64,000 nucleotides of DNA. It comes from Candidatus Latescibacterota bacterium. GTDB taxonomy: Bacteria; Latescibacterota; UBA2968; UBA8231. Of this stretch, positions 1 through 64,000 are shown in pieces. Positions within the stretch are counted from its first letter, which is position 1. Each line of letters starts with the position of its first letter. The stretch is from positions 2,208,001-2,272,000 of the forward strand of contig CBDETY010000003.1 in NCBI GenBank assembly GCA_965243025.1. The letters are read 5' to 3'. A program made the position numbers and the translations under genes. The notes under the pieces are model-generated. The model made no database searches and was not told the origin of the DNA. It was given only the letters and a program-made list of their open reading frames with translations.

Positions 1-2826
1 GGCGATCCCCTGCCCGGGGCTACCGTCACCTTCACGGTCACCACCGGTGAAGGCCAGCTCAGCGGCCGGTTCACGGTGGAGCGGGCCACGACCGATGCCA
101 GCGGCCGGGCCGAGCTGACCCTTACCCTGGGTCCCCTCCCCGGTCCGAACATCGTGGGCCTGTCCCTCGGCTGGCGCGAGCTGGCCGCGTTTACCGCCGA
201 TGGGGTGGGCGTCGCCGTGGCCGAGCTGGAAGGGGACTACCGGACCTGGCATCTCCCCGAGGGGGCGACGGCGCGCCTGGGCAAGGGCGCCCTGGAACGG
301 GGCGACCGGGCCGTGGCTCTTTCGGCGGACGGCCGCTGTCTGGCCGTGGCCAGCGGCATCGGGGTGTGGCTGTACGAGGCGGCCACGTCCCGGGCCCTGG
401 CGCTGCTGCCGACGGAAAGTGCGGTCCATTCGGTGTCGTTCTCCCTCGACGGCACCCTGGCCGCGGGGTTGGACAACGGCCGGGTCGAGCTGTGGGAGGT
501 GGAGACCGGGGAGCGGATCGGCACGCTGAGGCAGGCGGATCGTCCGGTCTCCTCGGTGGCTTTTTCGCGGGATGGGGCAACCCTGGCGGCCGGGTCGGGT
601 GATCAGGTCATCAAGGTGTGGGACGTAGAGACCTGGCGTGAGGTGGGCACTTGGGAAGTGCTGCGTGAAGGCAATGTCCTTTCTCCACTTTCGGTTGCCT
701 TTTCACCGGACGGGACGAGGCTGGTATCGGGGTTCCAGGACGGCACGGTCCGGCTGTGGGACGTGGCAACGCAAGAGGAGGTGGCAACGCTGGAGGGGCA
801 CACGGATCGGGTCGCTTCGGTGTCGTTCTCCCCCGATGGCGCCCTGCTGGCTTCGTCCGGGGGGAGTAATGATGATCCCACGGTCCGGCTGTGGGACGCG
901 GCCACACAGGCACAGATCGCGACTTTGGAAGGGCATACGTTTGGGGTCAACTCGGTAGCGTTTTCTCCGCCCGACGGCGCCACCCTCGCTTCGGCGTCGG
1001 ATGACGGTACGGTCCGCCTGTGGGACGTGGCCACACACCAGGAGACCGCCCTCTTGGACGAGCATGGGGCCCCGGTCCATTCGGTGACGTTTTCCCCCGA
1101 TGGGGCCACCCTCGCTTCCAGTGGTGCCGACGGCACGGTGCTGCTGCGGGACCTGGAGACCGACAATGCCGCCCGTCTCTCCGGCCACGGGTCTTTGTGG
1201 TCGATGGCGCTCGCGCGAGATGGCGTCCTTCTGGCTTCGGGGTTCGGGGACGGCACGGTGCGGCTGTGGGACGCGGCGACGCGGACACGGATCGCCACCC
1301 TCGTGGGACATACGTCGCTGGTCACTTCCGTGTCGATTTCTTCCAACGGCGGCCTCCTGGCCTCCGGGGCCTTGGATGGCAGGGTCAGCCTGTGGGACAT
1401 AGCGACGAGGACCAATACCGCTACCCTCGAGGCACATGGTCCGGTCAGGTCAGTGGCCTTTTCGCCCGACGGCGCCCTCCTGGCTTCCGGGTCGCAGGGT
1501 GGCAGGGTCAGCATGTGGGACGTGGGGACGCAAACGCAGGTCGCCACGCTGTGGGGCACGTCCGATGTCAATTCGGTGGCTTTTTCTCCGCCCGATGGAG
1601 CCCTTCTGGCTTCGGCCGGAGGCTTTGGAGACAAGACAGTCAAGCTGTGGGACGTGGAGACTCGTGACCTGATTGGCACCCTGGAAGGTCATGAGAGGGA
1701 GGTCGGTGGGGTGACCTTTTCCCCCGATGGCAAGACTCTTGCCTCGGGGTCGTGGGATGGCACGGTGAAGCTGTGGGACGTGGCGACACGCACTCCTGTC
1801 GCCACTCTGCAGGATGTGAATACAGTCCGTTCGGTGGTCTTCTCGCCCGATGGCGCCCTCCTTGCTTCCGGGTCACTTGGTGGCACGGTCAGCCTGTGGG
1901 ACGTGCCGACGAAGAGAAGAACCGCCACCCTGGAGGGGCATAGGGATCAGGTCCATTCGGTGGCTTTTTCGGGCGACGGCGCTACTCTGGCCTCCGGGGC
2001 CAGGGATGGCACCATGCTGCTGTGGGACATGCAGCTGGTTCTGCCGCACCCCCGCACCCTGGCCAAGCTTTCCGGCGATGAGCAGCAGGGATTGCCCGCT
2101 GCTCAACTGGCGGAGCCGTTCGTCGTTTCGGTGCTGGACCAGAACGGGGCCCCGCTTCCCGGGGCGGAAGTCACTTTCACAGTTACCGCCGGCGAGGGAA
2201 CGCTCTCCCCAACCACCGCCACCACCGGTGAGAACGGCCGCGCCGCCAGCACCTTGACCCTGGGCAGCCTGCCTGGGACCAGTACCGTCACCGTATCGGT
2301 GGCCGGCCTCGACCCCGTGACCTTCACCGCCACCGCGGAAGCCACCGCCGACTTCGACGGCGACGGCGCGGTCAGCTTCTCCGACTTCTTTCTGTTCGCC
2401 GACGCATTCGGCGGCAGCGACCCCCGCTTCGACCTCGACGGCAGCGGCAGCGTCGACTTCGCCGACTTCTTCCTCCTGGCCGACTACTTCGCCGATCCTG
2501 CCCGGGGCAAGCTGCTGGCCCTTGCCCGGGAGAGGATCGGCCTGCCCGACGGCCCTCAGCTTCGGCAGAACGCCCCCAACCCCTTCAACAGCGAGACCGT
2601 CATCTCCTGGTTCCTGCTGCGGCCGGGTCCGGCGCAAGTGGAGGTGTTCGCCCTGACCGGGCAGCGGGTGGCGGTCTTGCACCAAGGACCGAAGAAGGCG
2701 GGCGTGCACCGAGTGCACTGGGACGGGGGTGACGACGATGGCCGCCCACTTGCCAGCGGCGTCTACCTGTACCGCCTTTCGACCGCCGAGGCTGTGCAGA
2801 CGCGGAAGCTGACCCTGCTGCGGTGA
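1..2826 (+). CDS. 5'-truncated large surface/secreted protein: Ig-like (Big-1-like) segments, ~14 WD40 repeats, EF-hand/dockerin-like pair, C-terminal FlgD-Ig/T9SS-like sorting domain
   Basis: The frame is open from base 1 (GDPLPGATVTFTVTTGEGQLSG..), so the true start lies upstream. Repeated GH..V.SV.FSPDG.LASG.DGTV.LWDV units; DFDGDGAVSFSDF / DLDGSGSVDFADF loops; C-terminal QNAPNPFNSETVI...WDG.DDDGRPLASGVYLYRL...RKLTLLR. Confidence 0.9.
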   Translation, partial: GDPLPGATVTFTVTTGEGQLSGRFTVERATTDASGRAELTLTLGPLPGPNIVGLSLGWRELAAFTADGVGVAVAELEGDYRTWHLPEGATARLGKGALERGDRAVALSADGRCLAVASGIGVWLYEAATSRALALLPTESAVHSVSFSLDGTLAAGLDNGRVELWEVETGERIGTLRQADRPVSSVAFSRDGATLAAGSGDQVIKVWDVETWREVGTWEVLREGNVLSPLSVAFSPDGTRLVSGFQDGTVRLWDVATQEEVATLEGHTDRVASVSFSPDGALLASSGGSNDDPTVRLWDAATQAQIATLEGHTFGVNSVAFSPPDGATLASASDDGTVRLWDVATHQETALLDEHGAPVHSVTFSPDGATLASSGADGTVLLRDLETDNAARLSGHGSLWSMALARDGVLLASGFGDGTVRLWDAATRTRIATLVGHTSLVTSVSISSNGGLLASGALDGRVSLWDIATRTNTATLEAHGPVRSVAFSPDGALLASGSQGGRVSMWDVGTQTQVATLWGTSDVNSVAFSPPDGALLASAGGFGDKTVKLWDVETRDLIGTLEGHEREVGGVTFSPDGKTLASGSWDGTVKLWDVATRTPVATLQDVNTVRSVVFSPDGALLASGSLGGTVSLWDVPTKRRTATLEGHRDQVHSVAFSGDGATLASGARDGTMLLWDMQLVLPHPRTLAKLSGDEQQGLPAAQLAEPFVVSVLDQNGAPLPGAEVTFTVTAGEGTLSPTTATTGENGRAASTLTLGSLPGTSTVTVSVAGLDPVTFTATAEATADFDGDGAVSFSDFFLFADAFGGSDPRFDLDGSGSVDFADFFLLADYFADPARGKLLALARERIGLPDGPQLRQNAPNPFNSETVISWFLLRPGPAQVEVFALTGQRVAVLHQGPKKAGVHRVHWDGGDDDGRPLASGVYLYRLSTAEAVQTRKLTLLR

Positions 2827-3004
2827 GCCCGGCAAACCTGGATCTACGGTTTGAAAGCCATGAAGGCGAACAGCCTCATGGGGTGGATACGCTTCGCTCG
2901 ATGGTACGTCGATCGGCGGCCAAGCACCTCCGCCTGACGCCGTTTGCACCAGTGATCGTAAAGTGACCGGCAGCACAGGGGGGACTGACCCGAAAGAGGA
3001 CGCC

Positions 3005-3913
3005 ATGGGGCGCTGGTGGGTTTATCAGGGAGAGCGTTTCCCCCTGTTGAGGCACGGGCCGTTGATCCTCGCCTTCAGTTTCAGCGCCGTCTCTTTCTCC
3101 TGGATGCTGCGCTCCCCCGGAGGATGGCCCGACCCGTTGTCGGTGGTGGTCGCCTTCGCCTCCTGTCTGGTCTTCTTCCTGCAACTGCGCATCGCCGACG
3201 AGTTCAAGGACTTCGAAGAGGATGCGCGCTATCGGCCCTACCGCCCGGTACCCCGAGGTCTCGTAACCCTCCGGGAGCTGGCCGGCCTCTTCGCGATCGC
3301 GGGGGCTCTGCAGCTGGGCCTCGCCCTCTGGCTTGACCCGCGGCTTCTCGTCCTGCTGCTCGTCACCTGGATCTACTTCACCCTAATGAGCAAGGAGTTC
3401 TTTGTCGCAAGGTGGCTGCGCGGCAAACACCTGCTCTACATGGTCACCCACATGGCCATCATGCCGCTCATCGACCTCTACGCCACCAGCACCGACTGGC
3501 TGGTCTTCCAGGGCCATCCTCCATCCGGACTGTTCTGGTTCCTGCTTGCCAGCCTCTTCAACGGCATGGTGATCGAGATCGGCCGCAAGATTCGCAGTCC
3601 CCGGGATGAAGAGGAGGGGGTGGCCACCTATTCCGAGGTGTGGGGCCGGAGGCGGGCGGTGGGCGCGTGGTGGCTTGTGCTGGGGCTGGCGCTCGGTTGC
3701 GCCTGCCTGGCCGCGCGCCCCATCGATTTTGTCCCACCGCTGGCCATTGCTCTCGGGGCGTCCTTGGGCGGTGCGGTGCTCATCGGAGCTCGCTTCCTGC
3801 GGCGCCAGACTCCCGGAGCGGGGAACTGGATCGAGAACTGGTCCGGGGTCTGGACGCTGGTGTTCTATCTCAGCCTGGGTCCGGCACCGCTTCTGTGGCG
3901 GGAAATCGGATGA
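3005..3913 (+). CDS. UbiA-superfamily prenyltransferase-like membrane protein
   Basis: ATG at 3005 after GAGGA; multiple TM helices; Asp-rich RIADEFKDFEEDARYRPYRPVPRG motif and a second DEEEGVATYS motif. Confidence 0.75.
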   Translation: MGRWWVYQGERFPLLRHGPLILAFSFSAVSFSWMLRSPGGWPDPLSVVVAFASCLVFFLQLRIADEFKDFEEDARYRPYRPVPRGLVTLRELAGLFAIAGALQLGLALWLDPRLLVLLLVTWIYFTLMSKEFFVARWLRGKHLLYMVTHMAIMPLIDLYATSTDWLVFQGHPPSGLFWFLLASLFNGMVIEIGRKIRSPRDEEEGVATYSEVWGRRRAVGAWWLVLGLALGCACLAARPIDFVPPLAIALGASLGGAVLIGARFLRRQTPGAGNWIENWSGVWTLVFYLSLGPAPLLWREIG

Positions 3914-6618
3914 CCTTCGTTCTCTCGTCTTCGGACGGCGTCGATCCCGGCCGCATGGGAGGCAAGGCCGCCGCCCTCTCCCTGCTGGCCGGCACGGGGG
4001 TGGAAATCCCCGCATGGTTCGTGATCACGCCGGGCGCTTTCGAAGCCAGTCTCTCGCCCGCCCAGCGCCGCGCCCTGCTCCGGGCCGAAGGGCAGGAAGA
4101 GCTCGAGGGGTTCTTCGACCGGGTCTCGCCGGCGCCCCAGGTCCTGGATGAAGTAGAGAAAGGCTTCGCAACGCTGGGCGGCGATACCCGCTTCGTCGCG
4201 GTGCGCTCGTCCGGTGTACAGGAGGACGGAGTCGAGCACTCCTTTGCCGGCCAGTTCGAGAGTTATCTGTCGGTTACCCGGAAGCGCCTGCCGGCCCGGA
4301 TCGCCGACGTATGGCGATCCGGTTTCAGCGAACGCCTCCTCGCCTACCGCCGGGAGAACGACCTCGAAGGGCTGCCGCAAGCTCCGGCCGTGCTGGTGCA
4401 GGCGATGGTCGACAGCGAGACCGCCGGAGTCGCCTTCAGCGCCGACCCGGTGACGGGACGCCGCTCGGTGGCGGTGGTGTCGACCCTCTACGGCCTGGGA
4501 ACGGCGCTGGTCGGCGGGGACGCCGACGCGGATACCTATCGCGTCCACTTCGATGGCACGATCCTCGAGCGGGACATTGCCGCGAAGAGCCTGGCGCACC
4601 GGCCGGCCCCGGACAGTCCGGAAGGGTTCGCGGCGCAAGAGGTCGCGGAGCCCGCTGCCTCCAGGCCGGCGCTCACCGACGGGGAGGCAGCGCGCATCGC
4701 CGAGCTCGCCCGCCGCGCCGAGCGCCACTTCGGGCGGCCGCAGGACATCGAATGGGCGATGCGCGGCGGCGAGATCTTCCTCCTCCAGTCGCGGCCGATC
4801 ACCTCTCTGGCCGCGAGGCCGGATCCCGACGGGGTCCGCACCATCTGGGACAACTCGAACATCGTAGAGAGCTACAGCGGTATCACCACCCCCTTGACCT
4901 TCAGCTTCGCCCTTCACGCCTACGATGGGGTCTACCGCGAGTTCTGCCGCCTCCTGGGCGTGACCAAGGGCAAGATCGCGGCCAACGACCTCACCTTCCG
5001 CCGCATGCTCGGGCTTGTGCGAGGCCGCGTCTACTACAACCTCCTCAACTGGTACCGCGTCATCGCCCTGCTCCCCGGCTACAGCTTCAACCGCCGCTTC
5101 ATGGAACAAATGATGGGGGTGCGGGAGAGTCTTCCCGACGAGATCACCGCCGCCGCATCCAGCGCTTCCCCGCCGGAGCGTCTTCTCGATCTGCTCCGAC
5201 TGGGCCGCACTGTTGCGGGAATGGTCGTCAACCACGTGCGCCTGCCCGGCATGACCGCCCGGTTCGAGGAGCGACTGGATCGTGCCCTTGCTCCTCGGGA
5301 GCCACCACTGGAGGCGATGCGGCTCGACCAGCTGACCGCCGACTATCGTGCCCTGGAGTCGAATCTTCTGACGCGCTGGGACGCACCGTTGATCAACGAC
5401 TTCTACGCCATGGTCTTCTTCGGCGTTCTGGGCCGCCTCACGTCCAGGTGGTGCTGCGCCGGGAAGGACGAACAGGGCTCTCTGTACAACGACCTGGTGT
5501 GCGGCCAGGGGGACATGATCAGCGCCGAGCCCGCAAGGCGCATCGTCGAGATGGCCACCGTCGCAGCGCGCCACTCCGAGCTGACCGAGGTCCTCTGCCA
5601 GGGGGCGGCCAAGGCGGCCGAGAAGGCCTTGCGCCGGCACGAGGAGCTGGAACGACTCTACGACGATTATCTCGCCACCTTCGGCGATCGCTGCCTCGAA
5701 GAGCTCAAGCTCGAGTCGACTACTCTTCTCGACGATCCCGAGCCCCTGCTGCGCTCGATCGGGCACGCCGCCGCACGACTGGCGCGCGGTCAGACCTTCG
5801 ATTCCGGTCATCAGTCGGCCGTGCGGCAGAGGGCGGAAGAGAGGGTGCGGCGGGCCCTTGCGCGGCGCCCCTTGAGGCGCGCCGTCTTCGCCTGGGTTTT
5901 GCGCAACGCCCGCCAGCGGGTGCGGGACCGGGAGAATCTGCGGTTCGAGCGTACCCGCATCTTCGGCCGCGCCCGCAGGATCTTCCTCGAGGTCGGGCGC
6001 AGACTGTTCGCCGAGGGAGTCCTCGACGACCCGCGCGACGTCTTCTACCTCGAGCGCGAGGAAATCCTGGCGTACGCCGAAGGGGCCTCGCCTTGTGACG
6101 ACCTGCGCGGTCTCGCCATCGCGCGCCGCCGCGCCTTCGAGCGCTACGCAGAGCACGAGGCTCCGGCCAACCGCTTCGAGACCTTCGGCGCCCCCTACAT
6201 CGCCAACAGCTGCGCGGGGAGCGGCATGGGGACGGGAGAGCAGGGTGAAGCCGGCGAAGAAGACGTACTCCGCGGCCTCGGTTGTTGCCCGGGAGTCGTG
6301 CGGGGCCGGGCGCGCGTGATCCGCGATCCTCGCGGGGCGGAGCTGCAACAAGGGGAGATAATGGTGGCGGAGCGCACCGACCCGGGATGGATCATGCTCT
6401 TCCCGGCCGCCGCCGGCATTCTGGTCGAGCGCGGCAGCCTGCTCTCACACTCGGCGATCGTGGCCCGAGAGATGGGAATTCCCGCCATCGTCTCCATCGC
6501 CGGCCTCACTGCCCGAATCAGGAGCGGTCACTGGATCGAGATGGACGGCTCGGCCGGCCGGGTGAGCCTGAACCCGCCGCATCCTGAAGCCGGCCCGGAG
6601 CAGGGAACCCGTCCATGA
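3910..6618 (+). CDS. PEP-synthase/rifampicin-phosphotransferase-like enzyme (ATP-grasp, central substrate domain, His-swivel domain)
   Basis: ATG at 3910 overlaps the upstream TGA (ATGA). GGKAA, AVRSS..ED...SFAGQFES, QDIEWA, LQSRPIT, and C-terminal GSLLSHSAIVARE with the catalytic His. Confidence 0.88.
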   Translation: MTFVLSSSDGVDPGRMGGKAAALSLLAGTGVEIPAWFVITPGAFEASLSPAQRRALLRAEGQEELEGFFDRVSPAPQVLDEVEKGFATLGGDTRFVAVRSSGVQEDGVEHSFAGQFESYLSVTRKRLPARIADVWRSGFSERLLAYRRENDLEGLPQAPAVLVQAMVDSETAGVAFSADPVTGRRSVAVVSTLYGLGTALVGGDADADTYRVHFDGTILERDIAAKSLAHRPAPDSPEGFAAQEVAEPAASRPALTDGEAARIAELARRAERHFGRPQDIEWAMRGGEIFLLQSRPITSLAARPDPDGVRTIWDNSNIVESYSGITTPLTFSFALHAYDGVYREFCRLLGVTKGKIAANDLTFRRMLGLVRGRVYYNLLNWYRVIALLPGYSFNRRFMEQMMGVRESLPDEITAAASSASPPERLLDLLRLGRTVAGMVVNHVRLPGMTARFEERLDRALAPREPPLEAMRLDQLTADYRALESNLLTRWDAPLINDFYAMVFFGVLGRLTSRWCCAGKDEQGSLYNDLVCGQGDMISAEPARRIVEMATVAARHSELTEVLCQGAAKAAEKALRRHEELERLYDDYLATFGDRCLEELKLESTTLLDDPEPLLRSIGHAAARLARGQTFDSGHQSAVRQRAEERVRRALARRPLRRAVFAWVLRNARQRVRDRENLRFERTRIFGRARRIFLEVGRRLFAEGVLDDPRDVFYLEREEILAYAEGASPCDDLRGLAIARRRAFERYAEHEAPANRFETFGAPYIANSCAGSGMGTGEQGEAGEEDVLRGLGCCPGVVRGRARVIRDPRGAELQQGEIMVAERTDPGWIMLFPAAAGILVERGSLLSHSAIVAREMGIPAIVSIAGLTARIRSGHWIEMDGSAGRVSLNPPHPEAGPEQGTRP

Positions 6619-7730
6619 GCACCGAAGCGGCGGCGCAGGCCGATTTCTCGTTCATCCGCTACGCGCAGTGCTGGGAGGACGCCGACGTTCTCCTCGAGGC
6701 GCTCGAGGTTGGCGAAGGGGACGTCTGCCTGTCGATCGCTTCGGCGGGAGACAACTCGCTCTCACTCCTGTCCCGGGGTCCGGCGCGCGTGATTGCCGTC
6801 GACATGAACCCGGCGCAGCTCGCCTGTCTCGCGTTGCGCGTCGCCGCCTACCGCGTGCTCGGGCACGGCGAACTCCTGCAACTCGTCGGCTCGCGGGAAT
6901 GCGCCGACCGGGAAGCTCTCTACAGACGCTGCCGCGGCGCCCTCGAGACCAGGGCTCGCGGCTTCTGGGATGCCCGCCCGGAGCTCATCCGGGCCGGCAT
7001 CGGCGGCGCCGGAAAGTTCGAGCGTTACTTCGCCGCTTTTCGCACAAAGGTATTGCCGTGGATCCATCCCCGGCATCGAGTCGACCGGCTCCTGGCCGGC
7101 GGCACCCTGCAGGAACGCCGGCGTTTCTACGCCAGGAGCTGGGACAACCGGCGCTGGGGTCTCCTCTTCCGGCTCTTTTTCTCCCGCTTCGCAATGGGCA
7201 GGATGGGCCGCGATCCGGCTTTCTTCCGCTACGTGGAGGGCTCGGTGGCGCAGCGCATCCTGTCGCGGGCCAGGCACGCGGCCACCGAGCTCGACCCCGC
7301 GGCCAACCCCTACCTCCAGTGGATTCTCACCGGCCGCCACACCACCGCCCTGCCCCACGCCCTGCGCGAGGAGAATTTCGACGCCATCAGGGAAAACCTG
7401 AACCGGCTCGAATGGCACCGCATGTCGATCGAGGAACTCCTCGCCTCCGAGCCCGGGCTTCGCTTCGATCGCTGCAACCTGAGCGACATCTTCGAATACA
7501 TGTCAGACGAGAGCTTTCACCGGCTGCTCGCCACCCTGGCCGACCGCGCCCGCAGCGGGGCCCGCTTCGCCTACTGGAACATGCTGGTGCCCCGCAGCCG
7601 TCCACCGCAGCTGGCGCACGCTCTCACTCCGCGCAGCGAGCTTGCCGAGCGGCTTCACCTTCAGGACAAGGCGTTCTTCTACAGCCGGTTCGTCGTCGAG
7701 ACGGTAGAGGGGGAGGCAGGGCCGCGATGA
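6615..7730 (+). CDS. DUF3419 / BtaA-like SAM-dependent (3-amino-3-carboxypropyl) transferase family protein
   Basis: RYAQCWEDADV N-terminus, SAM-binding IASAGDN and VDMNPAQ, LSDIFEYM, DKAFFYSRF; ATGA overlap with the upstream gene. Confidence 0.8.
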   Translation: MSTEAAAQADFSFIRYAQCWEDADVLLEALEVGEGDVCLSIASAGDNSLSLLSRGPARVIAVDMNPAQLACLALRVAAYRVLGHGELLQLVGSRECADREALYRRCRGALETRARGFWDARPELIRAGIGGAGKFERYFAAFRTKVLPWIHPRHRVDRLLAGGTLQERRRFYARSWDNRRWGLLFRLFFSRFAMGRMGRDPAFFRYVEGSVAQRILSRARHAATELDPAANPYLQWILTGRHTTALPHALREENFDAIRENLNRLEWHRMSIEELLASEPGLRFDRCNLSDIFEYMSDESFHRLLATLADRARSGARFAYWNMLVPRSRPPQLAHALTPRSELAERLHLQDKAFFYSRFVVETVEGEAGPR

Positions 7731-9100
7731 CACTCACCGCCACCCTCCTCGCCATGGCGGTCCTCCTCGCCGCGTTTGCGGTGCTCCTGGCTGGTCTCAA
7801 GGCGATTGAGAAGAGAAGCCGTCTCCATCCCGAACTCCTGCGCAAGGGCATGCACGTCCTCATGGGGATGGTCCTCCTTCCGTTGCCCTGGGTCTTCGAC
7901 CGCGCCTGGCCGGTGATCGTGCTGGCAGTCCTCGCCTGCGGCGCCATGGTGGCGGCGCGCGCCAGCCGCCGCCTGCGCAGCGGCATCGGAACGGTGATGG
8001 GCGGAGTCGGGCGGAACAGCCTCGGCGAAATCTACTTCCCGATCGCCGTGTGTCTCCTCTTCCTCCTCAGCCGCGGCGACTGGCTGCTTTACGTCGTTCC
8101 CATCCTCATGCTGGCGCTGGCGGACGCCGTCGCCGCCCTGGTGGGCCTTCGCTACGGGTTGTCGCAGTACCGGACTTCGGACGGCCACAAGAGCCTCGAG
8201 GGTTCTCTCGCATTCTTCCTGGTGGCCTTCTTCAGCGCCCACCTTCCCCTCCTGCTCCTGACCGGCACGGGACGCGCCGAGGCCGTCCTGATCGCCGCGA
8301 TCCTCGCCCTCCTCCTCATGATGCTGGAGTGCGTGGCGTGGCGCGGACTGGACAACCTCTTCATCCCCCTGGGGGCCCACGCTTTCCTGCGCCTCTACCT
8401 GGGTGCAGAAACCGGGCTTCTCCTCTTTCACCTGATGGTTGCCGTGCTCCTGACGGTTTTTGCACTGGCCTGGAGGCCGCGCAGGAAGCTCGACGACAGC
8501 GCGCTCATCGGATGCGCGCTCTTCGGCTACGCCGCCTTCACGCTGGGCGGTTGGCTGTGGCTTTCCGGACCGGTGGTCTACTTCCTCACCCTGATCCTGG
8601 TCTGGCCGCGCTCCCCTGCGGATCGTCCGCACACCGTGTATGCCATGCTCGCGTCTTCGGCCGCGGGCCTGTGCTGGCTGTTCGCCCACTCCATCACCGG
8701 GAAGGGGTGGCTCCTGATCCCCTTCACCGGCTCCTTCGCCGCCCAGCTCACCCTGTACGGGGTCGCGAGGTTCGGCCACCTCCCCGACCGTGGACCGCGT
8801 TCCCTGCGCCTGCTCGGCGACATAGGTCTCGGCTGGCTTCTCATTCACTGCCCGACCCTGCTCATCGCTTTCGCCTATGGTCTCGCCGACCTGGCGTCCC
8901 ACGCTCCCGTACTGGATGTCCCCGGTCTCTTCAGCGACCTCGGTCTCGGCCTGTTGGCCACCAGTATGGTTGCGGTGGTCTTCTACCTGCTGGTGCCGCG
9001 AATCTACGGTCCACCCATGCGGGAGGCCGCCATCAACCCCACCTTCGCCGCCCTCGGCATTGTGGCGTCGGTCGTGGCGGCGCTGCGCTGGCTGGGCTGA
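7727..9100 (+). CDS. CTP-dependent dolichol/phytol kinase-like membrane protein with C-terminal membrane extension
   Basis: ATG at 7727 (ATGA overlap); PELLRKGMH, LALADAVAALVG, HKSLEGSLAFF and GLDNLFIP motifs; highly hydrophobic. Confidence 0.8.
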   Translation: MTLTATLLAMAVLLAAFAVLLAGLKAIEKRSRLHPELLRKGMHVLMGMVLLPLPWVFDRAWPVIVLAVLACGAMVAARASRRLRSGIGTVMGGVGRNSLGEIYFPIAVCLLFLLSRGDWLLYVVPILMLALADAVAALVGLRYGLSQYRTSDGHKSLEGSLAFFLVAFFSAHLPLLLLTGTGRAEAVLIAAILALLLMMLECVAWRGLDNLFIPLGAHAFLRLYLGAETGLLLFHLMVAVLLTVFALAWRPRRKLDDSALIGCALFGYAAFTLGGWLWLSGPVVYFLTLILVWPRSPADRPHTVYAMLASSAAGLCWLFAHSITGKGWLLIPFTGSFAAQLTLYGVARFGHLPDRGPRSLRLLGDIGLGWLLIHCPTLLIAFAYGLADLASHAPVLDVPGLFSDLGLGLLATSMVAVVFYLLVPRIYGPPMREAAINPTFAALGIVASVVAALRWLG

Positions 9101-9149
9101 GGGGGAGAAGGTGGTCCGGCAGCGTCGGCAGCAGGGAGAGGCCAGGAGA

Positions 9150-9272
9150 GTGAAGACGACCCTTGCCCTGTTTGCCCGGCTGCCGGTGGCCGGGAGCCTC
9201 GCCCTCCTCGCGGCGGACGCGAGTGCACAGTCGATCGATGACGCAAGGTCCGCCTACGCAGAGGGCCGCTAG
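9150..9272 (+). pseudogene. 40-codon remnant: signal peptide plus a few residues of a secreted protein
   Basis: GTG after AGGAGA; VKTTLALFARLPVAGSLALLAADASA/QSIDDARSAYAEGR then TAG. Confidence 0.4.
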
Positions 9273-9310
9273 CCGCGCCGGTTGCAAACCTTCCACACAG
9301 TCGAGGAGAG

Positions 9311-10309
9311 ATGAGCCCTTTTTCCATTGTCGAACGGGTCGAGGATCTGGCGTCGCTGCGGGCCGGTCCGGTGGAGCCGTTGCAGGCCGAGGACTTCCTG
9401 CTCACAGCGCCCTCCCGCCATCTCGCATTGCAGGACGCGACGGGCGGGTTGCTCGCCCGTTGTTCGCTGTGGAGGGCCCGCGACGCCCATGGCGAGCCGA
9501 CCACGGCCGGCCGGATAGGACACTATGCCGCTCTCGATGCCGGTGCCGGCAGGGCGCTGCTGGGACAGGCCTCGGACTGGCACCGGTCCGAGGGGTGTGA
9601 ACGGGTCATCGGTCCGATGGACGGCTCCACCTGGAACCGCTACCGAATGCTGACCGAGCGCGGGACGGAACCGGTTTTCTTCCTGGAGCCCGACAATCCC
9701 GACGACTGGCCCCGGCACTTCGCCGACGCCGGATTCGCGCCGCTGGCGACCTATGTCTCGGCGCTCAATTCAGACCTCGACCAGTTCGACCCGCGTTCCG
9801 ACCGGCGGCGGTCCGAACTCGAACGGAACGGCATCACCATCCGGACCATCGACGTCGAGCGCTTCGACGCCGACCTCGCCGCCATTCACGAGCTGTCGCT
9901 GGCGGCGTTCGCGGGCAATTTCCTCTACAGCCCCATCGCGCTCGAGACCTTCGTTGCCTCCTACACTCCGATCCGGCCCTGTCTCGTTCCCGAGCTCGTC
10001 CTTCTCGCGGAGCAGAGCGGGCAACCCGTCGGCTTCATCTTCGGCATCCCGGATCTCATGGAGCCGGCGCGAGGCGAGCCCCGGCGCACGGTGGTCCTCA
10101 AGTCGCTGGCGGTGCATCCGTCCTGCGCTGGAAACGGCCTCGGCGGTCTGCTGGTGGACGATTGTCAGCGGGCGGCGAGGAAGCTCGGGTTCGAGCGCGC
10201 CATTCACGCCCTGATGCACGAAAGCAACCTGTCGCGGAGGATTTCGGCTCGCTACGGAACCGTTATCCGCCGCTACACTCTCTACGAGAAATCGCTGGTC
10301 CGGGAATGA
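9311..10309 (+). CDS. GNAT-family N-acyltransferase (two-lobed type)
   Basis: RBS GAGGAG; GRIGHY, IGPMDGSTWNRYR, FFLEPDNP, and acetyl-CoA motif AVHPSCAGNGLGGLL. Confidence 0.8.
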   Translation: MSPFSIVERVEDLASLRAGPVEPLQAEDFLLTAPSRHLALQDATGGLLARCSLWRARDAHGEPTTAGRIGHYAALDAGAGRALLGQASDWHRSEGCERVIGPMDGSTWNRYRMLTERGTEPVFFLEPDNPDDWPRHFADAGFAPLATYVSALNSDLDQFDPRSDRRRSELERNGITIRTIDVERFDADLAAIHELSLAAFAGNFLYSPIALETFVASYTPIRPCLVPELVLLAEQSGQPVGFIFGIPDLMEPARGEPRRTVVLKSLAVHPSCAGNGLGGLLVDDCQRAARKLGFERAIHALMHESNLSRRISARYGTVIRRYTLYEKSLVRE

Positions 10310-11919
10310 ACATCAGCCAGGTCCTGATCGATCGGGCCGCCGAGCGGCCCGGGGAGCCCGCGATCGTCGAGGCGGTGGGAGGGGGGACGCGCTCCCTCAC
10401 CTTCGGTCAGATGGCGGAACGCTCGGCGAGAGCGGCCGCACTCCTGCACTCGGCCAAGCTCCACGAGGGGGATCGGATCCTCGTATTCCAGCCGATGTCC
10501 ATAGAGCTCTACGTCGTCCTCCTGGCGATCTTCCGTCTCGGCCTGGTGGCCACCGTGCTGGATCCCTCGGCCGGACGCCGGCACATCGAGCAGTGCTGCA
10601 GCATCGCCCGTCCAAGGGCGTTCGTCGGCCCCGCCCGGGCACACATCCTGCGGTTCGCCTGTCGAGGTCTGCGTCGCATCGAACGGCACTTCGCAACCGC
10701 GGGCTGGGCCCCTGGTGCGACCCGGTGGTCCAGGCTCGAACGCCTCGAGCCCCTGAAACCGGTCACCGCCTGCGATTCGTCGCACGACGCCCTTCTCACC
10801 TTTACCAGCGGCAGCACCGGAGTGCCGAAGGCGGTGGTCCGCAGCCACGGTTTCCTGCTGGCGCAGCACGAGGTCCTGGCCGAGTCCATCGAACTCGAGC
10901 CCGGCGAAGTCGACCTCGCCACGCTGCCGATCTTCGCGCTCGCCAATCTGGCCTCGGGCGTGACGACGGTCATACCACGGTGCGACCTCCGTCGTCCCGG
11001 TTTCGTGGAGCCGGCCCCGATTCTCGAGCAACTCAGGCGTCATCGCGTCACCCGGACCGCCGGATCCCCGGCGCTGTACGCCAGGCTGCTTCAGGGAGCT
11101 CGCGCCGCAGGGGAGGCAGGAAGCGAGAGCGGTGAGACGAGCCTCGGCACGCTCGAGAAGCTCTACACCGGCGGCGCTCCCGTCTTTCCCCGCCTCCTGC
11201 AGCAGCTCCGTTCGGCGATGCCGCAGGGCCGGGTGATCGCAGTCTACGGCTCGACCGAGGCAGAGCCCATCGCTCACCTCGATTGGGACGAGGCGGAACC
11301 CGCCGACCTGGACGCCATGTATGCCGGCAAAGGACTTCTGGCCGGAAGGCCGGTGCGCCAGATCGAGTTGCGCATTCTGGACAACCGCTGGGGGGAGGCT
11401 CTTCCGGAATTGAAGGCAAGGGAATTCGCCGAACGCGCGTTGCCTGCGGAGCGGGGCGGCGAGATCGTGGTGAACGGTCCCCATGTGCTCGCCGGCTACC
11501 TGGGCGGAATCGGCGACGAGGAAACCAAGTTCCTGGTCGAAGGGGAGGTCTGGCACCGCACCGGCGACGCCGGCTGCCTTGACGCCGCAGGCCGACTGTG
11601 GCTCCTGGGACGCGCCGGGGCGGTCATTCGGGACGAACGCGGCACGATCTATCCCTTCGCCACCGAGTGCGCGGCAAGCCAGCTGGCCTGGATCGAAAGG
11701 AGCGCTCTCGCCGGGCACAACGGCGAGCGTCTCCTGGCGGTGCAGCTGGGGGCACGGGCGCCTGCGGACGCGGAGCGGCGCGTGAAGAAGACCCTAAGCT
11801 GGGCACAACTCGACCGGGTCGTGCGGTTGGCGCGAATACCGGTCGACCGCCGCCACAACGCGAAAGTCGACTACCCCAAACTGAAGAAGGAACTCGAACG
11901 CCATGGCAACTGCCGATGA
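10306..11919 (+). CDS. ANL-superfamily adenylating enzyme (acyl-CoA ligase / OleC-like)
   Basis: ATG at 10306 (ATGA overlap); LTFTSGSTGVPK, VYGSTEAEPI, WHRTGDAG, PVDRRHNAKVDY. Confidence 0.88.
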   Translation: MNISQVLIDRAAERPGEPAIVEAVGGGTRSLTFGQMAERSARAAALLHSAKLHEGDRILVFQPMSIELYVVLLAIFRLGLVATVLDPSAGRRHIEQCCSIARPRAFVGPARAHILRFACRGLRRIERHFATAGWAPGATRWSRLERLEPLKPVTACDSSHDALLTFTSGSTGVPKAVVRSHGFLLAQHEVLAESIELEPGEVDLATLPIFALANLASGVTTVIPRCDLRRPGFVEPAPILEQLRRHRVTRTAGSPALYARLLQGARAAGEAGSESGETSLGTLEKLYTGGAPVFPRLLQQLRSAMPQGRVIAVYGSTEAEPIAHLDWDEAEPADLDAMYAGKGLLAGRPVRQIELRILDNRWGEALPELKAREFAERALPAERGGEIVVNGPHVLAGYLGGIGDEETKFLVEGEVWHRTGDAGCLDAAGRLWLLGRAGAVIRDERGTIYPFATECAASQLAWIERSALAGHNGERLLAVQLGARAPADAERRVKKTLSWAQLDRVVRLARIPVDRRHNAKVDYPKLKKELERHGNCR

Positions 11920-12062
11920 CAGCTGGACAAAAAAGGCTGTTCCTTGAGAGAGAGCGCTTGTGAAGCGGTTGGGGGAGGGCACGAGTTTTCAAGTGGGCAG
12001 GTGGAATCCAGGATTGGAGCTTTAGTCGATTTTTTATTTGGAGTCAGCCTCTGGGCCTGCTG

Positions 12063-12452
12063 ATGTGCAAAGGGGCCCGCAGTGCTGACCTGGAAGGAAA
12101 GGTGGCGATCTATCACTGGTCGATCGACCAGAAACGGATGAGCGAGAATCCCCGTACGGAAATTCCTGTGGTTGAATTCTCAGGACATATTCCGGAAACG
12201 GAGTTTCAGCCGTCCGGAATCGAGCGGCACCCTGCCTCGGGGAACTACTTCGTCGTGGCTGCCCGTCAGCGCGCCATAACCGAGATCACCCCCGACGGGC
12301 AGGTCCTGGCCGTCAGGCAGTTTTCCGCGCAATGGCATCGCCAAGTTGAAGGCATCACTTTCGCGGCGGACAACACCCTGATCGTTGCCGATGAAGGCGC
12401 GGGTGGAAAGGCCGGAATAACGGTTTACCCGATAAAGAAACCCGGCAAGTAG
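12063..12452 (+). pseudogene. C-terminal fragment of an SdiA-regulated/YjiK-like beta-propeller protein
   Basis: FQPSGIERHP...RQVEGITF..DNTLIVADEG pattern; no N-terminal half upstream; lower GC. Confidence 0.55.
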
Positions 12453-12551
12453 CTGTTTCAGGGCAGCTACTGGTCTGGGCGGTCCGGATGGGCGTTCAAG
12501 TGCGGGGCTCTTCGGCCGAACACCGATTGTAACGGCCGCTTATTTCGAGGA

Positions 12552-12855
12552 TTACTCCGGGCGAAGCTGCTGCAGGAAACCGTCGAGACCCTCGTCGAAA
12601 CGCTCGATGAGCTCCGGGACCTTGTCGGCGATCTCCCCGACCTTGAGGGGATCGAGGTCGGCGGTGTAAGCGTGGCGGAACAGGTGCCTGAAACGGCGCA
12701 GTTCGTCGAGAATTCCCGCGGTCTCAAGAGACAGCAGGGCGGGCCGGATGCCCTCGATCCGCAGCTTCATGCGCCGCAGCAGGCCGGTGTGGCAACTCTC
12801 CCCTTCAACCCGGTTCTCGAAGGTCCCGGCAACCTCTTCGAACAGCTGCTCGAAA
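12552..12855 (-). pseudogene. N-terminally deleted HEPN (HepT-like) RNase toxin
   Basis: The frame upstream of the ATG at 12770 reads FEQLFEEVAGTFENRVEGESCHTGLLRRM...; Rx4H motif in RFRHLFRHAY; no proper start or N-terminal helices. Confidence 0.7.
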
Positions 12856-13185
12856 GACTTCCAGCCCCGCTTCGGTGAACGAATCGGCCGCGGGATGGCG
12901 GTCGAGGTCGATGACGTCGACCTGCCTGGCGGTCGCCTCCTCCAAGTCCTTCATCACCTCCAGAACGGCATGCGAACAGCCCCGGACAGCGACGTCGACG
13001 TCCGATGAGCTGCGCCATGCCCCCGGCGTCTTGAGTGAACCGACGATCCAGGCGGCCTCGATTCCATGCTTGCGGCGGATCCGCCTCAAAACCTCCTGCA
13101 CCCGTTCGAGCAGCGCGCCGCGCTCCTGCTCCAGCTTCAACCGCCGGCTCCTGAGGGCCTCGTCCAGTCTGCTCGTGTCGAACAT
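12805..13185 (-). CDS. Minimal nucleotidyltransferase (MNT) antitoxin, with a read-through C-terminus
   Basis: RBS GGAGG; IVGS...SSSDVDVAV...QVDVIDL motif. Confidence 0.8.
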   Translation of the reverse strand: MFDTSRLDEALRSRRLKLEQERGALLERVQEVLRRIRRKHGIEAAWIVGSLKTPGAWRSSSDVDVAVRGCSHAVLEVMKDLEEATARQVDVIDLDRHPAADSFTEAGLEVFRAAVRRGCRDLREPG

Positions 13186-13254
13186 GGAACCTCCGGCAGA
13201 TGAGCTTACATCAATATCAATAAGGTACGGGGAATGCGGGTACTCCCGCGATGC

Positions 13255-14871
13255 TCACGCATCGAGCACGCCGATGGTCGGTCCGAAGCTGTCCTGGTAA
13301 GCCTGGGCGTCGAGGCGGCAATCGATCAGGGTAGTGACGTCCGCAGCGAGGGCCGCTTTCAGCGCCTCCCGGAACCCCTCGGGGGTATCGACGGTCGCCC
13401 CGGCCAGGCCGCACGCCCTCGCCACCTGGGCGTAATCGACCCTCTGCAGCTGCAACTTGTACTCCGGCATCCCGCGCGCCTTCTGCCGCCACCTCATGGT
13501 TCCGAGGGCGTCGTCGTTGAGGATAACCAGGGGCGCCGCCACCCCGGCGCGCGCCAGGGTCTCCAGCTCGCCGAGCCGCATCAGCAGGCTGCCGTCGGCT
13601 CCCAGCCCCAGCATCGGGGTTTCCGGAGCCGCCAGTTTGGCACCGAGCAACGCCGGGATCGTCAGCCCCATGGTGCGGCCGCCGCTGGTGCCGCGGTAGC
13701 TCGCCGGATCGTCGACCTTCCACATGTGCTCGAGAATGGTGATGTAGATCCCGGTCTCCGAGAACAGCACCCCTCCCGAAGGCATCAGCTCCCCGGCGAT
13801 CTCGATGACGTCCTGCGCCGCCAGGCGCGCCTGCGGGGGCCGCGCGAAGTGCGGCTTCACCGCGGCGTCGATCGCGGCCAGCTCAGCCTCTGAGAAGCCC
13901 TCCCCCGCCGCCGTCAACTGTTCGATGGATGCCTTCAGGTCGCCGTCCACCCGCACTTCCGGGTCGGCGGTGAACGACAGGTGTTCGGGCCGCGCCACCA
14001 GCTCGCAGACCGGCAGCGGGGTGCTCAAGGGCACGTGCGCCATCATCGCGTCCGCGCCGGCGAAGAGCACGGCGTCGGCGCGCTGGAGCACCTCCATCTC
14101 GACGGTGTTGTCCACCCAGCTCCCGGTCATCACTCCGGCCCAGCGGGCGTGGGACTCGGGGAAGGCGCCGCGTCCGTCCATGGTCGACAACACCACTCCC
14201 CCAATGCGCTCGACGAGCTCGACCAGCTCAGGGGTGGCCCCGGCCCGGGTCACGTCGGCGCCGGCGACCACCGCCGGCTTCACCGAGCCTTCGAGAAAGG
14301 CGCGCGCCGCCTCGACGGAAGCCGCAGGCGCAGGGCTGTCGATACTGGCCGGAAGGGGCGGCAGCGATCCCCCGCAGTCCGCGTCGCCGAGGTCGGACGG
14401 CAGGTCGAGGAGCACCGGTCCGGGACGGCCGTCGAGGGCCCGGAACCAGGCCTCCCGCAGCATCTCCGGGGCGGCCCCGGGGCTCAAGGTGCCGCTGTAC
14501 TTGATCACCGAGCCGAACAGCTCCTCGTGGGCGCAATGCTGCACGAGGCCTCCCCGGGTCACCGTCGAGGAGGCGGACTCGCACAGGCAGACGACCGGCG
14601 CCCTCTCGAAATGGGCGTTGACCGCGCCGCCGGCTAGGTTCCCCGCGCCGACCCCCTTCACCGACAGCGCCAGGCCCGCGGTATCCTTCATCAGGCCGTT
14701 GTACGCCCCGGCTATCGCCGCGGTCGACTCGTGCGCCACCGAGACGAACTCGACCCCGAGCCGGCGGCCGTACTCCATCAGGTCGAGAGGACAGCCGCCC
14801 CCGGGAATCCCGAAGAAGTGGCGAATCCCCCTCTCCCGCGCTTCGCTTATGATCAGTTCCGCCAGTTTCAC
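13255..14871 (-). CDS. Thiamine diphosphate-dependent enzyme (acetolactate synthase-like family)
   Basis: FFGIPGG, AHESTAA, RPGPVLLDLP, TPP motif GADGSLLM...ILNDDALG. Confidence 0.85.
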   Translation of the reverse strand: MKLAELIISEARERGIRHFFGIPGGGCPLDLMEYGRRLGVEFVSVAHESTAAIAGAYNGLMKDTAGLALSVKGVGAGNLAGGAVNAHFERAPVVCLCESASSTVTRGGLVQHCAHEELFGSVIKYSGTLSPGAAPEMLREAWFRALDGRPGPVLLDLPSDLGDADCGGSLPPLPASIDSPAPAASVEAARAFLEGSVKPAVVAGADVTRAGATPELVELVERIGGVVLSTMDGRGAFPESHARWAGVMTGSWVDNTVEMEVLQRADAVLFAGADAMMAHVPLSTPLPVCELVARPEHLSFTADPEVRVDGDLKASIEQLTAAGEGFSEAELAAIDAAVKPHFARPPQARLAAQDVIEIAGELMPSGGVLFSETGIYITILEHMWKVDDPASYRGTSGGRTMGLTIPALLGAKLAAPETPMLGLGADGSLLMRLGELETLARAGVAAPLVILNDDALGTMRWRQKARGMPEYKLQLQRVDYAQVARACGLAGATVDTPEGFREALKAALAADVTTLIDCRLDAQAYQDSFGPTIGVLDA

Positions 14872-15002
14872 GGCTGCTCGGACCTCCTGTCTTCCGGATT
14901 CTTGAGTATCCCCCGGGGAACCGGTAGGTTCGCCCCGCCGCCCCCGGCCGGAGGCGGATGGCAGAATGTAGGACCGATACCTGGGGGATGTAACCTTTGG
15001 CG

Positions 15003-15605
15003 ATGGACCGGAACTCCCGGAGGTTGTGGGTAGGCAACGATGTCGTCTACCGGCACGATCCCCACATAGCCGCCCACCACCTCAAGCGGCGTTTCGTCGA
15101 CCGGGTCTGCAGCCCCGGAGAGGCCGAACGCGTGCGCGCGAGCCGGGAGCCCGGCCTCCTGCTGTGGTCGCTGTGGGCGGCCAAGGAGGCCGCGTACAAG
15201 GCGGTCGTCAAGCTGCGGCCCGGGACCCCGTTCGCGCACCGGCGCTTCGTCGTCGCCGAGACCCTGGCAGGAGTCCGCTACGAAAATCTGCTGCTGTCTC
15301 TCGAGGTGGAGGGGAACGAGGAGTGGGTGCACGCCGTCGCCTGCACCGGGGAGACCGCCGTCCTGTGGTCAGTGGAGCGGATGGAAGACGGGGCGGACCA
15401 GAAGGTAGCGGTCCGCGCCCTCGCCCTCGAAGCGGTGGCGGCGCGTTTCGACCTGCCGCGAGACCGCCTCGAGATCGTCCGCCCCCCGAATGCCCGGGGC
15501 CGCCCCGGCCCTCCGCAGCTGCTCGTGGACGGCCTGGCGACTGGAGTCGACATCAGCCTGTCGCACGACGGCCCGTTCGTCGCCTGTGCCGCAGTCCGCA
15601 GCTAG
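15003..15605 (+). CDS. 4'-phosphopantetheinyl transferase
   Basis: VGNDVV, WSLWAAKEAAYKA and DISLSHDG motifs; adjacent to the ACP cluster. Confidence 0.85.
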   Translation: MDRNSRRLWVGNDVVYRHDPHIAAHHLKRRFVDRVCSPGEAERVRASREPGLLLWSLWAAKEAAYKAVVKLRPGTPFAHRRFVVAETLAGVRYENLLLSLEVEGNEEWVHAVACTGETAVLWSVERMEDGADQKVAVRALALEAVAARFDLPRDRLEIVRPPNARGRPGPPQLLVDGLATGVDISLSHDGPFVACAAVRS

Positions 15606-15750
15606 CAACTGCGCCCCGGTTCCATCTGAATCCGGCCTTCGGGTGCATCCTGAGGAGTCGCGGATTCAATCCATGCCGGGTCATCCGTAAGATCTTCCCT
15701 CGATTCCGGCACGCGGCTGCCAAGGTTTCTCCGATTTGGCGGGAAGCCCC

Positions 15751-16572
15751 TCAGGCCCGGGTCAGCCGCTCCCGCTCGCGGCGCTCGATCTCGCCGAGCC
15801 GGGCCACCGCGTCGAGGACCTTGCGCCCGACCTTCACCTGGTTGCGGAACAGCCTCGGGTCGACCCCGTCGAACTCCGAGGTGTCGACCGGGTCCCCGTA
15901 CACGACGATCACCGGCCTGCGCCCCCGCAGGTTGAGGCGCACCTCCTCGGCCGGACTGTCGCTCAGGCCGTTGACGAAGATCGGGATGACGATGGGGCGG
16001 GCGTGCAGGACGACGCGGCCGAACCCCGGCTCGGCCGGCAGCAGCTCGTAGGGATCGTCGTTCTTGTTGCGCGTCCCCTCCGGGTGGATGCCGACCAGGG
16101 CGCGCGGCGACTTCAGGCGCTCGGCGAGGAAGTCGAGCCCGGCGCGCGTCACCCCCCGCTTGTGGCGCGGCCGGAAGATCGGCGGGAACATCGACATGGT
16201 GCTGAACAGCAGGTTGGCGAGGATCCCGGGGACCGTGTCGTAGAGGAATCCGGAGCGCACCGGAAAGAAGAACTGGTTCCAGTGCACGACGTGCCGGTAC
16301 AGGTAGGTGGCGATGATGTACTGGTCGAAATAGGTGCGGTGGTTGGAGGCGATCAGGACGCCCCGGTCCGGGCGCAGGGCCGCCATCCTGTCCATGCCGA
16401 CGAGGTGGATGCGCCGGCTGGTCAGCAGGGTGACGAAGTGGCGGTGGACGTTCTTGTTGATCCAGTGGGTGGCGGTGCGTGCGCGCGGGGATTCGTTGAT
16501 CCAGCTGGCGAACGCCAGCGCGGTGCGCTCAACCCGGGTGAGGTTCGCCAGATCCTCGGGGGGAATCTCCAT
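15751..16572 (-). CDS. PlsC-like lysophospholipid acyltransferase
   Basis: Catalytic SNHRTYFD (NHx4D) and HPEGTRN motifs. Confidence 0.88.
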   Translation of the reverse strand: MEIPPEDLANLTRVERTALAFASWINESPRARTATHWINKNVHRHFVTLLTSRRIHLVGMDRMAALRPDRGVLIASNHRTYFDQYIIATYLYRHVVHWNQFFFPVRSGFLYDTVPGILANLLFSTMSMFPPIFRPRHKRGVTRAGLDFLAERLKSPRALVGIHPEGTRNKNDDPYELLPAEPGFGRVVLHARPIVIPIFVNGLSDSPAEEVRLNLRGRRPVIVVYGDPVDTSEFDGVDPRLFRNQVKVGRKVLDAVARLGEIERRERERLTRA

Positions 16573-16630
16573 GTAGTCACGGGTGAACGGGGGGTAGGGC
16601 CGGCGGGGCCCGCCTTGGCGGCCTCGGGGA

Positions 16631-16876
16631 TCAGCCGGTCGCGGCGATCAGGTTGACGGCATCCCCTACGGTGGTCACCTGGTCGGCGTCGTCGTCGGAG
16701 ATCTCGATGTCGAAACCGTCCTCGATTTCGAGCACGATGTCTACCAGTCTCGCGGAGTTGACCTCGAGGTCCTCCTGGATCGAGGTCTCCATGGAGACGT
16801 TCGAGAGCGCCTCCTCGTTCTTGGCGAAGGGAGTGAGGATCTCGACGATCTTTTTGAAGACTTCCTGCGTGTCCAT
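16631..16876 (-). CDS. acpP: Acyl carrier protein (81 aa, NS-type attachment motif)
   Basis: Acidic 81-aa protein MDTQEVFKKIVEIL...EDLEVNSARLVDIVLEIEDGFDIEISDDDA..TVGDAV. Confidence 0.9.
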   Translation of the reverse strand: MDTQEVFKKIVEILTPFAKNEEALSNVSMETSIQEDLEVNSARLVDIVLEIEDGFDIEISDDDADQVTTVGDAVNLIAATG

Positions 16877-16912
16877 TGCTGCGATCCTTTGTGCGTTCTG
16901 TTGGCGGCGACG

Positions 16913-16963
16913 GCCGGCCCCGTTGCGGAGCGGATCCGCTCCTGCATGACCGCAGGGGCCGGC
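16913..16963. repeat. Intergenic hairpin with an internal perfect 16-bp palindrome
   Basis: GCCGGCCCC (16913-21) pairs with GGGGCCGGC (16955-63); GGAGCGGATCCGCTCC (16927-42) is self-complementary. Confidence 0.6.
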
Positions 16964-17022
16964 ATCCCGGCGATTTCCCGGCCCGGACCGGGCGGTAATC
17001 TGCCCCGGACCGATAGATAAAG

Positions 17023-18303
17023 TTACGCGATTTTCCTGAAAATCACACAGCCGTTCACGTCCCCGAAGCCGAAGCTCGCCTTGGCGACCGCCTTCAGGCC
17101 GGGAAGGTCGACGCACTCGTGGGGTATGCGGCCGGAGTAGGCTTCGAGGTCGGGGTGCAGGTCTTCGCAGTTGATGGAGGGATGGACGAAACCGTGGTGG
17201 AGCTCGAGGACGGAGGCGACGCACTCGATGCCCCCGGCGGCCCCGAGGGCGTGCCCTATCAGCGACTTGGTCGAGTGTATGTACGGCATTTCCGCGGGGT
17301 CGATCCGCAGCGCCCGGGACCAGTTCACGACCTCGTGCGGGTCGGCGAAAGTGGCGGTGAGGTGGCCGTTGATCGCCCCGATCTCGCCGGGGTCGAGCCC
17401 GGACATCTCCAGGGCCCCGCGCAGGCAGCGCTCGATGCTGTTCGGGTTGGGGGCGGTCATGCTGCCCCCCTGGCGGTGGCCGCCGCAGTTGAGGAAGACG
17501 CCCGCCACTTCGGCGTAGATGCGGGCGCCGCGCTCCCGGGCGGTCTCCATATCCTCGAGCATCAGCATGCCGGCGCCGGACCCGGGGATGAAGCCGGCGG
17601 CGCTGGCGCTCATCGGCCGCGACGCCGCCTCCGGGTCGTCGTTGCTGTTGCGGTTGAGCACGCGCATGGCGTCGAACCCGGCCCATATGTAGTGGCTGTG
17701 GCCCTCCGAGCCTCCGGCGAGCATGCGCTTGGCCAGCCCGTCCCTTATGCGCTGGCAGGCCTGCACGACCGCCTCGGTGCCGGTGTTGCAGGCGCTCGAG
17801 TTGGTGCTCACCTGGTTTCCGAGGCCGAGCTTGCCGGCGATGCGGGCGCTGTTGCCGCTCGACATGATCTGCTCGACCATGGTGCTTCCGAGCCGCCTCA
17901 CCCTCCCCGCCTGCGTCTTCGGCGCCAGGGTCTCGGCGATGGTGTCGATCCCCCCGATCCCGGTGCCGATGATGCCCCCGGTGTCCCAGTCGGGCTCTTC
18001 GCCGTCCCCCCGCATCTCAAGGCCGGCGTCCCTCCAGGCGTCGATGGAAGCGATCGCCGCGTACACCATGTTGGCGTTCATCGCGAACAGCTCCTCCTCG
18101 CTGAGGTAGTCCGACTGCAGCTCCTCGACGCCGTCGGGGATGCCGCCGACCTGGCAGCCGAACTTCAACTCGGCGAGCTGCTCGTGGAAGGCGATGCCGC
18201 TGCGGCCCCGGCGCAGGGCCCCGGCGAACTGCTCGAGGCCGTGGCCGTTGGGAGCCAGCACTCCCAGGCCGGTCACGGCGACCCTGACGTCATTCCCGTT
18301 CAC
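17023..18303 (-). CDS. fabF: Beta-ketoacyl-ACP synthase (FabF/FabB type)
   Basis: VAVTGLG, SSACNTG (Cys), INGHLTAT and KSLIGHALGAAG (His-His), SFGFG. Confidence 0.88.
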   Translation of the reverse strand: MNGNDVRVAVTGLGVLAPNGHGLEQFAGALRRGRSGIAFHEQLAELKFGCQVGGIPDGVEELQSDYLSEEELFAMNANMVYAAIASIDAWRDAGLEMRGDGEEPDWDTGGIIGTGIGGIDTIAETLAPKTQAGRVRRLGSTMVEQIMSSGNSARIAGKLGLGNQVSTNSSACNTGTEAVVQACQRIRDGLAKRMLAGGSEGHSHYIWAGFDAMRVLNRNSNDDPEAASRPMSASAAGFIPGSGAGMLMLEDMETARERGARIYAEVAGVFLNCGGHRQGGSMTAPNPNSIERCLRGALEMSGLDPGEIGAINGHLTATFADPHEVVNWSRALRIDPAEMPYIHSTKSLIGHALGAAGGIECVASVLELHHGFVHPSINCEDLHPDLEAYSGRIPHECVDLPGLKAVAKASFGFGDVNGCVIFRKIA

Positions 18304-18748
18304 GCGGCACTCCCATTCCCGAAACGGTCCCGCCGGCGACCCAGGTGCCGTCGGCGAGCCTCAGCTCGACTTTCGATTTCAGTTTCCGGCGCCTCCAGAA
18401 CAGCTTCTGGGCGGTGACCCGCACCGTGGCCCCCGGGGGGACGACCTGGCCGAACTCCACCTCGGCGTCGGTGAACAGGGTGATGGTCCCGGCGACCTCC
18501 TCCTCGGGGACCTCCATGCCGAGAAGGTGGATCCCGAGGGCGACCAGCCCGGTCTGGCACATCGCCTCGATCAGGATCACCCCGGGGGTCACCGGGTTTC
18601 CGGGGAAGTGCCCCTCGTAGAAGGTCTCGTCCTCGCGGAAGGTGTACTCGCCGACCGCGGTCGACTCGCCGAGCTCGACGATGCGGTCGATGAAGCGGAA
18701 CGGCCGCTGCTGCGGGATCAGGGCGAGCACCTGCTCCGGGGTCAGCAT
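18290..18748 (-). CDS. fabZ: 3-hydroxyacyl-ACP dehydratase FabZ
   Basis: ATG at 18748; IPQQRPFRFID, GHFPGNPVTPGVILIEAM (His/Glu dyad). Confidence 0.88.
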   Translation of the reverse strand: MLTPEQVLALIPQQRPFRFIDRIVELGESTAVGEYTFREDETFYEGHFPGNPVTPGVILIEAMCQTGLVALGIHLLGMEVPEEEVAGTITLFTDAEVEFGQVVPPGATVRVTAQKLFWRRRKLKSKVELRLADGTWVAGGTVSGMGVPRERE

Positions 18749-19341
18749 CAGGCGCCCCGGTCCATGATGCCGCCGACGCTGTTGGCCGAGCGCGCCGGGT
18801 AGTCGGGGTAGGCGATGCCGAGGAACATCCCGACCTTGGCGTCCCTGACCGTGTAGATGTGCTCGCCGTCGACGAGCACCCTGGCGCTGCCGATGGCGAC
18901 CGCCGAACCGGACTCCTTCAGCTGCGAGAAGCGGCGGATGTCGACCTCGTAGCGCACCACCTCGTTCCAGGGGCGTATCTGGCCGGCGAACTCGACCTCC
19001 TTGCAGCCGAGGGCCCGCCCCGAGCCCGGGGCGCCGTTGGCGGCGATGTAGAGCCCGACGAGCTGCCAGATCGCGTCGACTCCGAGACACCCGGGCTGCA
19101 CCGGATCGCCGCGGAAATGGCAGTGAAAGAACCAGTCGGCGACGCTGATGTCCTGTTCCCCGACGATGCGCCCGCGCGGCCCCCGGCGGTCGAGCTCGAC
19201 GACGCGGGAGATCATCAGCATCGGCGGCGCCGGCAGGCGGATGAACTCGTCCGGCGGATCCTCGACCAGGGTGCCCTGCGAGATGCCGAGCAGCTCTTCC
19301 GGGGTGAAGTGGCCGCGCTCGATGAACTCGGAGTAGCGCAT
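18748..19341 (-). CDS. fabA: 3-hydroxydecanoyl-ACP dehydratase/isomerase FabA
   Basis: ATG at 19341; LPAPPMLM, WFFHCHFRGDPVQPGCLGVDAIWQLVG (His/Asp dyad), GRALG..EVEFAGQI. Confidence 0.88.
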   Translation of the reverse strand: MRYSEFIERGHFTPEELLGISQGTLVEDPPDEFIRLPAPPMLMISRVVELDRRGPRGRIVGEQDISVADWFFHCHFRGDPVQPGCLGVDAIWQLVGLYIAANGAPGSGRALGCKEVEFAGQIRPWNEVVRYEVDIRRFSQLKESGSAVAIGSARVLVDGEHIYTVRDAKVGMFLGIAYPDYPARSANSVGGIMDRGA

Positions 19342-19343
19342 CC

Positions 19344-20339
19344 TCAGGAGACCTCGATTCGCAGGCTCGACCATGTGAGACCGGACCCGACCACGGCGAG
19401 GACGACGCTGTCGCCGGATCGCAGCTCCTCCCAGCGCTGGGAGAGCACCACCGGCGCCCCGGCGGCCCCGGTGTTGCCGAACTCGGCGACGTTGTGCCAG
19501 TGCGAGTCGCCGTCGACGCCCGCCCGGCTGGCGACCCCCTGCAGCATCAGCAGGTTGGCCTGGTGGCCGATGAACCGCAGCGCCCCGCCGCCGGCTTCGG
19601 CGTGCCTGCGCGCCTCGGGAAGCATCTCCCTGACCAGGGAGATCGTCGTCTTGATGGCGAAGCGCTGCACGGCGTTCCCCTCCTGGAAGAAGTGGCCGTG
19701 GCGCGGGATGCGCACCGCGTCCCAGCGCTTCGAGTCGGCCCCCAGGGTGCTGGCGACCACCCGGGCCGGGGCCGGCTCCCGGGCCGACAGCACCGCGGCG
19801 CTGGTGCCGTCCCCCCAGAGCACGGCGTTGGCGCGGTCGGAGTAGTCGATCGCCCGCGTCGTGTTCTCGGGGTTGACGACGAGGACGAAGCGCGGCAGCC
19901 CCTCCATCGAGCTCAGCATGTGCAGCTGCGCCCCGAAGCTGCAGCAGGCGGAGTTGATGTCGATCCCCGGGGCGTCGATGTCGGCGGCCGCGGCGACGCG
20001 GCTGGCGTCGGCCGGGATCGCCATGTCGGGATAGCATCCTCCCGCAACCACCAGGCCGATCTCGGAGGCGGCGACGCCGGCGCGCTCGAGGGCCATGGCC
20101 GCGGCCCGGGCGGCGGTGTCGGCGTTGTCGTACAGGGCGGCCTCCCCGGCGCCGCGGGGGTCGCGGTTGTAGGTGCTGCGGATGTAGTCGAGGGGCAGCA
20201 CCGTGCGCCGCCGGCGAATCCCCACGCGCTCGAGGATCCACTCGTCGCTGGTGCCGATGTCGAGATCCTCGAGAAAGCCGTTGTCGATGACGTTCTCGGG
20301 ATGGAAGTGACCCATGCCGTGCAGGTACAGGGAAGCCAA
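19344..20339 (-). CDS. fabH: Ketoacyl-ACP synthase III (FabH-like)
   Basis: TSDEWILERVGIRRRR, SACCSF (Cys), WGDG, FIGHQAN (His), GNTGAA (Asn). Confidence 0.88.
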   Translation of the reverse strand: MASLYLHGMGHFHPENVIDNGFLEDLDIGTSDEWILERVGIRRRRTVLPLDYIRSTYNRDPRGAGEAALYDNADTAARAAAMALERAGVAASEIGLVVAGGCYPDMAIPADASRVAAAADIDAPGIDINSACCSFGAQLHMLSSMEGLPRFVLVVNPENTTRAIDYSDRANAVLWGDGTSAAVLSAREPAPARVVASTLGADSKRWDAVRIPRHGHFFQEGNAVQRFAIKTTISLVREMLPEARRHAEAGGGALRFIGHQANLLMLQGVASRAGVDGDSHWHNVAEFGNTGAAGAPVVLSQRWEELRSGDSVVLAVVGSGLTWSSLRIEVS

Positions 20340-20342
20340 CGA

Positions 20343-21296
20343 TCAGCCTGCGATATGCTCGCCGCCGTCGACGCGGACGATGGTGCCGTTGATCCAGCGC
20401 GCCTCGTCCGTGCTCAGCAGGAAGATGACGTCGGCCACCTCCGCGGCCGTGGTCAGCCGGCCGAAGGGGTTGCGCAGGGACGCGGAGGCCTTCAGGTGTT
20501 CGCTGCCGGGAATCAGCCGCAGGGCGGCCGAGTCGGTCACCCCGGCCTGGACGACGTTGGAGCGGACGCCGTGGGGGGCGTACTCGGCGGCGATGGCGCG
20601 GCTCACCGACTCGAGCGCCACCTTGGCCGCGGCGACCGCGGCGTAGCCGCGCCAGGCGACCTCGTTCCCCTCGCTCGTCATCGCCAGCACGCGCGCGTCC
20701 TCCGCGAACAGGCCGGCCTCGAACACCTCCCGGGTCCAGGTGGCCAGGCTCGTCCCCATGCTGTACACGGTGCGCTCGAAATCCTCGTCCTCGAGCACCG
20801 CCTTCGCGTCGTACGGAGGCGGGCTGGCGAGGTGGACGAGGCTCCTGCCGGTGTCCCCTGAAAAGACCGCGTCGACCGCCTCGGCAAGCGCCTCCGGGTC
20901 GATGCCGAGCCGTTCGGCCAGCACCCGCCGGTCCTGCTCACCCCGGCCCCCGAAGGAGTCGGCGAGCGGGGCGATGAGACGCAGGTTGCCGAAGGCTATC
21001 GAGTGCAGCATGGTGCGCACCCGGCCGCGGCCTCCCAGGCGCTCCTTCAGAGCCCCGATCACGGTATCGCGGCCCTCCTGCGACAGGGCGTCGAGGTTGA
21101 AGGAAAGGAAATCTCCGTCGGACCGGCGGATCGCCTCGAACTCCGGCTCGATCCCCTTCATGGCGCCGCGCCGGTCGCGGTGCACGACGGCGACACTCAT
21201 CCCGTGGCGGGCGAGCTTCCTGGCGGCAGCGAGGCCGAAGCCGCTGGAACCTCCGAGGATCAGCGCCCACTGGTCGGTGTCGAAACGGATGCTCAA
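20343..21296 (-). CDS. SDR enoyl-ACP reductase (FabL/FabI-like) with an internal insertion
   Basis: Probable TTG start at 21296; ALILGGSSGFG, Yx6K motif YAAVAAAK, WINGTIVRVDGG. Confidence 0.8.
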   Translation of the reverse strand: MSIRFDTDQWALILGGSSGFGLAAARKLARHGMSVAVVHRDRRGAMKGIEPEFEAIRRSDGDFLSFNLDALSQEGRDTVIGALKERLGGRGRVRTMLHSIAFGNLRLIAPLADSFGGRGEQDRRVLAERLGIDPEALAEAVDAVFSGDTGRSLVHLASPPPYDAKAVLEDEDFERTVYSMGTSLATWTREVFEAGLFAEDARVLAMTSEGNEVAWRGYAAVAAAKVALESVSRAIAAEYAPHGVRSNVVQAGVTDSAALRLIPGSEHLKASASLRNPFGRLTTAAEVADVIFLLSTDEARWINGTIVRVDGGEHIAG

Positions 21297-21497
21297 CGGG
21301 TGGGAATTCTCTCTGGCGGGGTTGATTGGGAAGGGAGAAAATCTGTGGGACCGGGTGGCGACTGTCAAAGCCGGAGCGCCTGTCCGCGGCCCCTGCGGCC
21401 GGGGGCGGGGCGTTGCACCCTCGCAGCGCATGCCGGAGTTTTGCTCCGCTTTTTTCCGCTGTCGCCGGAGGCAGCGGTAACCGCCCGGAAAAACAAC

Positions 21498-22505
21498 ATG
21501 AAGATCACCCGCATCGAGCAGTTCATCACCGCGGTCCCGCACATACCCGAGATCGAGAAGAGCCGCCCGGGAGACTACCGGGAGCGGCCGATCCCCATCA
21601 TCAGGGTGCACACCGACGAGGGGATCGAAGGCATCGGCGAAGGGGGGCGCGGCGAACGGTTCGAGAACCTCGAGGAGTGGATCGGGGTCGACCCGATGGC
21701 CCTCAACCCGACGACGATGGGGGGCGCCTTCGCCATGGCGGTGTTCGACATCGCCGGCAAGGCCCTCGGAGTTCCCGCCAACAAGCTGATGGGGAGCCGG
21801 CACTGGGACGAGGTCCCGGTCGGCTGGTGGTCCCCGCCGCTCGAGCCGGCGGAGTTCGCCGCCATGGCCGAGACCGGGGCCCGGCTCGGGTACAGGACCC
21901 ACAAGCTCAAGGCGCGGCCCTGGAACATCGTCGAGACCGTCGAGCTGATGACCGCGGCCGCCGGCCCCGACTACGCCATCATCGTCGATCCCAACATGAC
22001 CTTCGAGACCCTGCACGCCACCCTGCGCATCGCCGACCAGCTCGAGCGCTACAACATCCAGGCTTTCGAGGACCCCTTTCCCAGGCTTCCCGGCTGGCAC
22101 CAGTACCGCGACTTCCGCCGCCACTCCACCATCCCGCTGGCCCCCCATATCGCCGATCCCCAGCTGATCATGAGCGCCATCCGGGCGGAGGCGGCCGACA
22201 TGTTCAACACCGCCGGAGAGGTGGAGCGCGCCAAGGGGAACGCCGCCATCGCCGAGGCCGCGGGCATGCCGGTCTGGCTGCAGGTGGTCGGGCTCGGACT
22301 GGGGGTCTCGGGCGCCTACGGAACGCACGTGCACTCGGTGATCCCGAACGCGACGATCCCTTCTGACAGCCTCCACTTCACCCGGGAGAACGACCTGATC
22401 TCCGGGGCCCTGACGCCGAAGAACGGGCTCGTCAAGGTCCCCGAAACCCCGGGCCTGGGGGTCGAGCTCGACATGGAGGCGGTCGGGAAGTACCGGGTCG
22501 GCTGA
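21498..22505 (+). CDS. Mandelate racemase/muconate lactonizing enzyme family protein
   Basis: MKITRIE, TDEGIEGIGE, DIAGKALGVP, HKLK, VDPN, FEDP, PGLGVELD. Confidence 0.88.
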   Translation: MKITRIEQFITAVPHIPEIEKSRPGDYRERPIPIIRVHTDEGIEGIGEGGRGERFENLEEWIGVDPMALNPTTMGGAFAMAVFDIAGKALGVPANKLMGSRHWDEVPVGWWSPPLEPAEFAAMAETGARLGYRTHKLKARPWNIVETVELMTAAAGPDYAIIVDPNMTFETLHATLRIADQLERYNIQAFEDPFPRLPGWHQYRDFRRHSTIPLAPHIADPQLIMSAIRAEAADMFNTAGEVERAKGNAAIAEAAGMPVWLQVVGLGLGVSGAYGTHVHSVIPNATIPSDSLHFTRENDLISGALTPKNGLVKVPETPGLGVELDMEAVGKYRVG

Positions 22506-22525
22506 CGCGGTCAGGAGAGGAGTCG

Positions 22526-23800
22526 ATGGAAGAGTCGAGACGGCAGCAGTTCTTCGAGGAGGGGTACCTCGTCATCCGCGAGGCCGTGCCCCCGGAGCGG
22601 CTGGCCGGGCTGCGCCTGTCCGCCGAGCTGATGGTCGACCGCAGCAAGGCGCTTTCGGCGGCGGCGCGCGACGGCGGCCCGCCGGGCGGCGACTGGTACG
22701 AGAAGGTGCAGCCGCGCGTCGAGATCGACGACGCTGTCGAGCCCGAGACCGCCGGTCTGGTCGATTTCCTGCTCGGGCCGACGGTCCGGGGCGTGAGCCA
22801 GGAGCTGATGGGGGCCCCGGAAACCGCCATCACCGGCATGCAGATCACCTGCAGCGGCCTGATCGACTACGGGTACACCGACTGGCACCGCGACTCGAGC
22901 GCCCGCGAGCAGGCGCCGCTGTGCGGCCTGCAGGACGACCTGATGGCGAACGGGCCCGGGTACGTGCAGTGGAACATCCCCCTCTACGACGACGACGTCT
23001 TCTGGCTGGTGCCGGGCAGCCACCGGCAGCCGACCGACGAGGAGCAGCGGCGGCAGCTGCTGACCGACCCCACCTCGCGGCTCAGGGACGGCATCCCGAT
23101 GGACCTGAAGGCCGGCGACGGCGTCGTCTACCCCAACGTCGTCATGCACTGGGGCAGCTTCTACTCCAGCCGGCTGCGGCGCACCCTGCACCTCGGGTTC
23201 CGCTCCTTCGGCAGCGGCATCTTTCCCTACGCCCACTTCACCCACTGGGACATGGGCCTGGGGTTCACCAGGCACCTGTCGCCGCAGGCGCGCGCCTACT
23301 TCGAGCGCACCGTCGAGCTGTTCGACCGCGAGGGGGACGAGATCGAGCGCACCTTGCGGGCGGTGATCGACGGCGACGGCGGCCGCTTTCGCGAACAGGT
23401 CGCCATCCTGCACCCGGGGTCCGAGGGGCGCATGACCACGGTGGTCCTGCTCTGCCGCATCGCCGAGAAGATCGCCCTTGCGCACAGCCCGGAGGTCGCC
23501 GCGCTGCCGGAGGAGGAGCGCAACCGCGCCCTCTCCGGCCCCTCGGATGGGCATTACTACGGCGGTCTGGCACGGCGCTTCACCGACCCCGAGGCCGCCG
23601 CGCTCGAGAAGCGGTTCGCCGTGCTGACGGGGCGGCTCGAACAGGACGCGGCAGCCGTGCACAAACGCTACCTCGCCGTGCACGAGGAGCTGAAACCAGG
23701 GGCGGAAAGCCCCCCGGACTTCGAATCGCGGCCGCTGCGGCAGTTCCACTGCGACATGCCGGAGGGGTTCGGCATCGACGAGTTCGTCGAAAGCTGGTAG
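22526..23800 (+). CDS. Phytanoyl-CoA dioxygenase (PhyH) family protein with a long C-terminal extension
   Basis: QFFEEGYLVI, WHRD, VPGSH, LKAGDGV, HWG (HxD...H triad). Confidence 0.85.
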   Translation: MEESRRQQFFEEGYLVIREAVPPERLAGLRLSAELMVDRSKALSAAARDGGPPGGDWYEKVQPRVEIDDAVEPETAGLVDFLLGPTVRGVSQELMGAPETAITGMQITCSGLIDYGYTDWHRDSSAREQAPLCGLQDDLMANGPGYVQWNIPLYDDDVFWLVPGSHRQPTDEEQRRQLLTDPTSRLRDGIPMDLKAGDGVVYPNVVMHWGSFYSSRLRRTLHLGFRSFGSGIFPYAHFTHWDMGLGFTRHLSPQARAYFERTVELFDREGDEIERTLRAVIDGDGGRFREQVAILHPGSEGRMTTVVLLCRIAEKIALAHSPEVAALPEEERNRALSGPSDGHYYGGLARRFTDPEAAALEKRFAVLTGRLEQDAAAVHKRYLAVHEELKPGAESPPDFESRPLRQFHCDMPEGFGIDEFVESW

Positions 23801-23902
23801 GAAACGGAGGCGGATCCCCGGGTTGCGTGAACTGCCCGTGCCGCCGGCGGGGGCCACCCCCCGCTGCAGAACCGGCCCCGGTTGCCGGGGCGGAGGTGAG
23901 GA

Positions 23903-24697
23903 ATGGATGAAATGCAGAAATACCTGTTCGACCTGAACGGGTACCTCGTCATCGAGGACGTGCTCGACCCAGCCGGGCTCGCCGTCCTCAACCGCATCAT
24001 CGACGGCCTGGAGATCCCTCCCGATTCCCTCCGCGTCTCCTATGCGGGGGGCCGGCACACCCGCCCCGGGTTCCTCGACTGGGGACAGCCGTTCGTCGAC
24101 CTCCTCGACCACCCCGACGTCATGCCGGTCCTGCGCTTCCGGCTCGGGGACTGCTTCCGGCTCGACAGGCTCTACAGCATCGTCATGAGCCCCGGGCAGC
24201 CGATGGGAAAGCTGCATTCCGACTACGGCGCCTCGTCGCCGCTGGCCGCTTCGGTTCCGGGCGAGTACTACTCCTTCCCCCTCAACGAGGTCCACAGCGG
24301 CTTCGTAGTCGTCTCCTGGAACCTCACCGACTCGGGGCCGGAACACGGCGGTTTCTGCTGCCTTCCCGGCAGCCACAAGAGCAACTACAGGCTGCCGGGG
24401 CAGATCGCCGAGGAGGGGGAGGACTCCCCCCACGTCCTCATCCCCGAAGCGCCTGCCGGATCGGTCACCCTGTTCACCGAGGCCCTCACCCACGGCACCT
24501 CGGCCTGGCGCGGCCCCCACCAGCGCCGCACCCTGCTGTTCAAGTACTGCGTGTCGCAGATGGCATGGGGGAGCGGCCGCGTCCGGGCCCCCGAGGGCTG
24601 CGAGCTGACACCGCGCCAGCGGCAGCTGCTCGCCGAACCGGCCGACCCGCACAGGTTCTTCCCCTCCCTGTTCGCAGAGGAGGAAACAACCGCATGA
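23903..24697 (+). CDS. Phytanoyl-CoA dioxygenase (PhyH) family protein
   Basis: YLFDLNGYLVIE, LHSD, LPGSHKSN, FTEALTHG, RRTLLFKY. Confidence 0.88.
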   Translation: MDEMQKYLFDLNGYLVIEDVLDPAGLAVLNRIIDGLEIPPDSLRVSYAGGRHTRPGFLDWGQPFVDLLDHPDVMPVLRFRLGDCFRLDRLYSIVMSPGQPMGKLHSDYGASSPLAASVPGEYYSFPLNEVHSGFVVVSWNLTDSGPEHGGFCCLPGSHKSNYRLPGQIAEEGEDSPHVLIPEAPAGSVTLFTEALTHGTSAWRGPHQRRTLLFKYCVSQMAWGSGRVRAPEGCELTPRQRQLLAEPADPHRFFPSLFAEEETTA

Positions 24698-25176
24698 ACC
24701 TCGCCGATCTCGGGGCCGCCGCGGGAGCCCTGCTCAAAGAGCGCGGCCGAACCGTCGCCGTGGCCGAGTCCTCCGCCGGAGGGGTGATATCCGCGGCCCT
24801 GCTGGCCGTGCCGGGGGCCTCGGCCTATTTCAAGGGAGGAGGCGTCGTCTACACCGGCGCTTCCAAGCAGACCCTGACGGCGGTCCCGGACGAGGCCATG
24901 GCGGAGGCGCGGGCAGCCACCGAAACGCACGCCCTCCACCTCGCCCGCGCCGCCAGGCGGCGGCTCGGAACCGACTGGGGCATCGGGGAGACCGGGGCGG
25001 CCGGGCCTTCCGGCAACCGCTACGGCGACCCTCCGGGGCATACCTGCATCGCCGTCTCCGGGCCGCTGGAGAAGGCCGTCACCCTGGCGACCGGCAGCGA
25101 CCGCCGCGAGGAGAACATGTGGGCGTTCGCCAAAGCCGCTCTCGACCTGCTCGCCGAGTGTCTAGGCCAGGAGTGA
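24694..25176 (+). CDS. CinA C-terminal domain protein / NMN deamidase (PncC-like)
   Basis: ATG at 24694 (ATGA overlap); VAVAESSAGG, PGASAYF.GG.VVY...K, ETGAAGP. Confidence 0.85.
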   Translation: MNLADLGAAAGALLKERGRTVAVAESSAGGVISAALLAVPGASAYFKGGGVVYTGASKQTLTAVPDEAMAEARAATETHALHLARAARRRLGTDWGIGETGAAGPSGNRYGDPPGHTCIAVSGPLEKAVTLATGSDRREENMWAFAKAALDLLAECLGQE

Positions 25177-25476
25177 GAAACGGCGGCCGCCGAGGCTATT
25201 CCCTCACCCGCCGTTCACCCTCGGCATACCCGCATCGACATTCCGCAGGGGGTCCCGGCTTCCGCGCATGAATCCCGCCCGGAAGGGGAAGATCCGGCGT
25301 CCCATCCCGGTACCGGCCCCGGGCAGGACCCTGGAATCCGATGGTTTCCTCTGCAGCGATGCAGTCCGCATCTCTGCATTCCTTTCGCTTGACCCCGCGT
25401 CAGGGCGGTCTTCGTATTTTAATGTCGACACACGATTCCGGCGCCTTTCCGCCCGCACCTTCCACAAGGACCGTCG

Positions 25477-27402
25477 ATGCCCTCCCGCCTCCTCGACCGG
25501 ATCGATGCCCCGAGCGATCTCAGGACGCTTACGTACGAGGAGCTCGCCCAGGTGGCGCAGGAGGCGCGGGACACCATCATCTCCGTCATAAGCGAGCGCG
25601 GCGGCCATCTCGCTTCCAACCTCGGGGTCGTCGAGCTCACCCTGGCCCTGCACCGCGTTTTCGACAGTCCCGCGGACGCCATTGTCTGGGACACAACCAA
25701 CCAGTGCTACACCCACAAGCTGGTGACGGGACGGCGCGACGAGTTCAAGGACATCCGCCTCGAAGGAGGCCTTTCCGGGTTCGGGGAACCGGGCGAAAGC
25801 CCCCACGACACGCTCGCCGCCGGGCACGCCGGAACCGGCCTTTCCATCGCCCTCGGGATCGCGGAAGCCGCGGCGAACCGCAACCTCGACTCCTGGACCA
25901 TCGCCGTGGTCGGAGACGGGGCCATGACCTCCGGCTCGAGCTTCGAGGCGCTCAACAACATCGTTCATCTCAACCCCGGCAGGTTGATCATCGTCCTCAA
26001 CGACAACGGGATGTCGATCTCGGAAAACATCGGCTTCCTCACCAACTGGCGGAAACGCCTGATCACCCATCCCGAATACCACGCCATCACGGGCCGCATC
26101 AGGGAGCTTTCGAAGAAGGTGCCCTCCGGCGAGGGGATCTACCACCTGGTCAAGCGGTTCGGGGACGGCCTCGCCGGCATGATCGTGCCGACGATGTTCT
26201 GGAACGAGATGGGGTTCCAGTACCTCGGCCCGGTGGACGGCCACGACTTCGAGCAGCTCGAGGAGACCTTCCGGCAGGCGATGACGCCCGGGGACTCGGT
26301 GCCCCTGGTCCACGTGGTGACGCACAAGGGACGGGGGTACGAGCCGGCCGAGGACGACCCGGTGAAGTTCCACCAGCCCGGCTCGCCGCTGGCGGACACC
26401 CCGGGTGCGCCCACCTACTCGCAGGTGTTCGCGCGCACCCTCACCCGCCTCATGCGGGAGGACGAGACCGTGGTCGGCATCAGCGCGGCGATGCTGGAGG
26501 GCACGGGCCTCGCCGAGGTCCGGCAGGAGTTTCCCGGCCGCGTCTTCGACGTCGGCATCGCCGAGCAGCACGCCGTCAGCATGGCCGCGGGAATGGCCTC
26601 GAGGGGCCTCAATCCCTTCGTTTCGATCTACTCGACCTTTCTGCAGCGGGCCTTCGACCAGGTAATCCACGACGTCTGCCTGCAGAATCTTCCGGTGACG
26701 CTGATCGCCGACCGCGCCGGCATCGTCGGGGAGGACGGCAAGACCCACCACGGCGCTTTCGACATCTCCTACCTCAGGTGCCTGCCCAACGCCGTGGTCG
26801 CCGCCCCGATGGACGAGAACGACCTGCAGCATCTCCTCTACACCGGCTACCGGCACCGGGGGCCGTTCGCCATCCGCATAGCGAGGGGAGCGGCCGCCGG
26901 GGTTGCTCTCGACGGCGAGCTCGTCGAGCTGCCCCTCGGCAAGGGCCGCGTCGTCATGGAGGGGAGCGACGCCGTGATCTTCGGCCTGGGCAAGGCCGCC
27001 CGCGCCGCGGTGGAAGCCGCAAAGCTGCTGGGCGGGCACGGTGTCTCCTGCGGCGTCGTCAACCCGCTGTTCATCAAGCCGCTCGACGTCGATCTGCTTG
27101 CGGAGGCCGCCCGCGGAACGGGCCGTATCGTCACCGTGGAAGAGAACGTGCTCGCCGGAGGATTCGGCTCGGCGGTGCTCGAGGCGCTTGCCGGGGCGGG
27201 GCTCGACGAGGTGGCCGTGCACCGCATCGGCATGCCGGACTCATTCATCGAGCACGGCAGCGCAGCCGATCAACGGCGCCGGCTGCAGCTCGACGCCGAG
27301 GGCATCGCCCGGCAGGTTCTCGATGCCTTCTTCCCCGAGGCGGAGAAACCGGGACGGCTGAAACTTCTGTTTAAAAGAAAAGCGGGACGCGGAAGGGGTT
27401 GA
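25477..27402 (+). CDS. dxs: 1-deoxy-D-xylulose-5-phosphate synthase
   Basis: GGHLASNLGVVELT, VGDGAMTSG..FEALNN, LNDNGMSI, GPVDGHD, DVGIAEQHAV, IYSTFLQRAFDQ, DGKTHHG. Confidence 0.95.
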   Translation: MPSRLLDRIDAPSDLRTLTYEELAQVAQEARDTIISVISERGGHLASNLGVVELTLALHRVFDSPADAIVWDTTNQCYTHKLVTGRRDEFKDIRLEGGLSGFGEPGESPHDTLAAGHAGTGLSIALGIAEAAANRNLDSWTIAVVGDGAMTSGSSFEALNNIVHLNPGRLIIVLNDNGMSISENIGFLTNWRKRLITHPEYHAITGRIRELSKKVPSGEGIYHLVKRFGDGLAGMIVPTMFWNEMGFQYLGPVDGHDFEQLEETFRQAMTPGDSVPLVHVVTHKGRGYEPAEDDPVKFHQPGSPLADTPGAPTYSQVFARTLTRLMREDETVVGISAAMLEGTGLAEVRQEFPGRVFDVGIAEQHAVSMAAGMASRGLNPFVSIYSTFLQRAFDQVIHDVCLQNLPVTLIADRAGIVGEDGKTHHGAFDISYLRCLPNAVVAAPMDENDLQHLLYTGYRHRGPFAIRIARGAAAGVALDGELVELPLGKGRVVMEGSDAVIFGLGKAARAAVEAAKLLGGHGVSCGVVNPLFIKPLDVDLLAEAARGTGRIVTVEENVLAGGFGSAVLEALAGAGLDEVAVHRIGMPDSFIEHGSAADQRRRLQLDAEGIARQVLDAFFPEAEKPGRLKLLFKRKAGRGRG

Positions 27403-27487
27403 GGAGGAAAGTGGGCGGGGCGCGGCGGAATCGCACCGCCGCGCCCGCATTCGGGACCGCGCCCCCGATGGGGAGGGCGCGGGCAGC

Positions 27488-27721
27488 CTAATGTTCGATG
27501 ACTTCTTCCACCGCGTCGTTGCCGCGGTGGCGGATGCGGTCGACGTACGACTGTCCCTTGTCCCAGGCCTCACCGACTCCGCGGCGCACCGATTCGCGCG
27601 ATTCCCGGCCGGATTTGGGAGCCAGCAACACGCCGGCGGCGAGCCCCACGACCAGTCCCCCGATCGCGCCGGCACCCAGAAGTCCCAGGGAAATCCCCAG
27701 GGTTTTCATGTGGCTGTTCAT
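27488..27721 (-). CDS. YtxH-domain small protein
   Basis: GAIGGLVVGLAAGVLLAPKSGRESRE motif; RBS AGGAGG. Confidence 0.85.
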   Translation of the reverse strand: MNSHMKTLGISLGLLGAGAIGGLVVGLAAGVLLAPKSGRESRESVRRGVGEAWDKGQSYVDRIRHRGNDAVEEVIEH

Positions 27722-27829
27722 CTCGATCCTCCTTTGCGAAAGTAAAGGATCCGTTTTAATGGAAACTATAGCGCCCGGAATACATTGCCCAAAGCATCCA
27801 TATCCCGTGACGCGGTTCGAAGGTCTTCA

Positions 27830-27859
27830 ATGATATAGGGACCCGCGTCGATCCGTCAA
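27830..27859 (-). promoter_or_regulatory. Putative sigma70 promoter for the ytxH-like gene
   Basis: Minus strand TTGACG (27859-54), 18-nt spacer, TATCAT (27835-30), in an AT-rich divergent intergenic region. Confidence 0.5.
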
Positions 27860-28021
27860 TCGATTTATCTCTCGAAAAACCTGCCCTTTCATCAAGGAAT
27901 CATTTTGATGCACCATATGTGCATGTATGAAGAACTGTTGACCCCAACCAATAGTAGCACACCGCACCGTGTGGAGCGGCTGAAGATTTCCTGAAACAGG
28001 TTCCTGCCAGGGAGAAGGAAA

Positions 28022-29128
28022 TTGAAAATCACCGGCATCGATACCGTCGTGATCGATTCCCCGGGACGCAAGTGGACCATCGTGCGGGTTTTCACCGACG
28101 AGGGGATCACCGGCCTCGGGGAGGCCACCTACTCCAACAAGGAGCCGGTGGTCTGCGCCGCGGTCGAGCACATGAAGCAGGAGCTGATCGGCTGCGATCC
28201 GGCGCGCATCGAATACCTGTGGCACCACATCTTCCGCCAGTCCTCGCTGTCCGGCATCTGGCGCATGAGCGGCCCGGTCTGGATGAGCGCCCTGTCGGGG
28301 ATCGACCAGGCGTTGTGGGACATCAAGGGCAAGGTCGCAGGGCTGCCGTTGGCGGAGCTGCTCGGCGGCCTGTTCCGCGACCGGATCGAGGTCTACACCC
28401 ACTTCGGCGGCGGCACCCCGGAGGAGTCCGCCGCCCAGGCCCGCGGCCTGGTGGAGCAGGGTTTCTCCGCCCTCAAGGGAGGGATCTTCGGCAGCGGCAC
28501 CGACCGCTTCGACCCGTACCTCGATATCGATCCGCTGCCGACAGCGGCCCATTTCGAGGCGGTGCGCGAGGCTGCGGGACCGGCGGTGAAACTGCTGGTC
28601 GACTGCCACGGGCGCCTGACCGTGGCCGGATGCATTCGCCTGGCGCGCGCCCTGGAGCGGTTCGACCTGTACGCCCTCGAGGACCCGGTGCCGCCCGACG
28701 ACCTGGGCGCCTACCCCAGGGTGCGGCACGCCATCGGCATCCCGGTGATGGGCTCGGAGCGGCTCAACACCAAGAGCCAGTTCCGGCAGCTGCTGGAGCT
28801 CGACGGCATCGACATCGCCCAGCCGGATCTCATGTACGCAGGCGGCATTACCGAAGTGCGCAAGATCGCCGCCATCGCCGATACCTGGCACGTCCCGGTA
28901 TCCCCGCACAACACCAAGGGGCCGGTCGGCATTGCGGCCGCGGCGCACCTGATGGCGTCCATACCCAACACCGCCCCGATGGAGCTGGTGACCGGCATCG
29001 ACTGGCGCGACGAAATCATCGTCGAGCCGCTGGTCGTCGAAAACGGCTGCCTGCTCCTTCCGCGGGGTCCCGGCCTCGGGGTGGAGCTCGACATGGACGG
29101 TGTCGAGAGGCACCGCTGGCGGCCGTGA
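28022..29128 (+). CDS. Enolase-superfamily acid-sugar dehydratase (galactonate dehydratase-like)
   Basis: TDEGITGLGE, SGIDQALWDIKGK, VDCHGR, LEDP, GSER, QPD, PHN, PGLGVELD. Confidence 0.88.
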   Translation: MKITGIDTVVIDSPGRKWTIVRVFTDEGITGLGEATYSNKEPVVCAAVEHMKQELIGCDPARIEYLWHHIFRQSSLSGIWRMSGPVWMSALSGIDQALWDIKGKVAGLPLAELLGGLFRDRIEVYTHFGGGTPEESAAQARGLVEQGFSALKGGIFGSGTDRFDPYLDIDPLPTAAHFEAVREAAGPAVKLLVDCHGRLTVAGCIRLARALERFDLYALEDPVPPDDLGAYPRVRHAIGIPVMGSERLNTKSQFRQLLELDGIDIAQPDLMYAGGITEVRKIAAIADTWHVPVSPHNTKGPVGIAAAAHLMASIPNTAPMELVTGIDWRDEIIVEPLVVENGCLLLPRGPGLGVELDMDGVERHRWRP

Positions 29129-29189
29129 CATCCCCGCGGGAATCAGGCCGCGGGAAGGCGCGGATGAATTGCAGCAGGGAGCGGCATGG

Positions 29190-29738
29190 ATGGTCAGAGT
29201 CGAAATAAACGCGGCATCCCTCGCGCTGGTGCGAGGTGACATCACCAGGGAACGGGTCGACGCCATCGTCAACGCCGCCAACGAACGGCTGATGGGAGGG
29301 GGCGGAGTCGACGGCGCCATTCACCGCGCCGGGGGGCCGGCGATCGCCGCCGAGTGCAGCGGGATCCGCGCCCGGCAGGGAGGGTGTCCGACCGGAAAGG
29401 CGGTGATTACCAGCGGGGGCAACCTTCAGGCAAGGCACGTCATCCACACGGTCGGGCCGGTGTGGCGGGGAGGGAGCGCCGGCGAGGCGGAGCTGCTCGC
29501 CGGCTGCTACAGGGAGAGCCTCGGGCTCGCGGTCGGCCACGGCCTCAGGACGATCGCCTTCCCCTCGATCAGCACGGGGGTGTACGGATACCCGCTGGCC
29601 GCGGCCGCGACCGTCGCTCTCGACACGGTGAAGCAATTCCTCCAAACCAGCGGCGGCATCGACGAGGTCCGTTTCGTCCTCTTCAACGACGACGCTTTCC
29701 GTTGTTTTTCGGAAGCCCTCGCGAGGATGGATTTGTAA
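29190..29738 (+). CDS. ymdB: Macrodomain O-acetyl-ADP-ribose deacetylase (YmdB-like)
   Basis: GDIT, DAIVNAAN, GGGGVDGAIHRAGG, VIHTVGPVW, AFPSISTGVYGYP. Confidence 0.92.
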   Translation: MVRVEINAASLALVRGDITRERVDAIVNAANERLMGGGGVDGAIHRAGGPAIAAECSGIRARQGGCPTGKAVITSGGNLQARHVIHTVGPVWRGGSAGEAELLAGCYRESLGLAVGHGLRTIAFPSISTGVYGYPLAAAATVALDTVKQFLQTSGGIDEVRFVLFNDDAFRCFSEALARMDL

Positions 29739-29940
29739 GGCGCCACCAGCGGAGCCAGGGCAATATCATCTGGGGGGAGCGCGGGGAATCCCGCCTGAAC
29801 CGGACCGCCTCTGCATCCCGGGGACCCGGGACAGGTCATTCGGCGGCAGCACGGGAACTTTCCCCCTTGACCGGGCGGCCTTTCGTACCGGGGGCAACCT
29901 CGGTTCGATCCAAACCGGATCGTCAACCCGGTTTCTCCCC

Positions 29941-31641
29941 TCAATCCGTCCCCGCCCTGTCGGTCGGCCTGTCTGCCCCCGGTGCCCTGGCAGGGCGCAC
30001 CCGGGGACCGTTGAGAAACCTTCCCAGCCAGGTATAGCGGACCAGGAACCGGTAGGCCAGCAACAGAAGGCCGGTGACGGCCGCAATCACCAGGACGAAC
30101 TTCAGCGCCGAGGGAAGCGGCCAGTCCCGCACCGCCAGTTGCGCGCCGATGACCAGCGGCAGGTGCGCCAGGTACAGCCAGTACGACGAATCCGACAGAT
30201 AGCGAATGGTCCTGTTTTCGCGGGCGCAGAGCTTGCGGAACAGGCCGATGCAGGCGAACGCCATCGTCCAGGGGTAGACGGCCTGCAACACCACCGCCGC
30301 GGCCCGGGCCGCGGCCGGGTCGAACAGCTCCCGGCCGAGTCCGAACGAGCCCGTCGAGAACTCGAGGCCGAGCGGAAAGAGGATGAACAGCCCCGAGGGC
30401 AGCGCCAGCCACCACCATTTCCCCACCCTGCCGTCCGGGTCGCCGCAGTCGAAATACAGGGCGCCGAAAACGAAGAAGAGGGCGTAGTAGAGCAGCACGT
30501 GCGGCATGGGCAGGAGCCCCGGGGAGGTATCCGGTCCGAAGCCGGGAACCACCAGTCCCATGAGCGACTGCGGGATCAGGGTCAGGGGGATCAGCCAGAG
30601 AAACCGAGCCGGAGACAGGACCAGCCACTGACGGGGACCGGGCCACTTCATCCAGCCGGCGAGGCGGGCCCCCAGCGCATGGAGGAGGACCAGCCACCAG
30701 AGGAACCAGAGGAACCACAGGTGGTGGAACGCCGGGGCGGAAAAGAGCGGCGACGCCATCGCTTCGATGTACCCGGCCCCGGCCGTCTCCTCCCTTTCCC
30801 TGCCGGTTTCCTCCGGGCCTGCGACAGCGGAGGACGGGACCATGAGCGCGGCGATCTCAACGCGGCCGGCCTCGACCTCCCCCTGGTCGATCTCGATCCG
30901 CAACAGGCCGGCCAGGTACCGGGTCAGTTCCCAGTCCGCCTTCAGGACCCCTCGAGGCGTGTCGCCGTTGTGGTTCCGCGCCCCGGGATCCGCCCCGTGC
31001 CGGAGCAGCAGCCTGCCGATCTCCGCACGTCCCAGGAACGCCGCCGCGTGCAGGGGCGTCCCGCCATCCTTTGTGCGGCCGTTGACCGCGGCCCCGTTCT
31101 GCAGCAGCCATTCGGCGGCTTCCACCCGGCCGGCCAGGGCCGCCCATACCAGGGGAGTCACCCCGGTTCCCGGATCCATCCCCTCGACATCCGCCCCGTC
31201 CCGCAGGTGCCGTTCCATGGCGGCGAGGTCCCCGTTCCGGGCGGCGCTCCAGATGCTGTCTTTGCCGGGCGTGGCCGCCTCCGCTTCGAAGGCGGACGCA
31301 ATCGCCCGGCCGCTGATCCAGTCGACCGCGGGAACGATGGTCACCAGCCCGAGCAGGAAGGGCAGCAACACGCGGCGGAAACGGTGTGCGAGCATCGATT
31401 TCATGCCGCCCCGGCGCCAGAGCATGGCGGTGAAGAAGCCGCTCAGCAGGAAGAACACCGGCATGCGGAAGCCGTGGATCGCCGCGAACAGCAGCCAGTA
31501 GAACCCGCTCTGCCGCTCGTCCTGCACCGGCCACGGAAACGGCACGAAGGACAACCCCGCGTGCAGGACGATGCCCAGCAGCATGGCCGCGGCGCGCAGG
31601 GCGTCGAGGTCGTTGCGGCGGGGGGCGGGGGCGCTGGTCAT
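29941..31641 (-). CDS. Acyltransferase-3 (OpgC/MdoC-like) membrane acyltransferase with inserted ankyrin repeats
   Basis: ATG at 31641; DLDALRAAAMLLGIVLH, IHGFRMPVFFLLSGFF, HHLWFLWFL, SDSSYWLYLAHLP; internal TPLVWAA / TPLHAAAFLG ankyrin units. Confidence 0.88.
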   Translation of the reverse strand: MTSAPAPRRNDLDALRAAAMLLGIVLHAGLSFVPFPWPVQDERQSGFYWLLFAAIHGFRMPVFFLLSGFFTAMLWRRGGMKSMLAHRFRRVLLPFLLGLVTIVPAVDWISGRAIASAFEAEAATPGKDSIWSAARNGDLAAMERHLRDGADVEGMDPGTGVTPLVWAALAGRVEAAEWLLQNGAAVNGRTKDGGTPLHAAAFLGRAEIGRLLLRHGADPGARNHNGDTPRGVLKADWELTRYLAGLLRIEIDQGEVEAGRVEIAALMVPSSAVAGPEETGREREETAGAGYIEAMASPLFSAPAFHHLWFLWFLWWLVLLHALGARLAGWMKWPGPRQWLVLSPARFLWLIPLTLIPQSLMGLVVPGFGPDTSPGLLPMPHVLLYYALFFVFGALYFDCGDPDGRVGKWWWLALPSGLFILFPLGLEFSTGSFGLGRELFDPAAARAAAVVLQAVYPWTMAFACIGLFRKLCARENRTIRYLSDSSYWLYLAHLPLVIGAQLAVRDWPLPSALKFVLVIAAVTGLLLLAYRFLVRYTWLGRFLNGPRVRPARAPGADRPTDRAGTD

Positions 31642-31851
31642 GAATCCAGGTCCGGGTCCGGGGACGGTCCGGATCGATGGGAGGTCCGTTTCAACCCTGC
31701 GGCCTTCGGGGCAGGCAGGGCTTTCGGAATCCCGGACGGTGACGATCGCGTCGGCGTGATGACCGGGACCGCGCCGCCGGCCCCTGGCCAGGGGGCAACG
31801 CATCCTCCGGTCCGGCGCACTTCACCTGAGGCAAGGCGCACCCCCCCGCCA

Positions 31852-34416
31852 TCAACCGGAGGGATAGGCCTCGCGGTACCGCTCGAAAGCGGCCGCGGTG
31901 CCGCAGACGTAGACCGCGTCCCCTTCGGCGAGCCTGAACGAGGGGGGGAACTCCATGATCACCTCGCCGCCGCGCTCGACGGCGACGACGGAGCAGCCGG
32001 TGCGCTCGCGGATCCGCGTCCGCGACAGCTCCTGCCCCGCCAGCTCTCCGGCCTCCTTCCGCGCCAGGCGGATGCGGGGCTGGTGGGAGACGACCTCCCC
32101 CAGCACGTAGCGGGACAGCAGCTGGGCCGAAACCTGGCTCACCGACAGGGCGAAGTCCGCCCCGGCCTGCTGGATGCGGCCGGCGTTCTCGACCAGCAGG
32201 GCGCTGGCGATGACCGGCACCTCCGGGGCGTGATCCCTGATCACCCTTGCCGCCAGCAGGGCGGCGCTGTCGCTGGCCGCGGTCAGCACCACCACCCGGG
32301 CTTCGGTTACGCCGGCGCGCTCGAGGACCCGGGTGTCGAGGATGTCGCCGACGACGGTGACCCCGGGCCCCTCGGTCTCGGCGATGACGCGCACCTCCTC
32401 GCCGGCATCTGCCAGCATCCCGACGAGGTTCCTCCCCACCTCCCCGGCCCCGGCGACGACGATGGGCCCTTCGGCGGCGATCGGCCGGCTGATCTCGCCG
32501 AGGCGGCGGATGCTCGCCGGGCTCCCGGCGGCCACCAGGATCGTCCCCGGATCGAGGGGGCGGTCCGCAGGAGGCGGCGAATCGAGGAGATCGCCGTCCC
32601 AGCGGCCGACGATCTGGGCCCCGGTCCGGGTGTGAATCCCGGTCTCCGAGAGAGTCCTGTCGGCGAGGGGGCCGCCTTCCTGCACCCGGATCTCGGCGAT
32701 CTCCAGCAGTCCCTCCAGGGCCTGGGCCCCGGTCACGCGCGGACTGATCCTGCTGCTTGCCCGCACCGCCAGGGCTCCGGCCAGCAGGTGCGTCGGCGTG
32801 AACGCCGCGGTCGCCCCGGCCAGCTGCATGGCGGCGCGCCGGTTGGGATTGTCGATCAGCGCAACGAGCGGACCGGAGAAACCGTGCTCGCGCGCCCCGG
32901 CGGCCAGCAGGGCGTTGAGCTCGTCCTGACCGTTGGCGATCACCGCCCGCGCCAGGGCGAGGGGCTCGAAGTCGAGGGCCTCCTCGGCCAGCGAGGTGTA
33001 CACGACCTGTTGCCCCCGCGCCTGCAGCCGCCTCGCCTCCTCCTCGTCCTCCTCGATGACGACGGCGGGCAGGTCCCTGGTCGCCAGCTCCCCCATCAGG
33101 GTTTCGACCTCGGGGCCGTACCCGTAGATGACCACCGCGTCCGGTTCGGCGGGAAGCGCCGAGGGCAGCCTGCCGCCCGGGAGCTCCTCGACGAGGGGCG
33201 AACCGAACTTGTCGATCTGCACCAGGCCGCGGGTGGCGCCCCTGAAGCGGGCCGCCTTCCCCTCGAGCAGCACCGCGCACCCCTTGAGCGCCATCGGCGT
33301 GAACAGGTTCATCAGGAAGGCGGAGAAGATCAGGGCGGAGAAGACGGACTGGTCGATGGCCCCCTGGGCGAGCGCCAGGGAGGCGAGGATGAAGGCGACC
33401 TCGGCGCGGCCGCACATGCCCACCCCGACGGTGAACGCCTCGCGCGCCGGCAGCCCCATGCGCAGGGCCATGCCGCCGGCGCTGAGGATCTGTCCGGCGA
33501 CCACCGCGGCCGTGAGCAGGACCATGAAAGCGACCGAGGAGGCGCTGATGTCGAAGGTGACCGAGAACCCGAGGGAGATGAAGAAGATCGGCCCGAGGAA
33601 GGAGTAGGCGATTCCGTAGGCGCGGTCCTTGACCACCCTGACCAGGTTGGGGTGGGCGACCTTCTCCTCGAAGAAGAGGCCGGCGAGGTAGGCGCCGAGG
33701 ATCATGTGCAGGCCGATCGCCTCGGCGAAGAGGCCGCCGGCGATGGCGGTCAGCAGCACGAAGGTGAACCCCTTGCCCCCCTCGGAGCGGAACGGCAGCG
33801 ACAGGCGCGGGTAGAGGAAGCGGCCGACCAGGAAGGAGACGGCGAAGAACCCGGTCACCTTGCCGACGGTGAGGGCGATGGCGGCCGGCTCGAACCCCCC
33901 GCCCGACAGCAGGCCGAGGACGAGGCTGAAGAGCACCAGGGTCAGCAGGTCGTTGATGACGCAGCTGGCGAGGATGAGGCGGGCGACCCGGGTGTTGTCC
34001 AGCCGCAGGTCCTTGAGGCACTTGAGGGTGACGACGACGGCGGTCGCCGTGCCGATGGTCAGCCCGACGAAGGTGGCCCCGAGGAGGTCGAGGCCGAAAA
34101 GGACCGCCACCCCGAAGCTGATCGCGAACGGCACCGCGGCCCCTGCCAGGGCGATCCCGAGGGAGCGCTTCAGGGCGTCGAAGAACTGCACCGGCTGGGT
34201 CTCGACGCCGGCGTGGAACATCAGGAAGAAGATGCCGATCTCGGCGAGCAGCTCGATCGCATGGCCCGGGGCGATCAGCCCGAGGACCGCCGGCCCCACC
34301 AGCACCCCGACGATCAGCTCCCCCATCACCGTCGGCATCCCGAGCGGGCGCAGGGTGACGGCGACGAACCAGATGCCGGCGAGCAGGATCAGCAGGTCGA
34401 GGGCGATCTCATGCAT
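31852..34416 (-). CDS. CPA2 cation:proton antiporter fused to two RCK_N/RCK_C (TrkA) modules
   Basis: PTVMGELIVGVLVGP, ILGAYLAG, PIFFISLG, GRAEVAFI; YGYGPEV and AGAGEVG nucleotide loops, each followed by a TrkA-C segment (IHTRTGAQIVG, IRERTGCSVVAVER). Confidence 0.88.
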   Translation of the reverse strand: MHEIALDLLILLAGIWFVAVTLRPLGMPTVMGELIVGVLVGPAVLGLIAPGHAIELLAEIGIFFLMFHAGVETQPVQFFDALKRSLGIALAGAAVPFAISFGVAVLFGLDLLGATFVGLTIGTATAVVVTLKCLKDLRLDNTRVARLILASCVINDLLTLVLFSLVLGLLSGGGFEPAAIALTVGKVTGFFAVSFLVGRFLYPRLSLPFRSEGGKGFTFVLLTAIAGGLFAEAIGLHMILGAYLAGLFFEEKVAHPNLVRVVKDRAYGIAYSFLGPIFFISLGFSVTFDISASSVAFMVLLTAAVVAGQILSAGGMALRMGLPAREAFTVGVGMCGRAEVAFILASLALAQGAIDQSVFSALIFSAFLMNLFTPMALKGCAVLLEGKAARFRGATRGLVQIDKFGSPLVEELPGGRLPSALPAEPDAVVIYGYGPEVETLMGELATRDLPAVVIEEDEEEARRLQARGQQVVYTSLAEEALDFEPLALARAVIANGQDELNALLAAGAREHGFSGPLVALIDNPNRRAAMQLAGATAAFTPTHLLAGALAVRASSRISPRVTGAQALEGLLEIAEIRVQEGGPLADRTLSETGIHTRTGAQIVGRWDGDLLDSPPPADRPLDPGTILVAAGSPASIRRLGEISRPIAAEGPIVVAGAGEVGRNLVGMLADAGEEVRVIAETEGPGVTVVGDILDTRVLERAGVTEARVVVLTAASDSAALLAARVIRDHAPEVPVIASALLVENAGRIQQAGADFALSVSQVSAQLLSRYVLGEVVSHQPRIRLARKEAGELAGQELSRTRIRERTGCSVVAVERGGEVIMEFPPSFRLAEGDAVYVCGTAAAFERYREAYPSG

Positions 34417-34446
34417 GGCGTTTCAGCCGCTTGCGGGTCCCAAGGG

Positions 34447-35907
34447 TCACGCCGGCAGCGGCTGGCGGCCGCTGATCTCCGTTATGCGCCCGCTGACGGC
34501 GGCTGTCAGCAGCTCGAGACAGCCGGGAGCCAGGCAGGAGGGCTGCTCCTGGTACAGCCCCAGGCCGTAGCGGTCCTCGGGGAGCAGGTAGGCCACCTGG
34601 GGATCCCCGGCGACCGGAGAAAGAAGCAGCGCGAGACCGGGAAAACGGCGGCGCAGCTCCTGAGTCACTTCGTTGTACGGCTCCCCGGAGCAGGTGATCC
34701 AGACGGCGTCGCCGAGGCGGAAGACCGAGTACCGGAACGGGAACGACGCCCCCTCGGGCATGTCGGCCAGGCGCCCGAGCCAGCGGCGGCAGCGCTCCGC
34801 CCTCGCCCCGGCATCGCGCGCCGCCGCGGCGTCGCCGGCGGCCTCCGCCTTCCCCTGCTCTTCGGAGTAACGCTCGAGATCGCGGCGCAGCTCTTCCCTG
34901 CCGGGCAGATCCCGGTACGGCAGATCCACGGTGAACGCTCCCCCCGCCCACCGGGAGGCGGCCTCGGTGCGGCTGCCGGTGAACGGGGTCCAGGCCCAGG
35001 CCCCGAGGGTGGCGCCGGATTCCACCGGCCCCCGGTAGGTGAAGTCGCAGCGCGCCGGACCGAGCGAGAAGTAGGCCGACAGGGCCGTGTGCCCCAGCTG
35101 CCTGCCGTTGCGGTCGGCGGTTCCGGTGTCCCCGGTGAAACCGTCCCGGGGCCCGAGCTCGCCGCAGGCGCCCTGGAAGAACACGCAGGGCGACCCGGTC
35201 CCGGCTTCGAAGACCTCCCGCATGGCCCCGGCGAAGTCGGGGCTCAGAAGGCTGTTTTCCCAGGCCAGGGTGGTGGGATGGCAGGCGTAGTGGACGATGC
35301 CGAGCCGCGGCTTTCCCGCCTCGTCCTCGACCCGGGCCACGACCACGGTGTCGTCGGCGGGAGCGTCGGGGTTGTACCCGGTTACGTAGATCTGCCGTTC
35401 CTCGTCGCGGTAGTCGCGGTTCGCGGCCATGTCGCAGCGGCCCGCCGCGTAGGTGATGACGGCGGGCCGCAGGTCGTCGAGGGCCTGCCGCGTCAGCTCC
35501 TCGACTCGAGTTTTCAGGGAGTCGAGGTACGGGCCGATCAGCTCCCCGCCGGGAAGGGGCATGCGGTCCGGCAGGAAGAAGCCGGCCGCATGGGAGTGCG
35601 AGTGCGTCACCAGCACGCGGTCGGGAGCGACACCGGAGACCGCGGAGATGCTCTCGATCAGGGCGTCGGACTGGGCGTTGGCGAGCAGTACCAGGTCGAG
35701 CTGCAGGCGCGCCATGCCGGGGCCGCCCCCTGCGGCCGGCTGCAGGAGAATCAGGTCGGCGGCCAGGGGGCGGTGCACCCCCGAGGCGCGGTCGTGGCTG
35801 GCCGCCCCCCACATCCGGTGGTATATCCCGACCGGCGGCGTGACGTCGGCGCGGGCGTATCCCAGCCGCAGTATTGACGTGGGGGTGCGCACGGACCGGG
35901 TCGACAT
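34447..35907 (-). CDS. Neutral/alkaline ceramidase N-terminal-like metallo-amidase
   Basis: ARADVTPPVG, THSHSHA, HYACHPTTL, SPDFAG, FFQGACGELGP, SGEPY. Confidence 0.7.
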   Translation of the reverse strand: MSTRSVRTPTSILRLGYARADVTPPVGIYHRMWGAASHDRASGVHRPLAADLILLQPAAGGGPGMARLQLDLVLLANAQSDALIESISAVSGVAPDRVLVTHSHSHAAGFFLPDRMPLPGGELIGPYLDSLKTRVEELTRQALDDLRPAVITYAAGRCDMAANRDYRDEERQIYVTGYNPDAPADDTVVVARVEDEAGKPRLGIVHYACHPTTLAWENSLLSPDFAGAMREVFEAGTGSPCVFFQGACGELGPRDGFTGDTGTADRNGRQLGHTALSAYFSLGPARCDFTYRGPVESGATLGAWAWTPFTGSRTEAASRWAGGAFTVDLPYRDLPGREELRRDLERYSEEQGKAEAAGDAAAARDAGARAERCRRWLGRLADMPEGASFPFRYSVFRLGDAVWITCSGEPYNEVTQELRRRFPGLALLLSPVAGDPQVAYLLPEDRYGLGLYQEQPSCLAPGCLELLTAAVSGRITEISGRQPLPA

Positions 35908-35940
35908 CTGCTCTCGATCTCCGTCGGGGTCGGTCAGCCG

Positions 35941-37524
35941 TCAGCTCCCCGCGCCGCTGTCTTCCGCGTACCGGATCGACAGGCGGACCCCGCACAGCCA
36001 GGCCGGGTCCCCCTTCTCGAGGGCGATCTCCACCCTGTTGGTACCCGGGGCCAGGATCGAAGGCGGGACCGCGAACTCGACCTGCTCCTCCCCTTCCAGC
36101 GGCGTCTCGGCCAGGCGCGAGGGGTACTCGTTCCAGTCGGCGTCGTACCGGGTCTCCGTCCACGCCGCCCCGGGGGCCTTTCCCTCCTCCCAGTCGAGCC
36201 GGTGCCCGTTTACCGCAAGGGAAACGGCCCGCTGGCCGGCCGGGCCCCCGTCTCCCGAGGTCTCGAAGCTGAGCCCGAGGACCGCGGAAGCGGCCGCGGC
36301 CGGATCCTCTCCGGACAGGTCGATGGCGAGGGAGGTACCGCTTCCCGGGACCGTCTCCTGCAGGCGGACCGGCAGCTGCGCCCGCGGGATCGCGTTGAAG
36401 AAGGAGAACCCGAGCTGCGAGTCCGGCAGCTCCCGGCCGGAGCGGTCGACCTGGTAGCGCTTGTTGCCGCCAGCGAGCTTTGCCGGGTCGGCGAGCTCGG
36501 CGACGAACTCCCGCTTCCACTCGTTCGGCATGCTGTAGTAGTTGAAGAAGTAGAGCCCGTCGACCCCGGCGGCCCAGCAGCGCGCCGCAACCGCCCTCAT
36601 CTCGTCCCGGTTCAGCATCGGCCGCAGGGCCTCGAAACAGCCCAGCACCCGGCAGCCGGTCCCCCGGGCGGCCTCGACGAAGGAGGCGACCGGCGTCTCG
36701 AACGGTATGAACCCGCCCCCGGCGATCAGGATGTCGGCCAGCCCTTCCCGCATCCAGAGCCCGGCGTCCAGCCCGATGCGCCGGCAGTCGGCCAGGGTGG
36801 GAGGGACGCGCACGGCGAGCTCGAGGCGGCGCCGGCGGGCGGCCCCGGCCTCGTCGAGCCGGGAGCGCACCCGGCGCACGAGGTCGGTGGCGAGGTAGCG
36901 GTGGGCGAAGGCCTGCTCGATGCGGAAGAAGGCCGGGTGGCGCATGAAGTCGAGCTCGATGCCGTCGATGTCGAAGCGGTCGATCAGCTCGAAGATGATC
37001 CTCAGCATGTGGGCCCGGACCCCTGCCTCGGCGTAGTTCAGGCCGGTGCGGATCCCCCACTCGAGGGTGCCGGGCGGCAGCTCTCCGTCGGCGTGGCCGA
37101 TCAGCAGTTCCGGATGCCCGCGGCGCAGGCGGCCGTAGTTGGGGGCGGCCTCGTCGATGTCGTAGTGCTCGTTCATGCGCACCGACGGGAAGAAGCGCAT
37201 CCCCGCCTCGCGGCACAGCCGCGAGGTCACGGTGACCGGACCTCCGTGGTTCTCGGTCAGATATCGCAGGTTGTCCCGCTGCCGGCGCTGTCTCTCGTCG
37301 AGGTCCCCGTCGCCGTACCCGTCGCCGAGGCGCTCCCCGATTTCGGTTTCGTAGTCGTACACCTCGTGGCCCCCGACGGACCACAGGAAGACGCCGGCCG
37401 GAGAGCCCTCGTAGGGGGCGATCATCTTCTCGCGCATGATCTCCGGGGTGATGGGAGGTCCGTACGTCCCCATGATCCAGCCGTCGTCGTTGAACAGGAT
37501 GAGGGGTGTTTGCGGTTCGGTCAT
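35941..37524 (-). CDS. GHL10-like (family 10 glycosyl hydrolase-like) TIM-barrel protein
   Basis: LFNDDG, FPSVRMNEHY, LNYA...VR, DIDGIELDFMRH, GVDGLYFFNY; no signal peptide. Confidence 0.7.
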   Translation of the reverse strand: MTEPQTPLILFNDDGWIMGTYGPPITPEIMREKMIAPYEGSPAGVFLWSVGGHEVYDYETEIGERLGDGYGDGDLDERQRRQRDNLRYLTENHGGPVTVTSRLCREAGMRFFPSVRMNEHYDIDEAAPNYGRLRRGHPELLIGHADGELPPGTLEWGIRTGLNYAEAGVRAHMLRIIFELIDRFDIDGIELDFMRHPAFFRIEQAFAHRYLATDLVRRVRSRLDEAGAARRRRLELAVRVPPTLADCRRIGLDAGLWMREGLADILIAGGGFIPFETPVASFVEAARGTGCRVLGCFEALRPMLNRDEMRAVAARCWAAGVDGLYFFNYYSMPNEWKREFVAELADPAKLAGGNKRYQVDRSGRELPDSQLGFSFFNAIPRAQLPVRLQETVPGSGTSLAIDLSGEDPAAAASAVLGLSFETSGDGGPAGQRAVSLAVNGHRLDWEEGKAPGAAWTETRYDADWNEYPSRLAETPLEGEEQVEFAVPPSILAPGTNRVEIALEKGDPAWLCGVRLSIRYAEDSGAGS

Positions 37525-37696
37525 TTATTCATTCCCCTGAATGCTTTGAGAAGCTCATTTTGCAGTACCGGCCTCCGAACGGCGCTCCCGTCGGGCACAG
37601 CATGGCGGGATCGAGGCCTCCGCTTCACGGTACGGGAAATCCGGGGAGAATACCAAGGTTTGAGACCACTCCGCTTCTCCCCTGCGGTCCTGTCGC

Positions 37697-38620
37697 CTAG
37701 TGTGCGAGAAAGGGCAAAGGCCAGTTGACGCACCCGATCGGTCGCCCCTTCTCAACCGCCGCCAGGTATTCGTCCAACACCCCTTTCCGAAGGGTGTAGA
37801 CCATCGCCGCTTCGCTCGCTTCCGCGCTGACCGTCGCCCAGGCCGGATCCAACGCATGCTGCGCCAGCCAGCCGGACGGATGGTGTTCGAGCGCGCTGGG
37901 CCGCAAGGTATAAATCACCTGTCGCGCCTGATCTGGATCCTCGGCGAGCAGCATGACCAGTTTCTCCCGCTGCCGGGCTGCCCGCATGGTATAGGCCACG
38001 CGCCTGCCCGCCTCATCCCTCCACATAAGCGAGTCGATGCCTCCCAACCGCCATTCACCCTCTGTCGGTCCCCACATCCAGCCAAAGTCCACATCGGCCA
38101 GCTCGGCCTCGAGGCGCTCCGTAAGCCAGAACAGGTCCGCCGGTTGAACCGGACGGGCGTCCAGGGCGACCGTGGAATCGGGCAACTGCTCGATGTCAAT
38201 AGCGACCTTGCAGAATCCGTGGGTCTGCGTCTGATAGCCATAGCGCGGATAGTAGGAAGAATGCCCCAGCAGAAAGGCGAAGCCATAACCTTCTCTTTTG
38301 CCCAGCCGATGTCCGTAGGCGAGTAGCTGTCCGCCTATTCCCTGGCGTTGGAATTCGGGAACCACCGCCACCGGTCCCACTGCCAGAGACCACATGGTCG
38401 TGCCCATCAGTCGCTGCCGAACCGGGGTGAAAAGTGCGTGCCCGACCATTTCCTCCTGGTGCCACGCCGTCACCGAGAACCGGCGGTCGTAGAGAGGATA
38501 GACCCGACGCATGTCGTCGACTATCTGCCCCTCGTCGCCATGGCGGAAGGCCCGGCAGTTTACCTCGTTGATCGCCTCTTCATCGCCAGGCCTCTCACCG
38601 CGTATTTCAATGTTCGTCAT
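37697..38620 (-). CDS. GNAT N-acetyltransferase with C-terminal extension
   Basis: IRGERPGD, VGHALFTP, PVAVVPEFQRQGIGGQL, LLGHSSYYPRYGY. Confidence 0.85.
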   Translation of the reverse strand: MTNIEIRGERPGDEEAINEVNCRAFRHGDEGQIVDDMRRVYPLYDRRFSVTAWHQEEMVGHALFTPVRQRLMGTTMWSLAVGPVAVVPEFQRQGIGGQLLAYGHRLGKREGYGFAFLLGHSSYYPRYGYQTQTHGFCKVAIDIEQLPDSTVALDARPVQPADLFWLTERLEAELADVDFGWMWGPTEGEWRLGGIDSLMWRDEAGRRVAYTMRAARQREKLVMLLAEDPDQARQVIYTLRPSALEHHPSGWLAQHALDPAWATVSAEASEAAMVYTLRKGVLDEYLAAVEKGRPIGCVNWPLPFLAH

Positions 38621-39101
38621 GCGGTCGCGCAGATTCGGTGGTATCCTCGCCCGCTTCGACGGTGGATTTGTCCGGGGTGGTCAAGGCGTGTTCCCAGGGG
38701 TTGATGACATCGACGTCCAGGTCTGCGAAGTCCCCGACGTTCCGCGTCGCAACGGAGAGACCGTGAACTTTGGCTGTCCCGGCGATCAGCGCATCCCCCA
38801 GGTCCAGCACGCGACCAGAGCGATGCGCCTGCGCCCGGAATTGGGCAGCCCGCTCTGCCCCGGTCCTCTCCATGGGCAGGATGCGATCCTCATACGCCGC
38901 AATGAATTCTGACAGCACCGACCGCAACCCGTCGCGACGTTGTCCCGGCGGCAGCAGCTCCAGGCCGAACTCCAACTCGTGCAACACCAGCGCGGACGAC
39001 CACAAGTCGTCTTGTTCGGTCAGGAATGCGACAACCCGGGGATCGGGCGCGTCCTTTGTCAACTCCGAGACCACGTTGGTGTCTAAAAGAAACCCTCTCA
39101 C
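38607..39101 (-). CDS. vapC: VapC PIN-domain toxin
   Basis: GTG at 39101 overlaps the antitoxin stop; FLLDTNVVSE, HELEFG, DALIAGTA, ATRNVGDF, VINPW. Confidence 0.92.
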   Translation of the reverse strand: MRGFLLDTNVVSELTKDAPDPRVVAFLTEQDDLWSSALVLHELEFGLELLPPGQRRDGLRSVLSEFIAAYEDRILPMERTGAERAAQFRAQAHRSGRVLDLGDALIAGTAKVHGLSVATRNVGDFADLDVDVINPWEHALTTPDKSTVEAGEDTTESARPHDEH

Positions 39102-39382
39102 CCTGCGTCTCCGGACGCGAATGGGATTTCCCGCCGGGACTGTCTGTTTCTGGTGGTCTCGAGGTTCGCGCCGCGGGGCATGTTGGCTACCAGCCACTGG
39201 CCCATGGGTTGGCGCTGCGATTCTTTCTCAGCCCATACGTGGGCGGGAACTACAACGAAGGACTTCCGCGTTCCGATGTGTTGCGGCCCTTCCTCTTCGG
39301 CGCGACGCAGGACTTCGGACAAACGCGCCTTGGCCTCGGCGACGGTCCAGACTCGATGGGGTGCTGAGTATCGGGTGGTCAT
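39098..39382 (-). CDS. Phd/YefM-family antitoxin
   Basis: ATG at 39382 with RBS GAGGAG; WTVAEAKARLSEVLRRAEEEGPQHI. Confidence 0.9.
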   Translation of the reverse strand: MTTRYSAPHRVWTVAEAKARLSEVLRRAEEEGPQHIGTRKSFVVVPAHVWAEKESQRQPMGQWLVANMPRGANLETTRNRQSRREIPFASGDAG

Positions 39383-39403
39383 AGCTCCTCCAGCTGAGTT
39401 GTC

Positions 39404-39430
39404 ATTATAGTCCAACATAGACTATGTTGG
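39404..39430 (-). promoter_or_regulatory. TA promoter -10 box and palindromic operator
   Basis: TATAAT on the minus strand (39409-04); perfect inverted repeat CCAACATAG-A-CTATGTTGG (39412-39430). Confidence 0.7.
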
Positions 39431-39506
39431 CTGTCGCATCAATGCTTTGTTGGTTTCCCGGGAAAACCTGACCGGCCCCGTTGCCGGCGAACAAAGGCGC
39501 GCAGCC

Positions 39507-40241
39507 ATGACCATCCCCCTCGACCAGATCACCTCGATGCCGGCGTACTCTCCCTATTTCCCGCGGCCGCCGGCGCGCTACCGCAACGTCCGCTTCCAGT
39601 ACGTCTGCTTCCGCGCCGATACCGCCGCGGTCGACCGCCTGCTGCCCGCCTGCTTCGAGCCGGCCGGGGACGGCTTCTGCGCCGCCATCGGCCTGACCGT
39701 GCCCTGGTCGGCGAACTACGGGGCCTTCGACGAATCCGTCCTCGTGGTCAAGTGCCTGTTCGAGGGCCGGGAGGGGTACTTCGCCCCGGTCGTCTTCCTC
39801 AACTCCCGCAGCAGCATCCCGGCGGGGCGGGAGATCTACGGCACCCCGAAGGTGTACGCCGACCTCGAGGTCCGCATGGATGAGCGGGTGATGGTGACCG
39901 ACACCTTGGTCGGCGGCGGCAACGCCCTCTCCATACGCTCGACCATGCATTGCGAGGCGGCCCCGGAAGAGATGCCCGACCTCTCCCCTTCCTGGCGGCT
40001 CAAGGCGATCCCGAGGGCGGACGGGGCCGGGTGCGACGTGCTGCAGCTGATCGACGGGGCCGGGGCGAGCCGGGACGTGACCGTCCACGTCCGCCGCAAG
40101 GGAGACGGCGTCGTGCGCTTCGAGCCGGTGCCGGTGTACGACCTGTCGGGTTTGGAGCCGCTGGAGTACCTCGGGGCCTTCTACGTCGAGCAGGATTACA
40201 CCGAGGGGTACGCCGAGATCGTGCGCGATTTCCTCGCCTGA
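39507..40241 (+). CDS. Acetoacetate decarboxylase-family protein
   Basis: SMPAYSPYFPRPPARY, GREIYGTPK (Schiff-base Lys), LKAIP. Confidence 0.85.
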   Translation: MTIPLDQITSMPAYSPYFPRPPARYRNVRFQYVCFRADTAAVDRLLPACFEPAGDGFCAAIGLTVPWSANYGAFDESVLVVKCLFEGREGYFAPVVFLNSRSSIPAGREIYGTPKVYADLEVRMDERVMVTDTLVGGGNALSIRSTMHCEAAPEEMPDLSPSWRLKAIPRADGAGCDVLQLIDGAGASRDVTVHVRRKGDGVVRFEPVPVYDLSGLEPLEYLGAFYVEQDYTEGYAEIVRDFLA

Positions 40242-40374
40242 GGCTTCGAGGGATTCTGTTTGAACGCCGCTGACCGCCGGCACCCGGCGCCCGTGCCGGG
40301 CAGTCCTCCAGGATGCGGGGGGCCCCCTGCCGGGCGACTGCCTTCCGCGAGCCGGCGTCCGGCCCCGAGGCCGC

Positions 40375-41466
40375 TCAGAAATCCATGTCCGGCGGCCCCT
40401 TGTAGCCGATGCTCCGCCATCCGGCCACGTCCCCGCCGCGCAGGCGGTAGGGGTGGGGATACAGCTTCAGCGAGCGGTCGGCGAAGGGGAGCGGAACGCG
40501 CTCGTGCCCATTGCAGGCGGAGCGCACCAGGGCGATGGCGACCTCGAGGGAACGGAGGTGATCCTCCCCGGTGCTCAGCGGCTCGGCGCCGCTTTCATGG
40601 GCGCGGATCAGCCGCTGCACGGTGAAGTCGAAGGCATCGTCGGGCGGCTCGTCGAGAAACGAAGGATGCACAGGGGTCGCGGCCGCTCCCTTTCCCTGGA
40701 TCAGCACCGGCCGCGGGCGCGCGAAGAAGACCTGCCCCTCCTCCCCCTCCACCGACACGAAGGCGGCGACCCCGTCGTCCTGCCGGGGCCTGGCGATCTC
40801 GCAGAGGATGTCGCCGCTGAGTCCGAGACGACCCCAGGCCGGCACGTCCGCTTCCTCCGGGGCGGTCCCGGAAGCGACGTAACCTGGGACCTCGGGCAGG
40901 GTGTACCCCTCGGCCCACTCCACCTCCATTCCGGTGATGATGCGCAAGCTGGCGAGCTGAACGCAGCCGCCGCCGGAGACCTCGGTCGGCAGCCCTCCAG
41001 GTATCGCCGCGGCAGTCAGGCGGCCGATGTTTCCCGCCTTCACCCATTCGGTAACCTGCGGCATGTACGGTGTCGCCCATCCCGCCTGAGCGCAGCCGAA
41101 CAGGGTGCCGCGTTCCCGACAGATGCGGATCATCTCGTCGGCTTCGCGGAGCTCGTGGGAGATCGGCTTCTCACAGGAGACGACCCGCACCCCGGCCTCC
41201 GCGCAGGCGGTGACGCAGGGGTAGTTCTGACTCACCGGGACGATCGCCGAGACGATGTCCGGCACCTCTTCGGCCAGCAGCTCGTCGAGCTCGTCGAACA
41301 CCCTGGGCACGCCGTAGCGGCGGGCGATCTCGTCCCGCCGGTCCGCGGCCCGGTCGACGAGGGCGGCGATCTCGCACCGGGGGTGGCTGGCGTAGGCGCG
41401 GGTGTAGAAACGGCCCCAGGTGCCGGCCGCCCCCACTACGGCTACCCGGTATTTTCTCTCGGCCAT
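40375..41466 (-). CDS. Gfo/Idh/MocA oxidoreductase
   Basis: ATG at 41466 with RBS AGGAG; VAVVGAAGTWG, PDIVS, CEKPI. Confidence 0.85.
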   Translation of the reverse strand: MAERKYRVAVVGAAGTWGRFYTRAYASHPRCEIAALVDRAADRRDEIARRYGVPRVFDELDELLAEEVPDIVSAIVPVSQNYPCVTACAEAGVRVVSCEKPISHELREADEMIRICRERGTLFGCAQAGWATPYMPQVTEWVKAGNIGRLTAAAIPGGLPTEVSGGGCVQLASLRIITGMEVEWAEGYTLPEVPGYVASGTAPEEADVPAWGRLGLSGDILCEIARPRQDDGVAAFVSVEGEEGQVFFARPRPVLIQGKGAAATPVHPSFLDEPPDDAFDFTVQRLIRAHESGAEPLSTGEDHLRSLEVAIALVRSACNGHERVPLPFADRSLKLYPHPYRLRGGDVAGWRSIGYKGPPDMDF

Positions 41467-41697
41467 TTCTTGTTCTCCTTGAGGGTGATTGTCAGCTTGC
41501 CTGTCGCTCTCGAGACACGATCCCCGCCCATGGGGGCCGCCGAGTACATCCCGGAGACGCTGCGCCACGACGCCTTGCACAGGGCTATTTCCCGGGCCGG
41601 GGGCACCAGGGCCCAGGAAGGACCAATCCGGCCATTACCGCGGCCCTGTCGATCGGTGATTCGCCGGCTTTTGGCTCACTTCCCTCGCAGCGAACTC

Positions 41698-43260
41698 TCA
41701 GTCGAACTCGTCGAAGAAGGTGGCGTCCGCCCCGAAGCTGTCCATGGCCGCGACCTCGTCCCCGCGCCGGCGCACCCTGATGTCGCGGGTGCGGTGCTTC
41801 ATCTCGATCTCCTCCTCCTTCAGCGGGAAATCGATGGGGATCTCGCGGTTGACCGGGGGCTCGGCGATCAGCAGGTAGCCGTTCGACCACCCCGGCTCCC
41901 CGGCGATCCCCTCGACCCGCACCTCCTCCCGGTTCACCCAGGTGGGGATGCGGACGAACAGCGGGGCCGGCTTCTTCGCGCGCACCGAGAGGCGGCCGTG
42001 GGTGTAAGGGGACTTCACCCGGACATGGCCGTTCTCGTGGTCGAACAGCAGGTTGACCCGGTGGCCGGACTCATCGAAGCGCACCGCCTCCCGCAGGGCC
42101 TCGCACAGCGATCCTGTCGAGCCGCCGACCACGTCGGTGTTGAAGCGCAGGAACCGGTTGCCGATCGGCTCGTGGCCGTACGGGGCCGGGAAGCCCCAGG
42201 AGCCGCGGATGCGGTTGCGCACGTCGCGCAGGTGGTCGGACCCGTCCGGGTTCTCGGGGTCGCGGATCCAGGAGACGTCCCGCAGCTGCGACGGCAGCAG
42301 GTGGCAGCGGAGTATCCGCTCGGCGTCCTGGTAGTACTCGCTGAACCCCCAGCGCCCGAGGATCAGGGCGGTCTCGAGGATGTCCCCGGTGTTGTTCATC
42401 TCCCCCTCGTCGGCGCGTGACTCGTCGAAGCGCGCCGACTCGATCGACCAGCCGGTCTCGTCCCGCAGCTCCCACAGCCCGTTGTCGAAGAACGCCTTCA
42501 CCCGCCCGAGCAGGGAGCGGTCCCGGGTCAGGTCGGCGAGCTGGGCCAGCGACGACATCACGCAGGTCGTCGAGTGCACGTGGGGGCCGAAGCGCTCCTT
42601 GTCGTAGGAGCCGTCCTCGAGGTAGACCTCGGAGACCAGCTTTTCCTTCAGGGCGCCCGCCAGCTCCAGGGCCCGGCCTGACCCGGTGACGCGGAAGTAC
42701 TTGACCAGCGGACCGATGCAGCGGCCGACCCCCTCGACGACAGTGCGGTCGTCGTCGACCTGCACCCCGTGCTCCCGCTCCATGCGCCCGGCATCCCAGC
42801 GCCCCCGGGGAACGAAGTACTCGAGAACCGCGGCGATGCTCGCCTCGGCCAGTTCCCGGGCCCGCCCCGAGCTGCGGTACTTCACCAGCGGGTACAGGGC
42901 GTGAAACCCCTCGCGCACGTTGTGGTCGTTGAACTTCACCGGCTCCCCCCGGTAGTCGACCCGCTGCTTCGGCAGGGCGAGGCTGCCGCCGAAGGAGAAG
43001 AAGGCGGCGCGCGCGTGCTTGTCGATTGCCTCCTCGTCGACCTCGACGCCGGCCGCGTCCTCGGCGTTCAGCAGGCCGTTGAGGTGCCGCCCCGGGATGT
43101 GGTCCTCGATGCTCATGCCGAGGTAGCAGTCCGGCCGCACCGCCACCCGGAAGAAGGGGATGTCCCCGTCGTCGGCGTTGAAGACGTTCTGCATGGTGTG
43201 GCAGCCGAGGCGGATCGCCGCGGCGAGGTCGGTGGTGTTGACGTCGTTCAGTCTGGCCAT
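41698..43260 (-). CDS. GH127/(alpha/alpha)6-barrel-like hypothetical hydrolase
   Basis: ATG at 43260; HIPGRHLNGLL, HVHSTT, GEMNNTGD, AERILRCHLLPSQ, VNLLFD, LFVRIPTW (GH127-like C-terminal beta domain). Confidence 0.5.
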   Translation of the reverse strand: MARLNDVNTTDLAAAIRLGCHTMQNVFNADDGDIPFFRVAVRPDCYLGMSIEDHIPGRHLNGLLNAEDAAGVEVDEEAIDKHARAAFFSFGGSLALPKQRVDYRGEPVKFNDHNVREGFHALYPLVKYRSSGRARELAEASIAAVLEYFVPRGRWDAGRMEREHGVQVDDDRTVVEGVGRCIGPLVKYFRVTGSGRALELAGALKEKLVSEVYLEDGSYDKERFGPHVHSTTCVMSSLAQLADLTRDRSLLGRVKAFFDNGLWELRDETGWSIESARFDESRADEGEMNNTGDILETALILGRWGFSEYYQDAERILRCHLLPSQLRDVSWIRDPENPDGSDHLRDVRNRIRGSWGFPAPYGHEPIGNRFLRFNTDVVGGSTGSLCEALREAVRFDESGHRVNLLFDHENGHVRVKSPYTHGRLSVRAKKPAPLFVRIPTWVNREEVRVEGIAGEPGWSNGYLLIAEPPVNREIPIDFPLKEEEIEMKHRTRDIRVRRRGDEVAAMDSFGADATFFDEFD

Positions 43261-43285
43261 CGGGTGGTTTTCCCTGCTTGAGGAG

Positions 43286-45346
43286 TTAAAGCGAAGTATC
43301 CCCGGGCGGGCGGTAGATCTCGAACGGCCCGGCCTGGCTGCCGAACCTCTCCGGCTTCCAGTACCAGACCTGCCCGAAGTCCGCCCCGGCCAGCAGCTCC
43401 CGGCGCCCGTCCCCTTCCCAGTCGACCGCAGCCGGGTGGGCGCCGTGGCGGAAGAACTCCTGCGGCTTCCCGTCCGCGTCGAACAGCAGCACTTGCGGCC
43501 GCGCGAAGAGGGGGTCCCGATTCGAGCCGACGTTGCGGCAGAGGAGGACGAAGCTGCCGCGGAACGGGCTGCCCGGCTGCGGACCGACCCCAAGAAGCAG
43601 GTCGAGGCGTCCGTTCCCGTCCCAGTCGACAACCTGGATCTTGGTGCGCCCCCGGCCGTCGCCCCCCTGCGGGGTGTACGGGCCGTGGGTCTTGATGGTG
43701 TCCCCGTCCTCGAAGCGGAGCTTCTCACCCGGCAGCAGGCAGCAGAGGTCGTCGCTGCCGGCGCGCCGGTAGAGCGCGAGGTCGAGGTCGAGATCCATGG
43801 TGACGACGTCCGGCAGGCGGTTGCCGCTGAAGACGCCAAGTCCGGGCTGCACGCGCCAGGGGGCGAACAGCGGCTCGTCGCCTACCCGCAGGCGATGCGG
43901 CGGGTCGAGCTTCGGCTCGCGCGCCGTGCCCCGGTTCGGGTACCAGTCGTAGAGCCCGAGCATGCTGCCGACGACGAGGTCGAGCAGGCCGTTGCCGTCG
44001 AAGTCGACGAGCACGGGGTTGCTGTACCCGCCGATGCTTCCGTCGAGCGGCCCCTGCGAGCCGCCCCAGTGATGGCCTGCCGCGGGGTTGGGCCTGGCGG
44101 TGTAGCGGATCTCGTCCCCGGCGGCCCGCACACGTTCCGGGGGCGCGAAGCGCAGCGGATCGGTCGAAAGCGTCCTGTACCAGAAGACGTACCCCTCGAC
44201 GCTGCCGACGAGGAGATCGGCGCGGCCGCTGGCGCGCCAGTCGCCGGTGGTCGGGACGCTGAAGCAGCCGCCGTTCACGTGGGGGTTCCGCTGCCGGAGC
44301 TTCAGGGGCTCGCCGTAAACCGGACGCCCCGCGGCGTCGCGGCCGTGGAAGCGGCACCAGTGGGCGTTGTTGGCGATGTCCCCGGCGAACAGGTCGGCGC
44401 GCTCTCCTTCGAGGGCGGCGGTGGTGATCGAAGTGAAGTTGGCGCGCCGCGAGAACGGAGCCCCGTGCAGAGTGAGCAGCTCGGCAGGCTCTCCCCACTC
44501 CGGGCCCCCCCCGGGCTGCAACGGCAGGTGCCAGACCGGCCCGTAGTAGTCGAGGATCAGCAGTCCGGCTCCCGGGTCGCCGCCGTCTACCGGGCACAGT
44601 GGCCCCCCCGGCACCTCGACGTCGAGCTTCCCGCAGTACTCGAACTCGAAGCGCTCCGCGGAGCAGGCGTTGCGCAGCAGGTGCAGGGACCAGGGGCCGA
44701 CGATCCCCTTCCAGGTGCCGTCGTGGCGGTAGCGGTCGCGCTGGTCCCCGGCCACCGTGTCGACCCCGGGAGGCAGCCAGTAGCCGCCGTTCTCGTGGAC
44801 CGCCGCGACGAGGTCGAGGCGGCCGTCTCCGTTCCAGTCGCAGGGAGCCAGGGCGGCCGCACCCCAGTCGATGCCGTCGCCCTCCCCGTCCGGGCTTCCG
44901 CTGAACACGACCGGTTTTCCCCGGGAGCGGTGCGAAGGAGGTCCGCCGGCCAGGGAGAGCATCACCGTGGGAAGGCCTGAGTAGGGGCGCGGCCCCAGCA
45001 GGATCTCGGGAAACCCGTCCCCGTCGAAGTCGCCGGCGGCCTGTATGCCCCCGCAGAGCCCCCGGTCGTTCTCGTCCCGCTGGTGGGAGCGCGACATCTC
45101 CCCCCAGCGCTCGCCCCGGTCGAGCACCGGGGTGCCGTCGGCGAACGGCTCCTCGAAACCGTACGAGAAGACCGCTCCCCCGGAGTCGACGAGCTCGAGC
45201 CGGCCGTCGCCGTTCCAGTCGACCAGGTGGGGGTTGCCGTTGACGAGGAAGGCGTCCCCGAAGACGCCGGGATCGCCGAGCCGCAGGGGCGAGCCGTCGC
45301 CGCTGTTCCCCCCTTCGACCGGCCGCGGAAAGCTCAATGCGTCCAC
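43286..45346 (-). CDS. FG-GAP/VCBS repeat protein
   Basis: At least seven D(W/F)xGDGxxDL-type repeats (VDWNGDGRLEL, GDFDGDGFPEI, CDWNGDGRLDL, VDFDGNGLLDL, VDWDGNGRLDL...); no signal peptide. Confidence 0.85.
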   Translation of the reverse strand: MDALSFPRPVEGGNSGDGSPLRLGDPGVFGDAFLVNGNPHLVDWNGDGRLELVDSGGAVFSYGFEEPFADGTPVLDRGERWGEMSRSHQRDENDRGLCGGIQAAGDFDGDGFPEILLGPRPYSGLPTVMLSLAGGPPSHRSRGKPVVFSGSPDGEGDGIDWGAAALAPCDWNGDGRLDLVAAVHENGGYWLPPGVDTVAGDQRDRYRHDGTWKGIVGPWSLHLLRNACSAERFEFEYCGKLDVEVPGGPLCPVDGGDPGAGLLILDYYGPVWHLPLQPGGGPEWGEPAELLTLHGAPFSRRANFTSITTAALEGERADLFAGDIANNAHWCRFHGRDAAGRPVYGEPLKLRQRNPHVNGGCFSVPTTGDWRASGRADLLVGSVEGYVFWYRTLSTDPLRFAPPERVRAAGDEIRYTARPNPAAGHHWGGSQGPLDGSIGGYSNPVLVDFDGNGLLDLVVGSMLGLYDWYPNRGTAREPKLDPPHRLRVGDEPLFAPWRVQPGLGVFSGNRLPDVVTMDLDLDLALYRRAGSDDLCCLLPGEKLRFEDGDTIKTHGPYTPQGGDGRGRTKIQVVDWDGNGRLDLLLGVGPQPGSPFRGSFVLLCRNVGSNRDPLFARPQVLLFDADGKPQEFFRHGAHPAAVDWEGDGRRELLAGADFGQVWYWKPERFGSQAGPFEIYRPPGDTSL

Positions 45347-46326
45347 CCGGAGCGGATGCGCTCGATGAAGCGCCTGCCGTTGCCGGAGAAGTGGTCCTCG
45401 ATCTCGCCGGAAGTGAGCCCGAGCATGTCGGCGACCTGCTTCTCCTGGCGCAGCTGCTCGTAGATGACCAGGGTCGCCCGCGGGTCGCAGTGCGGCAGGT
45501 CGGGCATGCCGTAGAACTGCGACCAGGCCCGGCCCCAGGTGATGTACTTACCGCGCTCGCAGCCGGCGACGATGTTGTCGGACCCGAACATCACCCGCGA
45601 GCGGTCCTCGTGCTTCATCAGCAGGAAGTGGCTGTACAGGTCGTTCACCGCGGAGGTGTCGTACCAGATGTTGGGCAGCCCGGTGAGGAAGTGAACGGCC
45701 TCCTCCATCATGAAGGCGTTGAAGGCGCGGGCGCAGTGGGCGAGGATCCACTGGGCTCCCGGGTAGTCGCGGGTGTAGCGCTCGAGGTCCTCCCGGTTGG
45801 CGGGGTCCGCGGGCCCGGTCGGCATCGACAGGTGCATGGTGATCGCCAGCTTCATGTGGTGGGCGAGCTCGATCAGGTGCTCGGGCAGAAAGTCGCGGAT
45901 GCGGGCGCTGGCCGGGTCGGGGGCGAAGGTGCGGTAGGGCTTGAGGCCGAGGAAACGGTGCTTCTTCACTTGCGCCTCCACGTACTCGGCGCTCATCTCA
46001 GGGGTCACCAGCATGTTGACCGCGGAGGCCGGGTCGGCGCCGATCTCGGACGCCATCCAGTCGTTGTGCCCCTCGGCGTCGCAGCCGACCACGGGGGTGC
46101 CGAGCACCAGGTAGTGGATCTCCCGCCCCGGGTAGAGCTTCTCCGCCCAGTCGAGGTGGCCGCGGTAGTCGTGCTCGGCGCGCAGGCCGGCCGGCTCCTC
46201 CTGCAGGGAGCCGCGGTGTTCCTCGGACCAGATGTGGACGTGCATGTCGTGGATAACCGGGGGCACGAACCCCTCCAGCTCCCGGTCCCAGATGTCGCGG
46301 TCGAAATCGGTGTAGGAGAATCTCAA
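45334..46326 (-). CDS. Amidohydrolase-2 family metallohydrolase
   Basis: Probable TTG at 46326 overlapping the upstream TGA; HDMHVH, GLKPY, TMH, ILAHCAR, YDTSA, MFGSD. Confidence 0.82.
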   Translation of the reverse strand: MRFSYTDFDRDIWDRELEGFVPPVIHDMHVHIWSEEHRGSLQEEPAGLRAEHDYRGHLDWAEKLYPGREIHYLVLGTPVVGCDAEGHNDWMASEIGADPASAVNMLVTPEMSAEYVEAQVKKHRFLGLKPYRTFAPDPASARIRDFLPEHLIELAHHMKLAITMHLSMPTGPADPANREDLERYTRDYPGAQWILAHCARAFNAFMMEEAVHFLTGLPNIWYDTSAVNDLYSHFLLMKHEDRSRVMFGSDNIVAGCERGKYITWGRAWSQFYGMPDLPHCDPRATLVIYEQLRQEKQVADMLGLTSGEIEDHFSGNGRRFIERIRSGWTH

Positions 46327-47426
46327 GTCTCTTCCCTTTCCTGCAGGCGGCAGCAGCGCACGTACGTGACCTGCTCCTCGGTCACGTAGAACGCAACGAC
46401 GATGGTGCCGTCGGACAGCTGCGTCACCGACGGCGTTCCGAACGTGAAATGGTGGTAGGCATGCAGGACGTCGGCGACGGTGTCCCGCCTCATCGCCAGC
46501 ACCGGGGCGCTGCGGACGCGGGCCGGCTCGATCCCCCACAGCTCGAGGTGGTTCCCGTCGAAGCTGGCGCCCCCGTCCCCCGAAAGCAGGGCGCGCACCC
46601 CCAGGGGCTCGCGGCGGTGGTTGGTAACGGCGATGACGCGGCCGCTCTGCAGGCCGATGACGTCGGTCACCTGCCCCCAGAACCCGGCGTCGGCCGGTTC
46701 GCTCCAGGTCTCGCCGCCATCCTCCGAGCGGGAGGTGTGGACGTTGACCCCGACCTCCCGCTTGAGGTCATGGGTCCAGTAGGCGGCCAGCAGCCGGTCG
46801 CCGGAAAGCCGCGCCAGGCGCAGGTCGAAGAAGTAGAGGCCGTCCTTTCCCGGCCCCTGGATGCGGCGCCACGGTTCCCACGAACGGCCGCCGTCCCGGG
46901 AGCGGGTGACGGTCGCGGCCCAGTCGGGAAGCCGGTCCCCGCGGCGGTCCTCCCCCCACTCGCCGGCGGCGATCATGCTGCCGTCCGACAGGGTCGCCAG
47001 GTTGCCGCCGGGTCCCATGCGCTCGAAGGGACGACTGTCCACGGCCTGGAGCGGCGACCAGGTATCCCCCCCGTCCCGGGAGCGGGCCATCAGTTGTCCG
47101 TCCCCCTTTCCGGACGGGTAGCGGACGCAGGCGACCACGTCCCCGTCGGCGGCGATCCCGAACCCCCCGGGCAGCCGCACCCCCTCGCCGGCATCCTGGG
47201 GCTCGGGAAGCTGTCCGGCGCGGTCCCAGGTCTCCCCGCCGTCCCGCGAGCGGTGGATGACCACCTCGCCGTCGTCGCTCTCGCGCGCGCTCCCGTGCCG
47301 GCACATGCACAGCAGGGTGTCGTCGGCAAGCGTCTGGATCGACGGGAAGGCGACGTACCCGCTGGCGAGGTTGGGATGGGGGTTGCGGTAGATCGTGTGG
47401 TGCCCGAGGACTTCGAGGCGCGCCAT
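46323..47426 (-). CDS. Sialidase-like BNR/Asp-box beta-propeller protein
   Basis: ATG at 47426; five Asp-boxes (SRDGGETW, SRDGGDTW, SRDGGRSW, SEDGGETW, SGDGGASF), FGTP. Confidence 0.8.
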   Translation of the reverse strand: MARLEVLGHHTIYRNPHPNLASGYVAFPSIQTLADDTLLCMCRHGSARESDDGEVVIHRSRDGGETWDRAGQLPEPQDAGEGVRLPGGFGIAADGDVVACVRYPSGKGDGQLMARSRDGGDTWSPLQAVDSRPFERMGPGGNLATLSDGSMIAAGEWGEDRRGDRLPDWAATVTRSRDGGRSWEPWRRIQGPGKDGLYFFDLRLARLSGDRLLAAYWTHDLKREVGVNVHTSRSEDGGETWSEPADAGFWGQVTDVIGLQSGRVIAVTNHRREPLGVRALLSGDGGASFDGNHLELWGIEPARVRSAPVLAMRRDTVADVLHAYHHFTFGTPSVTQLSDGTIVVAFYVTEEQVTYVRCCRLQEREET

Positions 47427-47428
47427 GC

Positions 47429-49003
47429 TCACATCCCGCTGCGTTCGTAGTGGCCGAGGTCGGGGTCGAGGTAGTCGCGGTGGAAGCTCTTGCCCATGAG
47501 GTACTTGATCTCGAGCTCGAGGTCGCGGAGCAGCACCTCCCCGAGCAGGTGCTCGTCCCTGCGGGTCAGGGTCGCTGAGAGCAGGTTCTCCCCCCGGGCC
47601 GGCCACTGCTCCGGCTCCAGGCGGAACACGAACCAGTAGGTCGGGCCGCCGCGGTGCCGCGGCGCGTTCATGCGGTAGGCCTGGTTGATCCTGCGGCAGA
47701 TCCTTCCCGGAAGCTCGACGCCGTTGAGGTCGAAGCGGATGCGGTCGATCTCGGTGACGTTGGAGATGCCGACGCGCAGCAGCACCTCGTGGACGCGGCC
47801 GCGCTCGTGCCAGCGCGGCAGGTCGTCGCTGATGACGAAGCGCGCCCCGGCCGGCTCGTTCAGCTGCATGACCGCCGGCAGGTCCGTGGTCACCAGCCGG
47901 TGCCAGGGCCGGTCGATCTCGGTCGGCACGTAGTAGTACTTGTCCTTTGCCGCCATGATGTCGGGGTGCGGCAGCTCGCGCAGCTTCTCGTAGAACTGCC
48001 CCTCGTAGGGCCACTGCTGGAACCACTGCGCCATGTAGATCCCGTCGACCCCCTGGTCCCAGTAGTTGCAGGCCGCCGCCCTCATCATCGCGATCGGGCC
48101 GTCCCCGATGCGGTCGTTGCCGACGCGGGCGTGCAGCACCGCGAGCACCCGCGTCTTCGTGCCGGCGGCCGCCTTCAGATACGGCGTGAAATCGAGGTTC
48201 GGGTCGAGGCGGTGGGCCCCGCCGAGCGGCTCCGGGGCGATGACGTCGACGATGCCGAGGCGGATCCACTCCTCCGGGTCGAAGCCGATGCCGGAGCAGT
48301 CCTCGAGGCCGAGCGGGATCCGGACCACCAGCTCGCGGCCGCCGCCGCTGCGCTTCACCTCCTCGTGGATGCGGCCGATCCAGTCGGTCATGGTCGTCCG
48401 CCCGGCCTCGACCTCGTCGGGGTGGAAGAAGAGGGCGTCCTGGTAGTTCAGGCAGAGCTCGAAGCCGTCGACGGGGTACTCGTTGACCGCCTCCTCGACG
48501 ATGGCGAAGCGCTCCTCCCGCACCTCCCGGTGATTGAAGTCGAGGCCGGTGATACCGGGCATTTCCGGGTCGAGGTCCCCCCTGCCGCCGATCTGGAGGT
48601 GGGGGTTGTCGAAGCGGAAGTTCGAGCAGCGGACCGGGCAGGACTCGGGGCCGGGGGTCTGCACCAGCAGGGTCGGGTAGACCAGGATTCCCTTCTCGCG
48701 GCCGCGGTCGCAGACCAGCCGCAGCGGGTCGAAGCCGGCGTCGATCAGGCTCCTGGCGTTCTGGTGGGCGCGCTTGAAGACGAGGTGGTCCCACTTGTCG
48801 ACGTTGTGCCCCCACAGCTCCCCGGCCCGGGTGTCGTGGAGCAGGGTGCGCCCCTCGGCCAGGCCGAACATCACCGCCTCGACCGAGGTCGTGGCCAGCT
48901 CGTCGATGCAGGCCTGGTACTCCTCGGGGTACATCGGCGGCTCGTACCGGTAGATGTGCGGGTGCCGGCCGTCGTGGTAGTAGACGATTTTCGGTTCGGC
49001 CAT
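47429..49003 (-). CDS. GHL10-like TIM-barrel protein
   Basis: ATG at 49003; YYHDGRH, DPLRLVCDR, LDFNHREVR, YPVDGFEL, GVDGIY. Confidence 0.7.
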   Translation of the reverse strand: MAEPKIVYYHDGRHPHIYRYEPPMYPEEYQACIDELATTSVEAVMFGLAEGRTLLHDTRAGELWGHNVDKWDHLVFKRAHQNARSLIDAGFDPLRLVCDRGREKGILVYPTLLVQTPGPESCPVRCSNFRFDNPHLQIGGRGDLDPEMPGITGLDFNHREVREERFAIVEEAVNEYPVDGFELCLNYQDALFFHPDEVEAGRTTMTDWIGRIHEEVKRSGGGRELVVRIPLGLEDCSGIGFDPEEWIRLGIVDVIAPEPLGGAHRLDPNLDFTPYLKAAAGTKTRVLAVLHARVGNDRIGDGPIAMMRAAACNYWDQGVDGIYMAQWFQQWPYEGQFYEKLRELPHPDIMAAKDKYYYVPTEIDRPWHRLVTTDLPAVMQLNEPAGARFVISDDLPRWHERGRVHEVLLRVGISNVTEIDRIRFDLNGVELPGRICRRINQAYRMNAPRHRGGPTYWFVFRLEPEQWPARGENLLSATLTRRDEHLLGEVLLRDLELEIKYLMGKSFHRDYLDPDLGHYERSGM

Positions 49004-49014
49004 GGAATCTCCCC

Positions 49015-50124
49015 TTACCTGTGCCAGTCGTATTCGAGCCCGAGGGTGCGGTCCGCAAGGGGCAGATCGACCCGCTCCCCGCCGCGGGCGGACGAGAGCT
49101 TGAGCCCCACCTCGACCTCGATGGCCCGGGCGACGCGGCGCCCCGAGTTCTTCGGCTCCTCCATCCTGCCCTCGATGCAGTCGATGACGTCGGCGAGGCC
49201 GAAGATCGTGCCCAGGCCCGCGACGTCCTGCTGCGGCTCCGGCCACGGCATCTCGACCGGGCGCGGGCTTCCGTCGACCTGCCGCTTCTGGAACAGCCGC
49301 CACCGCCCGTAGGGATCCTTGTGGAGGATCTCCCCCTCGCTTCCGGTGAGGCGGACGAAGGGGGCCCCCTTGCGGAACTGCACCACCAGGCCGCTGCCGG
49401 TCGCCATCACCCCCTGGCCGCGGAACTCGCCGCTGCCGGACTCGCGCGGCGGCTCGTCGCCGGTCCCCACCACCCACTCCGGGGTGGAGTCGACGAACAG
49501 GGACCAGTTCTGGTGCTGCGACAGGTTGCGGTCCGATGCCGTGTCGATGGACAGCAGGTCCCCGATGGCGCCGTCGAGCAGCAGCTGCCGGGCCCTGCCG
49601 AAGGCCGGGTGGTTGGTCGAGATCGCCCCGCAGCAGAGCGGCACCCCGGCCCCGGCGCAGGCGGAGACCATGGCGTCGCACTGCTCGAGCCGCTCGGCCA
49701 TCGGTTTCTCGGTGACGATCCCCCGGGCCCCGTGCTCGACCGCTGCCAGGGTCAGCTCCGGCCGCATCTTGGTGTTCGTCGAGATGGCGACGATTTCCGG
49801 CTTTTCGCGGCGCAGCATCTCGACCGCGTCGGTGTAGAGGGCCTCGACGCCGTAGCGCTCGCCGAACGCGGCCAGCCGCCGGGGATCCCGCTCGGCGGCC
49901 GCCACCAGGTCGATTTCCGGACGGTCGGCCAGGGCCTCGGAGTAGGTCGAGGCCCTCCCCTTGCGGCCGGTGTACATGGTGTGGAAGTGGAAGCGGCGGT
50001 GGACGTCGAGGTCCGGGGTCGGACGCTCGATGTCGTCGACGTGCCAGACCCCCATGCGGTCGGCGAGGTCGTAGAGCAGGCCCATCCAGCCGAGGCCGAT
50101 TACGGCGCCGCGGTACCTGGCCAT
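49015..50124 (-). CDS. Gfo/Idh/MocA oxidoreductase
   Basis: ATG at 50124; AVIGLGWMG, KPEIVAIST, TEKPMA. Confidence 0.85.
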   Translation of the reverse strand: MARYRGAVIGLGWMGLLYDLADRMGVWHVDDIERPTPDLDVHRRFHFHTMYTGRKGRASTYSEALADRPEIDLVAAAERDPRRLAAFGERYGVEALYTDAVEMLRREKPEIVAISTNTKMRPELTLAAVEHGARGIVTEKPMAERLEQCDAMVSACAGAGVPLCCGAISTNHPAFGRARQLLLDGAIGDLLSIDTASDRNLSQHQNWSLFVDSTPEWVVGTGDEPPRESGSGEFRGQGVMATGSGLVVQFRKGAPFVRLTGSEGEILHKDPYGRWRLFQKRQVDGSPRPVEMPWPEPQQDVAGLGTIFGLADVIDCIEGRMEEPKNSGRRVARAIEVEVGLKLSSARGGERVDLPLADRTLGLEYDWHR

Positions 50125-50711
50125 CAGGAAGGCCTGCGCACGAAGCTCTCGGCCAGGGCGAAGACGCAGGAGCTGCGGTCCCCCCCTATGGTCGAGCGCC
50201 AGATGTCGCGGATGTACGGAGCGCCGGCGACCGGCTCGCCGTCGACTTCGAGGGCGGCGCGGCCGCAGAAGTGCAGCAGCGAGAACACGAAGTCGCCCGA
50301 GGGGCTGTCGGGCCAGGGGCCGTTGCAGACGACGGGCGCCTCGACCTCCCCCCAGGCCGCCGCGATCACATGGTCGCCGGTGTCGATGCGCCAGGCCGGG
50401 TCGGTGCGCAGGGCCCCCGATTCGCTGAAGGCCGCCTCGACCACGGGAATCTCTTCGTCCGGCCAGGAGCGGGTCATGGTCGCGCGCGCGTACTCCAGCA
50501 CCTCGCGGTTGTCGGTGCAGAGCCCGGTGAACCGCCCCGGGACGTCGACGAGGGCGGCGACCCCGGCCCCGGCCGGGCACCAGCGGAAGCTGAACAGGCT
50601 GACGCGGCCGCTGTCCGTTTCCCGGCCGGGTTCTCTCAGGTAGTTGATCCAGTGCTCCCCGGTCCAGGTCAGCTCCCCCTCGACCCGGGGCCTGTCGCCG
50701 TCGGCGCTCAT
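50124..50711 (-). CDS. Hypothetical protein (beta-rich, ~195 aa)
   Basis: ATG at 50711, coupled to the downstream gene (TGATG); GC3-rich frame; no family recognised. Confidence 0.7.
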   Translation of the reverse strand: MSADGDRPRVEGELTWTGEHWINYLREPGRETDSGRVSLFSFRWCPAGAGVAALVDVPGRFTGLCTDNREVLEYARATMTRSWPDEEIPVVEAAFSESGALRTDPAWRIDTGDHVIAAAWGEVEAPVVCNGPWPDSPSGDFVFSLLHFCGRAALEVDGEPVAGAPYIRDIWRSTIGGDRSSCVFALAESFVRRPS

Positions 50712-50754
50712 ATTCGATGCCTCGCGCGGTTCGGGTGCGATACCGCCGCGGCCG

Positions 50755-52122
50755 CTAGCGGACCAGGCGGCGGAAGGAGTCTTCCTGGAGGCCGGCCTCC
50801 AGGAGGGTGTCGATATCGCCGCCGCGCAGGCCCCCGGCGATGACCTCGAAGGTCTCGCGCACCCCGGCCGCCGTCGCGGCCACCGCCTCCTCGTCGTGGG
50901 CCATGTTGAAGAAGAACCCCGTCGCCAGGATGAGCCCGCGGCGGGCGTTCTCCTGGACGAACAGGGTCGACACCTTCTTCGCCAGCTCCGCGTCATCGAT
51001 GTTGAAGCGGATGCCGGGATGGGCGGCGACCCCGGCGCACTCCGCGTCGATGCCGGCGTCCCTTGCCGCCTCGTTGATCCGCCCCATCAGGTCGGCGCCG
51101 ATCTTCTCGAAATACGCCGGGGCGTCGAGGCGCCGCAGCTCCTTCAGGGTGGCGATCGAGGCGCTGATGCCGACGTTGTCGTCCCAGTAGGCGCTGGAGA
51201 TGAACATGCCGGCGGCCGCCTGCATCACCTCGCGCCTGCCGACGACCGCCCCCATCGGGTAGCCGTTGGAGATCGCCTTGGCGAAGGCGGTCAGGTCCGG
51301 GGTCACCCCGGTGAACTCCTGGACGCCGCCGAGGGAGATACGCCAGCCGCAGGAGACCTCGTCGAAGACGAGGACGACGCCGTAGCGGTTGGCGAGGTCG
51401 CGCACCCCTTCGAGGTACCCTTCCGGCGGCAGCTCCGAGCGCATCGGCTCCATGATGATGCAGGCCACCTCGTCCTCGTTCTGCTTCAGCAGGTCCTCGA
51501 GCATGTCGAGGTCGCCGTACTCGAAGGGGATCGCGGTCCCCTCGAGGGCGGCGGGGACGCCGACCGGATCGATCCCGGAGAACAGGTGGCCCTGCAGCTT
51601 CTCCCTCCCGAGGTTGGCCGCCAGGTACCAGTCGTGCCAGCCGTGATAGCCGCTGAACAGCACCTTGTCGCGGCCGGTGGCGCCGCGCGCTATGCGCACC
51701 GCAACGGCGCAGGCCTCCCCGCCCCCCTTGCAGTAGCGGACCATCTCCGCGGACGGGACGATGTCGACGAGCAGCTCGGCGAGCTCCACCGAGTTCTCGT
51801 GGATGATGCTGTAGATCGATCCCTTGTCGATCGCCTCGACGACCGCGGCGTCGACGGTCGGGTTGGCGTACCCGAGGATGATCGGGCCGACGGCGCTGCC
51901 CCAGTCGATGTACTCGTTGCCGTCGACGTCCCGGATGCGGCAGCCCTTCGCCTTCTCGGCGTAGATCGGGCTGACCCCGAAGGCGGCGCGCGAGGGCCGG
52001 CGGCTGATCAGCTGCGAGATCCCGGGAATCAGCTCGGCGGCGCGCGCGTGGATCTCGAGCGAGCGGGAAATGCGCGAGGTGGTTTCCGTCGCCGGTGCGG
52101 GTGCAGGTGCGGTTGCGGTCAT
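50755..52122 (-). CDS. Class III PLP aminotransferase (glutamate-1-semialdehyde aminomutase-like)
   Basis: DVDGNEYID, GGEAC..AVRIARGATGR, GYHGWHD, FDEV, AKAISNGYP. Confidence 0.88.
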   Translation of the reverse strand: MTATAPAPAPATETTSRISRSLEIHARAAELIPGISQLISRRPSRAAFGVSPIYAEKAKGCRIRDVDGNEYIDWGSAVGPIILGYANPTVDAAVVEAIDKGSIYSIIHENSVELAELLVDIVPSAEMVRYCKGGGEACAVAVRIARGATGRDKVLFSGYHGWHDWYLAANLGREKLQGHLFSGIDPVGVPAALEGTAIPFEYGDLDMLEDLLKQNEDEVACIIMEPMRSELPPEGYLEGVRDLANRYGVVLVFDEVSCGWRISLGGVQEFTGVTPDLTAFAKAISNGYPMGAVVGRREVMQAAAGMFISSAYWDDNVGISASIATLKELRRLDAPAYFEKIGADLMGRINEAARDAGIDAECAGVAAHPGIRFNIDDAELAKKVSTLFVQENARRGLILATGFFFNMAHDEEAVAATAAGVRETFEVIAGGLRGGDIDTLLEAGLQEDSFRRLVR

Positions 52123-52148
52123 GAAAGTCTCCGTTGGTTGCGCCGCGG

Positions 52149-53225
52149 TCAGCGGCGGTACTTGTCGAGTTTCTCCTCGTCGACGGTCACCCCGAGGCCG
52201 GGCTCCATGGGCACGCGGATGCGGCCTCCCTCGAAGCGCAGCGGCTCGACGAGGATGTCGTCGGTCAGTCCGTGATAGCAGGTGTCGCTCGGGCCGGAAA
52301 AGCCCGGAGTGCAGGCGGCGATGTGGGCGACCGCGGCGGTCTTGAGCCCGAAGTCGTGGGCGCAGTGCATCAGGCAGGGGACGTCCCAGGCCGAGGCGGC
52401 CTCGGCCACCTTCTTGACCGCCAGGATGCCCCCGGAGCCGACGGTGTCCGGCATCAGGAAGTCGGCGGCGCCGGCGGTCACCAGGGGGGCGATGCTGGCC
52501 GGATCGGAGATCCCCATGTTGACGAGGATCCCCATGCCGATCTCGCCGCGGAACTTCGCCAGCAGCCCGGTGTGGGCGGCGTCGCAGGGGTCCTCGAAGA
52601 AACGCACCCCGAGGTCGCGCATCTCCCGCATCTGGCGCTCCGCCACCCCGGGGCTGTACCCGGCGTTGGCGTCGGGGCGCAGCACCGCCTCCTCCCCGAC
52701 CTCCTCCTGGATCGCCGCGGCGATGCGCAGGTCCTGTTCAGGGTCGTCGCCCGCCTTCGTCTTGATGAAGCGGAACCCCCACTCCTCGATGTAGGCGCGC
52801 GCGGTCTCGGCCGATGCGGACGGTTCCTTGATCCCCATGCAGGCGCAGAAGTCGGCCTCCTCCCGGACCACCCCGCCGAGCAGGCGGCAGACCGGCAGGC
52901 CGGCGCCCTTGCCGAGGGCGTCCCACTGCGCCATCTCGACCGCGGAGATCTCCCCGTGGCCGGCCCCGGCCTCCGTCAGCCTCGCCACCGCCCCCTGGAC
53001 GTCGGCAACGTGGTGGCCGGCCAGGACGGCGTTGACGTCGAAGGGGAAGGAGTTGATCCCCTCCCCCCAGCCGACCAGGCCGTCATCGGTTTCCAGCTTC
53101 GCGATCAGCCCGGCCGCCCCCTCGGTGGCGCGGTACTCGCCGCCGCGGTGGCGCCCCACGTAGGGGCCGACCGGGGGCTGGTAGGGTATGAACACCTCGG
53201 TCAGGGTGATTCTCGCTATCTGCAT
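52149..53225 (-). CDS. Mandelate racemase/muconate lactonizing enzyme family protein
   Basis: TDDGLVGWGE, WDALGK, IKTK, PDANA, FEDP, PGLGVTVD. Confidence 0.88.
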   Translation of the reverse strand: MQIARITLTEVFIPYQPPVGPYVGRHRGGEYRATEGAAGLIAKLETDDGLVGWGEGINSFPFDVNAVLAGHHVADVQGAVARLTEAGAGHGEISAVEMAQWDALGKGAGLPVCRLLGGVVREEADFCACMGIKEPSASAETARAYIEEWGFRFIKTKAGDDPEQDLRIAAAIQEEVGEEAVLRPDANAGYSPGVAERQMREMRDLGVRFFEDPCDAAHTGLLAKFRGEIGMGILVNMGISDPASIAPLVTAGAADFLMPDTVGSGGILAVKKVAEAASAWDVPCLMHCAHDFGLKTAAVAHIAACTPGFSGPSDTCYHGLTDDILVEPLRFEGGRIRVPMEPGLGVTVDEEKLDKYRR

Positions 53226-53325
53226 TCGATTTCCTCGTGTCCCGGCTCAGGAGGTTCCCGGGTGAAAGCTGCCGCCGATCCTGGGACTCCCGGCCCCCCC
53301 ATCGGGGCGTTTCATCGAGCCCGGT

Positions 53326-54507
53326 TCAGGCCGGCCCGCAGTAGAGGGCGGCCGCTGCCGCGTACACCCTGGCGGCGTCGGCGAGCCTGCGCATCGACAC
53401 CCACTCGACGTCGGCGTGCGCGGTGTCGTTCGAGGGCCCGTAGTAGAAGGTCGGTATTCCGGTGCCGGCGACATAGAGGTTGGCGTCGCCGACGACGCGT
53501 CGGCCCACCAGCTCCGCGGCGCTTCCCGTCACCCGGCGGTGGGCCGCGGCCACCGCGACGACCGCCGGGTCGTCCCGGGGAGTCTCGAACGGCTCCCGCT
53601 CGTGCTCCATGGCCACGCTCAGCCCGAGGCCGCCCGCCTCGGCGTACGGCCGCGCCATCGCCTCGAGCTCGGCCAGCACCTCGGCGGCGCCCCGGCCGCT
53701 CATCCAGCGGCGGGTCCCGGTCAGGCGGCAGCGCAGCGGCGTGCGGTTGAAGTAGTCGCCGGCCTCGGCGATGCCGAGGTCGATGCGCTCGCTTCCTGCC
53801 AGGGGATGGGTCCGGCCGCCGTCGAGCTCCCGCTGCAGCCGCTCGACGGCGACGATCAGCTCCCCCATGTGGCGGATCGGGTTGTCGGCGAAGTCGACGT
53901 ACTGGGTGTGCCTTCCGCCGAGGGCGGAGGACAGCTCGATGGTAAACACCATGGAGCCCATGCTCATCACCCAGAGCTCGTCCGATCCCTCGACGATGAG
54001 GATGCGGTCCCCGGAAACGCGGCCGCAGTCGATGTCTTCGATCAGGGCCCGCGGACCGTCCTTGCCCGCCTCCGGCTCCTCGTGGCCGACCACCGCGGTC
54101 AGGACCACGTCCCCGGCCAGCGCCGTCCCGGAGTCGCGCAGGGCCTTCGCCGCCCCGAGAATCGAGGCCATCCCCCCCTTCATGTCGGTGGAACCGCGGC
54201 CGTACAGGCGGTCTCCTTCGAGCCGGCACGGGGGACAGCCGCCGACCGCGATGGTGTCGAGGTGCCCGTTGAAGAGCAAAGCCGGCCCGCCGCCGCTGCC
54301 GGGAATGCGCGCGTACAGGTTGTTCCGCCCCGGGGTGACCTCGCGCACGTCGACGTCGAGCCCGAGGCCGCGCATCTGCCGCTCGAACAGGGCGCAGACC
54401 TCCGGTTCGTCCAGGGTCTCGCTCTCGACCTCGACCAGCTCGCGGGTGCGCTCGACGATCCAGTCTTCGTCGACGGCCGAGACCAGGGTGTCGATGTCCG
54501 TCGCCAT
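53326..54507 (-). CDS. M20 metallo-hydrolase (ArgE/DapE-like deacylase)
   Basis: NGHLDT, GRGSTDMKGG, VGHEE, YYGP, AHADVEWV. Confidence 0.88.
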   Translation of the reverse strand: MATDIDTLVSAVDEDWIVERTRELVEVESETLDEPEVCALFERQMRGLGLDVDVREVTPGRNNLYARIPGSGGGPALLFNGHLDTIAVGGCPPCRLEGDRLYGRGSTDMKGGMASILGAAKALRDSGTALAGDVVLTAVVGHEEPEAGKDGPRALIEDIDCGRVSGDRILIVEGSDELWVMSMGSMVFTIELSSALGGRHTQYVDFADNPIRHMGELIVAVERLQRELDGGRTHPLAGSERIDLGIAEAGDYFNRTPLRCRLTGTRRWMSGRGAAEVLAELEAMARPYAEAGGLGLSVAMEHEREPFETPRDDPAVVAVAAAHRRVTGSAAELVGRRVVGDANLYVAGTGIPTFYYGPSNDTAHADVEWVSMRRLADAARVYAAAAALYCGPA

Positions 54508-54599
54508 TTTCAGTTTCCTCCGTTGCGTCCGCTACCTGGGCGCCGCGCTGAAATCCCAGGGTGAATTCGGTCGCCGCGACGCCCGTTCCTGTGTATCGA

Positions 54600-55463
54600 T
54601 CACGCTCGCATGCCCAGCAGGGCCTCGACCTCCGGGCCAGGTGGGATCTGGGCGGCCGGGTGCTGGACGACGTTGGCCCCGGCTATGCAGGCCGCCTCGA
54701 GACAGCGCTCCGGCGCCGCCCCGAGCAGGATGCCGGCCGCCAGCACGCCGCTGAAGGCGTCCCCGGCGCCGACCACGTCGGCGACCTCGACCTTCAGGCC
54801 CGGGTGGGAGTGCACCTGGCCCGCGGCGTGGAGGTCGGCGCCCCGCTCCCCCCTGGTAAGGGCGACCGTCTCCAGGCCGTAGCGGTCCATGAGCTCGGGA
54901 ACCGTCGAGACTCCCGAGAGGCCGGCGACGGTCTCGAACTCCTCGTCGGTCAGCTTGAGGATCGTCGTCTCCCGCAGCAGCGGATCGATGAGGTCTTCGG
55001 TGTAATAGCCCTCGCGCAGGTTGACGTCGTAGAAGCGGTGGCGGGGCCCGAGGGCGAGGAGCCGGCCCAGGGTGCGGCGGTTCGCCTCGCGGCGCTGGGC
55101 CACGGTGCCGAAATAGACCAGCTCCGGCACCGGGTCGGGGATGCGCGCCAGGTCGATGTGGTCCCACGCCGAGTCGTTGATCGTGAACTCCGGCTCCCCA
55201 TCGACGATGCGGACGTCGACCGTGCCGGTCGGCTCGGGGCGCTCGATGATCCAGGATGTGTCGACCCCGGCGGCGGCGAGGAACTCCCGGATCTCCGCGC
55301 CCAGCCCGTCGCGGCCGACGGCGCTGACGATGGCGGTGGGGACGCCGAGGGTACCGAGGTACCAGGCGACGTTGAGCGAGCCGCCGCCGATGGCGCGGTG
55401 GTCCTCGAAGAAGTCGACGAGGGTCTCGCCGAAGGAAAAGGCGATGGGCGCGGGAGCCGGCAC
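54600..55463 (-). CDS. PfkB-family carbohydrate kinase (fructokinase-like)
   Basis: FGETLVD, GGGSLNVA, YDVNLR, LTRGERGA, DVVGAGDAF. Confidence 0.9.
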   Translation of the reverse strand: MPAPAPIAFSFGETLVDFFEDHRAIGGGSLNVAWYLGTLGVPTAIVSAVGRDGLGAEIREFLAAAGVDTSWIIERPEPTGTVDVRIVDGEPEFTINDSAWDHIDLARIPDPVPELVYFGTVAQRREANRRTLGRLLALGPRHRFYDVNLREGYYTEDLIDPLLRETTILKLTDEEFETVAGLSGVSTVPELMDRYGLETVALTRGERGADLHAAGQVHSHPGLKVEVADVVGAGDAFSGVLAAGILLGAAPERCLEAACIAGANVVQHPAAQIPPGPEVEALLGMRA

Positions 55464-55491
55464 GGGGTTTCAAGTCCTCCGGGGGGAGGTC

Positions 55492-55767
55492 CTACGTCCT
55501 CTCCGTCAGCCTGCCGGACAGGTATTTATGGATTACGCTCGACAACAGCGTCTGATACGGGATGCCCTCCTCACGCGCTCGTGCATGGGCGAGATTGAAG
55601 TCGCGTTCGGTTACCCGCAGGTTGACCCGTCGCGTCTTGTTGAAGGTGTTGCGGGCAGCTTGACGCGCTGTCTCCATCTCACCTTCAACGGCATCGACGC
55701 GGCGCAGCTCGCCTCGCTCGAACTGCTCGAGAATTTCCTGCTCTTCAGTGTTCAGTTGGCCGCTCAC
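55492..55767 (-). CDS. Ribbon-helix-helix antitoxin (BrnA/CopG-like)
   Basis: EEQEILE.FE...RVNLRV...AREEGIPYQTLLSSVIHKY. Confidence 0.85.
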   Translation of the reverse strand: MSGQLNTEEQEILEQFERGELRRVDAVEGEMETARQAARNTFNKTRRVNLRVTERDFNLAHARAREEGIPYQTLLSSVIHKYLSGRLTERT

Positions 55768-56050
55768 GATGATGCCTCCTCTGATAGTCGCGCGTCGCCT
55801 TCCGGCTGGGGATGATCGTCTTCAGGAACCTCGTGCCGTCAGTACCAATCACGAAAGGGACGAGGTGGAGGTACTGTTCGATGTCCACGACGTAGATCAT
55901 CTGGCCCGGATACCGGTCCTGATCGGGGTGTTCCAACACGTCCACAAGACCGCCTCGCTCGATCGCAGAGACGATGCGCTCGAATGACACTCCCCGCTGC
56001 ACAGCGAGTTGTCGGTTCTTATCCAGGTTCCAATCGAAGGCAGCAGTCAC
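55745..56050 (-). CDS. BrnT-like (DUF497) ribonuclease toxin
   Basis: FDWNLDKN...RGVSFE, YPGQ, LVPFV, FLKTIIPSRKAT; start uncertain (56050, 56065 or 56086). Confidence 0.85.
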   Translation of the reverse strand: MTAAFDWNLDKNRQLAVQRGVSFERIVSAIERGGLVDVLEHPDQDRYPGQMIYVVDIEQYLHLVPFVIGTDGTRFLKTIIPSRKATRDYQRRHHRERPTEH

Positions 56051-56197
56051 GTTTCCGATCTTCATCCATTGTGTGCATTTTGTCAACAGGCTTGGGTTCC
56101 CGTGGTCCGCATCCCAACCGGGTTATCCGAGGTGGAGCACATTATTCATTATCATTCAGCCGAGGAACGATACCCGAACAGGCGTGGAGGTACAGCA

Positions 56198-57622
56198 ATG
56201 GCGGACGAACGGCTGGCATACGAACCGGCGACCGAGTTGCTCGAGCTGATCGCGGCGAAACAGGTCTCTCCCGTGGCGCTGGCGGAGATGTTTTTCGAGC
56301 GCATCGCCCGCCTCGATCCGCGGATCGACTCCTTCCTCCTGGTGACCCGGGACCTGGCGATGAAGCAAGCCAAGGCCGCGGAGGACGCGGTGATGCGGGG
56401 CGACAGCCTCGGCGCCCTGCACGGCCTGCCCCTTCCAATCAAGGACACGCAGATGACCGCGGGCGTGCGCACGACCATGGGGTCCGTCGTGCACGCGGAC
56501 CGGGTGCCCGAGCGCAACGCCGCCGTGGTCGAGCGCGTCCTGAACGCAGGGGCCGTGATGCTCGGCAAGACCAACGTGCCGGAGTTCGGCATGGTGGGCA
56601 CGTGCGAGAACTCCCTGGGGGTGCTGGGACGCAACCCGTGGGATACCGGGCGGACACCCGGAGGGTCGAGCGGCGGAGCGGCCGCGGCCGTGGCGGCCTG
56701 CCTGTGCCCGGCGGCGACCGGAAGCGACGGAGGTGGGTCGCTGCGCATACCGGCCAACTTCTGCGGGGTCTACGCCATCAAGCCGACGCAGGGCCGGGTG
56801 TCGGGTTACACCGGACTCGGGGGGCCTCCGATGCCGAACATCTTCTCCCAGCCCGGGCCGCTGGCGAGGACGGTGCGGGACGCGGCGCTGCTGCTGCAGG
56901 TCATGGCCGGATTCGACCGGAGGGACCAGGCGTCCATCCGGCAGGCTCCGCCCGACTTCATGGCGGCCACGGAGCGGGATATCGACGGACTCCGGATCGG
57001 CTGGAGCGCCGATTTCGGGTTCGCGCCTGTCTTTCCCGAGGTCGTCGACGTCACCTCCAGGGCGGCGATGGTCTTCGAGAAGCTGGGCTGCGCGGTCGAG
57101 GAGGCCGACATGGTGCTCCCCGAGCCGTACGACTCGTTCGGTCCCATCCAGTCGGCGGGTTCTTACCACAACCTGGCGCAGTACCTCGAAGAGTACGGCG
57201 GCCGCATGACGGAGTTCGCGCGCTTCTATATCGAGATGGGGTCCCGGGTAACGACCGGGGATTACATCCGGGCCGAGGGGCGCATCGCCGAGCTGAAGGC
57301 CACGTTCGACGACGCGTTCGAGAGGTACGACCTCATCATGTCGCCCGTGTCCTGCTTCCCCGCCTTCCCGAACGAGACCTTCCCGGGCAGCATCACGGGG
57401 GAATCGTCGTATCCCGTGCAGTACTGGAACGGGACGTTCACCATGCACGGCAACGCCATCGGCCACCCGGCCGCGTCCGTGCCCGCGGGGTTCTCACCGG
57501 AGGGCCTGCCCGTGGGACTTCAGATTATCGGACGGAAATTCGACGAAGAGACGGTGCTCGCCGCATCCGCGGCGTTCGAGCGCGCGCGGCCGTGGACCGG
57601 GCGGAGGCCGCCCGTGTCCTGA
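56198..57622 (+). CDS. Amidase signature family enzyme
   Basis: ATG at 56198 with RBS GGAGG; LHGLPLPIKD, GKTNVPEF, PGGSSGGAAAA, GSDGGGSLRIPA. Confidence 0.92.
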   Translation: MADERLAYEPATELLELIAAKQVSPVALAEMFFERIARLDPRIDSFLLVTRDLAMKQAKAAEDAVMRGDSLGALHGLPLPIKDTQMTAGVRTTMGSVVHADRVPERNAAVVERVLNAGAVMLGKTNVPEFGMVGTCENSLGVLGRNPWDTGRTPGGSSGGAAAAVAACLCPAATGSDGGGSLRIPANFCGVYAIKPTQGRVSGYTGLGGPPMPNIFSQPGPLARTVRDAALLLQVMAGFDRRDQASIRQAPPDFMAATERDIDGLRIGWSADFGFAPVFPEVVDVTSRAAMVFEKLGCAVEEADMVLPEPYDSFGPIQSAGSYHNLAQYLEEYGGRMTEFARFYIEMGSRVTTGDYIRAEGRIAELKATFDDAFERYDLIMSPVSCFPAFPNETFPGSITGESSYPVQYWNGTFTMHGNAIGHPAASVPAGFSPEGLPVGLQIIGRKFDEETVLAASAAFERARPWTGRRPPVS

Positions 57623-57821
57623 GGCTCAGAACGCCAGTCCAGACATTGACTGAGGATTTTCCAGACGCCATAAATCCGGCTCCGCTTGTGCACGTCCCCC
57701 CTGGGCTCGTAGCGAATTCCGTTCCCCTTGAACCGCACCTGCCCGTCCTCCTCGAGGATCCTGCGACGGCTTTCCGCTTCCGTCTCCACGTCCGGACTTT
57801 CTTCCGCCAATCCCCCGCCGA

Positions 57822-58862
57822 TCAGTTCGGATCCTCTGGTTCGGAACCGCATGAGGACGACTGGCTGGCGGATACGATGACCTTGGGGGCCGTGCCGGGC
57901 ACCGGGTAAGGCTCAATTGTCCCCACACCGCAGGACCACCGGCTACCCGATGCGGCGACCTTGGGGGCTGTGCCGGGAACCCGGTAGTACTCAGCACCGG
58001 AGGGGTCCACCTTGTAGCCGAGATCGGCGAAGGCCTGTACGGTAACGGCGCTGAGGACCCGGCGGACACCGGGCTCTCTTCCGAGGGTCATGATCTCGTT
58101 GCCGAAAACGGACTTTCGCCAGTGGGAGTCCCGGCCGATCCCCATGTGCTCGACGGGTACGCCTTCCCTGTCGTACGTGCCTCCGGCCTCCTCAAACGCC
58201 TGAAGTGCCTGACGGCCGGTGAAATGGGTTTCTTCCCCGGGAGTACACCAGGATGGAAGGGCCAGCATGTTTTCCCAGGGCGGGCGGGACGCCCCAAAGC
58301 CCAACACATGGCCCAGCTCGTGAATCATGGCGTCTCTGCCCAGGTCGTAGCTTTCCTCGAACACCCGGTCATTCAGGACCACACCGCCAATGAGGGGGAC
58401 ACGAGTGTCGCCGCCCCGGGTCATTATAGCGCCACCGTAACCGTAAATTCCCTCGGGCAACGAAGCCAAGGTCACGTACACGAGCACGTCATCGAGGATT
58501 CCACCGAAGTAAATCCGCTCGAACCATTCATCCCACCCGCATTGCGGCCACCACTCCTCCTCATTCGTATCGAATGGGTATTCTTCGAAGTGAAAATCAA
58601 TCACGTCAGTCGTTATGATGCTCTCCCACGTGGCCGCCGCCTCCTCGATCACACGACGCTGTTTTGGTGAGAATTGATGCCCGGAGGTATGACGCTGCTT
58701 GGCGAAGGGTCCAGGATCGGACACGAAAACCAGGTCGATGTTGAATCCGGGCCTGGGAGAAGGATCGAACAGCTCAGGCTCAATGGAGTTTGTCGGTGTG
58801 CGGTTGCAACCGGCTGAAACCAGAATCACTGCGACGAACGACAGAATCAGAGCGGTTTTCAT
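57822..58862 (-). CDS. Leishmanolysin (M8)-like zinc metallopeptidase lipoprotein
   Basis: Lipobox signal MKTALILSFVAVILVSAG-C; HELGH zinc motif, DSHW third ligand, NEIM Met-turn; lower GC. Confidence 0.8.
   Translation of the reverse strand: MKTALILSFVAVILVSAGCNRTPTNSIEPELFDPSPRPGFNIDLVFVSDPGPFAKQRHTSGHQFSPKQRRVIEEAAATWESIITTDVIDFHFEEYPFDTNEEEWWPQCGWDEWFERIYFGGILDDVLVYVTLASLPEGIYGYGGAIMTRGGDTRVPLIGGVVLNDRVFEESYDLGRDAMIHELGHVLGFGASRPPWENMLALPSWCTPGEETHFTGRQALQAFEEAGGTYDREGVPVEHMGIGRDSHWRKSVFGNEIMTLGREPGVRRVLSAVTVQAFADLGYKVDPSGAEYYRVPGTAPKVAASGSRWSCGVGTIEPYPVPGTAPKVIVSASQSSSCGSEPEDPN
57879..57986. repeat. Imperfect direct repeat (78-bp period) at the peptidase C-terminus
   Basis: GACCTTGGGGGCCGTGCCGGGCACCGGGTA (57879-908) vs GACCTTGGGGGCTGTGCCGGGAACCCGGTA (57957-986); encodes Y.VPGTAPKV...SCG twice. 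Confidence 0.8.
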
Positions 58863-58924
58863 GGCAGCACCTCGTAAAGGCCGATCGAGCCCCGAGAAAG
58901 GATACGGAACTCCGGCTCATAAGC

Positions 58925-59005
58925 TTATGGTTCCGGTGATGGGACCGTGGCCTTGATCCGGCCCCAGGTTTCGGCCTCCACGGCCGTCTGACCCGGGCCC
59001 AGCAG
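58925..59005 (-). pseudogene. Orphan C-terminal fragment carrying a TAVE..TWG.IK motif
   Basis: Minus frame ends LLGPGQTAVEAETWGRIKATVPSPEP*; upstream sequence is not convincingly coding. Confidence 0.45.
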
Positions 59006-59271
59006 GCACGGTATTCTCCAAGGAGACAAAGCTCCTTCTGAGCACCCCTCCATGGTCTTGTTGACTATTACGGTCTTTGGCCTTGCCCCGTGAACGATGC
59101 AAACATCACCTGCGAGTTCCCGAGTATTCGATCGATTCAACAATAGATCCCCCATCCTTGATCTCAACCCCCCTTGGAACCTCCATGGAAGGGGGACCGG
59201 TTTTACCGCAGTACAATCAATATAACCGGCTGATCCTGAGAACACCTGCGGTTATCGTCGGGGGACAAATG

Positions 59272-60378
59272 TTACCGGCAGCGCTCCTCGAACACCCTGA
59301 CCCCGGTGCGCACCGTCGTCAGGGCCAGCTCCACCCGCTGCGCGAACGCGCCGTACATCCCCATCTCGGTGCCGAACGCCATGCCGTGCCGGCGCGAGGC
59401 GTAGTCCATCAGGTTGAGGCCCTCCCCGCGCCTGGTGGCGTCGAGCCAGAAGACCGCCTGCTGCGAGCTCGTGAACCACTTCGACGGGGCGTCCCCCGCC
59501 TCGGCGAGGGTGACCCCGGTGGCGGCGATCTCGCCGATGATCTCGCGCGCCGCCCGCTCCTCCCAGCGCTGGCTCTCCGCGTCCGGCAGCGCCCGCGCCG
59601 ACAGCCAGAAGCGGTCCTCCATCAGCGAGGATTCGTGCAGGTCGAAGCTGATCCCGGGCTCGATCTCCTCCATGAGGCGGCGCGTCACCCGCGGCTCCAC
59701 CGGCGCCCAGGCGGTGTCGTGGAAGCGGTTGATGTGCAGGATCTCGCCGTCGAAGCCGATGATCAGGGTGTAGGCGCGCCCGAAGTCCCCGGTCCCTTCG
59801 ACCCCGGGCTCGCCGGGGTTCATGTACACGCGGCGGCCGTACACCGGCTCGAGGATCCCCGGCTCCTCCCTGAACAGCCGCTGCAGCCGATGGAAGAAGT
59901 AGATCTGCGTGCAGGCCCGTTCCGGCTGCGGGCGGCTCAGGGTGTATCCGTACTCGCCGATCAGCACGAGGAGGAGGTCGTCCTCCTCGAACAGGACGTC
60001 CCCCTGTTCCCGCAGCAGGGACTCGAGCTCGTCGTAGGAGCCGAACTCCGGTGGTTCCCCGAGCCCGAGGGAGAGGGCGTGGGCGAAGCCGTTGAGGCCG
60101 ACCGGGTCGCGGGTCGGGATCACGTACACGGCGTGCTCGGTGTCGAGCCGGTCGATCAGCTCGACCGCGGCGCTGACCCCGGCGTGCTCGGTCGAGTGGC
60201 TGCCCGCGGTGATGAAGACGGCCGGCGCCTTGTTTCCTCCGCCGCGGGCCGCTACCAGGGGGGAGCCGTCGAGGGTGTGGCCGAGGGTGCGCACCTGCCG
60301 GCTGCGGCGCGTCACCTCGTCGAGGAGTTCTTCGTATTTCCAGTAAACCTTGTTATATTCGGTCTTAAGTGGTTTCAT
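59272..60378 (-). CDS. M14-family zinc carboxypeptidase/deacylase-like protein
   Basis: GSHSTEHAG (HxxE), PTRDPVG, INRF, FDLHE, GTEMG. Confidence 0.8.
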   Translation of the reverse strand: MKPLKTEYNKVYWKYEELLDEVTRRSRQVRTLGHTLDGSPLVAARGGGNKAPAVFITAGSHSTEHAGVSAAVELIDRLDTEHAVYVIPTRDPVGLNGFAHALSLGLGEPPEFGSYDELESLLREQGDVLFEEDDLLLVLIGEYGYTLSRPQPERACTQIYFFHRLQRLFREEPGILEPVYGRRVYMNPGEPGVEGTGDFGRAYTLIIGFDGEILHINRFHDTAWAPVEPRVTRRLMEEIEPGISFDLHESSLMEDRFWLSARALPDAESQRWEERAAREIIGEIAATGVTLAEAGDAPSKWFTSSQQAVFWLDATRRGEGLNLMDYASRRHGMAFGTEMGMYGAFAQRVELALTTVRTGVRVFEERCR

Positions 60379-60458
60379 AGGGAAAAAGCTCCATTTAGGG
60401 TAGTCTCTAAGATAGAATATCTTTTGGGATTATCTATAAGAACAACCAAAGTTAAAAC

Positions 60459-61358
60459 ATGGAAAAATCCGAAATCCGCCGAATCGTCGAGGGTCGAATC
60501 TCCCCCCATACTCGCAAGCAGTACGGATACTGCCTTGCTCGAATTGGCCGGGAAATCGACACAGACGAGGGATTATGTGAATACATCGAAGAGAAATTCC
60601 GGGAAGGGAAAGCACCCGGCTCGATACAGAATATCCTCAATGCGGTTCGTTGGGATTGCGAGAGAAACGGGAAACCGTCTCCCGTAGGTCCCCTAACAAG
60701 AGCCCGAATAAAGGCGATGAGACGGGAAGGACGCAACCGAGGCAGAGGGCAGGCAAAGGGGGTTCAGTGGCAACAAGCTGCGGAGGTTGCGGCAATGGCG
60801 GAACGGGACACCTCTCTTGTCGGTTTGCGGGATGCTGCCATGATTGCCGTTCAATCCGATGGACTCTTACGGGTTAGTGAGGTGGCGAAAATCCGAGTCG
60901 AGGACGTGCAGTTTGGAGAGGACGGAACCGCCACCCTCCGTATTCCCTACTCGAAGACAGACCAAGACGGCAGAGATTGCCCGGAATTATTCCTTGGCTA
61001 TCCTACTGCCAGCCGAATACGTGCTTGGTTGGGTGCTTCAGGGATTCAGGAAGGACCATTGTTCCGAAGAGTCCATATCGGGGCAAAGCGAACCGGAACG
61101 AGAATCGCCGATGGAGAGATGAGTACAGAAGGAGTGCGGGGAATTCTCAAGCGACGTTGCAAGGCTGCCGGAATTGAGGGAATTTCTGGCCATTCCTTCA
61201 GGGTAGGAAGCGCGCAATCCTTGGCGGTTATGGGAGCGAGCTTGATTGAGATGCAACAGGCTGGCCGATGGACAAGCCCCGAGATGCCGTATCACTACAG
61301 CAAAAAACAGCTTGCCGCAAAAGGTGCCGTTGCCCGCCTCAGATACGGGCAGCAATAA
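60459..61358 (+). CDS. Tyrosine recombinase/integrase (Cre-like)
   Basis: GLRDAAMI..GLLRVSE (R), YSKTDQ (K), SGHSFRVG (HxxR), AGRW (W), MPYHY (Y). Confidence 0.92.
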   Translation: MEKSEIRRIVEGRISPHTRKQYGYCLARIGREIDTDEGLCEYIEEKFREGKAPGSIQNILNAVRWDCERNGKPSPVGPLTRARIKAMRREGRNRGRGQAKGVQWQQAAEVAAMAERDTSLVGLRDAAMIAVQSDGLLRVSEVAKIRVEDVQFGEDGTATLRIPYSKTDQDGRDCPELFLGYPTASRIRAWLGASGIQEGPLFRRVHIGAKRTGTRIADGEMSTEGVRGILKRRCKAAGIEGISGHSFRVGSAQSLAVMGASLIEMQQAGRWTSPEMPYHYSKKQLAAKGAVARLRYGQQ

Positions 61359-61393
61359 AGCCCCCGGGAGGCGATTTCCTGGGGGGCTTTATT
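61354..61393. terminator. Bidirectional rho-independent terminator
   Basis: AATAAAGCCCCC-GGGAG-GCGA-TTTCC-TGGGGGGCTTTATT between convergent genes. Confidence 0.8.
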
Positions 61394-61421
61394 GTCTATT
61401 TTCTGGTTTTGTCTGGCCCTC

Positions 61422-61832
61422 TCAATTTCCTGCCATATCCAGAACACCAACAAAGGCCACTACTCCCAAGAAGCCATACCACAACCGACTCGACCTTTTC
61501 CTCTTTCTCGTCCCTTCCTTGTAGCTCATGGCGAAAGCTTTCTTGTATATTTCGCTTTCGCCTTCCTGGGATAGTTGGAGCTTTTGGGGAACATTATCTC
61601 CCCGTGTCATCCACCACTGGGGGATGACCCAGATTGTTCCTCCCACGATTCCGGATGCAAATCCCGCACCCACAGCCACCAGCCTGGTTTTCGCCATGCT
61701 GGCCTCATGTGCGGCCACCTCTCCTTCAATTTTTCCGTCAATGGCCCCTTTCTTGGTCACGACCACGACGGTATCCTGAGTAGCCCCCACGGAGCCCGCC
61801 AACAGGCATACGAACAGCAGCAATTTTCCCAT
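61422..61832 (-). CDS. Hypothetical exported membrane protein (element cargo)
   Basis: ATG at 61832 with RBS AGGAGAGG; signal-like MGKLLLFVCLLAGSVGA and two further hydrophobic segments. Confidence 0.65.
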   Translation of the reverse strand: MGKLLLFVCLLAGSVGATQDTVVVVTKKGAIDGKIEGEVAAHEASMAKTRLVAVGAGFASGIVGGTIWVIPQWWMTRGDNVPQKLQLSQEGESEIYKKAFAMSYKEGTRKRKRSSRLWYGFLGVVAFVGVLDMAGN

Positions 61833-61945
61833 GTCCCTCTCCTTTTCGATGGGTGAGGTGGGAAAGTAATGAGAATCTAACCGATGATGCCAGGGCGGGC
61901 GCAATAGCTCGGGGATGAAGGCGGCGGCTATTGGGAGCTATTTCC

Positions 61946-63025
61946 TTACTCCAGCCCCGCCAATCTCAAAGCTTCGTCAAGCTCGACACCACTACCGGCC
62001 AGGGAAGCGGCTGCCCTCGCCTTCGACATAACGTCAGAGGCAAACAGCCTGTCGAAAGACAGGGTTACCGGAGTTTCCAGCTTCTCGGATAGTTCCGCCT
62101 CGACGGATCGCGCAACCGGGCTGACGCTACTGTGCAAAAACTGCCTCCAAGCCTCTCGCCTTGCTGCCCCGTCTCCACGTTCTGAGACAAGCGACAGAGG
62201 CACCCCGCAAGCCTGCAACAGACTGTGGGCAACGTCTTCCCGTAGTTCTCTGAGGCTGTCGGGAGGGTCTGCGCCAATTCTGACGGGTACGAAGTCTTTC
62301 CGGGGAGCGGTGTTCATCCCCTCCCCAAATCCCCCGGCTGTAGTCTCGACAAGGGCGGTTTTTCCCTTCAGGGTCTTCAGGGTCTGCCGCAATTCCCCGT
62401 ATGCGTCGAATTCTTCCCCGTCTACCTCTGCCGGTTCCGGATCGCTTGGAACCGGGAGTAAATGGCCAACAATTCCGCCAGTTTCTTCGCTCAGACGCTT
62501 TTCGAGGTTCCCGAGTAGGGTAGAGGTAAGGGAGGCTCGCTTCCAGGGAGAAGCGCCAAATTCGGGCAATTCTGCCTGATAACTCCATCGGCAATGAATC
62601 ACTTGGTCTGCCGGTGCTCGTTGGTAGGTTAAGGTCGATGAAGGTCCGTACACCGTACACCGGTACCGCCAACTGTTGCGGCTGGCTTTCCCGGTTACGG
62701 AAAAGTCACCAACCGGCAGCAATTCCAGCTTCCCCCCCTCGACTTGGATCACTGCCAACCCTTCGCCTCGAAGTACCAACTCTTGCCCGATCCATCCGAG
62801 AAACTCAGGAGTCAAAGCCTGTGTAAGGGGTGTAGCAGGATCTACAGCCGCTGAGGAGAAGGCCCGTCTCCACAATCCCGCAGCCGTTTCTATCGCAGCC
62901 ACACCCCTTACAAGCTGGCTGTCGTCTGAATCTGCCTGAGATTCGACGGCATTTAGCAGAATGTTGGTGAACCCGTCTACCTCGGTAGATCGCTTCTCAG
63001 TCTTTGTAAATGGCCAAAATTTCAC
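61946..63025 (-). CDS. Phage portal protein (short HK97-like)
   Basis: MKFWPF..EKRS N-terminus, ELVLRGEGLAVI, VIHCRW, FGASPW, QACGVPLSLV, VARSVEAELSEKL. Confidence 0.8.
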   Translation of the reverse strand: MKFWPFTKTEKRSTEVDGFTNILLNAVESQADSDDSQLVRGVAAIETAAGLWRRAFSSAAVDPATPLTQALTPEFLGWIGQELVLRGEGLAVIQVEGGKLELLPVGDFSVTGKASRNSWRYRCTVYGPSSTLTYQRAPADQVIHCRWSYQAELPEFGASPWKRASLTSTLLGNLEKRLSEETGGIVGHLLPVPSDPEPAEVDGEEFDAYGELRQTLKTLKGKTALVETTAGGFGEGMNTAPRKDFVPVRIGADPPDSLRELREDVAHSLLQACGVPLSLVSERGDGAARREAWRQFLHSSVSPVARSVEAELSEKLETPVTLSFDRLFASDVMSKARAAASLAGSGVELDEALRLAGLE

Positions 63026-63034
63026 CGGTAAAAA

Positions 63035-63394
63035 TTACTCCGGAAGAGTGGTAATACTGTCTGACTTGCAGTGCAACCGTTGCCACCTTTTTCGATCCAA
63101 AGCCTCGATTCGGGCAATTACGAGGGTCTCCCCGTCATGTCGTATCCAATCGTCTGTTTTGTACCGCTTGGAATACCGTACGGTAAAGACTGCCTCGTTT
63201 TCTTCGCCTCTGTGGGTCAAGAATCCCGTAGCGGTGACAAGGTTCGATTCTGCTCCCGGATCGCGTCTGCACCACACCTTAGAGAAGGTTTCCGGGGTCC
63301 GTCTGCCCTCGGGGATTGGTCCGTGTTCGAGGATTGAATCGAGGGCAAAGCGCAGCCTCTGGCGTGTAGTTTTCGCAAGATCAGGCATGTTCAA
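63035..63394 (-). CDS. Putative head-closure/head-tail adaptor protein
   Basis: ~119 aa; KVWCRR...AVFTVRY...WIRHDGETLVIARIEALDRKRWQRLHC pattern typical of gp16/FII-like adaptors; lies next to the portal gene. Confidence 0.6.
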   Translation of the reverse strand: MNMPDLAKTTRQRLRFALDSILEHGPIPEGRRTPETFSKVWCRRDPGAESNLVTATGFLTHRGEENEAVFTVRYSKRYKTDDWIRHDGETLVIARIEALDRKRWQRLHCKSDSITTLPE

Positions 63395-63689
63395 TTACGG
63401 CTGCCGTATGCTTTCGCCAGGTAGACAACAGCCCCTTTGCCCCGCTGTTTGTGAAGGCGGTTGAATAGTTGGGGTGTTGGCTGCCGTCGATGTCGTAGAG
63501 ATACGAGACAAAGCGTACCGTTGCCTCTTTCTTTGTCGCCATTGGTGCTTGTGGTGCGTACCGTTCGATTTCCGCATTGGCAACCCCGCAAAGGTCCGTC
63601 AACCGCTGTTCAATGGCTGCCTCAAGCGTCTCTGTTGTGTCTGCGATGATGCGAAGGGCAACCCCTATTTTCTGCACGTCTACAGCCAT
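63381..63689 (-). CDS. Putative head-tail connector (gp6/gp15-like)
   Basis: ATG at 63689; helical 102 aa protein, AEIERYAPQAP..KEATVRFVSYLYD...NSGAKGLLSTWR. Confidence 0.6.
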   Translation of the reverse strand: MAVDVQKIGVALRIIADTTETLEAAIEQRLTDLCGVANAEIERYAPQAPMATKKEATVRFVSYLYDIDGSQHPNYSTAFTNSGAKGLLSTWRKHTAAVIEHA

Positions 63690-64000
63690 AGCAACCGCTC
63701 CGCTTTGTGTCGCCGTCTCGGGAGGTTGTGGTATTCCGGTTCTCCCCAACCTTCGGAAGCGTCTGTACTCCCGATTACCAGTGCTCGTAAGATGGCAGCC
63801 GAGTACGCCATTGTTACCCCTTGGATAATCCCCTCTGACAATCCCCTGTCCAAGTGCGGCCGTACGTAAACCGGGGCAGCTTCGATCTTGTCGAGAAGGT
63901 CGTCTACCATTCCTTCCGGTACGTCGATCTCAACCGAAAGACCGTTTTCGAGTCGCTTCCCTCGTACTGTTCCCCGTGAAGTACTGGCCAATGGGCTGCC
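63680..64000 (-). CDS. 5'-truncated phage protein, possibly prohead protease-like
   Basis: Frame open to the window end; PLAST..G...GLSVEIDVP resembles HK97 protease segments; ends RRRHKAERLLWL, overlapping the next gene. Confidence 0.4.
   Translation of the reverse strand, partial: GSPLASTSRGTVRGKRLENGLSVEIDVPEGMVDDLLDKIEAAPVYVRPHLDRGLSEGIIQGVTMAYSAAILRALVIGSTDASEGWGEPEYHNLPRRRHKAERLLWL

Follow-up and report, generated by a model that had tools for sequence, protein, structure and literature searches.

Organisation of the six-gene locus

The window, i.e. the whole analysed DNA stretch of 64,000 nucleotides, carries a co-directional set of six genes on the + strand, spanning positions 3005-11919 in the ORF layout. 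The genes (g1 to g6), the spacer between two of them and the surrounding segment are arranged as follows.

2848-11930, + strand: acquired segment, with 92-93% nucleotide identity to two same-family genomes and unrelated flanks
3005-3913, + strand: g1, UbiA-superfamily integral membrane transferase, 302 aa
3910-6618, + strand: g2, ATP-dependent phosphotransferase of RPH architecture (ATP-grasp, central and His swivel domains), 902 aa
6615-7730, + strand: g3, SAM-dependent enzyme of the DUF3419/BtaA family, putative 3-amino-3-carboxypropyl transferase, 371 aa
7727-9100, + strand: g4, polytopic membrane protein with a CTP-transferase-superfamily-like N-terminal half, 457 aa
9101-9310, + strand: strain-specific g4-g5 spacer of 210 nt, containing a 41-codon ORF remnant
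9311-10309, + strand: g5, predicted tandem-GNAT N-acyltransferase, 332 aa
10306-11919, + strand: g6, adenylate-forming (ANL) acyl-activating enzyme, 537 aa

The first-pass annotation had reported ATGA overlaps of start and stop codons at positions 3910, 6615, 7727 and 10306, and each of these four-base overlaps was found exactly there. The fifth junction, between g4 and g5, has no overlap; here the spacer separates a g1-g4 block from a g5-g6 block. According to the alignments the spacer is absent from loci L002, L090 and L091, and one metagenome contig runs from position 9093 straight to 9314 without it. Part of the spacer (9145-9282) resembles DNA located elsewhere in a same-genus genome (71% identity). 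The set is preceded by a WD40-repeat gene and followed by a small SdiA-regulated-like ORF, and, as had been claimed, neither a btaB methyltransferase nor ole genes occur among the window neighbours.

A promoter scan of the operon region returned no promoter-like site, and a terminator scan gave two terminator-like sites, both intragenic and together fewer than in shuffled sequence. Contigs from the RNA-library run X20 were found on parts of all six genes; they were mostly 90-95% alike and DNA carry-over is possible, hence they are not proof of transcription. Altogether, the six genes form a real, intact and translationally coupled operon that looks co-transcribed. A convergent fatty-acid-synthase-like cluster downstream (13255-22376) was rejected as an operon partner, as its proteins occurred in 0 of 80 related loci and are native to the genus.

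Distribution and acquisition of the cluster

Cluster-like genes were carried by at least 223 candidate genome stretches. When it was checked if the genes stay together elsewhere, all six were present in 44 of the 80 related loci, a recurrence that points to a grouping far beyond chance, and in 30 of the 36 loci with full flanks. The set appeared under at least 11 phylum labels, which come from MAGs, so that mis-binning would weaken the cross-phylum claim. Only two gene orders were observed among the loci, and these are circular permutations of each other. Some loci contained partial sets, e.g. g3-g4-g5 or g4-g5-g6; thus the six steps need not be one linear pathway. The genes g5 and g6 were adjacent in all related loci having them. 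The cassette moves between genomes and phyla as one unit of two modules, g1-g4 and g5-g6. All six genes are under purifying selection, with dN/dS values of 0.17-0.29 against L002 and 0.09-0.22 against L003; the sequence L093:9934-11004:- was left out as a reference because of internal stop codons. Flank genes at other loci included a cytochrome P450 (in eight), PLD-like enzymes (in four) and MMPL/sterol-sensing transporters (in three). A fusion of a PAP2 phosphatase with a P450 was found on L039, and an ORF of the same BLAST cluster on L038.

In the genome studied here, the operon is a horizontally acquired island. L090 aligns to window positions 2848-9093 and 9310-11930 and L091 to 2942-9093 and 9314-11912, and the flanks of the carrier relatives are unrelated. 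Two same-genus genomes match the window at 12533-20000 with 85-91% identity, and within 2830-12050 over 138 nt only; both congeners retain the right flank without the operon. None of the 40 nearest relatives had a g4 homologue, and across the phylum one was detected in 5 of 168 genomes, the present genome being one of the five. The g2 tree places the window copy, with 100% support, inside a set of copies whose MAGs carry the labels Gemmatimonadota, Rhodothermota and Bacteroidota. No mobile-element genes were seen in the L090 flanks, and only in L030 was a transposase located upstream. Close relatives of the stretch occur in runs labelled as sponge metagenomes.

An HMG-CoA-reductase-family gene precedes the UbiA gene in 41 of the 80 related loci and is present in 26 of the 30 complete full-context clusters. 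The usual form of the cluster is a seven-gene one with the reductase gene heading the operon. In this genome no such gene adjoins g1, and none was detected in the whole genome (protein query and PF00368; genome 96% complete); five other complete clusters are likewise without it. In 12 of the 80 loci the g6 ligase lies directly before the reductase gene. Among five reductase-carrying genomes, neither a mevalonate kinase above cut-off (0/5) nor an HMG-CoA synthase (0/5) was found. Grossi et al. [quoted passage not shown] By that criterion, the reductase of the cluster fits a putative fatty-acyl-CoA reductase, which would mean a fatty alcohol and not isoprenoid supply. Since the gene is absent from this genome, the fatty-alcohol reading is here borrowed from other genomes.

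The product had previously been described as prenyl-modified, which became doubtful in the light of the putative reductase in these loci and of the five carrier genomes without mevalonate enzymes. In an isoprenoid version, g4 and g2 would salvage a free prenol (phytol, geranylgeraniol or polyprenol) to the mono- and diphosphate, the UbiA enzyme would transfer it in the manner of phytol recycling in plants and cyanobacteria, and g3, g5 and g6 would add the later modifications. Prenyl diphosphates are the usual donors of UbiA enzymes, the names and weak DUF92 matches of the g4 homologues (see below) point in the same direction, and this genome and the five other complete clusters have no reductase and so no fatty alcohol in cis. 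Nevertheless, we regard this version as unlikely, if still a serious alternative: the frequency of the reductase and its tested hosts fit acyl-CoA reduction, and flank clustering revealed no isoprenoid-supply gene beside any of the 80 loci, a check that had been proposed for homologous clusters. Moreover, the window proteins are 65-82% identical to those of the reductase-bearing L003 cluster, which makes a change of substrate class unlikely.

Family assignment of the six proteins

Pfam backed the family labels given earlier to five of the six proteins (UbiA, PPDK_N with PEP-utilizers, DUF3419, GNAT and AMP-binding), and the label of g4 was weakly backed. For g1, the match to UbiA (PF01040) scored 59.7 bits (cut-off 34.2; 3.4e-16). 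The sole solved structure found for g1 by sequence was that of the archaeal ether-lipid synthase DGGGPS (6M31), a UbiA-family enzyme with marginal likeness to g1 (E 0.0022), and among NCBIfam models g1 weakly matched those for chlorophyll synthase and DGGGPS. In the first Asp-rich motif, residues D65, D69, D73, R80, R84 and G85 were invariant in 35 of 35 sequences, whereas in the second only E202, G205 and T208 were invariant and the Asp at position 201 varied. The donors that we know of for UbiA enzymes are allylic or oxocarbenium-forming diphosphates; we know of no saturated alkyl diphosphate in this role.

For g2, Pfam returned PPDK_N (196.9 bits, 7e-58) and PEP-utilizers (83.2 bits, 9.8e-24), and no third domain at E <= 0.01 that would correspond to the PEP/pyruvate-binding TIM barrel. 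Its best solved relatives were 5FBS and 5HV1 (3.5e-67). The catalytic histidine, which the first-pass annotation had called intact, is indeed in place: the g2 stretch 'LLSHSAIVARE', which contains His847, lines up with the segment of Listeria RPH (5FBS) that bears the phospho-histidine, and His847 was invariant in 42 of 42 sequences. Scores against NCBIfam models were well below cut-off for RPH (NF041857, 306.8 versus 999 bits), PigC (309 versus 1300) and RedH (341 versus 1350), and slightly below it for NF004881 (798 versus 883). Thus, g2 has the RPH architecture with the catalytic His, but similarity to RPH does not reach equivalog level. Phosphoenolpyruvate synthase/PPDK was rejected as an identity of g2 (TIGR01418, 240 bits versus a cut-off of 740; C-terminal PEP/pyruvate-binding domain missing).

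The prodigiosin ligase models were matched by g2 with E-values of 1e-101 (RedH) and 6e-92 (PigC), far under their cut-offs as given above, and the patchy, transfer-driven spread of the cluster is typical of secondary metabolism. The product might accordingly be a soluble or secreted small natural product, with g2 acting like PigC/RedH on a carbonyl or hydroxyl group for condensation and g1 prenylating the scaffold. We judge this to be very improbable, as clustering of the flanks of the 80 loci gave no conserved scaffold-forming enzyme, whether PKS, NRPS or terpene cyclase, and the accessory genes are of lipid type (MMPL, PAP2, PLD-like, acyl-CoA-reductase-like). Mean column identities of 45-60% across phyla (g1, g3 and g5 alignments) also suit a housekeeping-like lipid function better.

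The g3 protein matched DUF3419 over residues 10-362 of 371 (249.3 bits, 9.5e-74) and is the one DUF3419 copy in the genome. Its nucleotide-binding (SAM-binding) motif was kept, with S43, A44, G45, N47 and D63 invariant in 41 of 41 sequences (mean column identity 60%). A predicted complex of g3 with g4 scored 0.00, which says nothing either way on binding. Searches for solved structures by sequence gave nothing usable for g3, g4 and g5; for g6 they returned generic ANL enzymes only.

Neither Pfam nor NCBIfam contained a match to g4. Homologues of g4 are labelled 'phytol kinase' or 'polyprenol kinase family' in their source annotation; 4 of 16 weakly matched DUF92 (PF01940; best E 3e-4), which we take to be the family that includes the phytyl-phosphate kinase VTE6, g4 itself did not, and 0 of 16 matched PF01148. 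The motif LADAVAALVG..YG..KS.EGS was invariant among the homologues. The predicted structure (pLDDT 84) gave no PDB match at E <= 0.001 in Foldseek; CdsA (4Q2G) was found with a probability of 0.96 (E 0.15) and, via VIA, CarS (5GUF) with Z 7.2 over 104 residues (115-225; rmsd 3.0, 20% identity), in both cases in a range where chance matches of helical bundles also fall. The C-terminal half, which is predicted to be an extra helical domain, matched the MgtE transmembrane domain (VIA, Z 9.4) and an ABC exporter (Z 8.6), values that helical bundles reach by chance. The model thus suggests a weak resemblance of the N-terminal half to the CTP-transferase superfamily (CdsA, CarS, polyprenol kinases). 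The earlier label, a CTP-dependent phytol/dolichol-kinase-like protein, agrees with the homologue names and the weak DUF92 and fold matches; it holds as a superfamily-level guess, as g4 fails every curated model. The protein may equally be a kinase or a cytidylyltransferase, or something else.

A GNAT domain (Acetyltransf_1) was detected in g5 at residues 228-302 (45 bits, cut-off 20.7, 1.5e-11), and its predicted structure (pLDDT 94.7) shows two GNAT folds. In Foldseek the model matched the tandem GNATs 3TT2, 7Q3A, 2WPW, glucosamine N-acetyltransferase (5KF1) and mycothiol synthase (2C27/1OZP) at 1e-15 to 1e-11. G276 and G278 of the CoA-binding loop were invariant in 40 of 40 sequences. The enzymes nearest to g5 in fold have amino sugars and inositol conjugates as substrates, which would also suit a lipid-phosphate acceptor scheme, in which g4 makes a lipid monophosphate and g1 adds a diphosphate-activated polar group, possibly activated by g2, to give a lipid-linked carrier or cell-envelope glycolipid that is then modified by g3, g5 and g6. 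The UbiA superfamily does contain such enzymes, e.g. decaprenyl-phosphate phosphoribosyltransferase, and the difficulty that an alkyl diphosphate donor would be non-allylic does not arise. However, among the 80 loci no gene for sugar activation or glycosyl transfer accompanies the cluster in a conserved manner, and g1 has its weak nearest relatives in DGGGPS and chlorophyll synthase and not in the phosphoribosyltransferase; this scheme therefore appears improbable.

The g6 protein matched AMP-binding (186.9 bits, 6.6e-55), and its best NCBIfam model was NF006754, 'fatty acid CoA ligase family' (366 bits versus a cut-off of 478). The existence of near-matching models such as NF004881 and NF006754, which shows that annotators have come across these proteins, leaves a slim chance that the pathway has already been characterised under other names or in other papers. 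The names of these models are, however, generic ('phosphoenolpyruvate synthase', 'fatty acid CoA ligase family protein'). In line with the first-pass annotation, which could match the genes to no described pathway, nothing relevant was found in the literature, most subscription journals being outside reach, under the family names, the name of the reductase or those of candidate products, and the accessible part of PMC11948995 does not name the pathway.

Proposed pathway and comparison with known systems

Two polytopic membrane enzymes, together with the lipid-type accessory genes at other loci, give the cluster a lipid-type context. We see close to an even chance that the acquired operon functions in biosynthesis and yields an amphiphilic, membrane-associated compound not yet described. 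The likeliest product would be a lipid based on a long-chain alcohol and bearing an N-acylated 3-amino-3-carboxypropyl head group; we infer every substrate in the proposed pathway from family resemblance.

The pathway would start from a long-chain alcohol, in most hosts a fatty alcohol made by the reductase heading the operon and in this genome one from another source. Activation of the alcohol, by phosphorylation or with a nucleotide, would fall to the membrane protein g4 and the RPH-type phospho-histidine enzyme g2; the earlier proposal that these two produce first a mono- and then a diphosphate for UbiA transfer is plausible. With the activated lipid, g1 would form a C-O bond to an acceptor, as DGGGPS and chlorophyll synthase do, and g3 would modify a free hydroxyl with a homoserine-type 3-amino-3-carboxypropyl group donated by SAM. 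The new amine would then be acylated by g5 with acyl-CoA made by the adjacent ligase g6. Acylation of an amine is suggested for g5 because its tandem-GNAT fold is like that of mycothiol synthase and amino-sugar N-acetyltransferases and because only g3 in the cluster introduces an amine. The outcome would be a phosphorus-poor lipid whose head group is an N-acylated amino acid.

A more specific formulation, which we consider rather unlikely in its entirety, is that a non-isoprenoid alcohol is converted by g4 and the phospho-histidine dikinase to an alkyl (di)phosphate serving as alkyl donor of the UbiA enzyme for an ether or ester bond, and that a homoserine-type head group from SAM is N-acylated to give a phosphorus-free lipid, encoded by a cassette that has spread between phyla. 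If this were true, alkyl donation by a UbiA enzyme without a prenyl group would extend to such lipids a chemistry hitherto confined to prenyl groups and the lipids of archaea.

A cassette of six to seven genes, kept nearly gene-for-gene in the phyla and candidate stretches counted above, represents a sizeable blind spot in bacterial lipid biochemistry. Should the product prove to be a lipid with an ether or ester linkage and an amino acid as head group, it would be a new lipid class for environmental lipidomics, would give DUF3419 proteins a function beyond betaine-lipid synthesis and would extend the chemistry of the UbiA and RPH families. This genome offers a clear case of recent acquisition of a whole lipid-type pathway, kept under selection without the usual reductase.

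In phytol salvage, the phytol kinase VTE5 and the phytyl-phosphate kinase VTE6 feed UbiA-family transferases (chlorophyll synthase or homogentisate phytyltransferase). The cluster would share this logic, from alcohol to monophosphate to diphosphate to O- or C-alkylation by a UbiA enzyme; g4 is weakly placed in the same broad membrane CTP-transferase superfamily, and g1 has its weak match to chlorophyll synthase. In contrast to phytol salvage, the second phosphorylating enzyme is here a soluble RPH-type phospho-histidine enzyme instead of a DUF92 kinase, the starting alcohol is more likely a fatty than an isoprenoid one, and g3, g5 and g6 are without counterpart. DGGGPS links a lipid alcohol through a C-O ether bond, a reaction to which the putative one of g1 may be likened; the first motif of g1 has the spacing DxxxDxxxD, whereas the canonical UbiA motif is NDxxDxxxD.

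The three-domain plan of ATP-grasp, central substrate domain and His swivel, with its catalytic His, is common to g2, RPH and the prodigiosin ligases PigC and RedH. Unlike in RPH, the gene sits in a lipid-type operon, and the central domain of g2 aligns with that of RPH in part only. Target-normalised TM-scores of the g5 model were 0.58-0.61 with mycothiol synthase MshD (2C27, 1OZP) and 0.59-0.63 with the tandem GNATs 7Q3A and 5KF1, although sequence identity to these proteins was merely 12-17%. The beta-lactone synthetase OleC belongs to the same ANL sub-branch as g6, and OleC models matched g6 at 2.7e-67. OleC itself was rejected as an identity of g6, with scores well under cut-off (227 versus 900 and 189 versus 850) and no oleA, oleB or oleD adjacent, which upholds the earlier statement that this is not canonical olefin synthesis. 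The fatty-alcohol module of FadD and FcrA (PMC11948995) is resembled in the pairing of the g6 ligase with the reductase gene and in the tested hosts without mevalonate enzymes; the cluster here differs in having no reductase in this genome and no wax-ester synthase.

Canonical betaine-lipid synthesis had also been set aside earlier for want of an adjacent btaB, and a BtaB-type N-methyltransferase was found neither among the window neighbours nor among the genes conserved in the flanks of the 80 related loci. With the BtaA/BtaB route to DGTS the cluster has in common the full-length DUF3419 protein g3, a member of the BtaA family with its nucleotide-binding motif kept. Its invariable partner is, however, the membrane protein g4 and not a methylase, and a GNAT follows, so that the amine is probably acylated instead of trimethylated.

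Layout and conservation of the operon

Window 3005-11919 is occupied by six plus-strand open reading frames, g1 to g6.

Operon genes with their Pfam matches
3005-3913, + strand: g1, UbiA (59.7 bits)
3910-6618, + strand: g2, PPDK_N (196.9 bits) plus PEP-utilizers mobile domain (83.2 bits)
6615-7730, + strand: g3, DUF3419 (249.3 bits)
7727-9100, + strand: g4, open reading frame without Pfam match
9311-10309, + strand: g5, GNAT (45 bits)
10306-11919, + strand: g6, AMP-binding (186.9 bits)

The ATGA start/stop overlaps that the first-pass annotation had placed at 3910, 6615, 7727 and 10306 were all exact; the g4-g5 junction has a 210-nt spacer and no such overlap. Five of its family labels (g1, g2, g3, g5 and g6) were borne out by Pfam, but the kinase label of g4 was not, since neither Pfam nor NCBIfam gave any match to this protein, even at E 10. 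NCBIfam matches of the operon proteins were below threshold and bore generic names, e.g. 'fatty acid CoA ligase family' for g6 (NF006754, 366 bits, cut-off 478).

Homologues were scanned in one genome per species with g4 alignment A1 (the window plus 15 of 120 listed matches). At least 579 stretches matched the pattern and at least 223 encode a relative; the best 80 of these were fetched with flanks of up to 10 kb, and their gene content was established by tblastn with the six proteins followed by gene ordering. The complete set co-occurs in 44 of these 80 loci, most of the incomplete ones being truncated by contig ends. Among the 36 loci with full context (at least 9 kb upstream and at least 4.5 kb downstream of g4), 30 have the full six-gene set; counted gene by gene, g3 occurs in 35, g1 in 33, g2 in 33, g5 in 32 and g6 in 32.

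Gene orders of complete clusters, best 80 of at least 223 loci (H, HMG-CoA-reductase-family gene)
H-g1-g2-g3-g4-g5-g6: 23 loci
g5-g6-H-g1-g2-g3-g4: 12 loci
g1 to g6 without H: 6 loci
g5-g6-g1 to g4 without H: 3 loci

Both orders are circular permutations of a single ring, and within these complete clusters neither the g5-g6 pair nor the g1-g4 block was ever separated. Record titles of the complete clusters name Planctomycetota, Cyanobacteria including Melainabacteria, Geobacteraceae, Nitrospirae, Gammaproteobacteria, Acidobacteriota, Gemmatimonadota, Armatimonadota/Abditibacteriaceae, Bacteroidota/Rhodothermales, Verrucomicrobiota and Latescibacterota, names that we sorted into what we take to be their phyla. 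Carriers in culture include Alkalilimnicola ehrlichii (L050), Cyanobacteria bacterium FACHB-471 (L014) and Phormidium sp. CCY1219 (L020). Purifying selection acts on all six genes, with dN/dS of 0.17-0.29 against the related locus L002 and 0.09-0.22 against L003. Reading frames, overlaps, domain matches and recurrence in other genomes together confirm the six-gene operon as first described; it is real, conserved and uncharacterised.

A divergent second cluster type was seen in L093 (G078:C1:2266000-2285900) and L042, where g3 is well kept (59-63% identity), g4 reaches 45% in L042 and 41% in L093 with a shorter frame of 357 aa, and the copies of g1, g2 and g6 show a mere 32-39%. These identities suggest a wider family of UbiA, RPH-like (rifampicin phosphotransferase-like) and ligase cassettes joined to a g3-g4 pair.

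The seventh gene and the origin of the window copy

Clustering of the flanking frames revealed an extra conserved plus-strand gene of about 440 aa in 41 of the best 80 of at least 223 loci, directly upstream of g1 in 40 of them and upstream of g3 in L042. Its protein has a full HMG-CoA_red domain (1.7e-111). This gene is absent from the window, where a WD40-repeat gene precedes g1 instead, and the genome (96% complete) contains neither the seventh-gene protein nor a PF00368 match anywhere. Besides the window, L002, L037, L048, L055, L063 and L073 are complete clusters without it. In a quick tree of g2 (42 rows), the window copy and L002 were nested, with 100% SH-aLRT, among copies having the seventh gene; its loss needs four changes on this tree, and well-supported branches force at least two. 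As reductase-less copies are still under purifying selection, the reductase is dispensable for whatever maintains the operon. Further candidate acyl reductases are encoded elsewhere in the window's genome, e.g. at G000:C3:1919479-1920510 (L082), where a 1467-aa open frame has a strong NAD_binding_4 (acyl reductase) match of 207 bits; this protein might provide fatty aldehyde or alcohol where the usual reductase is lacking, as it is here.

No g4 homologue (E <= 1e-20) was found in the 40 nearest relatives (2 of the same genus, 22 of the same family, 16 of the same class), and in the phylum as a whole 5 genomes out of 168, the window's own included, have one. Window 12533-20000 has a counterpart in both congeners (85-91% nucleotide identity), and 2830-12050 has no congener match beyond 138 nt within the g4-g5 spacer. 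Two genomes of another genus in the same family have the operon between unrelated flanks, with an unchanged gene order and 92-93% identity over window 2848-11930. In a third genome, on the L002 contig, it stands at 86-88% with its two modules, g1-g4 and g5-g6, permuted, and these flanks have no match in the window's genome. The next-closest copies (70-86% protein identity) come from MAGs, on contigs that bear the labels Gemmatimonadetes, Rhodothermales and Bacteroidota, and form with the window copy a 100%-supported clade in the g2 tree. Mis-binned contigs could inflate the phylum count of this tight clade; the absence of the operon from the congeners is independent of MAG labels. The first-pass interpretation is supported in part. 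The copy in the window is reductase-less and horizontally acquired.

The g4-g5 spacer (9101-9310) is strain-specific and holds a 41-codon frame with a signal-peptide-like start; about 138 nt of it are similar (71%) to a stretch at another place in a congener's genome, and one metagenome contig joins 9093 to 9314 with the spacer missing. It looks like the scar of a rearrangement that united the two modules. A DNA search with window 1-20000 gave 91 and 65 matches in the two congeners, most of those listed falling at 63-85% identity within the WD40-repeat gene (76-2826, + strand, 916 aa), a member of a large paralogous family. The left border of the island lacks synteny, since in one congener about 360 kb separate the best match of this gene from the conserved right flank. 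The closest relative's g6 frame (L090 13897-15351, G165) is only 484 aa long, and its alignment covers residues 1-430 of the 537-aa window protein; a truncation or frameshift may have affected the ligase in that copy. Sponge-metagenome-labelled runs contain the window stretch or close relatives, and in one metatranscriptome-library run contigs, mostly 90-95% alike, fall on parts of all six genes, which is no proof of transcription.

Downstream of the operon lies a convergent fatty-acid-synthase-like cluster that the genus has natively, both congeners having it at 85-91% nucleotide identity, and that shows no linkage to the six genes in other genomes.

Fatty-acid-synthase-like cluster and a further acyltransferase
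13255-22376, - strand, part 1: TPP-dependent enzyme, PlsC-type acyltransferase, phosphopantetheine-attachment-site protein
13255-22376, - strand, part 2: ketoacyl synthase, FabA-like dehydratase fusion (497 aa)
13255-22376, - strand, part 3: 677-aa protein with enoyl-reductase/SDR domain
29941-31803, - strand: 620-aa protein, unusual fusion of an Acyl_transf_3 membrane acyltransferase domain to ankyrin repeats

The last of these and the WD40 family are eukaryote-like repeat proteins of the window.

A proposed lipid pathway

The steps are set out here in falling order of confidence. First, g6 and g5, always adjacent and ATGA-coupled in the window, would form an acyl-activation and N-acylation module. 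The g5 protein is a tandem GNAT (model pLDDT 94.7) with an invariant CoA-binding loop, its model matching tandem GNATs including mycothiol synthase and glucosamine N-acetyltransferase at 1e-15 to 1e-11. Second, the amine for this acylation would be supplied by g3 through BtaA-like aminocarboxypropyl transfer from SAM; its DUF3419 domain is full length and the nucleotide-binding motif invariant.

Third, g4 and g2 might phosphorylate and thereby activate a long-chain alcohol, to a monophosphate and then a diphosphate, or to a CDP-alcohol. Homologues of g4 are named 'phytol kinase' or 'diacylglycerol/polyprenol kinase family' by their sources; 4 of 16 match DUF92 (best 3e-4) and none of the 16 matches PF01148. 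A language-model look-up gave a 'phosphatidate cytidylyltransferase family' cluster as a neighbour of g4 (score 0.92). Foldseek pairs the AlphaFold model of g4 (pLDDT 84) with CdsA 4Q2G at a probability of 0.96, though E is 0.15, and the model resembles CarS 5GUF with Z 7.2 (rmsd 3.0, 104 residues, 20% identity) over residues 115-225, the region that holds the invariant motif LADAVAALVG..YG..KS.EGS. We accept g4 as CTP-transferase-superfamily-like, possibly a kinase and possibly a cytidylyltransferase. The closest solved structures to g2 are Listeria rifampicin phosphotransferase 5FBS and 5HV1 (3.5e-67), with which its phospho-histidine segment aligns. The catalytic histidine, reported as intact from the sequence, is His847, invariant in all 42 aligned sequences (the window and 41 of 43 extracted g2 frames, two short ones being left out).

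Fourth, g1, which is closest, though weakly, to DGGGPS and chlorophyll synthase, could form a C-O bond from the activated lipid. We know of no saturated alkyl diphosphates among UbiA donors, which is a chemical difficulty for the pathway. A version in which a lipid phosphate serves as the acceptor appears to us quite improbable.

Last, in most host genomes the alcohol may be a fatty alcohol made by the HMGR-like reductase. According to PMC11948995, genes of the kind of FcrA, a fatty-acyl-CoA reductase of this family (Grossi et al. 2025), occur in mevalonate-pathway-free genomes and often serve pathways besides wax-ester synthesis. Five genomes with the seven-gene form (behind L050, L018, L014, L046 and L003) were searched, and none contained a mevalonate kinase above cut-off or an HMG-CoA synthase C-terminal domain; both searches were positive in control genomes. 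The seventh gene is therefore not a supply of isoprenoid precursors in these five. An isoprenoid version of the pathway, to which the 'phytol kinase' names would be congenial, is in our view unlikely.

Among the best 80 of at least 223 loci, a cytochrome P450 occurs in eight, immediately before g5 in L036, L037 and L048; L039 has a PAP2 phosphatase-P450 fusion and L038 a frame of the same BLAST cluster. MMPL/sterol-sensing-domain transporters adjoin the cluster in L002, L031 and L074, and a PLD-like enzyme precedes the reductase in four Geobacter-type loci (L018, L019, L021 and L027). All of these are lipid-handling families, and flank-ORF clustering of the 80 loci gave no PKS, NRPS, terpene cyclase, glycosyltransferase or methyltransferase conserved with the cluster. 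That the product is a small molecule instead of a lipid has, we believe, very little probability.

Comparison with known systems

Several identities were rejected. For g2, PEP synthase fails on its third domain, as Pfam found no PEP/pyruvate-binding domain (NF004881 'phosphoenolpyruvate synthase', 798 bits, cut-off 883), and RPH, PigC and RedH on scores far under the cut-offs (RPH model, 307 against 999 bits). OleC is likewise no match for g6 (227 bits, cut-off 900), and a BtaA/BtaB pair is lacking its methylase; the first-pass view that neither olefin nor canonical betaine-lipid synthesis is encoded was thus upheld. Nor is a FadD/FcrA module present in the window's genome, the reductase being absent. 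That the pathway has already been characterised elsewhere is rather improbable, as literature searches outside supplementary files returned no paper matching the gene set. The significance of the cassette is limited by its chemistry, which is inferred for all steps, and by parts that are all familiar enzyme families. As the cassette is widespread, a new lipid pathway would be directly testable. Each enzyme falls in a known superfamily, but together they correspond to none of the characterised systems that we tested or found.

Follow-up and report, generated by a model that had tools for sequence, protein, structure and literature searches.

The gene of an M14-like metallopeptidase in the 64,000-nt stretch of Candidatus Latescibacterota DNA analysed here (the window) has acquired a foreign 5' end through a 10,132-bp integrative element, which entered the chromosome by recombination at an 11-bp core sequence inside the peptidase coding sequence. 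With a PF00589 integrase at one end, a repeat at both junctions and a matching attB empty site, it is a tyrosine-recombinase integrative element. The element, inserted in the first peptidase codons, supplies a start codon and a Shine-Dalgarno (SD) sequence, and we consider it quite likely that the peptidase, cut off from its native control region, is expressed from element signals.

The low-GC element extends from window position 60346 to window-equivalent position 70477, past the window end. Its GC content is 0.536 compared with 0.677 and 0.682 in the flanking 10-kb segments, and the compositional drop noted in the preliminary description of this DNA is therefore real. An 11-bp direct repeat bounds the element and reads TACTGGAAATA in the sense of the gene and TATTTCCAGTA on the plus strand. 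The attL copy of this core lies at 60335..60345 (no strand assigned), and the second copy lies outside the window at window-equivalent 70467-70477 (G000:C3:2278467-2278477). In two genomes of the same genus, G001 and G002, the site is unoccupied. Their DNA aligns with positions 1273-2345 of locus L002 (L002 coordinates plus 58000 give window coordinates) and picks up again at 12467, with an 11-nt overlap in blastn. Together with the junction alignment and the contig joints described below, these empty sites place the junction at 60345/60346, 17 nt to the right of the switch at ~60328 that had been proposed from codon usage. The core corresponds to codons 4-7 of the native peptidase gene (Y-W-K-Y, the last codon contributing 2 nt), which upholds the proposal of an att site within the coding sequence, and the integrase gene begins 113 nt from it. 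The direct repeat suggested for the far end is present as the second core copy, joined to the displaced native 5' end. The GC-rich alternative N-terminus expected beside it amounts to three codons (ATG CGA ATC) and no GC-rich block. A comparison of 60200-60480 with 70600-71500 gave no repeat of at least 10 nt, and a repeat search over 18 kb did not return the 11-bp pair among its top families. A right end set by GC content alone proved wrong, the true junction being at 70467; the lower-GC stretch at 70478-71330 is native because G001 and G002 also have it. Rfam and tRNA scans of the element and its junctions gave no matches.

Both forms of the site occur in public data. In an independent run, X6 (study P3), a 697-nt contig joins L002 position 2334 directly to 12467, with both flanks 100% identical; 10,132 nt are skipped, 11 nt fit both sides and no other letters differ. 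The element itself is uncovered in X6 except for one small piece. The occupied form is represented by contigs from X1 (study P1) and X5 (study P2) that run across both junctions with no other letters, and in the contigs of these two carrier samples neither the empty-site joint nor a circular attP joint was seen, contigs being prone to drop rare variants. A contig of run X20, an RNA library, carries the same empty-site joint with 14 other letters in 341; it represents the empty-site form only, from a strain of about 96% identity, and RNA libraries can hold DNA. Since occupied and empty forms with identical flanks are found in public data, the event was recent and precise. Because the insertion is so recent, its flanks being 100% identical to the empty form, the intact reading frame in carriers is uninformative on selection for function.

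In the occupied form, the peptidase coding sequence (59272..60378, minus strand, 368 aa) consists of codons 1-11 from the element and codons 12 onward from the host. The replacement 5' end (60346..60378, minus strand) comprises the new ATG at 60378-60376 and ten further codons (MKPLKTEYNKV) in place of the native ATG CGA ATC (MRI), and an SD-like GGAG can be read from the sequence at 60389..60392 (minus strand), 10 nt upstream of the new ATG. The frame stays open, and the product is 8 residues longer than that of the closest element-free relative. That the element restores the ORF with its own N-terminus and ribosome-binding GGAG had been proposed beforehand, and the alignment of the junction with the empty sites bears this out. 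The proposal started from codon usage, and its counts are correct: nine of the first 17 codons end in A or T and none of the next 21 do. At the rate of 3.1% A/T-ending codons from codon 18 to the end, the binomial probability of at least nine in 17 is 5.6e-10, and that of at least six in the 11 element-borne codons is 3.8e-7. Codons 12-17 (TAC TGG AAA TAC GAA GAA) are core or host sequence, and the three A-ending codons among them (14 AAA, 16 GAA and 17 GAA) are native, because G001 and G002 read TAC TGG AAA TAC GAA GAG; the other six of the nine come from the element. The accompanying caveat, that gene starts are often AT-richer anyway, thus applies to the three native codons and fails for the six element-borne ones.

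The native start has survived at the far junction. The native SD, GAGGA, with ATG CGA ATC now lies 10.1 kb away, where it opens a 6-codon stub terminated by an element-borne TAG. The native GAGGA stands 5 nt from its ATG compared with 10 nt for the element GGAG, and because of this longer spacing the element start may initiate more weakly. In the element-free sequences whose comparison had been suggested (G001, G002 and the X6 contig), the site is empty and the gene begins M-x-I-Y-W-K-Y. The same architecture holds in all 19 relatives' loci examined, which cover several genera and a second family: the start lies 1-4 codons ahead of a conserved Y or F, with a purine-rich SD-like motif before it, and the 11-codon extension is found in 0 of the 19. 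One N-terminus, that of G016 (MKVLKDGFQMAVIY), looks extended; it was rejected as a second case of the element, having no GC drop, no integrase and an SD before the inner ATG.

The name M14-like is a safe one for the peptidase, considering a predicted carboxypeptidase alpha/beta fold, an HxxE motif and a sub-threshold PF00246 match. This match scores 17.4 bits against a cut-off of 21.6 (E 0.0037) and covers residues 18-80 only; NCBIfam gave no match, and PDB sequence matches had E-values of 0.29 or worse. The AF2 model (pLDDT 86.5) matched putative metallopeptidases and carboxypeptidases A, B and T in Foldseek with probability 1.00, E-values of 5e-10 to 1e-7 and TM scores of 0.45-0.61. H61, T63 and E64, which include the HxxE zinc motif, are invariant in 19 sequences, and the protein is 92% identical to its G001 ortholog. 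Residues 1-10 of the model have a mean pLDDT of 51 and the first helix spans residues 15-25; the extra N-terminal residues are probably a tolerated tail, predicted to be disordered, before the first helix.

Between the peptidase ATG and the integrase ATG at 60459 lies an 80-nt AT-rich divergent spacer (60379..60458, unstranded; read from sequence). Within it are the inverted repeat AAGATA-GAA-TATCTT (60409-60423) and, at 60432-60436, a third copy of TATCT, and the 100 nt directly before int have a GC content of 0.34. The positions given earlier for GGAG (60392-60389), the inverted repeat and the 80-nt distance all agree with the sequence. We presume that the spacer is the promoter, operator and attP-arm region. 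Integration at the core moved the native upstream region, SD and first three codons away, and the int-proximal arm brought the in-frame ATG, ten codons and GGAG to the near junction. On the proposed explanation, the peptidase in carriers would then be translated from the element-borne start and transcribed from within the divergent spacer or by read-out from the element; its expression would no longer depend on the native promoter and might follow the regulation of the element itself. A scan for the sigma-70 consensus, uninformative for this organism, gave no site in the element-borne spacer and none in the native upstream region. The 9-mer CTATTTCCA was not enriched: it matched 6 times in 18 kb with at most 1 mismatch, a number that 11 of 200 shuffles also reached. 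The sole RNA-library contig at the locus is the empty-site form of X20, and RNA of the chimeric 5' end was not observed.

The insertion could be real and the restoration fortuitous. In that case the peptidase would be separated from its promoter and silent or strongly down-regulated in carriers, the insertion would be disruptive or switch-like as that of SpyCIM1 in mutL, and excision would restore expression. We regard this as possible rather than probable. When the 150-nt arm was shuffled 100,000 times, some in-frame start before a stop arose in 0.43 of the shuffles, which favours a fortuitous origin, and an ATG in 0.21. An SD-like motif accompanied any in-frame start in 0.033 and an ATG in only 0.013, which argues against it, with the SD criterion having been set after the sequence had been seen. 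The lack of a promoter-like site in the spacer and the long SD spacing also point to fortuitous restoration, as do the coexistence of empty and occupied forms with identical flanks, expected of a switch or a recent insertion, and the precedent that 5'-end integration silences mutL in the cases described in the cited sections (PMC4129442). Conversely, a sibling element (below) also keeps its neighbour gene's SD and ORF intact, and the empty-site joint was unseen in X1 and X5, albeit in contigs that drop rare variants. Expression of the peptidase from the element-borne start remains the preferred reading.

Besides the integrase, the element encodes a module for phage heads and packaging. The integrase (60459..61358, plus strand, 299 aa) matches PF00589 with 50 bits against a cut-off of 27.1 over residues 113-283 and phrog_1 (integrase) at 1.4e-14. 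On the minus strand follow an ORF (61422..61904; up to 160 aa) that matches no family and has hydrophobic segments, a possible cargo gene missing from the sibling; a portal protein (61946..63025; PF04860, 46.8 bits versus 39.1; phrog_12; 81% identity to the sibling); a head completion/closure protein (63035..63394; PF05521, 27 bits versus 25; phrog_25); a 122-aa ORF (63381..63749) with no family match and a 77% counterpart in the sibling, judged from its position as a likely head-tail connector-type protein; and the 3' part of an S78 prohead protease (63680..64000), cut by the window end. Beyond the window are an HK97-type capsid gene (64592-65812), HNH (65742-66113) and TerL (66145-67743), all on the minus strand. 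After TerL comes a region of about 1 kb that has long inverted repeats and lacks a convincing ORF; two ORFs on the plus strand, of 232 and 150 aa, follow it, with DUF2158 (70074-70259) as the last listed feature. All head-module ORFs are intact, and the head gene order is unusual. Twelve remaining ORFs gave no PHROGs or Pfam match at E up to 0.5, and the four of them scanned against NCBIfam had no match there either.

A second element of about 9.6 kb in G002, at another site, has the same gene order and 38-81% amino acid identity. A 22-bp repeat with 2 mismatches lies on either side of it, and it sits 50-72 nt upstream of the ATG of a glycosyltransferase-like gene, whose SD and ORF are left intact; G000, the genome of the present element, has the empty site for it. 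Integrase relatives reach at most 48% identity over the full length in genome contigs, 57% in metagenome contigs and 53% among paralogs in the same family of genomes, with none in viral contigs. Comparing the conservation of the restoring arm would need a close relative, and none with integrase identity above 57% was found. In a rough look at 22 integrase paralog loci with crude start-codon guesses, which misplaced the int start of the G002 sibling, a divergent host gene at 80 nt was seen only here.

Alternatively, the 10-kb segment might be a decayed, immobile prophage remnant rather than satellite-like, and the 5' replacement a frozen accident, which we consider rather unlikely. In its favour, Pfam and PHROGs recognised no tail, lysis, replication, regulator, excisionase or small-terminase gene in the element, and the head genes are out of the usual order. 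Opposed to it are the intact head-module ORFs, the conservation of their order in the sibling, and the identical flanks of occupied and empty sites, which argue for recent, precise mobility. In our view, the element probably acts in the manner of a capsid-forming phage satellite. The SatelliteFinder model of capsid-forming PICIs (cfPICI) has 11 core components, of which at least nine are required, and forbids tail and holin in the version described in the cited sections (de Sousa et al. 2023, PMC10085698). Seven components were recognised here with Pfam and PHROGs: int, HNH, TerL, portal, protease, capsid and head-tail connector/adaptor. The 122-aa ORF, though matching no family, may be the second connector. 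A regulator (AlpA or an analogue), a primase-replicase and a small terminase were not recognised, a weak negative given that general PHROGs/Pfam profiles were used; tail and lysis families had no match in the element. The likeness to cfPICIs as there described thus consists of an integrated length of about 10 kb, these recognised gene types and no recognised tail or holin gene (PMC10085698). The differences are the unrecognised AlpA-type regulator, primase-replicase and small terminase, a different gene order, and the host, a high-GC bacterium from sponge metagenomes, whereas cfPICIs are reported in Proteobacteria and Firmicutes in the cited sections (PMC10085698).

It is highly improbable that the long form is ancestral and that a deletion between chance repeats removed 10.1 kb from the relatives and from the X6 population, without site-specific integration. 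Deletion between 11-bp repeats would give an identical empty-site sequence; however, the segment is of foreign composition (0.536 versus 0.68 GC) and encodes a phage head module and, at one end, an integrase, the short N-terminus is common to all 19 loci from several genera and a second family, and the sibling occupies a different site with its own flanking repeat. The reading that there is no element-borne 5' end, with the A/T-ending codons reflecting the usual AT-richer gene start and the integrase a mere neighbour, agrees with the three native codons 14, 16 and 17 (AAA, GAA and GAG in G001/G002) and is refuted by the empty-site blastn, junction alignment and contig joints: codons 1-11 have no counterpart in any of the 19 loci, the native ATG CGA ATC with the core is found 10.1 kb away, and the empty-site contig has no mismatches.

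Insertion of this kind at a 5' end is already known, and the present element is a clean new example rather than a new principle. The closest precedent is that of the dusA-associated integrase islands and prophages, which, in the sections cited, integrate inside the 5' end of dusA, the old 5' end staying behind at the far junction as a remnant; putative promoters are present in both the unoccupied and the integrated state, and on excision the gene returns to wild type (Farrugia et al. 2015, PMC4482086). Shared with them, as far as those sections describe, are integration at the 5' coding end, a new 5' end from the element and the old one as remnant. The present case differs in its target, an M14-like peptidase with the 11-bp core at codons 4-7; in a net extension, 11 codons replacing 3, rather than a like-for-like substitute; and in being a 10-kb head-module element with a 299-aa integrase, not a large island or full prophage. 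The element works like dusA-type islands and is not a member of them, its target being neither dusA nor dusB.

Phage HK022 at torS/torT of E. coli integrates beside a gene start and splits the gene from its native promoter and regulator site, and in the sections cited a phage-borne promoter close to the junction drives the host gene with changed regulation (Carey et al. 2019, PMC6814406). There attB lies ahead of the coding sequence, all codons are retained and experiments have demonstrated promoter activity, whereas here the coding sequence itself is recombined and the promoter is putative; the G002 sibling is closer to the HK022 case so described than the present element is. SpyCIM1 and related streptococcal islands are given as phage-like, 13-20 kb long, with an integrase and located at the 5' end of mutL, and S. 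pyogenes prophages as often targeting promoters or 5' ends (Nguyen and McShan 2014, PMC4129442). For SpyCIM1 the cited sections describe silencing of mutL, a growth-phase switch and a lack of capsid genes; in the present case a new start keeps the ORF open and the element has its own head module. The same paper mentions phage 21 and e14 in icd (PMC4129442). With these the present element shares a substitute gene end, so that the ORF is intact after integration into the coding sequence. Phage 21 and e14 are the classical case of 3'-end restoration, with a homologous substitute of ~165 bp. Here, in contrast, the 5' end is concerned, the substitute is non-homologous, and the element must also bring translation and transcription signals.

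The locus offers a base-pair-resolved natural case of an element recombining within the first codons of a gene that is kept translatable, with both alleles in public data. For annotation, it means that a core gene can have a foreign N-terminus and foreign upstream signals; for element discovery, it counts because 5'-end att sites are under-reported relative to tRNA and 3'-end sites. The element and its sibling hint at capsid-forming satellite-like elements in sponge-symbiont lineages, and to our knowledge none have been described in such lineages. A bolder reading, which we consider a long shot, is that the two represent an undescribed lineage of capsid-encoding, tail-less satellites of sponge-associated high-GC bacteria, whose integrases systematically hit first codons or 5' leaders and whose int-proximal arm is built to take over host genes with start codon, SD and promoter. 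Cases such as the present one show how integrative elements may rewire host gene control. On the bolder reading, the host gene would serve as a reporter of the element's regulatory state or be hostage to it, and would come back under native control upon excision.

GC content falls from ~0.68 to 0.54 at ~60350 of the window and rises again near 71000; the element overruns the window end, and coordinates past 64,000 continue the window numbering. With the peptidase as query, two genomes of the same genus (G001 and G002) were located, whose DNA is 93-94% identical to positions 1273-2345 of locus L002 (C3:2266001-2284000 of the source genome G000; window coordinate minus 58000), and whose alignment then jumps from L002 2345 to 12467, with 11 nt fitting both places. 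The boundaries were defined by aligning the four junction sequences. The inserted segment measures 10,132 bp (GC 0.536) and is bounded by an 11-bp direct repeat, TACTGGAAATA in gene sense, at 60335-60345 and 70467-70477. Integrase-type recombination took place at this core inside codons 4-7 of the peptidase gene, so that the att site lies within the coding sequence as the preliminary description had proposed, but the composition switch that it set at ~60328 is in fact the junction at 60345/60346.

Right of the element, the sequence of lower GC (70478-71330) is native, since G001 and G002 carry it too. It holds two small paralogous coiled-coil ORFs (70602-71188, L002 12602-13188; 121 and 73 aa, hydrophobic N-terminus, GC 0.567), the copies being 79-87% identical, with an internal 21-nt tandem repeat present three times in one of them. 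Composition predicts 0.38 occurrences of the 11-mer core in G000, and there are five; of the three additional ones (C3:6293026, 3847591 and 4383939), two have ~30 nt of longer context in common, which suggests another repeated element.

The peptidase gene of G001 starts as GAGGATACC ATG AAC ATC TAC TGG AAA TAC GAA GAG and that of G002 as ATG AAA ATC TAC TGG; both sites are empty and carry the short native start. Integration in G000 displaced the native promoter region, Shine-Dalgarno sequence (SD) and start to the far junction, where the SD and ATG CGA ATC are followed by the second copy of the core, and a G supplied by the element completes TAG and reduces the native start to a six-codon stub. 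The near junction (peptidase side) receives from the element GGAG, 10 nt and the codons ATG AAA CCA CTT AAG ACC GAA TAT AAC AAG GTT, which run in frame into the core. The N-terminus therefore reads MKPLKTEYNKV instead of MRI, which makes the protein 8 residues longer than the nearest ortholog that lacks the element (G001, 360 aa). The chimeric ORF is open (59272-60378, minus strand, 368 aa), and the proposal that the element restores it with its own N-terminus and GGAG is borne out. The positions described for the GGAG (60392-60389) and the inverted repeat AAGATA-GAA-TATCTT (60409-60423) are correct, and so is the spacer of 80 nt that separates the peptidase ATG from that of the integrase at 60459. 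A recount likewise gave A/T-ending codons in 9 of the first 17 and none of the next 21, with a share of 3.1% gene-wide after codon 17. The attribution of these codons to the element holds for codons 1-11 but not for codons 12-17, which are host sequence and include three of the A-ending ones.

Peptidase homologues matched 46 places in 33 of 41 genomes, of which 20 were taken as loci and 19 examined, the G000 locus being left out. For each locus a script picked the start codon closest to the conserved Y/F; in 19/19 loci examined it stands 1-4 codons before that residue and follows a purine-rich SD-like motif, and the 11-codon extension was found in none of them. G001 also has an in-frame ATG farther upstream; the short native start is favoured because of the SD position and the family-wide conservation. 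Among shuffled 150-nt arms, 43% provided some in-frame start, 21% an ATG, and 1.3% an ATG that follows an SD-like motif at a distance of 5-13 nt. Selection of the arm for restoring the gene start is thus favoured only modestly, because the criterion was set post hoc and the intact ORF itself drew attention. Translation of the peptidase would begin at the element-borne ATG, and its transcription would arise in the spacer between int and peptidase or by read-out from the element; we infer that the element rewires peptidase expression functionally. A sigma-70 scan returned no sites in either the native or the element-borne upstream region. The spacer's inverted repeat may serve as an operator, or as an arm site for the integrase.

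The 368-aa product scored 17.4 bits against the Peptidase_M14 profile, under the 21.6-bit cut-off, yet its AlphaFold model (alignment of 19 homologues; mean pLDDT 86.5) matched putative metallopeptidases and carboxypeptidases A, B and T in Foldseek (probability 1.00, E 5e-10 to 1e-7), therefore the name M14-like is fair. The N-terminal extension of 11 codons is probably harmless, because residues 1-10 are predicted to be disordered ahead of a first helix at 15-25. The G002 ortholog (C1:2775260-2776345) has one in-frame TAG that stops it after 171 aa from the native ATG; either the gene is a pseudogene or the assembly is wrong at this point. Downstream of the peptidase (57822-58862, minus strand, and 58863-59271), a stretch of lower GC (0.596) contains the gene of a leishmanolysin-like (M8) metalloprotease (PF01457 at 23.9 bits, narrowly over the cut-off), so that two unrelated peptidase genes are neighbours.

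A search of public sequencing runs listed 22, of which 20, from 12 studies, held part of the locus; many are labelled sponge metagenome. Contigs of four runs were compared with L002:1200-13400. Run X1 (study P1), which may be the source sample itself, gave a single 22.6-kb contig over 1719-13400, and run X5 (study P2) gave contigs over 2230-3661 and 11497-13067, all with 0 differences, therefore the occupied form is present in two studies. A 697-nt contig of run X6 (study P3) is the empty site in an otherwise identical background: it follows 1909-2334 and then 12467-12737 with 0 differences, skipping 10,132 nt, and 11 letters fit either side. The same joint in a 379-nt contig of run X20 (RNA library, study P12; 14 differences in 341 nt) is from a related strain and may reflect DNA carry-over. 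Of the junction joints suggested for checking, the empty-site (attB) joint was recovered in X6 and X20, but neither it nor the circular (attP) joint appeared in the X1 or X5 contigs, in which rare forms would not be visible.

Read from its int end, the element encodes a tyrosine integrase (plus strand) and then, on the minus strand, a 160-aa hydrophobic ORF, a portal, a head completion/closure protein, a 122-aa ORF, an S78 prohead protease, an HK97-type capsid, an HNH endonuclease and a large terminase. Beyond these comes ~1 kb without a convincing ORF (67750-68720, L002 9750-10720), possibly an origin or a region for packaging or regulation, in which three long inverted repeats lie (complementarity 81% over 32 nt, 86% over 28 nt and 95% over 19 nt); it is followed by plus-strand ORFs of 232 and 150 aa and, last at the far end, a DUF2158 protein. 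Element ORFs had no match to tail, lysis, regulator, replication, excisionase or small-terminase families even at E <=0.5, and neither tRNA genes nor Rfam families were found in the element. Paralogs of the 299-aa integrase (~45-53% identity) matched 4 places in G000, 12 in G001 and 7 in G002; among the G001 and G002 copies, several share almost the same GC profile upstream, as would be expected of multi-copy elements. In genome G077, two contigs each carry two large-terminase homologues at 43% identity (C9 5874-7445 and 16284-17855; C12 1018-2589 and 11523-13094), whose spacing of ~10.4-10.5 kb would fit a ~10-kb element assembled as a tandem or concatemer.

G002 carries a sibling element of ~9.6 kb (L093 7185-16793; C1 ~1036185-1045793) in which TerL-HNH-capsid-protease-orf122-head closure-portal-int follow one another as in the G000 element, at 38-81% amino-acid identity. 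A 22-bp repeat with 2 mismatches flanks the sibling, the copies lying 9,587 bp apart, and the syntenic G000 site is empty (C3:2785919-2785938). The insertion lies 50-72 nt ahead of the ATG that starts a glycosyltransferase-like gene divergent from int, the repeat ending 50 nt before that ATG. Since the two elements are diverged, intact and of similar size, they argue for a functional family. They resemble the capsid-forming PICIs defined in PMC10085698; membership is not established, because only 7 of the 11 components of that model were recognised.

According to PMC4129442, integrating elements as a rule restore the 3' end of their target, and S. pyogenes prophages frequently target 5' ends; SpyCIM1 in mutL, described there, offers silencing and a switch as the alternative to a restored gene. 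The structural part of 5'-end replacement in G000 is supported. Its closest precedent is the dusA-associated islands and prophages, which insert into the start of dusA and substitute island-borne sequence for its 5' end (PMC4482086); the logic is the same with another target gene, the M14-like peptidase. In HK022 at torS, a prophage-borne promoter can take over the gene next to attL, as demonstrated experimentally (PMC6814406); the arrangement of the G002 sibling comes closer to this case than that of the G000 element. The element described here is therefore a new, well-resolved case of a known kind of 5'-end-replacing integration and not a new principle, with a family of tail-less capsid-module elements in sponge-associated bacteria as a side lead.
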